DNA of 63,690 nucleotides, the filler included, from Dugesia japonica (Eukaryota), in assembly GCA_001938525.1 (NCBI GenBank). It is 5 parts of 5 records of this genome, joined end to end, with 100 filler letters (N's around TTAATTAATTAA, not from the genome) between each part and the next. Parts side by side here need not be neighbours in the genome. Positions count along the whole stretch, not along the records: positions 17,438 to 27,370 come from MQRL01465134.1; 4 more parts are not named here. The stretch is one strand, 5' to 3'. Under the pieces are notes generated by a model, which saw only the letters and a program-made list of their open reading frames with translations, made no database searches and was not told the origin of the DNA. Each line of letters starts with the position of its first letter. The first letter of the stretch is position 1. The translations under genes and the position numbers were made by a program. Positions 1-63,690 of the stretch are shown here, in pieces.

Positions 1-76
1 ATGAAGTTATTGATACACCTATAGGGTACCGTAATTCTATTTATATTTCAGACAATTAAAAAAATTGTTTGTTTAG

Positions 77-3000
77 TGGGATAATGAAATTCCTCCAGAA
101 ATTAAGCAAGAAGAAACTAAAAATACTGAAAGACTTCAATCTGCTTTTAAGATAATAGCAGGAGTTGATGGTGAAGTGGATGCAGACGAACTTCAACAAA
201 TTCTTGATGTTTCATTCAAAAAAGGTTATTTTCAAAATAAATTAAAGTTTTCTTTTTAACGTGATAATTTCTTTAGAGAGTAAGTGAATTTAATCGATAT
301 CAATGTTGATAGATTTACATTGTCTTCGTTGACTATTCATCATGAACTTTACTTCATTTAGATTTCAAATTCAATGGATTTTCTAGAGAAACTTGCCGCA
401 GTATGGTTGCTATGATGGATGTTAGTCATTTCAAATTGTTTATTTTCATTAAATATTGAAATTGCAAATCACAAATTTTCATTATTTCGATATAAACTGA
501 GGAGATATCGCCATTTTACAATTATATCATTTTGATTGGGAAATTATCATATGATAAACTGTTTCTTATTATTTATATAAAATACAAAATAAAATATAAA
601 TTTCCCTGTATATTATTTAATATCTATAATTGATTTTCCTTAAAATATTATGCCAATTATTAGTATAATATATCAGTTTTAATGTGATTGCTTGTATTTT
701 GATGTTTATTAAATTGATGTGTTTNTTGATTTATTCTGCCTACCATTACGAAATCAATGCAAAAATAAATAGTAATAACCGCATTTTGTCTTCGTACGAC
801 TTAAATATATTTTCCTTTAATCAGAAGTTAGATGTTTATTTAAGATTTGTGACTTGAACAAAATCATTTGTGACTGAGTGAGTTAAAACTGAAAATTATT
901 AAAATCTGTAAAGGTAGCGCAAAGCATGAATTTTTTGGATTAATTAGATTTGAATAATAATTCTCTTTAGAAATGTTTTATTAATTGAATTTTATCAACA
1001 TATAACAGTGGTGCACAACCGTTTTTCTAAACAAATCGCACCATCAGTTTAAATCAATTTCATGGGCCATGAATTCAAAACTTTCGGGCTGAAGGTTGTG
1101 CATCACTGATATTAAGGGTGCTATACTGTATAACTTCGAAAATATTTATAACACTGTTAAATTGTCATTTTACAGCTAGTATTTTGAAGGAGATCGTTGT
1201 GAATCCGTGAAATATTGGTTGTAGAGAATCATATTTCTATAAAACAATAGATGTTGGATTTTTCATGAACTTGGGTCGCGGGCCATATGTAACATTGTTG
1301 TGGGCAAACCTGACCTATAAAATTGAATATAAAAACGTAATATTAATTTACTTTTAGACTGATCAGTCTGGACGACTTGGTTTTAATGAATTCAAGGTAT
1401 TATGGGACGATTTGAGGTTATGGAAAGTAATTTACAGTAATATTACATTTAATTTATTCAAAACGTGTTTTATTTAGACTGTTTTTAAAAAATTTGATGA
1501 AGACCAAAGTGGAAACTTTAATTCTTATGAAATTCGTCAAGCTCTCAATTATATCGGTAAATATATTTTCGTTATTTAAATAATATATTTTTTCTATATT
1601 CGATAATTTTAAAATTGAGAAACCTCTTCCTCTGTTCTTAGCATGGTACGAAAGTCGGTAAAGTCATAATTATCTTAAACTTTCTTTGAATACATAGTAA
1701 AAGGATAAAATACACAAGAGAATTATAAAACAATTTTACTGTAAAGTTTCTATTATTTCTAATACAAATTTGATAAAATTTTCAAATCATTGCGATACAC
1801 CAATAATTTTTTGAAATTTAATTATAAAAAAATTTTTAAATATTAATTCGTATCTTTTTCATTGCTAATTCCTATAAAACGATTGAAGAACGCCTGTATA
1901 ATGGCGAAATATTTGAAAATTTTTGTATAGAAATTGAGTAGTATAGCAATAAAAGTGAAATGAATTTAAATTAAATTGAAGATTGATTCTCAAGCATCTA
2001 ACGTTTCGCGGTTGTTTGAATTTTATTTTAATAACAGATTAACACAGATATTCTTGAAAATCAACAATACCGACAGAGATCAACTGCGACAAACACTCAT
2101 GAATTTTATTTTTAGTTTTCGACATAGGCTGTGTATTATTTTCAATTTATTTTTTTTGTTAGGTTATGTTTTATATGCTATTCTCGCAAAGCACTCAGAG
2201 GTTCCTACAGGAGAATGTAGATAAATAAAACTCTGCTAAATTTTTCGAACGTATTTTTATATGATGGTGTTTTCTAGTACCATCAAACGACAAATGCTTA
2301 AAGAAATAAATATAATTTCTATGTTGGTTTTTATTGATTGTAGTTACTTAATGAATGTGTCAAAAATATCGATTATACCGACAATTTTTACTAGAACCAA
2401 TTAGAGCCACACTAACCACAGGGATAAATTGCGCAAGCCTTTTGGGGGGGGGCTATTTTTATTTACGATATACATTTTGTTGTTATTATTAATTAATTAT
2501 TTATTTATTTCGAAAATTGAATCTACATTTCCACAGTACTGCGCATCTTTTTAAGTATCGCCACTACAAACTGGAGTGGCGAAAGATCATTTTCAGCAAT
2601 AAAAATAATAAAAAATTATTTCCGATCTTTTTTGGGACAGAGCAAGTTCAATGATTTAAGAGTATTTTATCAATTAAGACAGATATTTATTTGATAAGTT
2701 AAATACGAGTAATATTATTGATCAGTTTGCCAAAGAAAAAGCTTGGAAAATAAATATTTAAGTTACTTTTGTTTCTTGTTTGCATTAAGGTTTNNNNNNN
2801 NNNNNNNNNNNNNNNNNNNNNNNNNNNNNNNNNNNNNNNNNNNNNNNNNNNNNNNNNNNNNNNNNNNNNNNNNNNNNNNNNNNNNNNNNNNNNNNNNAAT
2901 ACAAGTCAAAATATATTTGTTTCCTTTATTGATTTTTGAATATGGAATCATTTCCATTAAATCCATTTGCCATAAATAAATAAATTGATTTTTTTAGTTT

Positions 3001-4965
3001 ACACTTTTGTATAACTTTTCCGGAAACCCCGCTCCAATTTGCTATTCTGTGAATTTTCTTACGAAGAGGGGCGCATTATTTTTAGTAGCCTACGGACGCT
3101 GAATTTCTTAAGACGGCCTTGTAATCAATTGTTTCTATAATCGTGTAATTACTGAATTAGTTCTCAAATTTTGTTCTACTTTAATTGATTTTTTTAATCA
3201 ATAAAATTGTTTTTACATTTTATTTTTAATAATAAAATTTAAGGAAACTGTTTTACTGTTATCTCAACAATAATTAGTTTTGTAAAATATTTTAAAACAA
3301 TATAATATCATTTCTTAACCAATGAAAATTAATTTTAATCAAATTAATTCCAGTTGGGTTTCTACTAAATGAAATGACTAGAATGAATTGAACAATCATT
3401 TCTATTGAAGACATTGTCAAAATATTGAGCAAACTATAAAAATAAGAAAACAAAAATTATGATCTTTGCATTTTGAAAGAAAATTTTATTTGATAAATAC
3501 AGATCAATGGTTGACAATTGAAAATAGTTACATATAATGTTTTTAATAAAATTAATTGAAAATATACACTCAAACATGTTTTAGTGCGAATTTTTTTGTT
3601 TGGTATATGAATATATAAAATTTTCATATACCGCACAAAAACAGGTTTGATTGTAAATACATTTAAGAAAAAGTCAATTCCTGACGAAGACCAAGTCAAA
3701 AATTTGAAATATTATCAAAAAAACAATAATTTGATTGAAGCTTTTATTTTAATGAAATCTCAAAAACAACCAACGTTCAACAATTATTCTCGCAATAATT
3801 GTAATTTTTAATCTACCTAATTCTGTTTTAACGCAATAGATACGATCTACCGCAACTCGCGTAAAAATTTTAAGTTAATTATTTATTAATATGAACATTC
3901 ATTATAAATAAGAGAAATAAATAAGGGAAATCTCCTGTATAAGAGTGTCATAGATTTTTCGTATCACATGATTTAGTGTTTATTTCTAAAAACGTGTTAA
4001 AACCAGCACCTACACTAAAATTGTTATAAATAAAAAGATTTAAACCACGTAGAAACAGATTGCAATATTTTTTTTGAAATCGCAATTAACGAAATTCTCG
4101 TAAAAACAGAATTAGGTGTATAAAGTAAATATTATTATTTTCTTAATTGTAAGCAAAAATTTCATATGGATCGAAAAGACTCGGCAGACTTAAATGTGCA
4201 AGATTTGAATTGGCGAACAAAGGTTAATAGAAATATAAAAAATTACCACCATTTTTAAATATTTCTTTTCAGTAATATGTTTCGATAGGTAAAAAAAATT
4301 ACTTTTATACTACAATTTCGATTATATAATCAATTATTATATGAATAAAATATTCAAGTCAATTAAAAACTTTGATACGTCTACAGTAAAAATGTAAAGT
4401 TTTCTTGCATAAGTCTAAAATTATTGATATTAAGAATTGATTATGTTTAGAAGTTTATCAGAGTTTCTGAGAAGATTTATCTAAGGAAGATTTAAATTCC
4501 TCAGAATTTTTAAGATTTTCATCAATCGATAATTGAAGATCGATTTTAGTTAAATATTCTCATTTAAAATGATATTAATAACACAGTTCAGATGTTATTA
4601 TTTTTATTATTATTATTATTTTATGAAATTTTTCTATTAAAAACATATGAAAATAGAAATCTATATAAAATTTCTAATTTTTAAGTCACAAATTTATCAT
4701 TGACAAAAATTTAGGATTCAAAATCAGTAATCGAGTATTCACAGCCATAATCACTAGATACGCTAATAAACAAGGAATAATCACATTTGATGATTATGTT
4801 CTTTTACTAGTTCGACTTAGAACAATTTTTCTCACTTATAAAGCCCAACAAAAAACGTCTAAAGGAGAGGCCATATTTCCACAAGATGAGGTTGGAATTC
4901 ACTTTACATTATAAATTGATAACATTTTATTATTTTAGTTTATGCAGTGTGTTCTTTACCTTTGA
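77..4965 (+). CDS. Calpain-family gene, C-terminal penta-EF-hand domain; exons 77-224, 362-420, 1358-1426, 1478-1556, 4715-4890, 4939-4965; 5' end outside the window or unresolved
   Basis: Phase-consistent GT-AG splicing gives ...AFKIIAGVDGEVDADELQQIL...[31 protein letters not shown]...FKKFDEDQSGNFNSYEIRQAL...RYANKQGIITFDDYV...FMQCVLYL*, the calpain domain IV pattern. AATAAA at 5108. Confidence 0.92.
1006..1108. mobile_element. Small hAT-like MITE in a calpain intron
   Basis: 15-bp TIR CAGTGGTGCACAACC / GGTTGTGCATCACTG with 1 mismatch. No clear target-site duplication (TSD). Confidence 0.5.
2898..2975 (-). repeat. 78-bp copy of the Polinton integrase segment at 10777-10854
   Basis: Identical sequence (QMDLMEMIPYSKINKGNKYILTCI), abutting an N gap. 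Confidence 0.85.
3671..3805 (+). repeat. Dispersed repeat with a degenerate hammerhead-ribozyme core (Penelope pLTR-like)
   Basis: ATTC-CTGACGA-A-GAC-CAA-GTC-AAAA (G12 mutated), followed by the family motifs TTGATYGAAGCTTTTATTTT and CAATTATTCTCGCAATAATT shared with the 18.3, 30.7 and 56.0 kb copies. Confidence 0.65.
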
Positions 4966-5526
4966 TTTCGAATGTGATGAGAACTTAGCTTAAATATTAT
5001 TTAAACTGGTCTTTAAATTTGATAGCTAACTTGATACAGTTTTCTTTTATATTTTTTAGAAATGCTTATTTTTTATTATTTGCCATTGCCTCAGAAAACA
5101 TTTTGATAATAAATTGTCTTATAATTTTGAATTAAATAAAATTAATAATATATAATGATAAATATTTCAGGATTTTATTGAAAACAATATTTCAAATTTG
5201 TTATAGAGAAATACGCTAACAGAAAGGTCTATTGTATGATCAACGAAGACTTACTTGAAACATGTTAGCTGTCGTTAAATTATAAGTGTCATTTTCAAGA
5301 ACCGAATCCATTAAAAAAATTAGAATAACTTCAAGACTTATTTATAACAATAATTAAACATTCAAATTTTNNNNNNNNNNNNNNNNNNNNNNTTTTTCAA
5401 GGCTAAATTATTTTAATATTGACAAAATTTACTGGCTATAATAATCGATATAAAATTTATTGAAATTATTTAAAAAATGATGATTTTCGATAATAACAAA
5501 TATGACTTTCTTTTTAAACTCTTAAC

Positions 5527-7100
5527 ATCTCACCTTTTTAAAATCTTTAATTTTCTCTAAATTTCTAATGACTGTTTTTCCTGTAACATCTCTTAGTAAT
5601 AATCTCCTTTCATATATTTCTTGATTATAGTATATGTTCCTACAAATCTATCTTGGTCTTTATTACGTATTTCTTGTTTAATTAGCACTTCGTCTCCTAT
5701 ATTCAATTTTCGTGCTGTTCTTATGCTGTTTTCTTTATTTTGTTTTTCAATTTTTATTATCATTGCTTTTCCATCTATTTTTATGTTACTAAACCATTTT
5801 AATCTATTTATTTTTCTACCCAGTACAATATCTGCTGAACTTACTCCGTTGGTTTTTTGAGTTATGGAATATAAAATGTACTCAATTTCTGGTAATATAT
5901 ATATATATATGCCTAATTCGTATTGCTTCAATTTTTTAATGATGCATTTATGTATTCTCTAATTGTCCAAAATTGTCTTTCCACCATTCCTTTTTTATTG
6001 TTTTGATATGAGCCAGAGAATATTAACTCAATTCCTACTGCACTTGTTACTTTCTTTACACTCTTTGCTTTAAAGCTTTCTCAGCTATCTGGGTGTAAAT
6101 TCCTTTGGTGTCCCAAATTTTAATATCTAATTATTCAGTAAACTTTTATCTTGTTTATTTATAGTGGTCAATACTATATATTTATTTTAATGGTCGATAA
6201 TTGCACAAATATATCTCTTTTTTGTGTTTTTTTCACGTTCCGCATATATCCTTATATATTTTCTCGAATAGTTTATTTGCCATTACTACTTTAGTGTTTT
6301 CATTTACCCCTGTCGTCACTATTTTTGACTTTTGACATTCATCCCATTCTGATAAATTGCGTTTTACTTCAGCAACCATATCCTTCATATCAAAATTATT
6401 TTGAATAAGACCATTTCTTGTATATTACACGATAGAACCCATATCTTTCTATATTTTGTATAAGCAATATCATTTTCCAAAATAAATTAAGCAGTTTCCT
6501 GTCTATTAAATCCCTCAAATATTTTCTGTATTTCTTTGTAATCATTTTGCCAACTTTCACCATTACCTTCTTCCATGGTGGTTAATAGTCTCATTTGAAA
6601 TCGCTCTACCTTTGGTTAATCATGGTTCATCATAAATTGTACGCATGTTCCGCATGTATTTCTTGAAAGCATATCTGCATTGCCATGTGCTGTACCTTTT
6701 CTAAATTCAATCATAATATCTAGGCTGCTCAAATAATTTATCCATGTTTGGAATTGTGCTGTTATTGGTTTTTAGTAGTTAGCATTTACAATCTAGACAC
6801 AATCTGATCTTTCTTTTCTTTTTACCATACACATACTAAAAATGTATTCTAAGGTGAATTGTAACTACTTTGTCTTCTAAATATTTTTTGGCCTTATTTA
6901 TTTTTCCTTCTAAATATAGAAGTCGTCTTTTTGGTTTTGTATTTATTAATCCTCAATTCGTTTTAATTATAGCAGTACATCCGATATCCCACTTGTCGGC
7001 TCATTAAATTGTTTACAATATAAATAATAATTGTCATTCAGATTAAATATACACGAATTCTCGATTAAAAAAAATTTATAATAAATTTTCAGATACAAAT
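5527..7100 (-). mobile_element. Decayed Gypsy LTR retrotransposon pol remnant (RT start, RNase H, integrase)
   Basis: Minus-strand KPITAQFQTWINYLSSLDIMIEFRKGTAHGNADMLSR and integrase C-terminal IGDEVLIK. Polypurine tract AAAAAGGTGAGA followed by TG at 5527. Confidence 0.85.
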
Positions 7101-7329
7101 ATGATGCAGAAATGTTTTATCAAATTATCATCTAAATCTTGAATGAAATTAATCGCTAGTTCAGGCTGGCTTGTTTTAGAAACTGGTGTTGGATTAGTTT
7201 GCGAATGAGTATTTATTTTTGTTTATGGTTGTTGNGTGATATATTTGTATTGTTATTCGTCGCTTTTTTGTTGTTTAGTGTTTGATCTTAAGCACATGTT
7301 ATATTTGTATATTTATTTTCACTTACAGA

Positions 7330-7891
7330 GTTACCGCTACATTAAGCGTGAGAGGCTTAAGATTGCACAAGTAGACTGCTAGACCTACCACAGAAAAGGG
7401 AATATAAGAAGAAATTGTTCAGACAAGAAACCAATAAAATGTTTTGGTTGTGATAAGATTGTTAAAAGACGTTGTAGGTTAAACGAACCTCACCACGAGA
7501 AGACAACAAGACGGAACACGCAATTTTAAAAGCGCGTAGTCAACACGAGATTATATTATGAATTAACAAGTAAATGCATTCGATAAGATGAAAATGAAAA
7601 GCCGTTTTCTAAAGACATAATAGAAGACATAGATATATGAACAGAATATTCAAGCAACAGAGGTTCACTAATATAGGGAACTGGTCGGAAATGTTTACTG
7701 AAAGAGATGCCGATTGATTACCCTAAAAAGTCGACAAATACAACATGAGTAAAATAAGAGTTTTATGGATTCTTTAAGAAAAAAATATTCAAGGAGAAAA
7801 AAGCAAAAGAAAGAAGCACATGTAAATATCTCATCTCTACGCAAAGTTTTTACAAAATTTGGTGTTTACGTATACTCAATGCTGATTGGTA
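7330..7891 (+). mobile_element. Retrotransposon gag remnant with decayed zinc knuckles
   Basis: C*TYHRKGNIRRNC...IKCFGCDK; many stops. Confidence 0.5.
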
Positions 7892-8501
7892 NNNNNNNNN
7901 NNNNNNNNNNNNNNNNNNNNNNNNNNNNNNNNNNNNNNNNNNNNNNNNNNNNNNNNNNNNNNNNNNNNNNNNNNNNNNNNNNNNNNNNNNNNNNNNNNNN
8001 NNNNNNNNNNNNNNNNNNNNNNNNNNNNNNNNNNNNGATCGAATCAATCTGGTATCTAGACACGCGGAAGACTAAGATGCACTTTGTGGTGGGCGGAATT
8101 AATTGCATAATATTCACAAAAACTCAAACAAACAAATAAAACCTAAAAATCATTGTTCAGGCCATAGTTTTCACTATTTTTATTAAAAGATAGTATTATT
8201 GGGCTTCAAGACTTTTGGTGTTAATTATCTTTTCTGATGCACACTTTCCTTTTTTCTCCGAACGTTATTTCTTTGGATGAATATCTTCTAGGGTTAGATA
8301 CCGCGAAGCCGGCAGAAATTTGACAATACCTGGTGCATTGGTCAATCTAAAACTAACCACAAATTCCTTAATTCAGTTACCGAACATCCCAGTGTGGTAT
8401 TAGTTGCTTTAGAAACTAAATAATAGAAAAGTTTATCTTGATTTATTAATAGTACATAATTTAATGTGAGATTACAATTTTATTATTATCCGAATTAGTT
8501 A

Positions 8502-8995
8502 TTAAAAAATTCGATTTGATGCCGTTTCAATCTTTGACGAAAGCCGGTCCGACCTCTTTGAGTACTCTTCTGCTTCCAATTGACTGTTTTGTATTGCGAC
8601 GATCAACTGCCACTGCTGCTGTGAGAAAGCCGTTGAGTTGATGAGCAGCATTATCAATTCCTTCTCTCTCCCCTCTTGCCAGGTGACGATTTCGTAAGTT
8701 TCGATTTGTAACATTCCCCATGCACATCCACTCGGATATGCAGATTTTCCAACTGCTCGGTTCTTTCAGCGAGCCTCTCCTCTTGCAATTGTATGGTTTT
8801 ATTTAAAGCGGCGATCTTATTCTCTCCTGAGTGATCCACCAGAGCTCGGTGTCGGTATCTTTCAGCCCTAGAAAATCCCAAGAGTTGGGCATATCACTGC
8901 TTGAATTGGGACTGGTTGAGAAAGATCGCATACTGTCTTGCAATGACTTCTCTACGTTTATCCTCATCACTCGACGTAATTTTATCGTCACGATT
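8502..8995 (-). pseudogene. Orphan coiled-coil-like ORF remnant(s) at the left of the Polinton core
   Basis: Frame reads DDKITSSDEDKRREVIARQY...KQ*YAQLLGFSRAERYRH...IAALNKTIQLQEERLAERTEQLENL. More GC-rich than background. Confidence 0.4.
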
Positions 8996-9325
8996 TAATT
9001 AAGTTGAATAGATTTCTTATTTACTTCGGATATCTGGTTTTTATTATATTTACCTTAGCATAATTTAAGGGTTCCGTAGTCGATCACCCATCATCATTGG
9101 CAAAGCTGGAGTTTGGCATAACATTTATTGATGTTGCATTTATTATTCATTAATGTCCTTCTCGTTTAGCAAGACCCTTGATCATAGATACTTCCTTTCC
9201 TTTATTAATCTATATTTTATTTGCTTCTTTATATTTTATGCGAGTCTAGCTCTCTCGAGATGATGGATGGTCATTGATGACGTCCGTGCCAGGTGACGAT
9301 TTCAAAATTTTAATTTAAACTTTTA

Positions 9326-10014
9326 TCAATAGTAAATCATAGTAAAACAAAATTCCAACATAATTAATAACTGATCAAGCTTTAATGTGAATGATTTAAA
9401 TAGTTTTGAGCAGTTTTTATTAATATATTCATTTAATTGATTTAAATCCTTTATGAATAATTCATCCTCAAATTGAAATGTATGATCACTTACAGTAAAG
9501 AAACTATAACTAAGTTTTATTCTTTCAATAGAGTCATCGTTTTTAAATGATTGCATGTTAGTAGAAAATTGATGGTCAAAATAATGGTTAATTGTTTTGT
9601 TTAAATTAAATTGTTTTGCATTTTCCTCACTATCAATTGACAAAACTCTCTCTGAACAAACCGTACTATTATTATTATAAAATGTAATCGTATTTCCATT
9701 CGACAATATATTGCTTTGAACACCACTAAATGTTGGCTGTGGTCTTACATAATATAAACTGATTAACTTGTTTTGTTGTCAATAGTAACAATTATTGCTC
9801 TTGTTATAAGATGAAATTCTTGATATTGAATCGTGACGTCACTATAATACGGAAAAGGAGAATAAACATATGGGAAAACCATCATGGCTACTTCCCAATT
9901 ACCTTTCAAGTAAATCGGATTTTTAAGCTCAACATTAAACTTACTAGCTGTATTATTTCGATGAATAAGAGGACTACTATTACTTGGTAAAAATGTATAG
10001 AAATTATTCCTCAT
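9326..10014 (-). pseudogene. Polinton minor capsid (penton-like) protein, frameshifted and truncated
   Basis: N-terminus FYTFLPSNSS...NNTASKFNVELKNPIYLKGNWEVA matches the Polinton minor capsid signature (FY.TLPSNSS...L.G.WEVGL). ATG overlaps the integrase stop. Confidence 0.8.
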
Positions 10015-11055
10015 TGTTGATTAATTTTGATACAAATATCCAACTAGGATTTTTATATCCAAGCTACTTTACATAATATTGTTTATTCTATTTCGTACCC
10101 TTTGACCTTATAATTTTTTCAATTCTGAATACTGATGGTGGAGGAATCACTTGTAGTTCCTGTTCATAAAACTTTTCCTGCACAATATTATTCTCATAAT
10201 CTTTAATGACATACATGACAGGATTCTGTTTGGTATTGATTTTAAATATTTGAAACACCTCATCAATCCAATTAGTATCGAAATTCTTGATGAATGGAGA
10301 AGTCGATATCTTTGAAATTCTAACGTGGTCACCAACTTTATATTTTGGTTTTTTAATTGCTTTCTTATGTTGTCGTGAGAGCCACAGTTTTAATTGGTTA
10401 TTTGAACTAACATCAACTGGTCTTGCTCCATTAAAACTCTTATGACTTGAATGATCATAACTATAAATTAGTTTCGGTAATACATGTATCCATGTTTTAT
10501 TACCAACATACAGAAAATATTTCTTCAAAGCATCTCTCAATGTACGAATAAATTATTCGACATGTACAGCTTTGTACTGACTTAATACAGTATAATGATT
10601 TATTTTTAAATGCGATAGTAGATTTTTTACTTTAGAATTAAAAAATATTCCTTACCCAAATCTATTTGTAAATTATCCGGGTGTCCATCTTTAAACATTA
10701 ATTTTATTGCAGCTTCAATATCAAGTGTGGATTTTGATTTGACTGGAACTGATCTTGCAAATTTGTTGAATACATCAATACAAGTCAAAATATATTTGTT
10801 TCCTTTATTGATTTTTGAATATGGAATCATTTCCATTAAATCCATTTGCCATAATTCGTCAATACCATATGTTTTATATGCTCTCATTGTAAATCTTTTC
10901 AGCATTGGTTTGTTCAGACTGTACGCTAACTGGTTTGATAACCGATTTTTTATTGTTTTTCAATTTTTGTTCTGCTTTCATCAATTTTTCTACGCCACGA
11001 TAATCTGATTCGCTTCTTGGATCAGTCCATATTGTCTGCAGTTTGCCGATTACAA
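10004..11055 (-). pseudogene. Polinton retroviral-like (rve) integrase with C-terminal chromodomain-like tail
   Basis: IDELWQMDL, KYILTCIDVFNKFA, LQIDLGKEY, YKVGDHVRISK, FYEQELQ, FRIEKII...YYVK*LGY...SWI. Several stops and frameshifts. Confidence 0.92.
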
Positions 11056-11132
11056 CAATTCGATGAAAATTTGAAATTAAAATTAGGTAGTGATTGTAAA
11101 TCACCTATTGTTTATTTGAAATGAGTCAAGCC

Positions 11133-11426
11133 TTATGCAGCTAATGCAATTAGTAATAAGGCAGCAATAAAACCACCATTCGGTTTAACTATTACGCTTC
11201 TCATCAATCTCTTGTTCTTTACAAGCAATAGTAACGATTTTTTATATTTTTTCAAGACTTCTTTTCTACCTTTGCTCACATTTACATTACCATTTACAAT
11301 ATTTACAAGAATTTCAATGAAATCATCAATAACATAGGTTGGAAATGATTGCAAAATTTTCATTATTTTTTGTTTTGAATATTTGAGCGATGCTGCAAAA
11401 AATGGTTTATTTCTTTGTAAAGTCAT
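11133..11426 (-). CDS. Small basic Polinton-type protein ending in GGF plus a hydrophobic tail
   Basis: EILVNIVNGNV...KKYKKSL...NGGFIAALL resembles the conserved small Maverick protein found near the ATPase and integrase. ORF is open. Confidence 0.6.
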   Translation of the reverse strand: MTLQRNKPFFAASLKYSKQKIMKILQSFPTYVIDDFIEILVNIVNGNVNVSKGRKEVLKKYKKSLLLLVKNKRLMRSVIVKPNGGFIAALLLIALAA

Positions 11427-11459
11427 TGTTAATAAAATTAATTACATAACTGTTGATTG

Positions 11460-11706
11460 TTTATAATGTTTTCCATTTTCTATTTACGTTTTTAAGCTTC
11501 TTACCATAAATTTTCGCCAGGTTTTTGAACTGATTTAATCCAACTCGTTTTTTAAAACATATTTTTGAACTGATTTTTGATTTTCTTTGTTTACTTTTTA
11601 GCTCAGGTTTTTGTTTTACTTCGAACGCTGCTTATTATCCGAACGCTGTTTAGCTTTTGGATTGATTTTCTCTTGTTTAACTATAACTTTTTTAAATTTC
11701 GACATT
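11460..11706 (-). pseudogene. Lys-rich Polinton ORF remnant
   Basis: MSKFKKVIVK... frameshifted to ...KKLKNVNRKWKTL*. Lies between the ATPase and the GGF gene. Confidence 0.4.
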
Positions 11707-11720
11707 TTATAACAAAATAA

Positions 11721-12335
11721 TTACTTCGTTTGTTTATACACTGTGACGCCATTAGAGTTAAAAATATCAGTTCGTACTCTTAAATCATCTGGACATTGTT
11801 GTGTAAAGTCTAAGAAGATGTATCCATGCAGCTTTACTGTTGCATCCTTCAAAGCGTTCAATAGAAATTGTCTATTGTTTGGGTAAGCCTGTTTTGCTAG
11901 AAAATCCACAACTGTTTGATATCTTGGATTCTTAAATATAACCAAGTATTGTACATTCAAATTACAAGTTCTGTGACTTCCACCTTGATAAAATAGATTT
12001 TGAGTAATGAATATCGCAATCACAGATATATGTCTTAATATCTTTGTGAATAAATTATTAAAATCCTTTTCCTTGTTGGCTTCCTGATACAAATCATCGA
12101 CAACAATCACATCACCTTTTGTAAATCTCATCAAAACCTTTATAATTTTCATCTCTATATTTCAAAATTTGGATTGAGTCAATCCATGCTCTTTATCGGC
12201 ACCTCTATGCCAGTATATTGTGTTAAATTAAGATTTAAACATGTTTGATTTCAATAATTTACATACAAATAAAGTTTTTCCGCTACCACTTGGACCAACA
12301 ATTTGATAAACAGCATNATTTCGTAATTTCTCCAT
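11721..12335 (-). pseudogene. Polinton A32/FtsK-like DNA packaging ATPase with two in-frame stops
   Basis: Walker A IVGPSGSGKT, Walker B VIVVDD, ITQNLF, RTCNLNVQYLVIFKNPR, LRVRTDIF. Confidence 0.93.
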
Positions 12336-12450
12336 TTTATCAGAATTTATTAGTCAATGCATTGTTATGGTTATTTGTTTAATTGAATCATTATAATTAA
12401 TTACGTCAAACGCATAAATATACGCAACAATTATTTAAAAATCATTAATA

Positions 12451-12829
12451 ATGATAGTTAATATTAATTACAAGGGAAAAGTGTCTCAAGCTATAAAAAA
12501 ATTGAAATTTCCACGTGTTAAACCTTCGCAAATTGTCCGCAAACGTGGGGTATATACAATTATATTGTTCAAATCAGGAAATTGTCAAATAATGGGGTGC
12601 TAAAAACCAATTGAGACAGATAAATTAAAATTAAATTTATATAAATTGGCAAAAATGTTGGTTTGAACCGGAATTGATTCCCGAATTAAGACTTACGAAA
12701 TATGATCTTATATGTGTTAATATATTCTCATCAGGAAGGATTGTAATACTTGGTATCAAAAATATGAATTATGGAGGATATGTGGACAATATACTATCGG
12801 ATTTGTATAATTTAATAGATAAAATATAG
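12451..12829 (+). pseudogene. TATA-binding-protein (TBP)-like gene inside the Polinton, divergent from the ATPase
   Basis: Repeat 1 reads TIILFKSGNCQIMGC*K. Repeat 2 reads LNLYKLA...FEPELIPELRL...VNIFSSGRIVILGIK, compared with TBP YEPELFPGL...LIFVSGKVVLTGAK. Stop at 12601, frameshift near 12661. Confidence 0.75.
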
Positions 12830-13067
12830 TCATGTAAATATATTATGTTGTGGTAAGTTAAAATTATTTTTTATAAATTAATTTTAATATAATATGTTAT
12901 GTTGCAGTATTATAAATTTTTATCACAATCTCATTGATTTAATTTCATATAGAAAAATTGTATATAACATTACAAATTTCATTTTAAGCATTTTACAATT
13001 TGAAAAACAAAATGAGTGAATTCAAGAATGAAATAAAGAAAGAAAATTTATAATAACGCACGCCACT

Positions 13068-13316
13068 ATGGAATCGGACTACGAGGAAGATCACTTTCAT
13101 GAGAAAAGTTTATTTTTTCTTTATTATTAATTAATATTAATTGAAATGTTTTTAGATATCTTAGCAACGGTTCTCTTTAAGCTGAAAAAAACTTTGAATG
13201 AAGATGAAACAGATGAGATCCTACTCAGATTCCATCGACAAATTAACATACATTTTGCATGTGAATGCCATACGTGTCGATACATTCTATTGAGAAAAGG
13301 TATTTTGCAAATTTAA
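13068..13316 (+). CDS. Putative two-exon orphan micro-gene (13068-13107 + 13156-13316), 66 aa, with a CxCHxC motif
   Basis: Removing a 48-nt GT-AG intron gives MESDYEEDHFHEKNILATVLFKL...HFACECHTCRYILLRKGILQI*. AATAAA at 13329. Confidence 0.45.
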
Positions 13317-14699
13317 TTGTTTTTTCTCAATAAATTTTAATGTTTCAATTTTGTTTGTCTTGGTATTTGTTATTTTTAAATAAATTTTTTAAGGTTAATT
13401 AAAATATAGTAATATCATTTATTAATAAAAACAAATAAAAGTTGTAATAATTAATTTTACTTAAATAATATATATTTAATGCAGTTCTTTAAATGCAACT
13501 AGTTTTCGACTTGCATGCAGTTAGAATGTAACTAAACAAAGAACTCTTTATTTGTTTTAATTTAGTATTATAAACTTATATATATATGTATATAGTAAAT
13601 TTAGTTTTAAAAAAATCCTGTGCATTTACTCTACACCAGAACTTCCAAATTTCGAAAACAATTATAATGAAATAGAGGATGATGATGTGACTATCATTAC
13701 GGATGAAGAAATGGAAGATTTAACTATGCAAGATAAAGACATGGAAAAAGAAGAATGGCGTCTTTGTTCCGACTAAGGAAATTTGTCAAAAAAGTATGAC
13801 TTATCGGTGGTAAAATAATTAGTAATGAGGAGAAAATTACACTAATACGAAAACAGGTGAAAAACGTAAATGTAGAAAGAAAGCAACATGGGTAAAATAG
13901 TGGTTGAAATCAAGTTATTAATTAGTAGAGTTATAATTATTAAAAAGAAAAATAAGAAAATGGTTAAGAAAAATATAATTAATTAATAAAGGAAAATTAA
14001 TTAATTTATCACAAAAAAAAGAATTAAAATTAGACAAAAATTAGTTTTCGCCGATTAACTCCACTCAGGAGAATCACAAGGACCTGTAGCAAGAAAATCT
14101 GAAAATAAATTGACAAGGTGTAATAGAATTTCGCAACCAAAAAATGTTATTATCATCAAGAGGGTTTCTAAATGGGTTGGAAGAATGAGCCAATAAGGGA
14201 CCAGAAAAGAAAAGTAAAACAAAGGCCAGAAAATCACATGTGACATAAAAATAGACACCAATAGAAGCTCTAAGAATCCTGGAAAAAATTTAAAAAATTG
14301 GCAACAGTACCAATGAAAAGCAAGAAATTCAAATTAAAAATAGTCAACCAACAGGAAAGTAGTCAGGTTGTATGGTAAAACGCTAAAAAACGGGTGAAAA
14401 TTTAGTCAAAAATCTAGCAAAAAAACTTAGGTTTTACTACAGTTCAAGTATTGTCGAACTACACTAAATTATAAAAAAGATCATTTACCACTTGTGAACA
14501 TATTACTCGAAATCATCCCTCATTAATTTTCAAGAAACTTGTTCGATTGTTGGAAATTAAGCAAAGTAAAACTAACATTGATTTGACCAAATTTAATCTT
14601 ATAAAAGAAAAGGAAATTAGAAAAGGAGTAGCTCATTTCAATCGCTGTGAATTTGTCTTCACTCAATTTGTTCTTCTCTGGTAACGTTATGTTTATTTG

Positions 14700-15345
14700 T
14701 ATTGATCACGCAAGGTATATTATTATTACTGGTAACAGGATAACATTATTTTACAGACTTTGTGTTGATTTTAGTGCTAACACCATTTTTGTTACTACGC
14801 TATTATTACAATGAATGCTATATTTATTAGAATTAAATTATTATTAGTAATTAAAGTGTTACTAGTACTTAATGATTTGGTTATTATGGGTATTATTATG
14901 AACCTAGTCACTATTATTAATATTACAAAATTATTATTATTAGGATTAGGAAGGTTGTTATTACTAGAATTGGTGATATTCTTATTATGGTTATTATTAT
15001 TGTCCTGGATGTTATCATTGAAATTGTTATGATTAGTCAAAGTTTTATTCATACTAAAGTTCTTGAGATTATTAGAACCGTCACTGGTGTTATCAACAGG
15101 GTTTTGCCATTAATGTCCATATGCATAAGGCATTATGGTGCTTACTATCCGTATCATTACTAATATGATTAACGTTATCATTATCAGTACTCTTACTAAC
15201 ACTAGTATCGTTTTTTATCATCACTAGTGATATGAATATGCTGACTATCAATATTGGTACTGATTTGTCACTAATATGGTTAGATTTATTATCGTTGCAA
15301 ACACTGGTTATCATAATTTGGTACTCCTTTTTCCGGTATTGCATT
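14700..15345 (-). repeat. Asn/Asp-rich low-complexity coding-like tract
   Basis: AAT/AAC/GAT-rich minus strand with N-rich ORFs at 14795-15052 and 15093-15344. Confidence 0.5.
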
Positions 15346-15801
15346 CAAGGGACTGATACCACCCTTAAAGTAGATTCTTTTTTTACTTTGGGACTGGATC
15401 CCAAGAATTTTTTCATTATATGGTAAATTAATGATAAATATTAATTTAGGTTGCCTATGTCCAACATTTTGATAAACACCTTAAAATTGATTCGGAAAGA
15501 GAGAGGTAAGATCAGCAGAAAACAACTCTTAGCCCATATCCTTTCATCCGGTAAAATCGATCATCCCGACGAAACGGACCTATAGTGTTTTGTCAAGCTG
15601 TTTTCATTAAATTTTAATGTGGACATAGATGAGAAAACATAATTATTTATCTCTGGCAATTCCTATGTTTCCTAAAAATAAAATTTTAATTACCTTGTTC
15701 AATATTTGCTTGCATTTTAAANTTTCGTATTTAAACCCCTCTTATAATATATTAATTTTAATTGCATAATTATCATTATTAGAAGTCAAAATAACATTGA
15801 A

Positions 15802-16215
15802 ATGGTGTATAAATGGGAAGTTTTACTGGATCGTACCACAAGTCGAACTGTGTTCAAAAGATACAGGAACCCCCACAATAGAGATGCTGGTGTCCTGGTG
15901 GACCAGGCAAATTTACCCGCTGAAGAAGCATATGACAAACGTGAATGGGACACGAACGAGCGTCAGGCGTATTATAGCTGGAATGGTCCGGATCGGAAGC
16001 GCTCAGTCACAACCACCCAGATAAGCACCAGTGGGGAGCCACAGGTTACCCGTGAATGGCACGAAGGACCTTCAATTGTGGGTATCATTACAAGTCATCT
16101 CCCTCCGTTATACAATCTAACTGCGTTTGAACATGATAATTTGTGGAATATATGTAATTCAGTCGAGAACGCTAACTCTGAGAACTCAGATCCCACTAAC
16201 GAAACTTCTTTATAA
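15802..16215 (+). CDS. Orphan 137-aa protein, probable viral accessory gene
   Basis: Open ATG-to-stop ORF, GC-richer than background, Trp-rich, with AATAAA at about 16244. Confidence 0.55.
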   Translation: MVYKWEVLLDRTTSRTVFKRYRNPHNRDAGVLVDQANLPAEEAYDKREWDTNERQAYYSWNGPDRKRSVTTTQISTSGEPQVTREWHEGPSIVGIITSHLPPLYNLTAFEHDNLWNICNSVENANSENSDPTNETSL

Positions 16216-16407
16216 ATAATTGTTATTCTTTGTGTCGATGGATAATAAAGTATTAGCTCCGTATCTTTTACTAATGTTCACCGTGAATTATAATAAGGAT
16301 TAATAGTCTTTGTTGTTGCTGTTTCAAACTTAAAATTGTTCTATCATTACTGATTAACGTTCTTATCATTACAGTGCATTCCTCTCTGAACCCCTCAACC
16401 GCACCCA

Positions 16408-16760
16408 TGAAAAAGATACGCGAATCAAGTGAGGAACAAGAGATTACATGGGATCTGTATCGCCTCGCATAACGTCGCTGGGAGGCTGACACGGCAAATG
16501 CGGAAAGTAAAGTGTGTCGCTATAAGAAGAAGTGTTTCGCATTTAAGAAGGAAGCAGAGGCCTCTCATGTCCAAGAGAGACTCTGGAAGGATCAAATCAA
16601 TACCTTCGCAGAAATCATCCGGTCTCCATGACCAAGAAAATAAACTAGTGAGCGATATCCTCCTGATGAAGAAATCCATGCGCCTTGAGCCACTTATGAT
16701 AGACAAGAGTACCCAAGCATTGCGGCCTTGATGTCCTCATTTTTTTAAATTATAAATAAA
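16408..16760 (+). pseudogene. Orphan ORF remnant, probable viral accessory gene
   Basis: MKKIRESSEEQEITWDLYRLA*RRWEADTANAESKVCRYKKKC... followed by AATAAA at about 16755. Confidence 0.35.
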
Positions 16761-16931
16761 AAAACATATTGAAATAAGCTGATTTGTTCTTCTCGCATTT
16801 TTTCTTAATACCACTGATTAATTAAATTTTAACAGTAATCAAATCACTTTCTATCTTAATCGTTATTATTTGTTTAGTGCCTTGCATACAACTACCCAAA
16901 AGCTTACGACGCTGTCATAGATTGATTAATT

Positions 16932-17216
16932 AAGCATCAAAATGAGCGGGCCTTACTTCGACATTTGACTCAACGTAATCGCTTAATAAAGAAACTCGAC
17001 CTTATCTTCAAAAAACAAGGCGAGTTGGCGGAACAGTCAAAGTAAATATTACAACATAAAATTGAATTTTTGCAGCGCTACATAGCGGATTTGTCGAGAC
17101 AACTAGGAAACGAGACGTGGATTCGTTGGAATGACAACGACGATGAAGTGGCCTTCAACATTTTAGACGAGGAGCTTACCCAGTGGTTAGACCCAGGTGC
17201 CCTCGAATTTATGTAA
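16932..17216 (+). pseudogene. Orphan ORF remnant, probable viral accessory gene
   Basis: ...NERALLRHLTQRNRLIKKLDL...SK*ILQHKIEFLQRYIADL...WLDPGALEFM* with one internal stop, then AATAAA at about 17226. Confidence 0.4.
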
Positions 17217-17973
17217 ATTATTCTAAATAAATACTTGTAATAGTGAATTCTCAATTGATTTATTAATTACAAATAAGGGAAAATAATGAACCCAAACGAA
17301 AGGTATGCGTGAGTGCACCTCAAATAAATGTTGGAGGNNNNNNNNNNNNNNNNNNNNNNNNNNNNNNNNNNNNNNNNNNNNTTAATTAATTAANNNNNNN
17401 NNNNNNNNNNNNNNNNNNNNNNNNNNNNNNNNNNNNNAAATCCCAGAGATTTGGCTAACTATTAGCCGGGGCCGCAATAAACGACCATCCTTCTTCGTTC
17501 AACGATTTCTCCTTGTCCGCTAGTACTATTCTTCTTGACATATGTATATAATGAGGGCTATTCATAATAGTCAATTTAATTCGGCTTGAAAAGTCATGAA
17601 ATGGTCGATCGAAGTTGTATTATAGTTCCATCAATAAGGAACAAGACAACTGCATAAACTTGGGCCAAATACGATTAAATCACCAAGCTAATTATCGGAA
17701 AACGAAAGTAGCATTATAAAATTATCTAGGAAATATAAAGAAGAACTATTCGTCACAATCACACCAGCTGTTGTTTATTTATTTAAATCGTTATTAAATC
17801 TAGAATATCATGTAAGTTATTAAACATTATTCGATTTCAAAGATACACAACTCTGTGACTGTGACGACTAGTTCGTCTTCATTGAATTATCATGAGGGTC
17901 GACAATTCACTGCTTAACAGTTATCTATCATGAGGTAAGTAAAACATTCAATCTTAAATTTACTCAAATAACA

Positions 17974-18079
17974 ATCAAGCCTAATATCATACGAAAAGAC
18001 AATGCAATGAAATCAATTGAAGATATTGATCTTCAATTGATTTCATTGCATTGTCTTTTCGTATGATATTAGGCTTGAT
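17974..18079. repeat. Perfect 51-bp inverted repeat with a 4-nt loop
   Basis: 17974-18024 is the exact reverse complement of 18029-18079; loop is ATTG. Confidence 0.95.
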
Positions 18080-18405
18080 CAAAGTTATGAAATAATCAAA
18101 CTAAAATTATAAGTTAGCCTAGATAATCAACCAAAAATATAATGGATTAATTAAATTAAAATTATAAGAATAGAATTAAACTAAATAAATAATAAATGAC
18201 ATTATACGATATGCTCATGAAATAAATAAACTAAGGTTATCAGCTAAATTTATAAAATATAAACTAAATTTAAGAATTTAATGAATTAACAATTGCAATT
18301 ATTGCGAGAATAATTGTTGGACATAACCATTGATAGTTTTTCACAAATCATTTAAAATAAAAGCTTCGATCAAAAAAAATTTTTTATATTTTTTTTTAGA
18401 GATTG

Positions 18406-18438
18406 ATTCGATATTTCGAGTTTGTCTTCGTCAGGAAT
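18406..18438 (-). ncRNA. Minimal type I hammerhead ribozyme motif
   Basis: Minus strand reads AUUC-CUGACGA-A-GAC-AAA-CUC-GAAA-UA-UC-GAAU: intact core, stem I AUUC/GAAU, short stem II with one mismatch, loopless palindromic stem III (AUAU), cleavage triplet AUC. Confidence 0.65.
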
Positions 18439-18466
18439 TGACTCTTTGACTAAATTGACTAAAAAG

Positions 18467-18815
18467 TAGGGTCTACCGATATGCATTTTGCCGATACCGA
18501 TATGAGTATTTGTTAGGACAAAAACCAGTTGTCATATTTGATGACTTTCCAGAATTGCATCCAGATTCTAAGCATCCTAAAAAGCATTCTAATCCTGATG
18601 CTAATACTAGATTCTATATTTCGCATCGGAATCCACGAATTTGAGGCAACAATAAATTCTCTAATATTAGTGTAGTTGGGTATACACCTTATTTTTTTGT
18701 CAAAGTGTTACTTATTATGAAATAGCTGTGACGTCAATATCGGGACCTATACATACTACCAATACCGATATTTCCAAAACCCTGATATCGGTGCCGATAT
18801 ATCGGTAGACCCCTA
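18467..18815. mobile_element. Non-autonomous hAT element (MITE)
   Basis: TIR TAGGGTCTACCGAT / ATCGGTAGACCCCTA, perfect 8-bp TSD CTAAAAAG, CCGATA subterminal repeats. Confidence 0.9.
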
Positions 18816-19577
18816 CTAAAAAGTCAATTCCTGACGAAGAAAAAGTCGAACTATTGAATCTATCTCTAAAAAGAATTATAAAAAAAACTTTTTGATCGAA
18901 GCTTTTATTTTAAATGAATTTTAATGAATTAAAATTATAAAATAGTCAAAAAGAATTAATATTTTTAATACACAGATATAATTGTGTTCATAGATTTGTT
19001 AAAAATTTCATTATGCAGAGAAGATATGAAGAGACTCAACCACCACCATCTATGAGTTTAATATCAATTAGATAACTTCTTTCATTCATTTCTAATAGTA
19101 TTCTCGTTTCATGCTATTTGCTTTCAAACTATTTACTTTTGATAAGGTTCACCTTATGGTGCTCACTTTAAATATAAAGTGTAATGATTAGGCTGATTTA
19201 CTCTTCACAATAGCTCTTCTCAATACTCATTCTCATTTCTCGTCACCATTTGTATTCAATATCACAATATTCACTTTACTCCCCTGTCATAATTCACGTT
19301 TAATATTTCTTAAACCACTTCCAGCTTCTGTCATGATTTATACCTCCTTTTTTCACTTCAATCTCCTGTTTTTAGTTACTTTCATACTTCTTCATTCACT
19401 TCAAACTACTGTCATAATTTATCGATATTCTTACAATAATAACAATTTTACCTTTTATTTTTACATGAATTTCAATTTAATGAATTATAAATTACATAAT
19501 TGTTTTTGTTTTATTTATCTATTTTTTTACACACTGTCCTTTTATTATATCAATACTATTATTAACATAAATAATTA

Positions 19578-20480
19578 CTACCTCTGTCCATAAAAAATGG
19601 ATTTGTAGATTCAAGGTAAATAAGAATGAAAATTTATATTTTACTAATGCACACATGATACGATGAAATCAGTTATCCTTAATATCAACAGCTCCTCCAT
19701 TAGCAATAATTTGGTTTATGATACATAGTGCTGAAATGAGAAGTTAGTGTTTCTTCTTTAGTAAACCAGAATTCAGCTTGTAGTGTGGTCCACAACACAT
19801 TTGTGCAACACAACAGTGCATCCTCTTAGAAATTGCAGGCATGACTTCATCATGTATCAAATTCTTAGAGTTTATTGTGTAATCAACTTTTTACAAATCA
19901 CCTTTTTTGTAATTCCTTGACGATCGCTTGGCTCTGTAGTGTGCCTGAGTTCTGATTTTGGTTTCGCAACAGCAGTTAATATCATTATTTTTGGTACATT
20001 AGATTTGCTTATTACGGAACAGTTTTCTCTGGGACTATTCGGACGATATCTTTTGCAAATGAATGGTTTTAACTCGAACCATTTCTCATAAATATCCAAA
20101 TATGTGTCCCATGCATTATGGCAATGTTATCGGCACCACAAGTCTCAAATGTTCATTTTCATAACATTTATAACACTAACAATTTATAACACTATTCGAA
20201 ATATTGACCTCCTTTGAAATGTTGTGAATGCGGCTGGAGCGGCGCTGACAAATGGTTTTGGATACTTCTATCCGTCGCTATTCATAATTATTGATTTGAG
20301 ATCTTCCAGAGCCTTTCGTCCGATCCAATGGACAACGTTCACAAAATATATCACGCTAATTTTTTGCATAATTTTTATTGACATCAAAAACATTACATAA
20401 TTCGTCGACCGTCCCGTAGTCTGGTTTTATCTTTTTTGCAATAAAAGCAGTATTTTCTTTTTGCCTGAAAGGGTATCCAT
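19578..20480 (-). mobile_element. Decayed mariner of the DD39D (plant mariner/Stowaway-type) group
   Basis: DIYEKWF and SKSNVPKIMILTAVAKP (compare HIDEKWF, KVMFLxAVARP). Terminal TA+CTACCTCTGTCC resembles a Stowaway-type TIR. Confidence 0.65.
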
Positions 20481-20559
20481 TAAAAAGTTGAAAATTTTTC
20501 ATAAAAATATACAAAATAACTCATTAAAAGAAAATTGATATTGATTAAAATTAATAATA

Positions 20560-20820
20560 ATTTAGATTTGAAAAATTGTTATATTCATTGAATCTTTCAT
20601 TTCTTTAAAGGCTTTTGATTCAAAAATCTTATCTCAATTTACATATATCTCCTTTGGAGCACTAAATCGCAGGATTCATTTTTTCATAATCGTTTTCTTC
20701 ATTGATTCCTCAGCTTGTTAAACTAGTGTAGTTATGTATCTACTAAATTTATCTATTATGGCACATGTATATCTTTTCCTGCATAAGGTTTCTTGGCATG
20801 GTCCACAAAAAATATCTATA
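20560..20820 (-). mobile_element. Gypsy integrase fragment
   Basis: DIFCGP...YTCAIIDKFSRY and LRFSAPK. Confidence 0.65.
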
Positions 20821-21999
20821 TAAAAATTTAAAAATGCTCAAAATTTTTCTAAAGTAATTTTTACGCTCAGATTTCAAAAATTTGTATACAAAACTGCCGA
20901 AAATCTGAAAGGATTATTTTTGGTTTTTTCAATATTTTACATTGAATTTTTCAAAAAATCTTTTTTATTTCTCAAATTTGAACATCAACCCGTCTATTCG
21001 ATGTAGAAATTTTGCTGATCACGAATATCATTATCTAAAATTGCCAAAATTTATTATTGGCAAAATTCAATGATAAACAAACAAGTACATGAGTTAACGT
21101 GCGTACGCAGTGTAGGAACATAAGGTATGTATAAAATGTCCCCGCCAATATTAACATTAATATTAGAAATTCCCCCGGTTAATATTAAGATTTATCTTCA
21201 TCTTTTACAAATACCATGACAATGAATGCAGTGATTGCGAAGAAACAAAAACCAATTTAAAAAGAAAATTTCTGGATGCTATTTATTGCGATAGTATTAA
21301 TTAAAGACATAGATTGTAATTTAGTTGTAAATTCACTGTATTGATGTTTAATGAAATTTTTAACTTGACTTGTTGACTTAATTTTTATTAATATTTGTTG
21401 TCGTTAAATAATAACATGAAAATAAATAACATGAAAATTAATTACATTAATAATTAAATTATATAAATTATCGAAATAACTAAATATAGGGTAATGGATT
21501 TAATTACGTTAACAAACAGAAAAATTCCTCAACCAGCTTATCACGCTTAATTTTTACATAAGGATAATGATCAATATGAATCGTTCCGGAGAATATTAGC
21601 ATTAGGTGCTCCCGAACTATATTAATAATTTAAAAATATGGAAATTAATTAATAAATCCTTTGTTTATCCGCATCCATTTGAAACANNNNNNNNNNNNNN
21701 NNNNNNNNNNNGACAGCATAACTGTCATCTTCGGATACAATACTTTAATTCTTTTTTGAAAAAAACTTTAAATTTTGTGTGTTTTCAAAAAAGTTGCAAT
21801 TCAGGTGCAGTATGTAAGCAACAAGAATGCAAGTATAACAAAGAAATGCAAAAAAAAGTTAATTTAAAATAAAAAATAAATGTAAAAAGAAAAAAACTAA
21901 AATAAAATAAAAAACAAAATTTAAAAAAAAATTTAAAAATATTTAACAAATTAAAATACATCAAGATAGAACAAAATTAACTTTTAAACTAATATTTAT

Positions 22000-23187
22000 T
22001 TCAAATGTAATCTTGTTTTCTATACGTTTGATTGTATTTTCTGGAACTTATGAGTTAAATTACTAAACAATAGAAATTAATAAATTTCAATTAACAAATA
22101 AAATCATAACCTTAATTCATGATCATTATGGATCGAAATACTATAATGCACATATGGTAGAGTTTTATTATTTTCTACCCATAATCTTTTGTCATCTGTG
22201 TTAGTTAGTGCTGTTTTAGGTCCCTTAAAACTAAACAATTAATATAATAAATAATTAATTAAATTATTCTACTGCAATTCTTATTTTTTTATTACCATGT
22301 TTAAGTACAAGCACAATTTTCATCTGCAGTAACAATTTTGTTCAACCATCTTAGGTAATATCGGGCGTGAATTAGCATTGACACAGGCGCACAAACGATC
22401 ATTATCAATAAATTATGGTCAACCATTTCTTGGATGATTTTGACGGTTTAATTGGCGACTATAAAATGTTAAATTGTAGGCTGTGCTACAAAAAATGTTG
22501 GATTTTTAAAATGCTTGATTGAAAGTAATTAATCGATAATCAGCGTTCACATGTTGAGCGTCGTGTTGTCAAATCTATCGACAATTAGGATTGAGAATAG
22601 CAGTTCTGTTTTTTCCATAAAAGGACATTACAGCATAATAAATTATAGAGGGTTGTAAATTATCATATTTAATCAATAGATTTTCAATAGACATATCAGT
22701 TTTCGCAGTTACCTCACGAAAAAAATTTGTTATTTTGAGAAATGAAAACTGGTCGTTCAAAAACCATAATTTTTCAAGCATCTATTTACCAAAAAACTAT
22801 CAGCCAGTAAAATAGACTTATTCGTGCACATTATTTGATGTTATGGAGTGGTAAAATTACTTGTTATTCTTCGACAGCATTTCAGTTTACTAAAAATTTC
22901 AGGATATTAAAAACAGATGTTTTTTTAATATTTTTTTTTTCATATATTTTCATTTTCTGTTGGCTTAAGTACTCCCTCTCAATACCTCTTACACCAACAG
23001 ATGATAAAGCTAAAGCCTTTAAATTTTCAAGTTTTTCATCAGAAATTGGTTTTTGGTATTTTGTTCCTATTTTGGGGGGTCTTGTTAATGGATCTCTTTC
23101 AAACCATGCAACAAGATCATCAATTTGATGTTTAGGTAAATCTTCAATTGATAATTTATTTTCAAAATCACAACTATTTTTAGACAT
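22000..23187 (-). pseudogene. Disrupted orphan gene with two apparent short 3' introns
   Basis: ORF pieces 22882-23187 and 22575-22781 continue through stops and frameshifts. Candidate GT-AG introns at 22231-22272 and 22063-22110. Confidence 0.35.
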
Positions 23188-23319
23188 AATTTATTTCTAT
23201 TCACACAGCTATCTCACTCATATTCTCATATTATAATAGAACCATAATAATATTAATATACAATTAAATCGTTTTCTTTTGGCTAAAATTATTTATTAAC
23301 AAAAATTTCCTTATATACC

Positions 23320-23960
23320 ACTCCTTAAGAAAATTCCTAAGTTTTTCCACATTTCTTTCCAAATCGCTGTCCATTTACTCCTCGTTTCCCATAACGTCTT
23401 TCGTGAATTTTCTAAATTATTCGATAAGGACCTTCAAATTTGTCTTAGCTTTTATTTCTTGTTTCTACCTTGATGAGTACAAAATCTCCCAATTTGAATT
23501 CTCTTTTAATAATCACTTCTAAAATTTTTTCCTTATTTCTCTTTGAAACGTCTGACTCGTACCACTTTTCTCTGCTAATTTTCTTTCCAAAAACGATCTC
23601 AGCTGGGCTCTTTCCAGTCGTCTTCTGCTTTGTTGCATACATCGTAAATTCTATTTCAGGTAAAATATCTGCTCAATTTGTCGTCTTTATCTCTTGAAGT
23701 GTCGCATTTATTAAATCTCGAATTGTCCTGAACTGTCTCTCAATTTTTCCGTTTACATTGTGATGATAGGGACTCGAAAAGCAAAGTTTAATATTTAGCT
23801 TCTGTGCAAACTCTCTTATAAATCTAGTCTTATCTCTAGGACATCCAAATCTTAATACCCACTTCTCAAAAACAACTTTTCGTATTGTTTCCTCATCTTG
23901 TCTAGACAATGCTATAAGAACTAGATATTTACTGTATTTATATATACCAAATTATTAAAT
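23320..23960 (-). mobile_element. Gypsy integrase remnant
   Basis: WVLRFGCP, FSSPYHHNVNGKIERQFRT, TTGKSPAEIVFG, FKLGDFVLIK. Confidence 0.88.
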
Positions 23961-24227
23961 TAAAAAATTCTCAAGGTGTGCATCATTTATGAATTACTCT
24001 TGCATTCATATTTATTCCTTTTTAGTTGTTCTATTATAGTTTATTTTTATTTAACATATGTTTCATGAACTAAACTTAAATCGACACTGTTCTATCACTT
24101 ATACAAGCAATTAAGTCGTTGTTGAGGGTGTCTATATGATCCTGCAACACATCATGAACTTTTGTTTCATTCATGACCAATTGTGATTCACAAGAATGTC
24201 TTGACCAACTTCTAAGTTTATTTCATT

Positions 24228-25217
24228 CAGCGACGGATCCAAAAATTTTTCATGTGGGGGATTCAAAAAAATAATTATTTAAATAATTATGTATAAATTT
24301 ATTATTTAATCGAGCGGGAATTAAATTCTTGGTTTAAATAAAGTGAAATTAATGATTTTTTTGTTTAAATTTACTTAAATTAATTTTTAATAAATTTTCA
24401 CGGAAATCCAGTAGAAAAGTGCATAATGTTTAAATATTTAATTTCTTAAAAATAAAATTTAATATTTTCAAAATGAAGACCAAAAATGTACTTATTTTAA
24501 TTTTTATTAGGGTTAAAAATTTCAAAAATTTAATTTTTCGATTTTATCTTCTTTAGGAGTTGTGATTAAATAAATTGAATAAATCAATCACAACTCTTGA
24601 AGAAGAAGATAAACTCGAACATTTGGGGAATTAAGTTAAATTTTTGAAACCTTAATAAAAATGTTTTAAAAACCTTTTTTGATCTAAGCCTTAGCTTATT
24701 TTCTTAATTTGGAAAATATTTAATTTTATCATTCAGAGATCAATGGTTAAAAATTGTAAGAATAGCACAGGTAAAAATCACCAAAACGTATTCCTGAGGA
24801 AATAATTCAAAATAGCAATTAAAAACAAACAAGTACAATTTCTATATAAGGTTAATTTTTTTTATAAAACTTATTTAATTTATAATTTTTAGTATTTAAT
24901 ATTTTACAGATTATATATCGATCCTAAATTACTAAACCAAAATTCCAAACCGAATTTCTAAACCACTTTGTAATCGGGGGATGNGGTTTAGTGCACCACT
25001 ATCTATCTACTTTATTTTTAATCTACAATTATTTTTATCTTATTCATTTCGACTTTTTGATGCAAAGTTGTTTTTAATTATTTCTTCTTTACTTTCTCAT
25101 ACTACTATTCTAATATTTACGTGGATAGTCGTTCCTTATCATTATATAACGTTTTTAAAATCCGGTTATGGGGGGGGGCGGTCGTCCCGATTGCACCCCC
25201 CTGTGGATCCGTTCTTG
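24228..25217. mobile_element. Non-autonomous hAT element containing a degenerate hammerhead-repeat pair (24536-24620)
   Basis: Imperfect TIR CAGCGACGGATCCA / TGGATCCGTTCTTG and perfect 8-bp TSD ATTTCATT. Confidence 0.75.
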
Positions 25218-26199
25218 ATTTCATTTGGGTCTTGTTTATTAGTTTGTATGGATTCCAGACCTTCATGTTCAATTATTAAATTTGAACCCGATTTACAAGG
25301 ATTTACATTTTCATAATTCAAAACCTAACCTGCCATCAACTTTCCTTTATTTTGCTGCTCTATGGTGGCGTACTTTTTGATAGTGAATCTACTTTTGCTG
25401 GGTTATATTTCACTTCTACCAAATATTTTTTATTTTGAATTTTATTAATAAATTTGATTTCGTCAGATTTTAAGTGGCCGACCAGTAATAAATATATTTA
25501 CTAGTACTTATATTTCTGTAATAAAGTGGATGCTATTTATTAAATTCTCCTTTACACTCAGAATTAAATTCTCCCGAACACACATCTCCTGTAATAATTA
25601 TTTTATATTTAGTCCAAGACTCTTTGCGACCTAAAAAAAGAGGTATTATCAAAATAATTATTTACCTATCTGTACTTTTATAGTCCAATTACCCTTTGTT
25701 TAATTTGTCATCCATGCGCAGAAGGCAACATTATCCTATTGTTGGTAAAAGCTCTATCAGTTAAGAATTAAAATAGTGGGCTGTGGTAAAACTAATTAGT
25801 GTTTATTATATCAAAGCAACTGTTAATTTTCTTTTGATTTTTTAAATTTATCGTCTTCTCCTAGTCAAATTTCTTCAAATTCTCCTTTGTTTTTGATTTT
25901 GTTAGTATAATTAATGAATGGCCCTATTTTTTAAAATATTTAATAGTCACTAAAAATTGCAGTGGTGTAAAAACATTAACACACGCACATAATTACAATT
26001 AATGGTAATATTTTGTAGTATTTTACAATTAATTCGTTAAAACCAATTTTCAAAATAAAGTTACACTAAAATTTTCATTTGTTTATTTACCATTTTACGG
26101 CTCGTAGGTCGGTTATAAAATAACANNNNNNNNNNNNNNNNNNNNNNNNNNNNNNNNNNNNTTTTTTATCAGATTTAAGCTGTATAATTCAGATTAAAT

Positions 26200-26640
26200 T
26201 AATAAGTATTTTAAATTAATCTGCGATTAGTTGCTGAAACGACAAATAAACCACCCATATTTTGAAGCAATTATTTACAGGTGATAAAAAACCGATTGTT
26301 TACGATAACATGGCGCGTAGAAGGTCAAGGGGTCTCAGTTACAATTTACTACAAACCATATCAATGGCAGGATTTCACCCATAAAAGATAATGCTATTAG
26401 TTTGGTGAGATTTTTTAGGTTTCATCTACTATGAGCAGTTACCATCTGGCACAACAATTCATGCAAATATACACTACTCGCAAATAACGGAATTGAACAA
26501 GGAAATCAATGAAAAGTATCCAGATTTGGAAAATTGCAAGGGCATTGTCTTTCATGCTCGGCTCAATATATATCATTGGTCGCTCGGAAAAACAATAATG
26601 AATCTTGGATTGGATTTATTTGTCTCATCCATCAAAAAAA
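26200..26640 (+). mobile_element. Mariner (DD34D-type) transposase fragment
   Basis: TGDKKPIVYDN, FHP*KIMLLVW*D, YYEQLPSGTTI, KGIVFH. Confidence 0.8.
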
Positions 26641-27650
26641 AAATTTTATTTGAAATAAATAAATTAAATAAAAATAAATCTTTTTTAAAAATATGAAAAT
26701 TCAATTAAATGTGTTGATTAATTTTCTTTTAAAAAAATCAAATTTATTATCTTTATTTTTGTGTTTTAATAAATTTTCAATGGATTCAACGTATGAATAG
26801 ATTCAACGATGAATATCTTAGGCTCATCTAACAATTTTAACATAATATTTATCCAGTAATTAAAGTAAACTTGAAAAATAATTTTTCCACAAATATTATT
26901 CGTGAAAAGTATGATCTTATTTAGTGAGTTATTTTTTTTTAAATATTTCTTTTTAAAAAAAAATTAAATTTAATGAACTATAATAATTTTTAACATTTTA
27001 AATTGTATGTAAATTAAGAAATAATTATTATTATTTTTTTAATTTCTACTCTCCTTTAAAAATAACTCGTAATTTTATTTTTTAAAAATTGCTTTATTTG
27101 ATTTCTAGATTAATTTAAATAAATAATAAAAACAGATTCTATTATCTCACTTTACTTAACGACAAAGATAGATTTCAATTTATCTACAAAGAATTGAATC
27201 GCGGAGCCGTCGCAAGAAGATTATTAAATATTTATAAAAAATATCATCAAATTAAAATGTCACTCATGTAATAATTGATTATTTGTTACACGACAATTGC
27301 ATGCATTATCTTCTTCAACATTGCGTCTACAAGATTGACACATCAATTCACATATCTCATTATAAGTATTNNNNNNNNNNNNNNNNNNNNNNNNNNNNNN
27401 NNNNNNNNNNNNNNTTAATTAATTAANNNNNNNNNNNNNNNNNNNNNNNNNNNNNNNNNNNNNNNNNNNNAACACTTGTAGCGAGAACCAAACATGTTTT
27501 GAGAAAAGTAAAATTATATTCTTATACAGAATTTAATTACAAGTTCATCCAAATTAAATTCCGAAAATTAAAATTTTCAAACTCCCCGACCAAAAATTTG
27601 ACAAATCAAAATCGAAAATATTTTCATGTATTTATATCGGTCAATAAAAT

Positions 27651-27736
27651 TGCTTAAATTTTCAGCACAGTTTTTTCAGCACTATTTTTATCGAACAATC
27701 AAAATGCTTAAATTTTCAGCACAGTTTTTCAGCACA
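27651..27736. repeat. Short direct repeat, about 31 bp x2
   Basis: TGCTTAAATTTTCAGCACAGTTTTT(T)CAGCAC occurs twice. Confidence 0.7.
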
Positions 27737-29759
27737 GTATAGCTTAGATTTGCGCTACTATCTAACTACTATCATCATTGATTACCAAATGATTATTCAG
27801 TTAATATTTTAATCTGTTCATCACTTATTCCATATAGTCAGCTTTATAATTCAGACTGAATATATACTTTAAAACCAATAACTGGTTAATTATTTACATA
27901 TTTTCAATTTAATATAGAAAAGTCCTTTGAAAATAGACCTAATGTACCTACTTAACCAATTAATCATCTACTTGGAACATATAAATTCATTCAATCATTA
28001 AAATTTCTAACCAATTATTCATGAATTTATTATTAACCTTTCAAGTTAATTAATTAATTAAATCTTTACAGAGATTTTATTCAATCAAAGTAATAATTGT
28101 AATTAATTAAAGTAATTAATGAAAAATTTATGAAGTTTTAAAATTAATTAAACAGTACATTTACTATTTGTGAAGAGAAAAGACATGCAAACAACGGAAG
28201 AAAACCAGTGCACAGTGAGCAAAGCTTTAATGTCCAGTGCACAAAGCATTAATGACTGAGGACTAATGAACAATGAGAAAAGACCAATGAAGAGTAATTT
28301 ATCACCTAAAAGAGTCAAAATCAATTAAAAAGTAGACCTTATTTGATATGAATTTTGACTGAGAGCATCTAATTTTAACATTAATACTGTTTTGAATCAT
28401 TCATTATTTAACATTACTAGAAAACAACCTATATAAAGTACTTANNNNNNNNNNNNNNNNNNNNNNNNNNNNNNNNNNNNATTTTTTCGAAGTTTTTCGA
28501 ATATTTAATGTTGGATTCAAATACACTGATTGATCATTTATTTTACACTTTAGTTTTTAATTTTATATCATTCTTTATAAAGATTGATGGCTTTTATCCG
28601 TAATAATAATGATTAGCGAAAAATTTTCATGGATTGTATGGTTCAATAATTAGAATCTTAGATGGAAGCTAATCAATAATGGGTTCAAATCATACTATTG
28701 TCGACGTATTTTCGCTTTGTTTTTTAATTTTATTTCACATAGGATAAAGATTGGGTATTTGTAACCATGTTTTTCTAACTTAGCGAAAACTTCTCTATCG
28801 AATAGATACTTTGATGTTTAAATTTGAGTTACTTTCTATTTTTTCAAAAATCAATGGTTTATAGTTGGATANTACAATTAATCAGTCAGCAACCCATTAT
28901 AAGTACTTGTTTTTAATTTATTTCATTAATAATAAAGTTTGACGATTTTTATCTTTATTAATAATGATTTTAAATATTTGTATATTTGTAAATATTTGTA
29001 TATTTGTAAATATTTGTAAATATTTCAATTACTTTATGGTCCAGCGATTATATCAGTTCTTTTACAGTTCATCAGTGGTGGTTCGATTCCTATGAAAAAG
29101 CTTGTTGATGATAAAAATTGAGTCACTTTTGTTTTTTCGAAAAAGTTAACAAATCTGGGTGGTCAGCTGTAAATCTTCGTTATGAAGAATTTTTCCCGAG
29201 GCAATAATTTAACTTTGTACAGTCACTTTTTTTCCTCTTGAGTTTAATGACGCAAAATTTGAGTCCATAAGAGTTATGTAAGCAAAGAAAATTGAGCACC
29301 ACAATTCAAAGTTTGAGTTTTCACCACAAAACATAATTTATTTCATCCTAGATAAACATTGGCGATTTTAGATTTATATATTTGGAATTACCAAAAAATT
29401 CTCTATCTAATAGATATAGTGATTACAAGTTTCGAGAAGAAACAAGTTTTTCAAAAAATTTTTATTTGTGAAAAATAATCTCCATCGAATTTTCCATCGG
29501 TTGATATAAAAATCTGGACAAAAAGTTTTCAAAAAATTGCAAAATTTTGAATGTTCTTCCTACAGAAATTTCCTTTAAAAATTTNNNNNNNNNNNNNNNN
29601 NNNNNNNNNNNNNNNNNNNNNNNNNNNNTATCACAAAAGTTCATTAAAATATACTATAAAATTAAATTAACTTGAAATTTTAAAATAATTCAATAAACTA
29701 TTGATAAATACGAGCAAAACTTATGCAATACACACATTTTTTTCCTCGACTAAATTCTG

Positions 29760-30480
29760 CATATTCGGAGACACTATGCAATTATTATGTAATACACACC
29801 AATGTGTGCCTTCGGCTATTTACATAACAAAAGTTATGTAATAATTTTACACAGGGGAGGAGGTGACTCGATGCGCACTTATCTATCCATTGAAATGGGC
29901 TGGAAAATTCATTTTACTTTTTTGCATTTTTCATAATTCTTTGATCATTTCACTTTCAAATGTTTTATATCTGTCTGTGTTAATTATTTTAGGTGATCCA
30001 TATTTTTAAATCCATTGATTTCTAACTATTGATGCTGTAGTTTTTCGTTTTGATTGTGAACTGCATGTAATGATACATTTGCTATACTGATAAATAATGC
30101 CAAGTATAAATTTTTTATTATATATATTGTTTCAGAAAGGTCCACAAAAACCAATGAAAATTAATTCAAATATCTGTGTTTCATCTGGCGTTTTTATATT
30201 TTCTTTTGATTTACCTGTAAACACTTTCCTTTTCTGACAATTTTTACAACTTTTTACAATATATATTATTACATTTGTCAAGTTTTTCATATTAAAATTA
30301 TTTTCCATATACTTTTCAAGCTTCTTTATGTCCCGTATGACAAAATGTCTTGTGACAGATTAAAACCCATACTTCTTACTTTTTCAACTTTTAAATTTTC
30401 TATTTTTACGTATTTTATTGTTTTAATTAACTCATTTATTATATATCTGTCAATCATTTCAAATGTAAAATTGCTCCTAT
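29760..30480 (-). mobile_element. Gypsy integrase remnant
   Basis: VKSCKNCQK, IGFCGPF, WI*KYGSPKIINTDR, FSSPF. Confidence 0.75.
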
Positions 30481-30724
30481 ATTTGTATTTATTATGCGAT
30501 GACGACAAGTGAAATATCTTTTGATGCGTAATAAAACGACGGATATTTCTACGATGGATTTAAAAATGATTAATCAATATTTCTATCGATAATTATCAAA
30601 AACGGCTACAGCGAAGTTTTTCCATTACATAAATGACTTTATCATACCAATAGATCGAAAATTAAAACCTACCTATATATTGTTTAAAGAACTAATATCG
30701 ATTAACATTGTTTTAATAAATTGT

Positions 30725-30838
30725 TATAATTACAATTATTGCGGGAATAATTGTTGGACGTAACAATTGATCGTTTTTGAAGTTTCGATCAAATTGGTTT
30801 TTGATAATAATTCTAATTTTCGACTTTGTCTTCTTTCA
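30725..30838 (-). repeat. Further copy of the hammerhead-bearing repeat family, core partly lost
   Basis: ATTATTGCGGGAATAATTGTTGGAC...TTCGATCAAA...TTTCGACTTTGTCTTC. Confidence 0.65.
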
Positions 30839-31147
30839 TTTTAATTTAATTTAGGTGGGATCGTGTTCCATCAGAATTATTACCTTAGTGATCAAGCCAC
30901 ACCGTTTTAAAATCTTTTAATAATTATTTATTTTACATAAACAAACTAAATAAAATTAAAAAATAAAACTTTTTAGTTAAAGGTTAAGATAATGATTTAT
31001 CATTGTTTCTAGTGTTAAAATAATTGATTCTTTTCAATAAAATCTTTACAACACTGTAATATTTACTATTGAAACACAAAAATCGAAATTTAAATTTAAT
31101 TATTTATAACTTTATCATGCAGTCTGGTATTTAAATTATCTTCATGG

Positions 31148-32648
31148 TTAATCCAAAAGAAGTTCAAATTCTTTACTATGTTGCCCTGATTGAAGACATG
31201 TAATTCCAATTAAAGGATGATTAGTATCTTTCAAGTAGTTCTAATTTAAAATAAATAAGTAATGTAAACCCAAATATTACATGCGCATATGCCATTGCAT
31301 TCTTCTTTTCCTCTTGAGAAGCACCAGCTCCGACGTAAACAAACATATGTTTTCCATTATCAATCATGAAAACATCCTAAAATTAATTGGTTTACAATTT
31401 ATTTCATTTAATATATTTTTACATTATCTTTCAACATAGATTTTGGAGCTTTACCTTCTGAAAGAAGAGAAAACGTCATTTTACCTGTTTCATCGGATAA
31501 CCTAAATTTTTTAAATTTTAAAACTTTTTAAAAATTAAAATACCTGTACATACATTTTGAAATAACTAAATCTTCATGTTTTTTCTTGGTAATTGGTACA
31601 TCAGGCAATAATTTGTAGATTTTATGCTTAATCATATATCAGACTGGAATCACTTAAATTTTTATCTTACGTTTGTTGGCATATCTTCTTCATCTAGTAC
31701 CTCAGTTTTACAACGACCATTTCTTTCTGATTCTAATTGTTGTAGAAATTGTGCAGCCTTGACAATTAATTAATTATACAAATAAAAATTTTAAATATTA
31801 CTTGCACTTTCTCATTTTTATTTGACAATTTGCCATTCCACTGAAAAGCTTCAAGGCCATTGTCCAAAATGAAGACATCTCCTGAAATTAAGGCATTTTT
31901 TGAAAATTTCACTTCTACTAATTCAACATGTTTTTGATCAGCACAATGAAAATGCAGCAATCTCGGTTCATATTTATCAGGTGCAACATGTTTAAAGCCA
32001 CTTTCACATCCACCTTTCATTATACTGAAATATTTGAAATTAGTATTTATTCTTCAAAAGTAATTACGTTATAACGGGGAAATAGGATTTAAAAAGATCA
32101 GATTCAAATCCTTGAACTTCTCTATGCTGAATAGCTTTATCATCTAGATAGGTATCTAATTCAACAGTTTTATACGCTGCTGTTCCATATTCATCCTGCG
32201 AAAATTGAAAATTCAATTTTCTTGAAAAAAGTTTTAATTTACCTGTGTACTTCGCTTTCCTATCCAAAAATGAACATCATAGAACAACTCTGGGCTATTT
32301 TCCTCTTTTTTAATTTTTAAAATTATGTAGGAATCTCCATTGAAAAATTTTCCGTAATCTTCTTTTGGCCAATTTACTACTTTAAATTTCTAAAGTAATA
32401 TAAATTGTTCATAAATTGTTAATATAAATTGTTTACCTCAATTCTCCATATAAAGAGACTCGGTGCACTAGCAGTTTTAACTGTAGACCACGCTTTTTCT
32501 GTACCAGATGAGGTTTCTAAATAACAAAGCAATCAAAATTAAATATAATACAGTTTGCCATTGCTTAACTTTTAACTAATTTATCAGTTTCCGATCCAAA
32601 TAAAGCTAGATTGGAATCTTTCCAATCATATTTCTTTTGTTTTATCAT
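31148..32648 (-). CDS. Three-domain gelsolin/severin-like actin-severing protein; 10 coding exons (32648-32570, 32516-32437, 32389-32243, 32195-32068, 32024-31802, 31757-31671, 31626-31544, 31501-31423, 31376-31281, 31240-31148)
   Basis: [79 protein letters not shown]. Splice phases are consistent and no stops were seen. Confidence 0.95.
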
Positions 32649-34167
32649 TCTGACAGTGAAATGTTCTGAATAAAATGAAAAAGCATAAGTCCATGTATTA
32701 CTACAATTTAAATTTTAATTACTATTTTGTAAGTTATAAAACTTTTATTCCCGAATGCATTTTAAATAGTTACAATAAAATTAGTCATCAATGAAACTTA
32801 CTTTAGGCAAAGCTTGATATTTAAAATTTTCGCAGTAATTTTCTGGATTTTATACTTGGAAAAAATCAATACTTAAACACCAGTTAAATAATTAATTTGT
32901 TCTAATCAGATGATAAATATCAAACACATTTTCCACTTATACAGTTACTAAAATGCAGTTCTAAACATGCATGTAGTTTATGTCATCGTGTCTCTTGTAT
33001 TGATTTCATTTAAACCAATTTTACGTTACTTAGTTTGTATGTAGATGACTAAATTTATTTGTGCTGAAAAATCCGAAAACAGGAAAATTATATTTTAAAT
33101 CTATCGCTTTGTTTCAAAACTTATTATTTTTTTTATACAAACCGTTAGAATCTCAATGATATGTAACTGCATTTTGAACTGAAATTATTTCAAAATTAGT
33201 TAAAAATAGTAATTAAAACTTTAAGTAAAAAATCTTTTGTTGTATGGTACCAATCATTGTTTTTCAAAAAATTAGATTCATTCTTTAAATGGTGCCGCAT
33301 TTCTTTGGTTCTTTGAGAAAAATTAAATTGATTTTTGGAATTAAGGTCAGTGATAAATTTTTAAAATTCATTTTATTAAATCGGAAGATTTATATCTTGA
33401 ANTATTCATTCTTAAAATAATAGACAATAAAACTTTCCTGTAATTATATTTAACTATGTATTAATTGGCTTTATTCCATAAAAGTTACAATTTAATAAAA
33501 TTAAAACAACTGACCATTTTCGATTTCTAGTTTCACTGAAAAAACTGACAAGTCTTTGTATTGATCTCTGATTTTTTAATATTTAAATTTTATTATGCTC
33601 AACTTCGTGAGTTTTTATTTGATTATTAAATTATAATAATAGAAAAATAATTTAATTTTTAAAATATATTAAAAATACAAACATAAATATATGACAACAC
33701 GATACTCACATAATACAAAAAATGACCCAAAAATAATAGAAATTAATTAACACTTTTGAGATAATTAATAAAATATAATCAAAATTATAATCAAATATAA
33801 TCAAAATAAAATTTTAATTATTATAAACTATAATCAAAATACAACTAAATTATAATAAAAATCAAAATAATAGAACCCGATAAATACAATAAAATTGAAA
33901 ATAATAATTAAAATTTATAATCAAATTAAAAAATTAAAATGTCAAATTAAAGATTAATTACCCATAATTAAAATTCAAAATGTTAAATAAATAAACATTT
34001 ATCATCACTGTTTTTGACATTAATAATTGCTTGTTTCGTTAAAAGATTTTCAGGCGTTGGAATATAACTGCGACCTGACAATCTAATTATTTTGCTTATT
34101 TTAGTCAATTTGAAATTTATTTTATATTTTATATATTTTATATATTTTATTTTATAAATTTATTTTA

Positions 34168-34530
34168 AAGGGATACCATCACAGAACTGAAATCAAAAAG
34201 AAAATCTACAGAATTGGTCTCGGATTGAAATCTCAAACTGAAGCAGCAGAAGGCATTATTGGAAATATCAAAGGAAATGTCAGCACTGATTATGATTTGA
34301 CCGTTAAAAACATGACACCAATGGGTGGTTTCCCACATTACGGTGAAGTTATGAACGATTTCATTATGATTAGAGGCAGCTGCATGGGTACAGAAAGAGA
34401 TTGATCACTTTAAGAAAATCATTAATGACTACTACTAAGCTAAGATCAACAGAAGAAATTCTTCTTAAATTCATTGATACCTCCTCCAAATTTGGTCATA
34501 GAAGATTCCAAACATCTGAGGAGAAGAAAC
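34168..34530 (+). pseudogene. RPL3: 60S ribosomal protein L3 (uL3) C-terminal fragment, frameshifted
   Basis: [58 protein letters not shown]. Frameshift near 34398; truncated before the normal C-terminus. Confidence 0.93.
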
Positions 34531-34532
34531 AG

Positions 34533-35010
34533 AGAAGATTCCAGCTACTTCCTATTTCGCTTCTTACAACAATCTTCTCGTTCAATACTTGAATTCCCTC
34601 TTCGAAAAACTTTTCACTATTAGCACTATTAGATAAATGATAAGTTTTTATTTCACGATCTCTTATGAACTCAACATGAATTCCAAATTGGATTTTTATA
34701 TTCTCCATTTCTTCAATTATTTTAAAAAGTTTTTCTGGTAAAATTATCTCTCTCATGTTAAATCTTGAATCATCTAATTTCAAGATCTGATGACATTTAA
34801 ACAAGTCGGTTTCAATAATAGATTTTTCTAAAGAACAACCAACTTGTGCTTCTTCTTGCAAATATTTTTGCAAAACTTCTCCATCATTTTCAGCATCAAG
34901 ATCCTCTTCATTTAGTTCTTCAATTATTTGAATATTATTTCAGTCCATTTCTTTATTAACAATCTCTGATTTGATAAAACTGGCTCATTCTTAATCATTT
35001 CTTCTTCATC
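34533..35010 (-). mobile_element. Probable N-terminal fragment of a Polinton protein-primed DNA polymerase ORF
   Basis: IKIQFGIHVEF...[17 protein letters not shown] resembles the GSGWxL region that precedes the exonuclease domain in Polinton pPolB. Confidence 0.5.
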
Positions 35011-35039
35011 TTCAATAACAATCACTTCTGGATTGAATT

Positions 35040-38000
35040 TGATAGCGATTATTATTTCTTTGGAAAACGACAGAGACTAGGAGTTGTACTAAATTACGTA
35101 TAAGTAAAGGATCAGAGATTATGTAAGGCAAACTATAAAAATCAACGATCAGATGGGAATATCGCGAAAGATGATATTTACAAACAAGAGAGTAGAAGCG
35201 AAATTGATATGGATATCCACAAACTGGAGGATGACAGTTTGGAAATAACAAAAAATTTAATAAATATCAAAGTGACGACTAAAGACAATCTAGAAAAGAG
35301 GATAAATTGAACGAATGTCGAAGTGAAGAGGAGCGGCACTACACATCGGGAAACAGTAGAGTACGGAGAAACAGTAAAGCAAGGAAGCAATTATGGCTTT
35401 CAAGTTATGGAACAGGAAATCGAGAACTAATTTATTATTCAAATGATGAATTACAACAAATACGCCGACAACACGACTTTGAGGAACTCAAACGACGAAT
35501 ACGAGCTGAGCATGAGGCTAAATGAAAATCTTGTGGAGTGACAGATAACGAGATCATTGGAACAGTACTTCCGGATGATACGAATTTCAGTATGATCTCT
35601 GATAACAAGAAGATGAAGGACAAAGATACTAGAAATCTTGCACCAATGACGATGCCAGGTGGTAGAGTTGTACTTAAAAAGTTGAAAATCAATGGTAGAG
35701 AAATAGATTGCATGATAGATACTGGAGAGTGTAGATCAATAATCAATAAACAGATTTTGTATGACGTGGACCAAGCCAGAATGCGTAAAGATGGAATCAA
35801 AATGATAGCGGTAACTGGACAAGTTGCGAATACTGTGGGTGAGTTGGATTGTCGAGTACAATGCGGTATTACAAGAATTATGCAAAAAATGCAAGTAATA
35901 CAGAATTTAGTTTTTGATTGTATTATCGGATTAGATATGATGGGAAGATTGTTCCCTGGCGGCAAAATTAGACTTGAATTCATTTGACCAGCCGAAAAAA
36001 ATGAATCAGCGAGAAACCAGACAAATAGTGTACATTAAAGTAACAGAGGGTATTTATCAAGACAATGTTGGAAAGTCGGAAATAATTTAATGTGGTGTAT
36101 AAATTTGTTCGAGAAATATTGGCAGTAGTAAAGACCGTGAAACATTTTAATCAGTTAATACTTGGATATCCATTGGCAATTTACACAAGTCATCTGCCGA
36201 TAACAATGATTGGACAAAAGCCATTACGAGCAAACTAAATAGCAAGATGGACGATGAAACTGCAAGAATATGTGCCGTTAGTCAAATACAAAACCGGAAA
36301 AGTGAATTCCAATGCGGATTAAATGTCAAGGGTTAAATTTACAGACGAACCAGAAGAAGTTAAAGTGACATAAGGTGAAACCTACAACAATTAATGAATC
36401 GTGATATACAACTTCTGTGTATGATATTAGCAGAAAATGAACATTTCATTGGATTAAAAAAGAACCAAGATAAAGACGAGGAAGTAAAGATAATTATGGA
36501 GTATTTATCTCACTACGATTTGAGCAAAATGGATTGTAGTAAAGCCATGAAGGAACTTTTAAAGAAACGAGGTGGCAAATATACCTTAGTAAATGGGTGG
36601 TTAATGATGAAGGAAGGCGATCAACTGCTATTGGTAATACCAAAATGTGCTAAAACAAAACCACATACGTTTAAAAAGGGTGATATAGTACTGATCAATC
36701 CACCGACGATTGAAATTGGAACTACAGATAAATTAAAGAGACCAAATAAAGGACTTTTTCTCGTATTAGAAACTACAGCGACAAACTTAAAAGTGAAGGA
36801 AAACGGAAAGCCATTAAAGAAACCCAGTATTGTTCATGTGTAACGATATAAATTAGCAGCAACTGAAGTCGACGATAATAAAGAAAATGATGAGAAAGAA
36901 CAATGTAAACTTTTTAATGAAACAAAACTAATCGCAATACCAATAAATAAAGAGCTGATGTGAACAGCGTATTATCATTGTTTACGGACTGTGTGCGATG
37001 ACTTAGCCGAGTTAGAGAGAAATATCATTCGTGAGTCTACACATGTAGGAAGGAAAAAGTTTCGAATCAGTGGGTCGTAATGTGAGAAATGTGGTTAAGC
37101 ATCAATTATTTTACTAAGCATAACAAATGCGTACCAACAATGGTATAGAAGTTGTTTGAGCATTGCCCAAAGAGTCTTTACTACTGAGATTAGTCGTGTA
37201 CACAAGCACATAAATGGGTTGAAAACACCAGACCCCATGCGTTGAAATATAGAGCTGACTCCAGATGAAATTGGACAAAGTTTGAATTAAAGGATAATTT
37301 AAATGTCGGCGAGAATAGACGTGAGATACTTGATTGANATCATCCCTCGAAAAAGGGTGAAGTAAATAGCGAGAACCGAACATGCAATAATCCAAGATGC
37401 ATGATATTTGACATGAATGATCGTCATATGCCTAATAACGAAAAACTAATATGCGAATCGTACTTACTAAGAATTCAAATGATTACGACAAAAAAGCAGG
37501 AGCAGCTGAACTGAGAAAAAAATCATAGTAGGAGACGTCAGTTCGGTAATAGAAGAAACGAAAAATCAGCAATAAGTAATACGATGTAAAATCTGTCACA
37601 AAACCAAACCTACCACAGTGCCATTGAATAAAATGCTTATGAGCAGAGCGTATTTTCATTGTTTACAATCGACTTATGATATCTTAGTTTTGGTGGAGAA
37701 AAGTATCAATCATGAATCAATACGAAATAAGATTAACGAATTCGATCAATCATCATGCAATCAGTGCGATAAAATAACAATAGAGCTGACTAACAGCGCC
37801 GAATCCTATAAATAATGGTGTAGCATTTGTTTAAGTAAGGCAAAAGGAATAATTGGAAATTGGTTGGAGTGTTAACACATCCACATGAAGGGTTTAACAG
37901 CAGCAAATCCTATTAGACATAATATAGAATTAATTCTTGAAGAAATCTTACGAAAATTCGAATTAAATGATTAAATATTTATGAAAATAGGCGGGACATA

Positions 38001-38336
38001 CTTAATCACTATTATTCTTAAGTGACGGACGAATTAAAAATCGGAAATCGAAAATGCGATAATCAGAAATTTGGACGATTCAATATGAAAGGACTGATTC
38101 CACAAAATGGGTGGAAACCGTTGTGCCAACCGTGTCTTCTAGGTGTTCAAAGAGTTACTAGAACGAATCAGGAGTATTGGATCTTCAATAATCAAGCGAT
38201 ATTGAGTAATATGCACGAGATCGAATCGATGCCATGTGAAAAATGTAAAGCATGGAAGCACACCAGATTTTTAATTGCCAAAGACACTATCATAGAATTA
38301 TGCGATAAATGTTATCGGAAAACAAAGGAATATTAA
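35040..38336 (+). mobile_element. Internally deleted Gypsy-like element (gag remnant, aspartic protease, RNase H, integrase C-terminus) with a Cys/His-rich 3' extension
   Basis: CMIDTGE...DCIIGLD protease, LAVVKTVKHF and KSEFQCGL/NAD RNase H region, FKKGDIVLI...KGLFLV...VHV*RYK integrase tail. Confidence 0.85.
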
Positions 38337-39102
38337 TATTAATGTTTTTAGAGCAATATTAATGCTAAATGTTCTTCCAGATCAAATTAATGTTGGTTTT
38401 ATTTTATTTATTATGTATGTGAGCGATTTTGAAAAGCAAGCTGAAATTTTTGTGTGATTGGTGATCTTATTTTTAAAATCCTTTGTTTAAAAGAGAGATT
38501 TAAATTATTGATGAAAAATTTAAATAAACAAATATTTGGTTAAAAGATAAATTAAAATTATTGAANNNNNNNNNNNNNNNNNNNNNNNNNNNNNNNNNNN
38601 NNNNNNNNNNNNNNNNNNNNNNNNNNNNNNNNNNNNNNNNNNNNNNNNNNNNNNNNNNNNNNNNNNNNNNNNNNNNNNNNNNNNNNNNNNNNNNNNNNNN
38701 NNNNNNNNNNNNNNNNNNNNNNNNNNNNNNNNNNNNNNNNNNNNAAAAGATCATCAATTAAAACACGGGATTTTAATTTGTTTGAATAACAAATAATGTT
38801 GGTCATTAATTTTAATAAAGTGTTGTAATGAATTAAAATTTTGATATTGATGATACGATGAGTTTTCCAAACTCAACTAACAATGTGTATTAAGTTTAAT
38901 ACTTTTATTAATTTAATAAGTTTATTGGTTAAAAAGGTTGAATGAATGTATCGGATTTTATAGGTTTATTAGTTTAACAAGCGTTTTGAGTTTATTGCTT
39001 TTNNNNNNNNNNNNNNNNNNNNNNNNNNNNNNNNNNNNNNNNNNNNTTAATTAATTAANNNNNNNNNNNNNNNNNNNNNNNNNNNNNNNNNNNNNNNNNN
39101 NN

Positions 39103-39161
<59 letters not shown>
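39103..39161. repeat. (ATT)n microsatellite
   Basis: Direct observation. Confidence 0.95.
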
Positions 39162-39179
39162 CATTCTTATACTAGAAGA

Positions 39180-39347
39180 CGCAAAATAGATTCTTTAATA
39201 CAGTTTTGTTTGTAGTGTATAAAAGAGAATTCAAGGAGAAACTGCATGAGCAAGGCATTTCCAATGCTCTATTAATTATGAACAACGTTAGATTTCATCG
39301 TACTTCTGACATACTTAAAATAAAATCAGTGACAAAATTTATTCTAC
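39180..39347 (+). mobile_element. Tc1-like transposase fragment
   Basis: LIMNNVRFHR (compare IMDNxxFH). Confidence 0.45.
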
Positions 39348-40379
39348 NNNNNNNNNNNNNNNNNNNNNNNNNNNNNNNNNNNNNNNNNNNNNNNNNNNNN
39401 NNNNNNNNNNNNNNNNNNNNNNNNNNNNNNNNNNNNNNNNNNNNNNNNNNNNNNNNNNNNNNNNNNNNNNNNNNNNNNTAATTTCTAGTTAATTTTGTAA
39501 AAGATCCTTCAGAAATGTGTGGTCACATATACCACTTGAATAATGAAAACACTCTTTATTAAACGTATTTAATTTATTTTATGTCCATACTAAGTTATGG
39601 TATTTTTCAAAGATTAGGTTAAAAAAATCATTTATTAATATATTAATTTTTTATCAAAATAGAGTGTAAAACTCTGTATTAATCTAAGATTACAAATTTA
39701 GATGTTTTATGGCACATCATTTGTTTTTATGATTTTGTATGCTGCCCAAGCATTCGTTGGAATTCGTGCTAAACGTTATGAGGGCAAAATGTGGAGAATT
39801 CTCAATACAAACGTTAGTATTCACATGTCTTTTTAAAAAAAACTTTTTTAATATTAGACTGTTAACAAAAAAATTTCTTTTCTTAATTAATAATTTAATT
39901 TTATGAAATTTTCAAAGTTGCAATTATTANNNNNNNNNNNNNNNNNNNNNNNNNNNNNNNNNNNNNNNNNNNNNNNNNNNNNNNNNNNNNNNNNNNNNNN
40001 TTTAGAAGAAAATTTGTTTGTTCCTTAAAATTTAGAATTTATATAAAAAACATTTAATGGAAAAAAATTCTTTCAAAAACTATTTTTCTATTTTTAAACA
40101 GATTCTTAATTTTGTCAAGCTTAAGGATAAGTTTAAATATTTATATACTTACTGCATCTCATAAAAAATGTGGATTTTTAAAAAAATTTAAACGAGAAAA
40201 TTTTTGTTTTTCAAATATTTGAGATAAAATGTTAATATTAATCATTTAAAATTAAAATTATTAAATCCACTTTTTTATGATATGGAGTAAGTAATTAATT
40301 TATTGTAGACTTTTTTTAAATGACTAAAAAATTAAATAATAAAATGACTATTTATGTTAAAATATCAAAAATGTTTTAA

Positions 40380-43140
40380 CTGAAAAAGCATTACTGTGAT
40401 CCGTTACTTTCGGATTTTCTAAATCAAAATTAAACCCAAAAAGATTAGCAAACCAAGTCTGAAACTGTGGACTAATTGGTTTATCAGCTTTTTTCATATA
40501 AGTCAAAGCTTTATGGTAATTCCTGGTTTTAAACTTTTCCCAATTAAGTAATTCTTAAAGTGCATAACATATTCATGAATAGCTAAAAGTTCTTTTCTGG
40601 TTACACAATAACCTTTCTTGTGAGAATTTAAAACTCTCGAAGTAAAACTTGACTTTTTCAAAACCTTTGTAATCATTTTGGCTTAGAACAGCTCCAATAG
40701 CTCCAAAATTTGCATCAGTGTCTAGAATAATTTCTTTTGATGGATCAGAAAATGCCAATATTGGTGCTGTAGATAATTCATACTTTAACTTCTGGAAGCT
40801 AGTCTCAGTCTCTTTGGACCATTCGATCAACTTTTCATTTCCTGATATCACTGAATACAACGGCACAGTAATTTGCGATAAATCGACGATAATAATTAGT
40901 TAGTCTCAGAAAGGATTTTAACTGCGTAAAACAACCTGGAGTTGAAGCTTCTGTAATATTTTAAATTATATCATCGTTAGTTTGAATTCCTTTTTGACTA
41001 ATTGAGTGATCCAAAAATTCAATTTATCAGTTCTAAATACTCATTTTCCTGGAATAACGTTTGATTTTGATGCTGTAATTAATTCAAATGCCTTTTTAAA
41101 TCTTTGATTATGTTCATCAACAGTTCTTCTATAAACTAAAATGTCATCCAAATAAACAATTAAGCCTTTATACAGCATTTTTTTAAAAAATAAAATTTAT
41201 TAAACTCTGAAAAGTTACCGGTGCTGTACATAAACCAAATGGCAACCGATTAAAACAGATTTGTCTAATTTTCGTACTAAAGGCTGTTTTCATTTGTGAA
41301 TCTTCGTTTAACACAACTTGATAATAAGCTTGTTTTAAATCTATAGATGANNNNNNNNNNNNNNNNNNNAAGGTATCCAAAAGTGTGTTTATGTCAGATA
41401 CTGAAAATGAAAATTTTCAGTTACTTCATTCAATCGTCAAAAATCCAAACACATTCGGATAGTATCATCTTTTTTTTGTACTATAACTAAAGGAGAATTC
41501 CATGGGCTATAATAAGATATAATCTTTTAATTTTGGATTCAAACAAATCGTCAATTAATTTATCAACTTTTTCTTCCAAATGCATTGGTTGTCTTCTTGG
41601 ATTCTGAGAAATTAGAAGTCCTTTTGTATTAATATGATGCTTAATTAATGTAGTAATTCCTAAATCAAATTTGGATGCCATAAAAATCTATCCATATTTT
41701 CCAATAGGATTTTCAATAAATGAAGTTCTATTAGCACCATAAGTTAATGCCGTTTTAACACGATCACAATCCGTATATGTTGTATTTACTTCAGAAGAAT
41801 CAATCAATTTTACTTATGCCAAGAATACTTCACAAAATTTGATTATAGCAATTCCTCCAATAAAACGAGTAGAAATACTTTTAACAACCAAAATTTATTT
41901 CATCAAACGTTCCTTTTTCCATACAAATATCTTACCAAGACATGATTCATGTTTTGAAGAAAAAACACCTGACAATCTAACTTCTGACTTTATCATACCA
42001 ATTTGAATCCAATTTTCTTCACTTCACTGTTATTAATGCTCCAGAATCCCACATTTCAATATTACATCCATTACAATTCATAATACACCATTGCCGTCCG
42101 TCTATCTTCTGAAACATTCTAAATTCTTCAGCCTTTCCCTCAACTTCTTTTATCTCTAATATTAATAGAATTTATCGACTCAACTCCACAGACAAGATAG
42201 CTACAGGGAGTTGGTAGGAGTTTTTTCAATTTCACTATCATCGATATCATGGATTTCGTCTAAATTATTAATTTCATTCACACATGATATTCTTCAATTT
42301 TGGAGGCCTTTGAGAACTAAATTGTAGAATTTCATTGCAATCATCTTCATTGATTGTTGCGGTCTACTGGCTTGATGAGAAAAATTCCCATCATTGCTCG
42401 ATTGTGAAAATGTTTTATCTCGATCCTTATAAGCAGTTGACTTTTCAGGTTGATTTGTATTTCCTGAAGAATGAAAATTTATTGAATTCCTTTGCTGTTC
42501 AAAATGTGTCTTCCCTTCTGAACATTGATTATAATATCAAGGTTTACGAATATGTTGGTCTTATGACATGCAATTCCCGATGCGGAACCAATTTTTCTAA
42601 ATTTGTAGCAAGTTCTTTTCTTCTTTCGTCAGACATTAATGGATCAATGACAAAGGATTCGCGCAGATTTTCACTTTGTAATCCTTGCAGAATACATAGT
42701 CTTGCAATTTCTTCTATTGTTAATTTCTTTTAAAATTCCTCTGTAACGATTTTCTTAACTTGAATTTCGAAATTTCTGTATTTCTCGTCTGTTCTCTTTT
42801 TTATTAACGACAATTCCTTTACTTTATCGTAAATAGATTTTGTATTTGTAAAGGTTTCTATTAACCATTTTTTGACTTCCTCATTGGTAACGGAATCATT
42901 TGAACAAGTAAATTCTTCCCACAACTCTTTTGAATCACCTCGTAACAGCATATCTAATGCGAAAACAAATTCCATTTGATTGAATGTCTCAAAACCTTTT
43001 TTGTGTGATCCATTCTTCGGCATCTTGATTGAGACCTTCAAAAGAACTTGGTTTGGGAATTAACATTTCTGAAGATTTTTGAGGCAAATGTGAAAAGATC
43101 TTATGCCTTTATTCGCGTTTCACTATTGTTAACGCAATTA
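40380..43140 (-). mobile_element. Decayed Gypsy element (gag, protease, RT, RNase H); related to the 57.2-61.1 kb copy
   Basis: PRRQPMHLEEK, SSIDLKQAYYQ, KTAFST, LPFGLCTAPVTFQ, IVYLDDILV, ILDTDANFGAIGAVLSQ. Confidence 0.92.
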
Positions 43141-43276
43141 TTTCGGCGTGGTGGTCAATAAAAAGACTCGACATTAATATTAATGATTTATTTAAGAATA
43201 ATATATTTTGTATTATTTAAACAAAATTGACTGTTGAAATAATCACTATTTTCTAACTTATATATATATATATATA

Positions 43277-44532
43277 TAGGGTGCGTCAGATATTTGCTGA
43301 CAAAAATTGATATTAACGCAAAGTAATATGTTTAATGAAAAGTATGTATATTTTTAAGCAATATTAGAAACAATAATTGTTTTAAGTACACAAGAGATAT
43401 TTATTCAATAAAATCACCTTTAGTGTCAATTACAGCTTTAAGACGGCTTCTGAAAAGCTTACACGCCGCGATCAAATGGTTTTTGTTCATATTTATCATT
43501 GCTCGTAATGAATCCTTGGTATTATGAGGATGTTTGTTCGTCTCCTCCTCTACGACACCTCATACAAAATAATCCAAAGGATTTAAATCGGGTGAGCTAA
43601 GTGGCCATAAGTCTGGAGTGACATGGTCGTGAAAATTTAGCGCTAGCCATTTTTGTGTTTTTATTGCTGTATGACAAGGAGCTGAGCCTTACTGGAACAC
43701 ATAAGATCTTCTGTGGGCAACGTTTTCAATCCAGGGCTTCAAAAACGTATCCAGAGCCTCGATATAAGGAGATGCCATTATTCTATGACCATGTCGAAAG
43801 AAATACGGAGGCATAAGATGACCTTCGTTGCTCACAACACCCAATATCATTAAAGATGATGGAAACTTGGTGTGCATAACAGTAAGAACTTCAGAAACAC
43901 TAGAGCACAGCCATCNNNNNNNNNNNNNNNNNNNNNNNNNNNNNNNNNNNNNNNNNNNNNNNNNNNNNNNNNNNNNNNNNNNNNNNNNNNNNAAAGGCAC
44001 TTAGAGCGGATTAAACGATTTTCTTTGCATTTGGCCGATACAAAATGTCTTCTTTTCATGACGTAGTACTTGCATTTTAAATCATTGTCTACCGTCCGTC
44101 TTACTGTTGACTCAGAAACCGATAGTCGCTCAGCAATTTTCCTCATTGATGTTCCTGGACTTTNNNNNNNNNNNNNNNNNNNNNNNNNNNNNAAAATTAA
44201 CATTTCTGACATTGTCTGAACGTGAGGAATGTGTTTTTCTTTTCGATATAGAGGAAACATTTCGATCAGACACCAAACATTCATTTATAATTTTATTGAC
44301 AAACGATCTGGCCACATTAAGAAATTTTGAAATTTCAAAGGCACTAATGCAACAATAACTGCATGCCTTTTCATTTCTTGTGTTAATTCAAAAGATATAT
44401 CTTCCATTTCTAAAATAAAAAAAAATTATTGAATGTTGTACCAACAAATATTGCAAATCCATTTTAGCGCAATAAAATAATTATCATGATATATTTAAAC
44501 AAATTTTGTCCTCAAATAGCTGACGGACCCTG
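43277..44532 (-). mobile_element. Full-length decayed Tc1/mariner element (maT/DD37D-like)
   Basis: About 30-bp imperfect TIRs (YAGGGTSCGTCAG...) flanked by TA repeats. Transposase motifs TKFPSSLMILGVVSNEG, YVFQ*GSAPCH, WPLSSPDLNPLDY. Confidence 0.9.
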
Positions 44533-44792
44533 TATATATATTATTGATAGCAATACCGGGCACACGTGATGATTTTAAGAATTTAGACCCGGTTCCCAAA
44601 AAAAAAAAGAATCGTTTTTTCAGTTCTCTAATAACTTCAATTGTTTGAAAATTTAAAAATTCTTAATATATTTAATTCTTATCCTTTAAATTCTGTCTTT
44701 TAAGAAAATTAGAAAATTGATCGAAAATAAGAATAAACTAAATTAGCCATACCATGCACTCTTTTGAATTTCTTGTTTTTTCTTATGTGGAA

Positions 44793-46980
44793 TGTTGAGT
44801 TCATACAACTGTGATTCCATAAATACAAGATAGGCAATAAAGATGGCAATATTTATTAAATTCAAATTTCTGCTTATCTATTAAAATATATTATTTAAAC
44901 AAAATGCATTTGTTTAAAGTATATTTTTAATTTGGAATGTAATATGATTAAAAGTCATATTACATAACCCCCGACGTAATTTGAAGGTCATCGGAATACG
45001 TGAATGTTGGTTTCAGTCTGTCGGTTGATACCGTTTTTCTAATTCCGTTGATGTCAATTTCGAATGTCTTTAAATCTGTGCTTCTGTGAATGACACGATA
45101 TGGTTCTTCGTATGGTGATTGCAGGCTTGTTGGATTGGGTGTTCGGAGCCATACTTGATTGCATTGTTTTAGAGCAAATGGAATGAAGATGGTTCTTTTT
45201 GTTATATTTGGTGGCTGTGGTCTCTCGAGTCTTTGTATTGCAGCCAGCACATTTTCTTTCGTAATGGCGATTTTTAAATCTGTGGTTGGAATGATGTCTC
45301 CTGGGAGGCGATTTGATGAACCATAGATGAGTTGCGCTGGTGAGGCTTGTTGCCCTGTAATTGTTGCATTTCTTAGTCCAAGCATGACTATAGACAAGTC
45401 AATGGACCATCTGCTTTCTGCAGTTGTACTATGTGTTCGAATAGCATTTTTTAGGGTTCGATTGAGTCTCTCAATTTTACCGTTACATTGTGCATGGTAT
45501 GCTGTTGTGTTGCGGTGCTCAATTCCGTATCTCTTGCACATTTCTTTGAATTGATTTTAAATAAATTGTCTTCCTTGATCAGTAATTGTGATTTCTGGTG
45601 GGCCAAATCTACTGATGCATCCTTTTGTCTGATGCGTCATTGTCTGTTTGTTGGATTTTTCATCGATTGAATATATAGCAGTGGCTTGTGATCTGTTAAA
45701 ATTCTGAATTCACTGCCTTCTAAGTAATGCTTGAAATTCTTGATGGATAGATAGAGGGCTAAGANTTCACGGTCAAACGTTGAATATCTTTGTTCTGTCT
45801 TCGTGATTCAGACTTGCTCCAACTGCGATATTTGATGCGTCCATTTGAAGTACTAACTTTTTATTTGAATCAGGTGGAGTCATATTTATAATTCGATTCA
45901 GTGCTGCTTTGATATCTGAGAAAGCCTTTTCATGCTCGAATGTCCATTGTAACTTTCTGCGAGTATTTTTCGATGATGCCAACAGACTATGAAGAGGAGC
46001 CATTGTTTCAGAGAAATTTGGAGTCATCCATTGGTAGAATGTGGCTGCTCCTAAAAATCTTCTTAGCGAAGCGACAGTGGTTGGTGAGGGAGAGTCTGTT
46101 ATTACATTGATACGAGTTTTGATTGATTGTATTGTGAAGATATATTGAATCCAAGGAAATCAACAGATTTCATTCTGAATTTGCTTTTAGTTTCNNNNNN
46201 NNNNNNNNNNNNNNNNNNNNNNNNNNNNNNNNNNNNNNNNNNNNNNNNNNNNNNNGTCGCCAATTGATTTGGAGAATATGATGATATCATCAACATAGCA
46301 TGTTGCGAAGCTTTCTGTGTGGTGAAGAATTGAGTTTAAATGTATCGCTGGAACATTTGTGAGGCATTTCGAGTCAAAATAGCATCGTTGTATATTCAAA
46401 AAGACCAAAAGGCGTGATACATGCTGTTTTTTTNNNNNNNNNNNNNNNNNNNNNNNNNNNNNNNNNNNNNNNNNNNNNNNNNNGATTGATTGTATTGTGA
46501 AGATATATTGAATCCAAGGAAATCAACAGATTTCATTCTGAATTTGCTTTTAGTTTCTCTCGTCAGAATCTCTTTATTAGTTTTTCAAATGAATTTCGTC
46601 GTCGCCAATTGATTTGGAGAATATGATGATATCATCAACATAGCATGTTGCGAAGCTTTCTGTGTGGTGAAGAATTGAGTNNNNNNNNNNNNNNNNNNNN
46701 NNNNNNNNNNNNNNNNNNNNNNNNNNNNNNNNNNNNNNNNNNNNNNNNNNNNNNNNNNNNNNNNNNNNNNNNNNNNNNNNNNNNNNNNNNNNNNNNNNNN
46801 NNNNNNNNNNNNNNNNNNNNNNNNNNNNNNNNNNNNNNNNNNNNGAGCTGTTTCCCAAACGATCTAGAATATTTGAAATACAAGGTAAAGGATACCTGTC
46901 AGAAATGGTAACTGCATTTAGTAATCGGTAGTCACCGCATGGGCGATAGGTATTGTCTTTCTTTTTGACAACAACCAAAT
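44793..46980 (-). mobile_element. Gypsy element remnant (RT, RNase H, integrase, probable 3' LTR about 44793-44964)
   Basis: RPCGDYRLLN...DRYPLP, YVDDIIIFS, DASNIAVGA, TTAYHAQCNGKIERLNRTLK. G-run PPT followed by TG at 44964. Confidence 0.92.
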
Positions 46981-47149
46981 TTTTTTTGATGCAGTTTAAG
47001 TTGTTTTTTAAATACAAAATAAAGTTAATGCTATTTGCTAACATTTCATTTCCAAGTTTTTTGATGTGATAAGCTCTTCTGTACATTCCTCTTGAGAAGG
47101 TAGGATAATAAAAATATTTATCGACAGCATTAAATATTATTAAACTAGT

Positions 47150-47900
47150 TTCTTCGTTAGAACTATTTGGTAGAAACTAATTAATACATTAATTTTGTCG
47201 AGCATATCAGCTCCGGATGGTCAATGATTTTTTATATCTGTACATCAGTAGTTTGACTTAAGAATTATGTAAAAGTGATATTTCGAAATCACCAAAAACA
47301 ATAATAAATATAGTGTCAAATTATTCTGATACGGTTTTTAAACAACTCAAACAGGAATTCTTACACAAAATAATGGAAACAGATGAATTTCAGAGATAAA
47401 GAACTACATTGGTTCTTTGACTAGTGGACATAAATAAGGAATTGTCAGTATTTAAACATAAACGTTCATAGTGTAAAGGAGTTTTAGAGGCTTGGATTAG
47501 CACGAATACATGGAAGCTTACAGTATAGAACTATTCAATCAAAATTTAACNGAATTTGGTTTTTTGTTTTAATTCAGTCATTGTATGTATAGTTACCGAC
47601 GGATCTTCAGTTATGGAAAAAGTTAGATGGCTAATTAAGGCAGATCAACCACTTTGTTTATCACATGGTATTTCATTAATTGTTATAAGTGTTCTTTATG
47701 GGTTTCTTGCAAAAGTGAGTTATGAATTGAACATATAGTAGAAAAGAATGAATTATTGGAAGAAGATTCAAACATTGAATCGTAAAGATGCTAACTTGTT
47801 AACTGCAAGAGCTACTATGAATTTAGTGATGATGAGTTGGAAAATAAATAAATACCGATTTGGCAGATGAAATTAACTGGGTAAACTAGAAGAACAATAA
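47150..47900 (+). mobile_element. hAT transposase remnant
   Basis: LGLARIHGS, IVCIVTDGSSVMEK, LCLSHGISL. Confidence 0.7.
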
Positions 47901-47928
47901 CGAGAGATTTGAAGTGATTTGAAGAGAT

Positions 47929-48250
47929 TTGAGACAAGCTGGAAGTGGAAGACGTAGAATATTTGGAACTAATGATTCTGCTAAAGCTGCTCCTAGTACA
48001 AATAGAAAATATTTAGATGAGCTGGAAATATGGCTAATGGTACCAAAGTGTGTACTAAAATTGACTCCATTTCATAAAGAAAAGGGAGTCAAATGGTGTA
48101 AAGATCATCGTAAAATAAGATTTGGTATGGTGAGCAATAAGCACCAAAGAAAAAGAAATTTTGGTAAAATTCGAGAAAAGGTTGACACCAACAAGTATCA
48201 AGAATTACTCGAGAAAACTCTCCCAAGCATTAAGAAACCTTCGTCAAACT
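47929..48250 (+). mobile_element. Tc1-like transposase fragment
   Basis: GSGRRR, LTPFHKEKGVKWCK, VDTNKYQELLE. Confidence 0.55.
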
Positions 48251-48898
48251 TTATTTTTATGCTATTCTTAATGCATATAAATAAAAATTAGTTATTAAAT
48301 CAGCCTCATTATTTAATAGACATAGCTCATGTTTTATACTAGAATTTACTTTACTTCCGTAATTTATGTCGGCTTACGGAGTTAGTCAATAATAAATAAG
48401 TAGGTGAACTAAAACACCTTCGACTAAATATTTTTATTTTAACACTAGCATAATAGGGTGAAGTTTCAAGTGAAATCATTGGTGACGAAATTTTTTTAAA
48501 TCAATAAAAAAATGTGTAAATTATAATTCATCGATATTTTTTATTCGAGATTAATATTTAATTAATCAATAGACATTGTCGTAATTAATTATTTTAATTT
48601 TGTTTTTTCAGTTTCGATGCAATATTTTCAATGGAATTTATTTATTAGCCTGGTATGTGAATCATCAAATAAATTATTATTTCAATTTTATTTCTGATCA
48701 ATTAATATATATATGTCCGAGATAGTTTTGTGTTATTTTTGTATCTATATTTTACTTTTAAAATTATTGTCGTGTTAATAATAAGGATTATAATTATATA
48801 CAATAATACAGTCAACCCCACATGGGTTGATAATGTAGCTCTTCGTTTTTATTTTATTTAATAAATTATAAAAAACAAATAAAAACTGACTATACATG

Positions 48899-49178
48899 TA
48901 GTGGCGAGTTTACTTATAAGCGCGCTAGGTGCTTATCGAAAGAAAATAAAATTTTAAATTAATAAAAAAACATTTCCATGCTTTTTTTCACTAGAATCAA
49001 ATTGCATCACATTACTGTGACTTACTTTAACACTCACAAAACGGCTTCAAGTTCAAATTCAAGTTTTCGGGAAACTTATTGCACATAGGTTAAGGCTACA
49101 CACCACCATTCTACTCTCTGTATACATGTTCAAAAAGCCCCATTACAAAAAGCCTCATTTTCTGTAAACGCGCCGCTG
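48899..49178. mobile_element. Non-autonomous hAT-like MITE
   Basis: TIR TAGTGGCGAGTTTAC / GTAAACGCGCCGCTG; near-perfect 8-bp TSD TATACATG/TATACATA. Confidence 0.6.
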
Positions 49179-49513
49179 TATACATATTTTTTTATAGTTA
49201 TATACATTGATATTTATGNNNNNNNNNNNNNNNNNNNNNNNNNNNNNNNNNNNNNNNNNNNNTTAATTAATTAANNNNNNNNNNNNNNNNNNNNNNNNNN
49301 NNNNNNNNNNNNNNNNNNATAATAATATTTAGTTATCTCAATTCTTATTGGCTGAAATTATTAATTAATAATTATTTCCTCATAATATATGTTATATTTT
49401 TTAAACTTTTGCTTAGTGAAATACTCAGAGTTTTTTTTTACTAATACAACAGAAACAGAACATTATTAAAAATATTTTTCCATAAATTCCTAACTCATAT
49501 TCATTTTGAGGCT

Positions 49514-50429
49514 TCACGTTATTGTTATAGGTCGACTAGATTTGTATTCTTTGAGTTTTTGATAATGTTCCAGTACTTTCTTATAACAGTTGACAAGTTT
49601 TGGAAATTGACTGTATTCAGATTCAGTGAAATGATCCAATACATCAACCAAATAAAGATCAGCATAAGAAGGTTGCTTTCCAAGAAAGAAATCACCTTTC
49701 TTCGCATCCAGATAATCATTGACTTTCTATAAAAAAAAATTATTTATCAATAAGACCAATTATATAATTTTACATGTAAAATATTTGGCAAATGAATATT
49801 TTTCAATTCATCTTTAAATCTTTGTTTAAGGGTTTCATTCTTTTNNNNNNNNNNNNNNNNNNNNNNNNNNNNNNNNNNNNNNNNNNNNNNNNNNTTGCTT
49901 TCCAAGAAAGAAATCACCTTTGTTCGCATCCAGATAATCATTGACTTTCTATAAAGAAAAAGTATTTATCAATAAGACCAATTATATAATTCTACATGTA
50001 AAATATTTGGCAAATGAATATTTTTCAATTCATCTTTAAATCTTTGTTTAAGGGTTTCATTCTTTTCCCAAATTGTCGCTGGAACTTTCAAATATAAATC
50101 ATACAACTAAATATATGAAATTTTATATTTGCTAGCAGTGTTTTGTCACAATAACTCACTGTGCTAACAACTCGATCGGCATTGTATTCATCCATTTCCG
50201 TGGAACCGATAAGATGACATTTTCTAGCAAAATATCTTGAAATCGCCATACTTTCATTCATAAATGTTCCATCAGGAAGATACAAAATTGGTAATTGNCC
50301 AGTCGGAATNGTNGGTTTAAGTTTTGACCAATCTTGAAATTCAATTCGATTATCCTCGAAATCAATATTTCCAACAATAAAAATGAAACGTATCAATTCA
50401 CCTCTTCCTCTAGCATTAAAATATGTATA
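49514..50429 (-). CDS. Glutathione S-transferase, sigma-like; first exon probably in the gap; locally duplicated assembly
   Basis: YTYFNARGRGELIRFI, QLPIL, ESMAISRYFA, FFLGKQPSYADL...SRPITIT*. Confidence 0.85.
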
Positions 50430-51482
50430 CTATTTGAAAAATTATTTTTTAAAAGAAAAATATTTATTAATATCTACTTTNNNNNNNNNNNNNNNNNNNN
50501 NNNNNNNNNNNNNNNNNNNNNNNNNNNNNNNNNNNNNNNNNNNNNNNNNNNNNNNNNNNNNNNNNNNNAAAAAAACAATACAACACATTTCATTTCGCAG
50601 CATAGAAATATTTATTAAATAATAATTCTACGTTATCTACTGTATCACTAATGCATACAATATCTTAATCTAACTGTTGAACATTAATCTCAAAATACCA
50701 TTTTATAAACGAAAATTTGTAAGTACTGTAAAATTTTGATAAGTTTATTTTTTGTTTAATTATTCAAGTATTTTATTTTTAAAAAAATAATATTATTTGT
50801 AAATTTATAATTAGAAAACTATTTACATAGGTCTTTTGTGATAAAGTTTTAATTATTTATGAATTTTTTAAACGATTTTGTGGTATGTAATGATAATAAA
50901 TAATAGAATTGTTTATGTAAATTTACAAAATAAACATAGCGAATAAACATAGAGAATAGTACATATTTGTAAGAGAAATGTTGTAGATAGTGGAGCACTG
51001 GCACAGTACCTCCTATGCTTGTGCTTGACTTTAAAAAAAATTTTAAACTTTGTTGCTCTATTATAATTTAAGCTTATTAAAATTTATAGATGTTTGCATG
51101 AAATTTGTTTGGTTCTCAACAAAATTGTTATAAATTTTATTGATTCAGTAAAGTTTGAATAAAAGTGATATTATTGTATTGAAAGTTTGGTTAGAATAAT
51201 ATGGAATTATATACACTTATAAAATTTTTGTGTATGGCTGATTAAAATTGTTATATTATTCCTGAGATTGTGTATTCTTCGTATATTCCATGATGAAAAT
51301 GGTATATGTAATAATGAAATTAGACAATATTGTATTGAAATAAATAAATAAAGTGAGTGAATGAAATTAATTAAATTGATTGAATGTTTTGAGTGAGTTG
51401 ATTTGCTATATTTAGTATTATGTTGGTTAATGAAAAGAATCAAATAAACTAAGCAAATGAATTATGTATATTTAACGAATAT

Positions 51483-52110
51483 AAACCAATACATAAAAAT
51501 TCCAAACTAATACACTAAATCTTTAAACTAACACTGTAAAAATCGATACACATTACATTAAATTTATAATCCATCATACAAACATCTAAGCCAAAGTATT
51601 AAAATTTGAAACCAATACATTATAATTTCAAGCCAACACATAAAGATTCAAAATCAATATATGAAAATGTAACTTATCATGATAAAATTCATAACTATTA
51701 CATCAAATTTACAATCAAACTTATAAAATTGTAACGAGTCATACAAACATTTTAAACCAACACAATAAAATTTTAACCCACCACACAAAATCTAAACTAA
51801 TACATAAAAATTCAAAACCAATACACAAAAATTAAACAAACACATAAAAATTAATTGTTAATATGCCAAAATTCAAAAAATAGAATCCATAACACTACAT
51901 TGTAATCTAACAGAAAAATTCAAAATTTGATGTAGAAAATATTATCTCAACATATAAAATTAGAATCCGTCACACTAAACTGTATACTAACTTATAAAAA
52001 TTTGTAATCCATCATAGAAAATATTAACCAAAATATATAAAAGTTAAATGAACCACACGAAAAGTTATAATTTAATATATAAAAATTCAAAACCAACTTA
52101 TTAAAATTAA
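51483..52110. repeat. Degenerate minisatellite, unit about 20-21 bp
   Basis: Recurring AAACCAATACATAAAAATTC-like units, roughly 30 copies. Confidence 0.65.
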
Positions 52111-52629
52111 CTGAATACATTAAAAATAAAATTAAAATATTCAATTATTTGATACAATTAAGACCTATAATATACTCCATTTATATAATCTATATAATTT
52201 TATATATATAATCTATCGATTCATAAAATTTACCTAATTTAATAAAAGGATTCAATACATTCGACCTATTTATTTCATCAAGATTACTTGATTACTCTAT
52301 TCAATATAGTCATAAAGCCAATGAACAGGGCAAGAATATACACCTTATAATCTAAGTCAAATATAGTTAATAAACTAAAAACCACTCAAAAACCTAAATA
52401 AACCAAATATAATAAATTCATAAAGCTAATAAATTGTATCCACTAAACTAATCACCATAGTTAATTAAATATATATGCTTACTTCATCAAATACAATTAA
52501 TTATATCCAATCAATATGTTTGATTAATTTAACCCACTTAATTCATAAATTAGTTAAATAATTATTTAAATCAATCAGATTCTATACCAAATACATTGAA
52601 CCTTAATGTAAAAAATGAGCTCAAAAAAT

Positions 52630-53655
52630 TAAAATAGTTATATAAACCTGATTGTACTGTTATGGTCCTCAACAAGGCTTACTTAAGAATTAGAATCGAC
52701 AAAGATTTGTGAACATAACAAATTGTACAGTTTGATGACAGGCTATATGTCATGACCAGGCTTGGCTTTGGGTTGAACATTGCACCAAAGGCTATGTCAA
52801 AATTAGTTTAGAGGGTCTTATCGGAAAATAAAAAATTCCTAGCCACAAGTTATATCGACTACCTTTTTATCACGGAAAGAGGTTATGTAGCTAATAAAGT
52901 TGTAGAGCTTTATGAAAGTTATGGATTGACATCAAAACCCGTGGAGAGATTGGGAGTGGGTAAAAATATCAGAGTCTGTGGATTATGACAACCAATGGTG
53001 TAGAAACAGGGATCTACCTAAGTACAAAAATGGCACGCTAACACGAAAAGAGGTACATGGGATCTTTAGTAAGTGGGTTAGTCACGTACCTGTTGGAGTA
53101 TGGTTAATGGTAGCATGTCCGTATATACTACGAACAACGGCAAAGAAGAAACAGGATCGGATGACATTGTATCTTAAAACGATGTAAATATGATTGAGAA
53201 TACTATAGAAATGATTCGAGCAAAAGGTTGATGGACGCTAGAGGAGAAGCAACTGTATGGACTGATACTAGTAGCATTGCATTGGGTGTTAAATTTCAGG
53301 TCGATGATTAAATAATAGAAGATGTTGCATGGCTACGAAAGGAACCAAATTCAAGTAATTTCAATCTCAGCGAATTAAACGCAGCATTACATGGTGTAAA
53401 TAAGTTAATTACATGGGGATTTAAAAATTTTCACATTATTGTGGATTTTCTTACGGTAAATCGCTGGTTAAAGTCCATTTTCAAAAAAATGCGTACAGAA
53501 AAACTCACAACTTGTTCTAACATCTCGTGCGTCAACGGCTGAAATTTTTAAAAGAATTACAGGATCAAGAGATGCTGAATGTTACAGTAGATTTGGAAAA
53601 GTCAGAATAAAATAAACCTGATATACTGACAAGGGTTCCAAAAGATGGCTTAGTT
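52630..53655 (+). mobile_element. LTR-retrotransposon RT-RNase H remnant
   Basis: YVMTRLGFGLNIAPK, TSYIDY, WTDTSSIALGV, IEDVAWLRK, NLSELNAA, NKPDILTRVPKRWL. Confidence 0.85.
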
Positions 53656-53661
53656 ATACGA

Positions 53662-53704
<43 letters not shown>

Positions 53705-53882
53705 NNNNNNNNNNNNNNNNNNNNNNNNNNNNNNNNNNNNNNNNNNNNNNNNNNNNNNNNNNNNNNNNNNNNNNNNNNNNNNNNNNNNNNNNNNNNNNNN
53801 NNNNNNNNNNNNNNNNNNNNNNNNNNNNNNNNNNNNNNNNNNNNNNNNNNNNNNNNNNNNNNNNNNNNNNNNNNNNNNNNNN

Positions 53883-53949
<67 letters not shown>
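53662..53949. repeat. (AAT)n microsatellite spanning a gap
   Basis: Direct observation. Confidence 0.95.
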
Positions 53950-53950
<1 letters not shown>

Positions 53951-54061
53951 CAATTTGGAATATTAAACGATTAGTAATAAATTTATTATCATTAATTTTT
54001 GAAATAATTAAAACTATTTCATCAACTTTTATAAATATTCTGAAACAGTAAATGAATTTTT

Positions 54062-54814
54062 TTAGATTATTGATTTTTGCCGATTATCTTTGTAATGCTT
54101 GAGTTTTGGATAATGTTCCAATACCTTTTGATAACAATGTACTAATTTCGGATGGCTCTGGTATTGAGATTCTTCAAAATGATCCATAACATTTACCAAT
54201 TGTAAATCAGCAAGTGAAGGATGATCGCCGAGGAAGAAATCGCCATTTTTATCTTTAAAATAGTAATCGAGTCTCTACAAAAATATTCCAATAAAATTAG
54301 ATTGAAAATAGATTTTACATCAAGAAATGCAGGCAAATGAGTTTCATTTAATTCATGTTTTAATGTTTCCTTTTTCCCTTCATCTTTCTCGTGGAACACG
54401 TCGATAACTTTATTAANNNNNNNNNNNNNNNNNNNNNNNNNNNNNNNNNNNNNNNNNNNNNNNNNNNNNNNNNNNNNNNNNNNNNNNNNNNNNNNNNNNN
54501 NNNNNNNNNTTTCATTCGATCCGGTTAAATGGTATTTCTTTGCAAAATATCTCGCTATTGCCATGCTTTCATTGATAATTCCTCCACAAGAAAGTTGAAC
54601 AATTGGCAACTGACCTGTTGGAATTGTTGGTTTCAATTGTGGCCATTCTTCGAATTCAATTCTTTTATCTTCAAATTCAACATCGCTTGCGATCAAAACA
54701 AATCGAATCAATTCAGCTTTTCCTCGTACATTAAAATATGTTAACTTTAAAAAAAATCTATATTATTAATATTAAACAAAAACTAATATCGCTTACTATA
54801 ATTTTCTCAGACAT
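54062..54814 (-). CDS. Glutathione S-transferase, sigma-like (exon 1 54814-54797, exon 2 from 54744, last exon 54274-54062)
   Basis: MSEKII-LTYFNVRGKAELIRFVL, PTGQLP, ESMAIARYFAKK, FFLGDHPSLADL...NRQKSII*. One internal N gap. Confidence 0.93.
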
Positions 54815-56007
54815 TATTTGTGAAAATTATTAACGAAAATCCAGTATTTATATTGTTGAACAAAGTCAGAGAAATATTAGATAAATAAATGTTCACATTA
54901 TTCTGGCAGGATTCTTAGTCTTAAATTGATTGGTATTTTTCCACGAATAAACATTAACTATCTATTTTCTTAATTTGATATGTAAGTTGTCGAACTAATT
55001 ATATCGTTAAATTTCAAATCATATCAATAATTCGGATGTGTAGAATTTTCATTAAGATTATTAATGTAAATTTGTGTCAGATTAAAATTGTCGGTCATTA
55101 ATTGTCTGCCATGTTTAATAAATATTTCATTTTCATTGATCTAATGCAATTTTACCATGAAATTATATTGGAATTAATATATTCATTGAAATAACCGACC
55201 CTATTTATGTTGATTTTGAAAAAAAAAAATTAAATAAAAAAATCAATAAAATGAATTAATAATAAATTTAACTACTAAAATGGGTTTTATTGCAACTGTT
55301 ATAGTTTTCAATAAAAATTCAAGCTATTAAGACTATCTATTAATTTAAATAAGTTAAAATAACAAAATCAATATACTTGATATCTGATGTAAACAAGAAA
55401 CTTGTACTTTAACTTTACAGACATCATTTGTGATAATAGTTCATATAAATTCACGTGTCTATATATTAATAATACCATATAAAATGACCCAGAAATTGTA
55501 TTTGGTGTTATTAAAGTTTACATCTTCACCTAACTATAAAATATTGTTGACTATATTTTATATTATGCGTGTATATATCTAATGAAGTGATTAGTCATTC
55601 CTGTGAAATTGATAAACAAGGGTCTGGAAATATTACAATCAAATTGATATTTTCATCGATTTGATATCAATTTAAAATTTTTGAATGAAAGCCAATGAAA
55701 TTCAACCAATCTGATTTGAAAGAATAATAAGAGAACATCTATAGCAGTGCTGCCGAACTAGGCGATCGCGACCTACCAACAACAAATTCTACAACAAACT
55801 GAAAATGTTAACTTCTAAAAAAAATCTTTTTTGCAAGCAAAAATAATAATTAAAATAATTAGGGAAGCAATACCGAATTCTTCGTTTTGTTTGCTTTTTT
55901 GTTTTTTACTGTTCTTCGCTTTTTTTGTTTTTTCATTATTAAATATCAGCAAGTGTTTTATTTTATTTATATGCCTTATTTTAAATTTAATTTTACAATA
56001 GCAATTA

Positions 56008-56200
56008 TTATTATTGCGAGAATAATTGTTGGACATAACCATTGATCGTTTTTCAGAATTAATTTTAAGTAAAAGCTTCGATCAAAATTTTTGTTTTTTT
56101 TTATTGATATTTGATAACAATTCAATTGATATTGAAGTGTTATTAAATATCAATAAAAAAAGAAAAATTTTGATCGAATGTTTCATTTTAAATGAATTTT
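56008..56200. repeat. Inverted-pair copy of the Penelope-like repeat family with the ribozyme cores lost
   Basis: ATTATTGCGAGAATAATTGTTGGACATAACCATTGAT matches 18298-18333. AAAAGCTTCGATCAAAA...TTTTGATCGAA arms around 56125. Confidence 0.7.
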
Positions 56201-56440
56201 AATTTTACTTGCCTATTTTACGTAGGTTAGGCACTGAAAATTTTAAAACACTCGATTTTTGCCGTTTATTTGATTAATGTTTAGTATTTGTTTGAATATT
56301 TAAGTTTCGATTTAGAATTTACGGGACTAACTGTTATTATTTTGGTATTTATATTATTTAAAATTATTTTATTTATAATATTATTTACTAATTTTCTTGT
56401 TCCTGTACATAGATTTATTTAATTTTCCAGAGTCCTAATC

Positions 56441-56740
56441 ATGGGCGTTACAAAAAAAGTAAAATCTACAATTATCACGATGAATGGGAACATGATTACT
56501 TTTTTATTATGTCTAATATTACATGCTGTTGTTTAATATGTTTCTCGTCTGTAGCAATTCCAATAAAGGGCAATTTGGAGAGACATTTTCAAACAATGCA
56601 TGCAAAATATGATGCAGAATATCCAAAAAAATACTAAAATACGTGAGGCAAAAATTCAAGATTTGAAAAAGCAAATTTCTTTGCAGAAGATCAAATTTTG
56701 TGAAAATTACGAATAAAAAAGTTGCAGCATCTTTGTCTTC
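56441..56740 (+). mobile_element. hAT (SPIN/GTF2IRD2-like) transposase N-terminal zinc-finger fragment
   Basis: YHDEWEHDYFF...CCLIC...KGNLERHFQTMH. Confidence 0.8.
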
Positions 56741-57059
56741 ATAATCCCTGTGAGTATCGATTCATGAATTTCGGATGTCTGAGATTTTTTAATTTTTATA
56801 TTTAATATTAAGATTGGTTTNNNNNNNNNNNNNNNNNNNNNNNNNNNNNNNNNNNNNNNNNNNNNNNNNNNNNNNNNNNNNNNNNNNNNNNNNNNNNNNN
56901 NNNNNNNNNNNNNNNNNNNNNNNNNNNNNNNNNNNNNNNNNNNNNNNNNNNNNNNNNNNNNNNNNNNNNNNNNNNNNNNNNNNNGAATTTAAAAAAACCA
57001 ATATTTTTGAAAAATATTTTATTAAGATTTCTCTGATTATTTGTTTGAAATTTGTGAAG

Positions 57060-60000
57060 AATCGCAAGAACTGTTATTTCCAAGAATAACAAAATTCTCA
57101 GGAAATTATGATGAAGATCGAATTGCATGGTTGTAAAGGAATCGAAACGTTCTCAGCCACAAATAACTTCAACCTCATGTCAACTTTTGATTTTTAATTA
57201 GATGGCAACAATAAGGATTTATGGCTAGTTTTTAAATCACGAACCAAAATAGACGACAAATCAACAAATAAAAGTTCGTCAAAGATAAATATTTTTACGA
57301 ATGATTGAGGATTTCAGTATAATCAATCAAATGACTGATGAAAGATGTAAAAATTTTGAATTACAAGTTACAAGAGCTTTGAAGGAAATATTCGAATCCG
57401 GATTATCAATGAAAGAAATTGTGACGCAAGTAATCCAGGAAAGAGTAAAATCTCAAGATTTAAAAAAAGCCTTTACCCTGCAACCAGCTTTGAATGCTGA
57501 TGATATGCGACAGTTAGCTGAAAATTATGAAAAAACGATGAGATTGAGGAAAAGTCATCAGTCAATAAATTATCATACTCTAAAGTGACAGCAGCTAATT
57601 ACCGCACAATGTCAAAGAGAATGGATACAGGAAGAATTACATGCAAATTCTGGATAGACCAATGACAGCAAGGCCAGCTCCTGTTGGTTTTGATCTAGAA
57701 AGAAATTCTCAAATTAAATACAAAAGCAAATCCAGAGAAACTCGCCGACGACATCCATGAAATTCATTGCTAGAAAGCTGTATAATTAAACCAAAGGTTT
57801 TCCACCTCCAAGAGAAGAGATTTTGAGACCAGGTATGTGTTTTTGTTTAGGTTCAATTAGACATTTCCATAATAATTGTCCTGTAAAAGGTTGTTGTTTA
57901 ATTTGTGGAAAATCGGGACATAATTTTAGAAGTTGTAGACTGCTTGGGAAATAGTACCACAGAAACTATGTTAGATGTATTGCGGATGAATCTAATGAAA
58001 AAGATGCAGTAGATGTAATATGTGATGAATCAGATGATTTACCACATGATGTGAACTATTTAAACGAGAAGGACTTCACTGTTACAATTTCGTCTGTGGA
58101 GTCAAGATAGTAAGAACAAATCAAAATCGAAATTTAAACGTAGAAGACGAGATGTATGTGAAGACCGATAGAAAAATTTTGAGCGTTGTTAAAGTGGATG
58201 ATAGTAATATAGAGATGTGATTGTACACATGAGCATCGATTTCAGTAATGGATATGAATGCTTGTAAAAGATGTGGTTCGTTTCCATTGGAAAACTCAGA
58301 GATAAAACTGAGTGGAGCATTTTAAAAGGAAGCCGTTAAATGCTTAGGCGTTGAAAAGTGAAAACTGAGTACCATAATATGAACGAAACTGTCAGTTTAA
58401 TGACAGTACAGAGTATAAACCCAGAGTTCATTGTTGGAATAGACATGTTCAAAGGTTTTAATATTCAACTAAAGATGATTGGATTAATCGAGTCAGATAA
58501 TGTAATGTGTGATGTTTCTGATGAGGATCGTTTAAGAATCTTTATGGACATTTTCAAACAAAGAGATGACACTTTGAAAATATTATTAACGCGTTTAGCC
58601 TCGATATTTATAGCCCATACGTTTGACCTGAGTAAAACATACCTTGTTAAAAATCCTATCCAAACAACTGGAAATTCTGTCTAGCAACAACCAAGACGAC
58701 AACCGATGCATCTAGAAGGCAAGATTGATGAGATGATTGAAACACTTGTCAAAAGCGGAATTATAAAAGAATGCAGTAGCCCGTTGAACTCACCTATGGT
58801 GATTGTTAATAAAAAGAATGTAGCTATTAGTATGTGTCAGGATTTCAGATTATTGAATGAAGCAACTGATACGTTTTTGTTTCCTATGCCAGATCCTTAA
58901 ATGTTATTCGTTCATCTTAGTGAGGGTACCATTTTCTCAACACTAGATATAGGCCAAACGTATTATCAAGTCGAACTAGAAGAAGAGGATAAAATTAAAA
59001 CCGCTTTTTTACAAAGAAAAGTCAGTACTGCTATAATTGCATGCCATTCGGCCTATCAACCGCTCCAGCTACGTTTCAAAAATTAATGCATACAAATTTT
59101 TCAAATATTCTATTTAAAGGCTTTGTAGTTTATATAGATGATATTATAATCTTCGCGAAAAATTCGAAGGAATATCATTGCATTCTATGAAAAGTATTTC
59201 AAAGAATTCAAGAATCTGGTCTTAAAGTAAATACAGCCAAATGTAAACTCTATCAAGAGGAGCTCGTGTTTTTGGGTCATACAATAAATGAATTCGGATT
59301 AAAACCAAATTCAGAAAAAGTCAATGAGATTGTTAATGCTGGAATTCCAAAATGTACTAAACTGTTGCGATCTTTTCTTGGAATGGCGAATTATTAAAGG
59401 AAATTTATAAAGAATTTTTCGCAACTTGCTTCACCTTTATATGCTGTTACAGAAGTTCAAAGGCAAAAAGAGATAATGTGGACAAAAGAATGCGAGACAA
59501 GTTTCGGGAAAATTAAGGAAGCTCTCCAGTATTCAGAAGGTCAATTTATTCTGGATACTGATGCCAGTTTTTTTGGGAATTAAGGCTTTAATGAGCTAAT
59601 CACAAAAGGTATGGAAGTCGTTATAGAATATGAATAAAGGTTGTTGAACGCACGTGAAAAAGGATATTGTGTGACCAGGAAGGAGTTATTGGCTCTTTAT
59701 GAATTTATTCGACATTTTCGGCATTATCTTTATGGGAAGGGTTTTGTCGCAAGAACCGATCACAAAGCTTTAGAGTTTATAAAGAATTCGAAAAAACCAA
59801 TTAAGCCGCAGTTTCAGACTTAGATGAACGAGTTATCAGAATATGATTTCGTATTGAAGTATAGAAAAGGAGAACATCTTTCCAATGCTGACGTTATGTC
59901 AAGACTGGCATCTAGTTATTGTTCACAATGCCAGACCGAACATGAAAATACCAAGTCTAAATCGTCTGAGGTAAAATATTTAATTGTTATGAACATTTTC

Positions 60001-61110
60001 TAAAGTGATTCGCACAATTACATAAAGAAATTTAAAGAAGACGAATTATTTAAGGAAATCAAAATGTATTTGATGGAAAAATCTGTTAAATTATCAGAAA
60101 CATTAAAATCCTCCCAGTATTTTAAATATTTAGATAGGTTTTTAATTGAAGACGATATGCTGTTAATTGAGTCAGATGATGAACAAAAGATAATGGTTTC
60201 CAAAAGATGTGTAACTAATTTTGTGAACAAAATTCATAAACATTTATGTCATGTTGAAATAAAGAAACAACAAAATATGTATCTGATTATTTCTTCTGGC
60301 CGAATATGATTACGAATATTCAGAATACTATCAGACAATGTCATTTTTGTATGCACAGGAAGGTTAGTAGTGAGAAAGTTAAGAAAAACTTTATACCAAG
60401 ATACGCAGCTAATCCAATGGAACAAATCGTGGTAGATATTGCATATATTTATATCAGTAAATCCTACAAAAAATACAGGATAGTCATAATTGATAAGTTC
60501 AGCAAGTTAGTCAGTCTTTATGCAGCCGCAAATCAAAACAAAAACACAATCAAAGGTGCATTGTTAAATAACTGGATTTACAGATATGTAAAACCTAAAC
60601 CCATTCTTTCTGATCGAGGAAGAGTGTTTGAAGGAAAGGTTTTACAAGAGTTGGCTTCAAGATTCCATATTTCATAGATATTTACATCTCCCCGTGAGCA
60701 TAAGTCAAATGGTTTAGCAGAACACGCAATTAAAACTGTCAGAGATATGATAGTAACATCTTTGAAATCTGGAGAAGAAGAGAAGTGTTGAAATGAAATT
60801 CTTCCAAAAGTTGAGTTTTTATTCAATTGCACGATATCAAAGGCAACAGAATTTTCTCCGATGGAAGTTATATATGGCAGGAAAACTAATATTCATTCAA
60901 CTAAAGAATTCAAGAATAACGGTATAGAAGTTCTGGAATAGGCCGAAAGTAACCTAAAAGAAGCTTCGAAAAAAATAATGAATCAAGAAGGAAATCGAGT
61001 TGAAAGGGCCTTTCGAAATTATGGAATTCCTATCAGCTCATCAAGTAAGATTGCAGAATTCAGAAGATTCCAAATATAGGCGTATAGAATGGCTGAAAAG
61101 GTGTTAAAGA
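57060..61110 (+). mobile_element. Decayed near-complete Gypsy internal region (gag, protease, RT, RNase H, integrase)
   Basis: CLICGKSGHNFRSC knuckle, FSTLDIGQTYYQ, VYIDDIIIF, LDTDAS, YCVTRKELLA, RTDHKAL, IIDKFSK, SDRGRVF, SNGLAE. Confidence 0.93.
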
Positions 61111-61269
61111 TCTGGAAGAGACGGATAAGTTGGAAATTTATGTGACCTTGAAGTTTTGTTTATATATTAAAGTGTAAATAATAAAAATATATTTTCAAAT
61201 TTAAAGATGTCTGTTATTACTGATTTAACTTTAATTTTTCCCAAACTCATTCTACCACGACGGCGATAT

Positions 61270-61520
61270 CATTTTCTCGAACAAATTCTTCATTTGTAAT
61301 CTCATTTTTTCGAACTATCTTTCTACATTTTTGACGTAAGTTTTCTTGGACAATATTTTTACATATTTGGATGTTAATTTTCTCAAACAATTTTACACTG
61401 AAGAGATGATTTCTTAGTGATTCTGTATTAAATTGTGTAAAATTGTTCGAAAAGATTAACATCCAAAAATGTAAAAAGATTGTTCGAGAAAATGTGATCA
61501 CAAATGAAGAATCGCTTTTC
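61270..61520. repeat. Imperfect foldback built from short subrepeats
   Basis: ATTCTTCATTTGTAATC...TTCGAAC...ACATTTTTG mirrored by CAAAATGT...GTTCGA...GATCACAAATGAAGAAT. Centre is about 61415. Confidence 0.6.
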
Positions 61521-63249
61521 TTGAAATATCCTTTTTGCAATTTTGATATTAATTTTCTCGAACCATTTTAGGTTCTAAAGGTCTCATTTTTTTTGAAAAA
61601 TCTTTTTTGCATTTTGGGTGTTAATTTTCTTGAACCATTTTTACATTTTGTCTATCTTGGGAGCCCGATCATCTGGTTCTTTAGGGTACACTCGGATCAT
61701 AAAAATGGTTGCATAAAATTATGGTTGTTATTAATAATAATAGCAAATCTTGACAGAATATTATTAGTTGCCATAAAAATTGTTCTAAAAGTGTTTTTAA
61801 CAAATAGTTTTGAAAAAGTAGTTTTCAAATAAAATTTTTAAAAGAGTGTTAAATAAAAGTTTTTTGTAAAAAGAGTGTTCATTTCTTTCGTGCATATCAT
61901 TTTTATTTCGTTTCTCCAACCAGAGATTGGGGCTGCTTATTAGCCAGCCAATCATCCTCGAGTTTTTCCGAATCCGGATTTTTGATTGGGTGACGCCCTA
62001 CCATTACTCGGTGTGTTCTTCTCTTCTCTTTCTCGCTTGGATAGCCATTTTTGCGCACACCAATTCGTACTTTTTGATGCCACTCAGTTTTCAACTGTTC
62101 ATCTCATATGATCTCTGACGATGCTATTTACTACGATAATTCTTTATTTGGTTTAGGGTGAGTAACTTGTTTTGTTACTAATTCTGGATTTTATTCACTC
62201 TAACCAAACAAACATTGATGACTGGATCAGCCAATTTTAAATTAATTAAAAACATAATACTAATATTAAACGCTAATTAGCGTGAAAATAATAAAGAAAA
62301 TAGGTCGTAGAGACCCCTTTAAAATATTATTATAGTATTTTATACTAGTTTTATTATTTATTTAGTCATTCTCATCTGATTTATCGTCAAATTTATTTTC
62401 AACTTCCAAAATAGGGTCCTCTACTCCCAATTTTTATTTTTCTCTATNNNNNNNNNNNNNNNNNNNNNNNNNNNNNNNNNNNNNNNNNNNNNNNNNNNNN
62501 NNNNNNNNNNNNNNNNNNNNNNNNNNNNNNNNNNNNNNNNNNNNNNNNNNNNNNNNNNNNNNNNNNNNNNNNNNNNNNNNNNNNNNNNNNNNNNNNNNNN
62601 NNNNNNNNNNNNNNNNNNNNNNNNNNNNNNNNNNNNNNNNNNNNNNNNNNNNNNNNNNNNNNNNNNNNNNNNNNNNNNNNNNNNNNNCTGGTCTAGCACT
62701 AATAAATTTCCTAATTTTCTTCTCGTTTTTCGTGTTTGTTATTTATTTGTTCGAAAACTTTTAACTCTTTGTTACTCAAATTTTTAGGCGTTCAGCCCAA
62801 TATACGTTTTTTTTTACTTTTACTTAATTATTCGGATTTTTAATGAAATTAGTAATCAATTACTAACCGTCCAAGATTTGCATTAAGAAAATAGTGAGGA
62901 GGGGGTTTTAAGATGTTTGATAATTATTGACAAAGAGAGAGGGGTCGAAAATAAATTGGCATCAACAATTTTTTGTACAATAAATTTAATAAATAAAAAA
63001 GTTAGTTGATATGGTACAAATCAATTAACCTGCACACAGTTCATCATTTTAATCCTTAACTGATTAAAGTTTTATTACGCGCACGTCAGAAATTAAACAA
63101 AGGGTCATTGGACGACAAAATTACATTTTTATAGGTTACAAAATATCCTGGACTGGATATTAAAGGATTAATACAGAAAATGTGAGTGTTTTAAAATAAT
63201 TAATTCTCAATAAAAAGAATAAAATTTTAATAAATAGCATCCACATTAT

Positions 63250-63690
63250 TACAGAAATGTCAGTTTATATAAAGTATTGCCATTCACGTGTTAATCAACA
63301 CATTCATAAATTCTTTAACTAGAATTTCTTCCTTCATTTTTTTTAAAACTGTGATATTGGATTCCCAACCTTTTGGCATAATTCCTTATAGATTCGTACT
63401 ATTTTGCTTTGTCTCAAAGACACCCATTGTCACGCTTATCTTTGAATTTTTGACTGCGTATAATTTTATTAGAAATTCTTTGTGGCATTCTATAGTTTGT
63501 TCAGATTTGTCGAATTTTTGATCGCATCTTATTTCTCTTAGATGATCTTTGTCAAAGTATTTCAAGAATATTGTGTTCTTCTTGCTTTCAGTGATACTGA
63601 AATCATCCCATAGTTGGACAAATTCTTTAACTGCTTTTAAGTGCTTCTTGATCGTTGTAGGGTTCTCTCTATTTTTCTTGAAAACAAATA
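63250..63690 (-). mobile_element. Possible retrotransposon gag remnant running off the window end
   Basis: Long, nearly open helical frame KHLKAVKEFVQLWDDFSITESKKNTIFLKY...; no diagnostic motif. Confidence 0.3.

What the first reader, a model, noticed from the sequence alone, without database searches (positions are those of the whole stretch)
18346..18920. Head-to-head pairs of minimal hammerhead ribozymes form a dispersed repeat family
Seen: the consensus ATTC-CTGACGA-A-GAC-AAA-GTC-GAAA-TA-TC-GAAT recurs at 3677 (+), 18406-18438 (-, core intact), 18827-18859 (+), 24536-24620 (inverted pair) and about 30820 (-). A core-less inverted pair sits at 56.1 kb. Known: Penelope-like retroelements carry minimal hammerheads with loopless palindromic stem III that act as dimers, and often leave inverted pLTRs. 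No RT or GIY-YIG sequence accompanies these copies. Inference: abundant non-autonomous, ribozyme-bearing hairpin elements or Penelope footprints.
Basis: partly seen in the sequence, partly recalled or inferred. Interest (0 to 1): 0.7.

Follow-up and report, generated by a model that had tools for sequence, protein, structure and literature searches.

The report
Palindromic Penelope footprints with minimal hammerheads
This is a short leftover of a Penelope-like jumping gene: two back-to-back copies of its end, each with a decayed self-cutting RNA motif, later split by an unrelated small DNA transposon, which is a real, very abundant and already described kind of insertion.

Summary
The repeat is real. 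The unit is 18289-18919, flanked by a 12-13 bp target-site duplication. It has a long arm (-, 18289-18447) and a short arm (+, 18818-18919), head to head. Each arm starts about 14 nt before a Penelope-type minimal hammerhead; only the long arm carries a ~57-nt tail. Over 20,000 contigs per DNA run map here, and their majority bases restore a complete hammerhead. In the window only 1 of 8 arms keeps the whole core, and it has a stem II mismatch. The two motifs lie on opposite strands, so they cannot form the cleaving dimer in one transcript; they fold against each other. Head-to-head junctions, a one-sided tail, AT-rich duplications and opposite-strand minimal hammerheads are all published Penelope traits. 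No autonomous partner was found and covariation is weak. Verdict: new member of a known kind. The one unusual detail is a 3-bp/3-nt stem II, shorter than all 56 published examples I read.

The parts
18277..18288 (.). Left copy of the target-site duplication of the Penelope-type unit (12-13 bp, begins TTTAAT)
   Evidence: 13-base exact match 18277-18289 = 18920-18932; 13 or more in 3 of 5000 AT-rich control pairs
18289..18345 (-). ~57-nt tail, only on the long arm; holds an 8-bp stem-loop at 18296-18316; its end at 18289 is the family's 3' terminus
   Evidence: Loose ends at 18289 in 442 and 477 contigs with unrelated flanks, agreement 0.52; stem-loop in 4 window copies; short arms stop before it
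18346..18447 (-). Body of the long arm (pseudo-LTR-like segment) including the hammerhead
   Evidence: 88% identical to 18818-18920 over 103 nt
18406..18438 (-). Minimal type-I hammerhead, best copy: stem I 4 bp, CUGACGA, extra A, stem II with a C.C mismatch, GAAA, palindromic AUAU, C17; predicted cut 18410/18409
   Evidence: Found by my pairing descriptor (1 of 2 hits; the other, at 23042, is a weak A/U-only match); 96% of mapped depth carries the pairing base at 18420
18448..18458 (.). Junction filler between the arms, with short repeats of the arm start (TTGACT)
   Evidence: Sequence; other copies have shorter, varied junctions (tables 5 and 5c)
18459..18466 (.). Left copy of the 8-bp duplication CTAAAAAG made by the nested MITE (fits nTnnnnAn)
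   Evidence: hAT (Hermes) target consensus in PMC2803484 passages
18467..18815 (.). Nested 349-bp hAT-like MITE with ~18-bp terminal inverted repeats beginning TAGGG; unrelated to the hammerhead family
   Evidence: Terminal repeats; no second copy in the window; separate depth plateau of about 1,100-8,600 over 18490-18814 against 10^5-10^6 on the arms' conserved blocks; many contigs join the arms without it
18816..18823 (.). Right copy of the 8-bp MITE duplication; overlaps the start of the short arm
18818..18919 (+). Short arm, no tail
   Evidence: Ends at the same family position as the 56-kb short arm
18827..18859 (+). Decayed hammerhead: stem II mismatch at 18841, GAAA changed to GAAC at 18851
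   Evidence: majority letters restore both positions in 95-96% of depth
18920..18931 (.). Right copy of the target-site duplication
3668..3808 (+). Single-arm family copy with tail; G12A in the core; no duplication found
30726..30836 (-). Single-arm copy with tail, truncated inside the core; no convincing duplication
55995..56197 (.). Second head-to-head unit (long arm - with tail, short arm +), both arms starting 4-5 nt before the cleavage site; flanked by a 9-11 bp duplication (55986-55994 / 56198-56206) that also begins TTTAAT
   Evidence: 11 or more in 6 of 5000 controls
24478..24693 (.). Older, diverged head-to-head pair, probably a sister subfamily; both cores broken
   Evidence: nhmmer E 0.01 and 0.00035; alignment

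Best explanation
The unit is an extremely 5'-truncated insertion of an endonuclease-bearing Penelope-like element (PLE): only the hammerhead-bearing terminal repeat was copied, twice, head to head. Likely mechanism: (1, inferred) the RT/GIY-YIG protein of an autonomous PLE elsewhere in the genome binds the repeat RNA. (2, footprint shown, enzyme inferred) It nicks both strands of an AT-rich target 9-13 bp apart; both duplications begin TTTAAT. (3, inferred from the anole PLE work) Reverse transcription starts at two sites about 57 nt apart, so one arm has the tail and the other does not. (4, variability shown, cause inferred) Synthesis stops early, often about 14 nt upstream of the hammerhead, and the two copies are joined at a variable junction. 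(5, shown) A hAT-like MITE later inserted into the centre. The hammerhead is inherited cargo. It was probably functional, as a dimer or with protein help, in the source element's tandem RNA. In these palindromic footprints it is mostly decayed and sequestered in a hairpin.
For: Variable-length AT-rich duplications at both head-to-head units tested (13 and 11 exact bases; controls 3/5000 and 6/5000). [quoted passage not shown] Sharp 3' end at 18289 with unrelated flanks, and tail depth 2.3-2.9 times the summed hammerhead depth of both arms, as expected from 5' truncation. MITE-free head-to-head joints from 18439-18447 to 18817-18819 in 37 (X1) and 80 (X3) contigs among the 15 rows shown (250 more not shown), with different filler letters. 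Majority letters restore stem II and GAAA, and position 17 varies C/U as allowed. The motif meets the published consensus: extra base after A9, G10.1-C11.1 (6 of 6 arms), palindromic 15.2/16.2. Opposite-strand pairs 100-700 bp apart and head-to-head palindromic junctions are published PLE features.
Against: No PLE reverse transcriptase or GIY-YIG in 22 long and 150 of 210 short nearby frames. No protein relative of the one open frame across a copy. The autonomous partner is therefore assumed. The tail (~57 nt) is longer than the published 30-40 nt, and stem II is shorter than any of the 56 published motifs. Two single-arm copies show no clear duplication. Covariation is weak: 15 of 500 shuffles reach it, on 6 related sequences. 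One junction form (18385 to 18818) has depth 355-518, several times the flank depth, so some composites were amplified as units. Depth is not a copy count and depends on likeness to this copy.
Confidence: 0.7

Rival explanations
1. A dedicated non-autonomous short element (a PLE-dependent 'SINE' or retrozyme-like RNA of about 160 nt, or the palindrome itself) with a fixed 5' end, copied as a unit by PLE enzymes. It is not a truncation product of full-length PLEs.
For: Three window arms (18L, 18R, 3.7 kb) start within a few bases of one another, about 14 nt before the core. 14 of the 15 joint rows shown end at 18817-18819, and one junction form is multi-copy. Mapped depth is of the order of 10^4 times the unique flank. 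One RNA run shows a ~2:1 strand excess on both arms, hammerhead-sense if the library is of the usual stranded type. No ORF is attached.
Against: The fixed 18818 end may only mark where my query stops matching (the MITE lies beyond). Junction positions and fillers vary. The 30.8-kb and 56-kb copies are truncated at other points. Copies are not in head-to-tail arrays, the defining trait of animal retrozymes. 96% of laid RNA reads run on into unrelated sequence and no pile-up of ends was seen.
Confidence: 0.2
2. A DNA-based fold-back or Helitron-related non-autonomous transposon whose hammerhead look is incidental.
For: Long inverted arms and a terminal stem-loop. The core can occur by chance as coding sequence: 12 of 12 collection hits to my core pattern lacked stem I and lay in open frames of 107 codons or more.
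Against: The duplications differ in length (12-13 versus 9-11 bp), unlike cut-and-paste transposons; Helitrons make none (recalled). The inverted arms are unequal, single arms occur, and tails outnumber heads. All hammerhead parts are in the correct order and spacing, with G-C and A-U stem II pairs invariant in 6 of 6 arms and two palindromic stem III variants. 124-129 contigs stop matching exactly at the end of the stem I 3' strand, 18406.
Confidence: 0.07
3. The pair is a functional, host-retained ribozyme switch (a dimer that cleaves in cis).
For: One arm keeps a full core. Family sequence is present in RNA reads, and 4 reads run from one arm into an inverted second motif.
Against: The motifs are on opposite strands. 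The unit folds arm on arm at -210 kcal/mol, z -15. The monomer hammerhead fold of the best arm scores +0.5 against -2.4 kcal/mol for its minimum-energy fold, and the predicted homodimer pairs only through a short palindrome, not as a hammerhead. 7 of 8 arms have lost core bases. No read ends pile up at the cut site (these long-RNA libraries are a weak test).
Confidence: 0.03

Closest known systems
Minimal hammerheads (min-HHR) of metazoan Penelope-like elements (Cervera and de la Pena 2014, PMC4209133; main text parts 1-2 of 4 and supplement parts 1-2 of 3 read)
   Same: Type-I topology, CUGANGA plus one extra base, G10.1-C11.1, loopless palindromic stem III. Thousands of dispersed, mostly ORF-less copies. 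Opposite-strand pairs 100-700 bp apart were already noted in Schistosoma mansoni.
   Different: Stem II is 3 bp with a 3-nt loop (9 nt); the smallest of the 56 motifs in their Figure S3 is 11 nt. The sequence matches none of the 56 rows, including the one planarian row. No linked ORF was found here.
Insertion structures of endonuclease-bearing PLEs (Arkhipova et al. 2013, PMC3846280, parts 1-4 of 5 read; Craig et al. 2021, PMC8557442, passages read)
   Same: Inverted 5'-truncated copy next to the terminal repeat, head-to-head palindromic junction, tail at one end only, 8-10 bp duplications, AT-rich targets, solo terminal repeats.
   Different: Here the whole insertion is only the two terminal pieces (about 274 bp before the MITE). 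The tail is ~57 nt against 30-40 nt, and one duplication is 12-13 bp.
Anole Poseidon element PAc (Frangieh et al. 2024, PMC11167929, parts 1-2 of 4 read)
   Same: Two RT start sites bound the tail at an AC-rich stem-loop downstream of the hammerhead. Both target strands are cut and extended. No RNA-seq read ends at the ribozyme cut site.
   Different: PAc is autonomous and its activities were assayed; here only footprints are seen and nothing was assayed. No conserved ORF start was established in this repeat.
Animal non-LTR retrozymes (Cervera and de la Pena 2020, PMC7229834, passages; Li et al. 2026 preprint 10.64898/2026.07.22.740005, part 1 of 5, supplements not seen)
   Same: Non-coding, hammerhead-bearing, probably moved by PLE enzymes.
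   Different: Retrozymes are head-to-tail tandem arrays, with canonical hammerheads in the described cases, that yield abundant circular RNA. These copies are single or head to head, with minimal motifs.
hAT-superfamily MITEs (for the nested 349-bp insert; PMC2803484 passages)
   Same: Short terminal inverted repeats and an 8-bp duplication fitting nTnnnnAn.
   Different: No transposase was linked. That TAGGG termini are typical of hAT is recalled, not looked up.

Membership tests
PLE minimal hammerhead | CUGANGA, stem II, GAAA, N N' U H, in type-I order with stem I | tested here: met
   18406-18438 (-) found by pairing descriptor; family majority restores all pairs
PLE minimal hammerhead | [quoted passage not shown] | tested here: met
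   Extra A and G-C in 6 of 6 aligned arms; criteria
PLE minimal hammerhead | Palindromic 15.2/16.2 allowing a dimeric stem III | tested here: met
   Pair kept in 5 of 6 arms, as U-A in 2 and A-U in 3
PLE minimal hammerhead | Helix II usually 4-8 bp | tested here: not met
   3 bp plus a 3-nt loop; the nearest published case is 3 bp plus 5 nt. A typical rather than a strict feature.
PLE minimal hammerhead | Family-wide compensatory changes in the stems | tested here: inconclusive
   3 of 11 pairs with two-sided change; 15-49 of 500 shuffles reach the main measures; 6 related arms only
PLE minimal hammerhead | Self-cleavage as a dimer or with protein help | not testable with these tools
   No read-end pile-up in 2 RNA runs; the same absence was reported for PAc
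Endonuclease-bearing PLE insertion | Variable-length duplication of an AT-rich target | tested here: met
   2 of 2 well-bounded head-to-head units; 0 of 2 single arms; 24.5-kb pair ambiguous
Endonuclease-bearing PLE insertion | Inverted head-to-head arrangement with a tail at one end | tested here: met
   definition
Endonuclease-bearing PLE insertion | 5' truncation with a shared 3' end | tested here: met
   Sharp end at 18289; tail depth exceeds hammerhead depth; arms truncated at 30836 and about 56125
Endonuclease-bearing PLE insertion | Terminal repeat shared with an RT plus GIY-YIG ORF | tested here: inconclusive
   None in the window frames scanned or in protein searches; no whole genome available to search
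Non-LTR retrozyme | Head-to-tail tandem array of hammerhead units | tested here: not met
   All 8 window arms are single or inverted; arrays elsewhere in the genome were not tested
Non-LTR retrozyme | Abundant circular RNA | not testable with these tools
   Only long-RNA cDNA libraries were laid
hAT MITE (nested insert) | Terminal inverted repeats and an 8-bp nTnnnnAn duplication | tested here: met
hAT MITE (nested insert) | Termini shared with a hAT transposase-encoding element | not testable with these tools
   No whole genome available

The most novel reading that the evidence does not exclude
The family is a dedicated ~160-nt non-autonomous RNA parasite of a Penelope-like element. It carries a natural hammerhead smaller than any of the 56 published PLE motifs I read (3-bp stem II, 3-nt loop) that cleaves only when bound by the PLE protein. 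Its thousands of asymmetric palindromic footprints record two cDNAs primed from opposite target nicks at two start sites ~57 nt apart. Counted genome-wide, they would decide between two-strand target priming and antisense self-priming as the origin of PLE head-to-head inversions, a question left open in PMC3846280 and PMC11167929.
Probability: 0.2. Interest if true: 0.55.

Novelty: new member of a known kind. Interest (0 to 1): 0.27.

Why it matters
Modestly. It adds one more, very abundant family to a class described in 2014. Its value is practical: both ends, both duplications and the junction fit in under 300 bp, so each copy is a complete record of one PLE integration, and the genome appears to hold of the order of 10^4 (rough, from summed depth). 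That makes the unsettled PLE integration mechanism testable by counting. The 9-nt stem II also probes how small a natural hammerhead can be.

Tried and rejected
Rfam scan: no hammerhead model at E up to 10; the miRNA hits are generic hairpins below threshold. Core-pattern scans of viral (2 hits) and metagenome (10 hits) contigs: 12 of 12 lack stem I and lie in open reading frames, rejected as coding coincidences. Search for an autonomous partner with the 48-aa frame over the 3.7-kb copy: 0 of 15 candidates and 0 hits among 1.84 billion representatives; weak evidence, since the frame may not be coding. ORF start in the tail: rejected as unsupported, because one of its ATGs is changed in about 47% of mapped depth (18323) and in two window copies. 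Idea that the 56-kb pair was copied from self-cleaved RNA: not supported, since both arms extend 4-5 nt past the cut site into the stem III palindrome. Duplication at the 24.5-kb pair: a 13-base match exists but may be part of the arms and came from wide search windows; not counted. The first duplication control sampled the true site and was redone without it. One tail pattern was mis-spaced and was corrected. Host placement by a glutathione S-transferase exon gave no usable label; 'flatworm-like' is my recalled impression only. The run search listed no RNA holder, which is no evidence on expression. Literature searches for this family by host guess or structure listed no paper whose title or abstract start describes it. 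Repbase/Dfam and most subscription journals were not searchable, so it may already be catalogued.

Full report
Setting. The window is 28.5% GC with many gaps. It holds fragments of LTR and DNA transposons and exons of gelsolin-family genes and glutathione S-transferase-like genes, so it is a repeat-rich animal genome. I did not establish the species. No whole genome was available, so genome-wide statements rest on one laying of two DNA contig sets and two RNA read sets on 18240-18980 at 80% likeness.

Observation. The arms 18334-18447 and 18818-18931 are 85% complementary over 114 nt. Related arms lie at 3668-3808 (+), 30726-30836 (-) and as a pair at 56.0-56.2 kb. A weaker pair at 24.5 kb was found by a profile that did not include it (E 0.00035 and 0.01). 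The arm at 18406-18438 (-) reads as a type-I minimal hammerhead: 4-bp stem I, CUGACGA, an extra A, stem II, GAAA, palindromic AUAU and C17. Its third stem II pair is C.C. The other seven arms have lost core bases or the whole core. The laid contigs confirm it: 20,386 and 24,733 contigs map, and the majority letter differs from this copy towards the hammerhead at 18420 (96% of depth), 18841 (95%) and 18851 (96%); position 17 varies between C and U (42-47% at 18855). 152 further variant rows were not shown. In 124 and 129 contigs the match stops at 18406, the last base of the stem I 3' strand, and the loose-end consensus would extend stem I to about 6 bp in those copies (my reading). The hammerhead bin is a depth peak (437,848 against 140,788 and 21,810 beside it in X1). 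The tail and a middle block are peaks too, so this does not single out the core. Covariation on six arms is weak: one two-sided change in stem II, two in stem III, one in stem I; 15 of 500 shuffles reach the score.

True anatomy. The unit runs 18289-18919. Its left end is marked by loose ends in 442 and 477 contigs with unrelated flanks. It is flanked by an exact 13-base match (12-13 bp duplication). The 56-kb unit is flanked by an 11-base match (9-11 bp). Matches this long occurred in 3 and 6 of 5000 AT-rich control pairs; the right-hand ends were partly fixed after seeing the matches, with 3 bases of slack allowed in the control. Both duplications begin TTTAAT, and both short arms end at the same family position, while the long arms run ~57 nt further through a stem-loop. 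The two single-arm copies gave no convincing duplication. The 349 bp at 18467-18815 is a separate insert with terminal inverted repeats and an 8-bp duplication at 18459-18466 and 18816-18823. That fits the nTnnnnAn target of the hAT element Hermes (PMC2803484, passages). It has its own low depth plateau. Joints that skip it, from 18439-18447 to 18817-18819, occur in 37 and 80 contigs among the 15 rows shown (250 more not shown), with differing filler letters; a few RNA reads show such joints too. So head-to-head pairing is a family habit and the MITE is a later accident of this copy. Tail depth is 2.3-2.9 times the summed hammerhead depth of both arms, the opposite of what whole two-headed units would give. 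Hammerhead depth is of the order of 10^4 times the unique flanks. The tool warns that depth is no copy count, so this is an order of magnitude only.

How it works. Shown: staggered-cut footprints, two 3' end points, variable 5' ends and junctions, and an intact majority hammerhead. Inferred: a PLE RT/endonuclease nicked both strands of an AT-rich site, primed DNA synthesis at two start sites bounding the tail, stopped early and joined the two copies head to head. The purified anole PLE protein cuts and extends both strands and starts at two adjacent internal sites that bound the tail. Its hammerhead cleaves only with protein and is dispensable for insertion in vitro, and no RNA-seq reads end at its cut site (PMC11167929, parts 1-2 of 4). 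The alternative published explanation for head-to-head palindromes is self-priming on an antisense template (PMC3846280); my data do not separate the two. The pair cannot be the cleaving dimer: the motifs are on opposite strands, and the unit folds arm on arm (-210 kcal/mol, z -15; -121 without the MITE). The best arm alone does not favour the hammerhead fold (+0.5 against -2.4 kcal/mol). RNA reads cover both strands (2200 of 13.6 million reads in X22, 69 of 10.5 million in X21); 96% run on into unrelated sequence and none pile up at an end. X22 shows a ~2:1 strand excess that is hammerhead-sense if the library is of the usual stranded type; X21 shows no clear excess. This fits mostly passive transcription of many copies.

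Against, and not shown. No PLE RT or GIY-YIG domain appeared in 22 of the 54 long frames or in 150 of 210 short frames within 5 kb of a copy. Two protein searches with the one open frame over a copy found nothing. Collection scans gave 12 hits, all without stem I. The autonomous partner is therefore assumed. One junction form is multi-copy and several arms share a 5' start, which keeps alive the reading of a dedicated short non-autonomous element.

Comparison with what is known. Cervera and de la Pena 2014 (PMC4209133; main text parts 1-2 of 4; supplement parts 1-2 of 3) define this motif, report thousands of ORF-less copies per genome, and describe dual motifs 100-700 bp apart on opposite strands. 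Craig et al. 2021 (passages) and Arkhipova et al. 2013 (parts 1-4 of 5) describe the inverted 5'-truncated copy, the one-sided tail, the duplications and the head-to-head junction. Animal retrozymes differ in being head-to-tail arrays (passages; preprint part 1 of 5, supplements not seen). It works like a PLE terminal-repeat insertion and meets every structural feature I could test except the usual stem II length; the ORF link and catalytic activity remain untested. The sequence matches none of the 56 published rows, and its 9-nt stem II is shorter than the shortest there (11 nt). Earlier notes of this scan describe the same kind of element in other genomes; they are unchecked AI notes and add no independent support.

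Verdict. A real, very abundant repeat family and a new member of a known kind. Interest 0.27.

Noticed in passing
window 17974-18079: A near-perfect 106-bp palindrome (51-bp arms, 4-nt loop), 200 bp from the finding. No hammerhead core by my descriptor and no flanking duplication found; origin unknown.
   Followed up: partly
window 18467-18815: hAT-like MITE family with repeated CCGATA(T/C) motifs near both ends; depth suggests tens to a hundred or more relatives.
   Followed up: partly
window 9326-12161 (-): Cluster of decayed frames with an integrase core hit and an ATPase-like frame; looks like a Polinton/Maverick remnant (label recalled, not tested).
   Followed up: no
window 35526-36843, 40573-40899, 44960-47176, 57790-60677: Several decayed LTR-retrotransposon fragments (aspartyl protease, RNase H, integrase, zinc knuckle hits).
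   Followed up: no
window 31224-32389 (-): Exons of a gelsolin-family gene (4 Pfam hits); the 30.8-kb family copy lies about 400 bp downstream of the last exon hit.
   Followed up: no
window 49519-50442 and 54067-54762 (-): Two similar glutathione S-transferase-like genes, 72-74% identical in DNA.
   Followed up: partly
window 52930-53539 (+): DUF7047 hit followed by a weak RNase H-like (RVT_3) hit, possibly a DIRS-type retroelement remnant (label recalled).
   Followed up: no
window 26409-26693 (+) and 56413-56634 (+): Mariner-type transposase fragment, and a Spin-doc zinc finger fragment.
   Followed up: no
window 17338-17437, 27371-27470, 39003-39102, 49219-49318: Identical gap spacers of 44 N, a 12-base palindrome and 44 N; also exact duplicates 2898-2975 = 10777-10854 and short repeats beside gaps at 46.1-46.7 kb. 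These are assembly artefacts or likely so.
   Followed up: no
window 51467-52129: Degenerate 21-nt tandem array.
   Followed up: no
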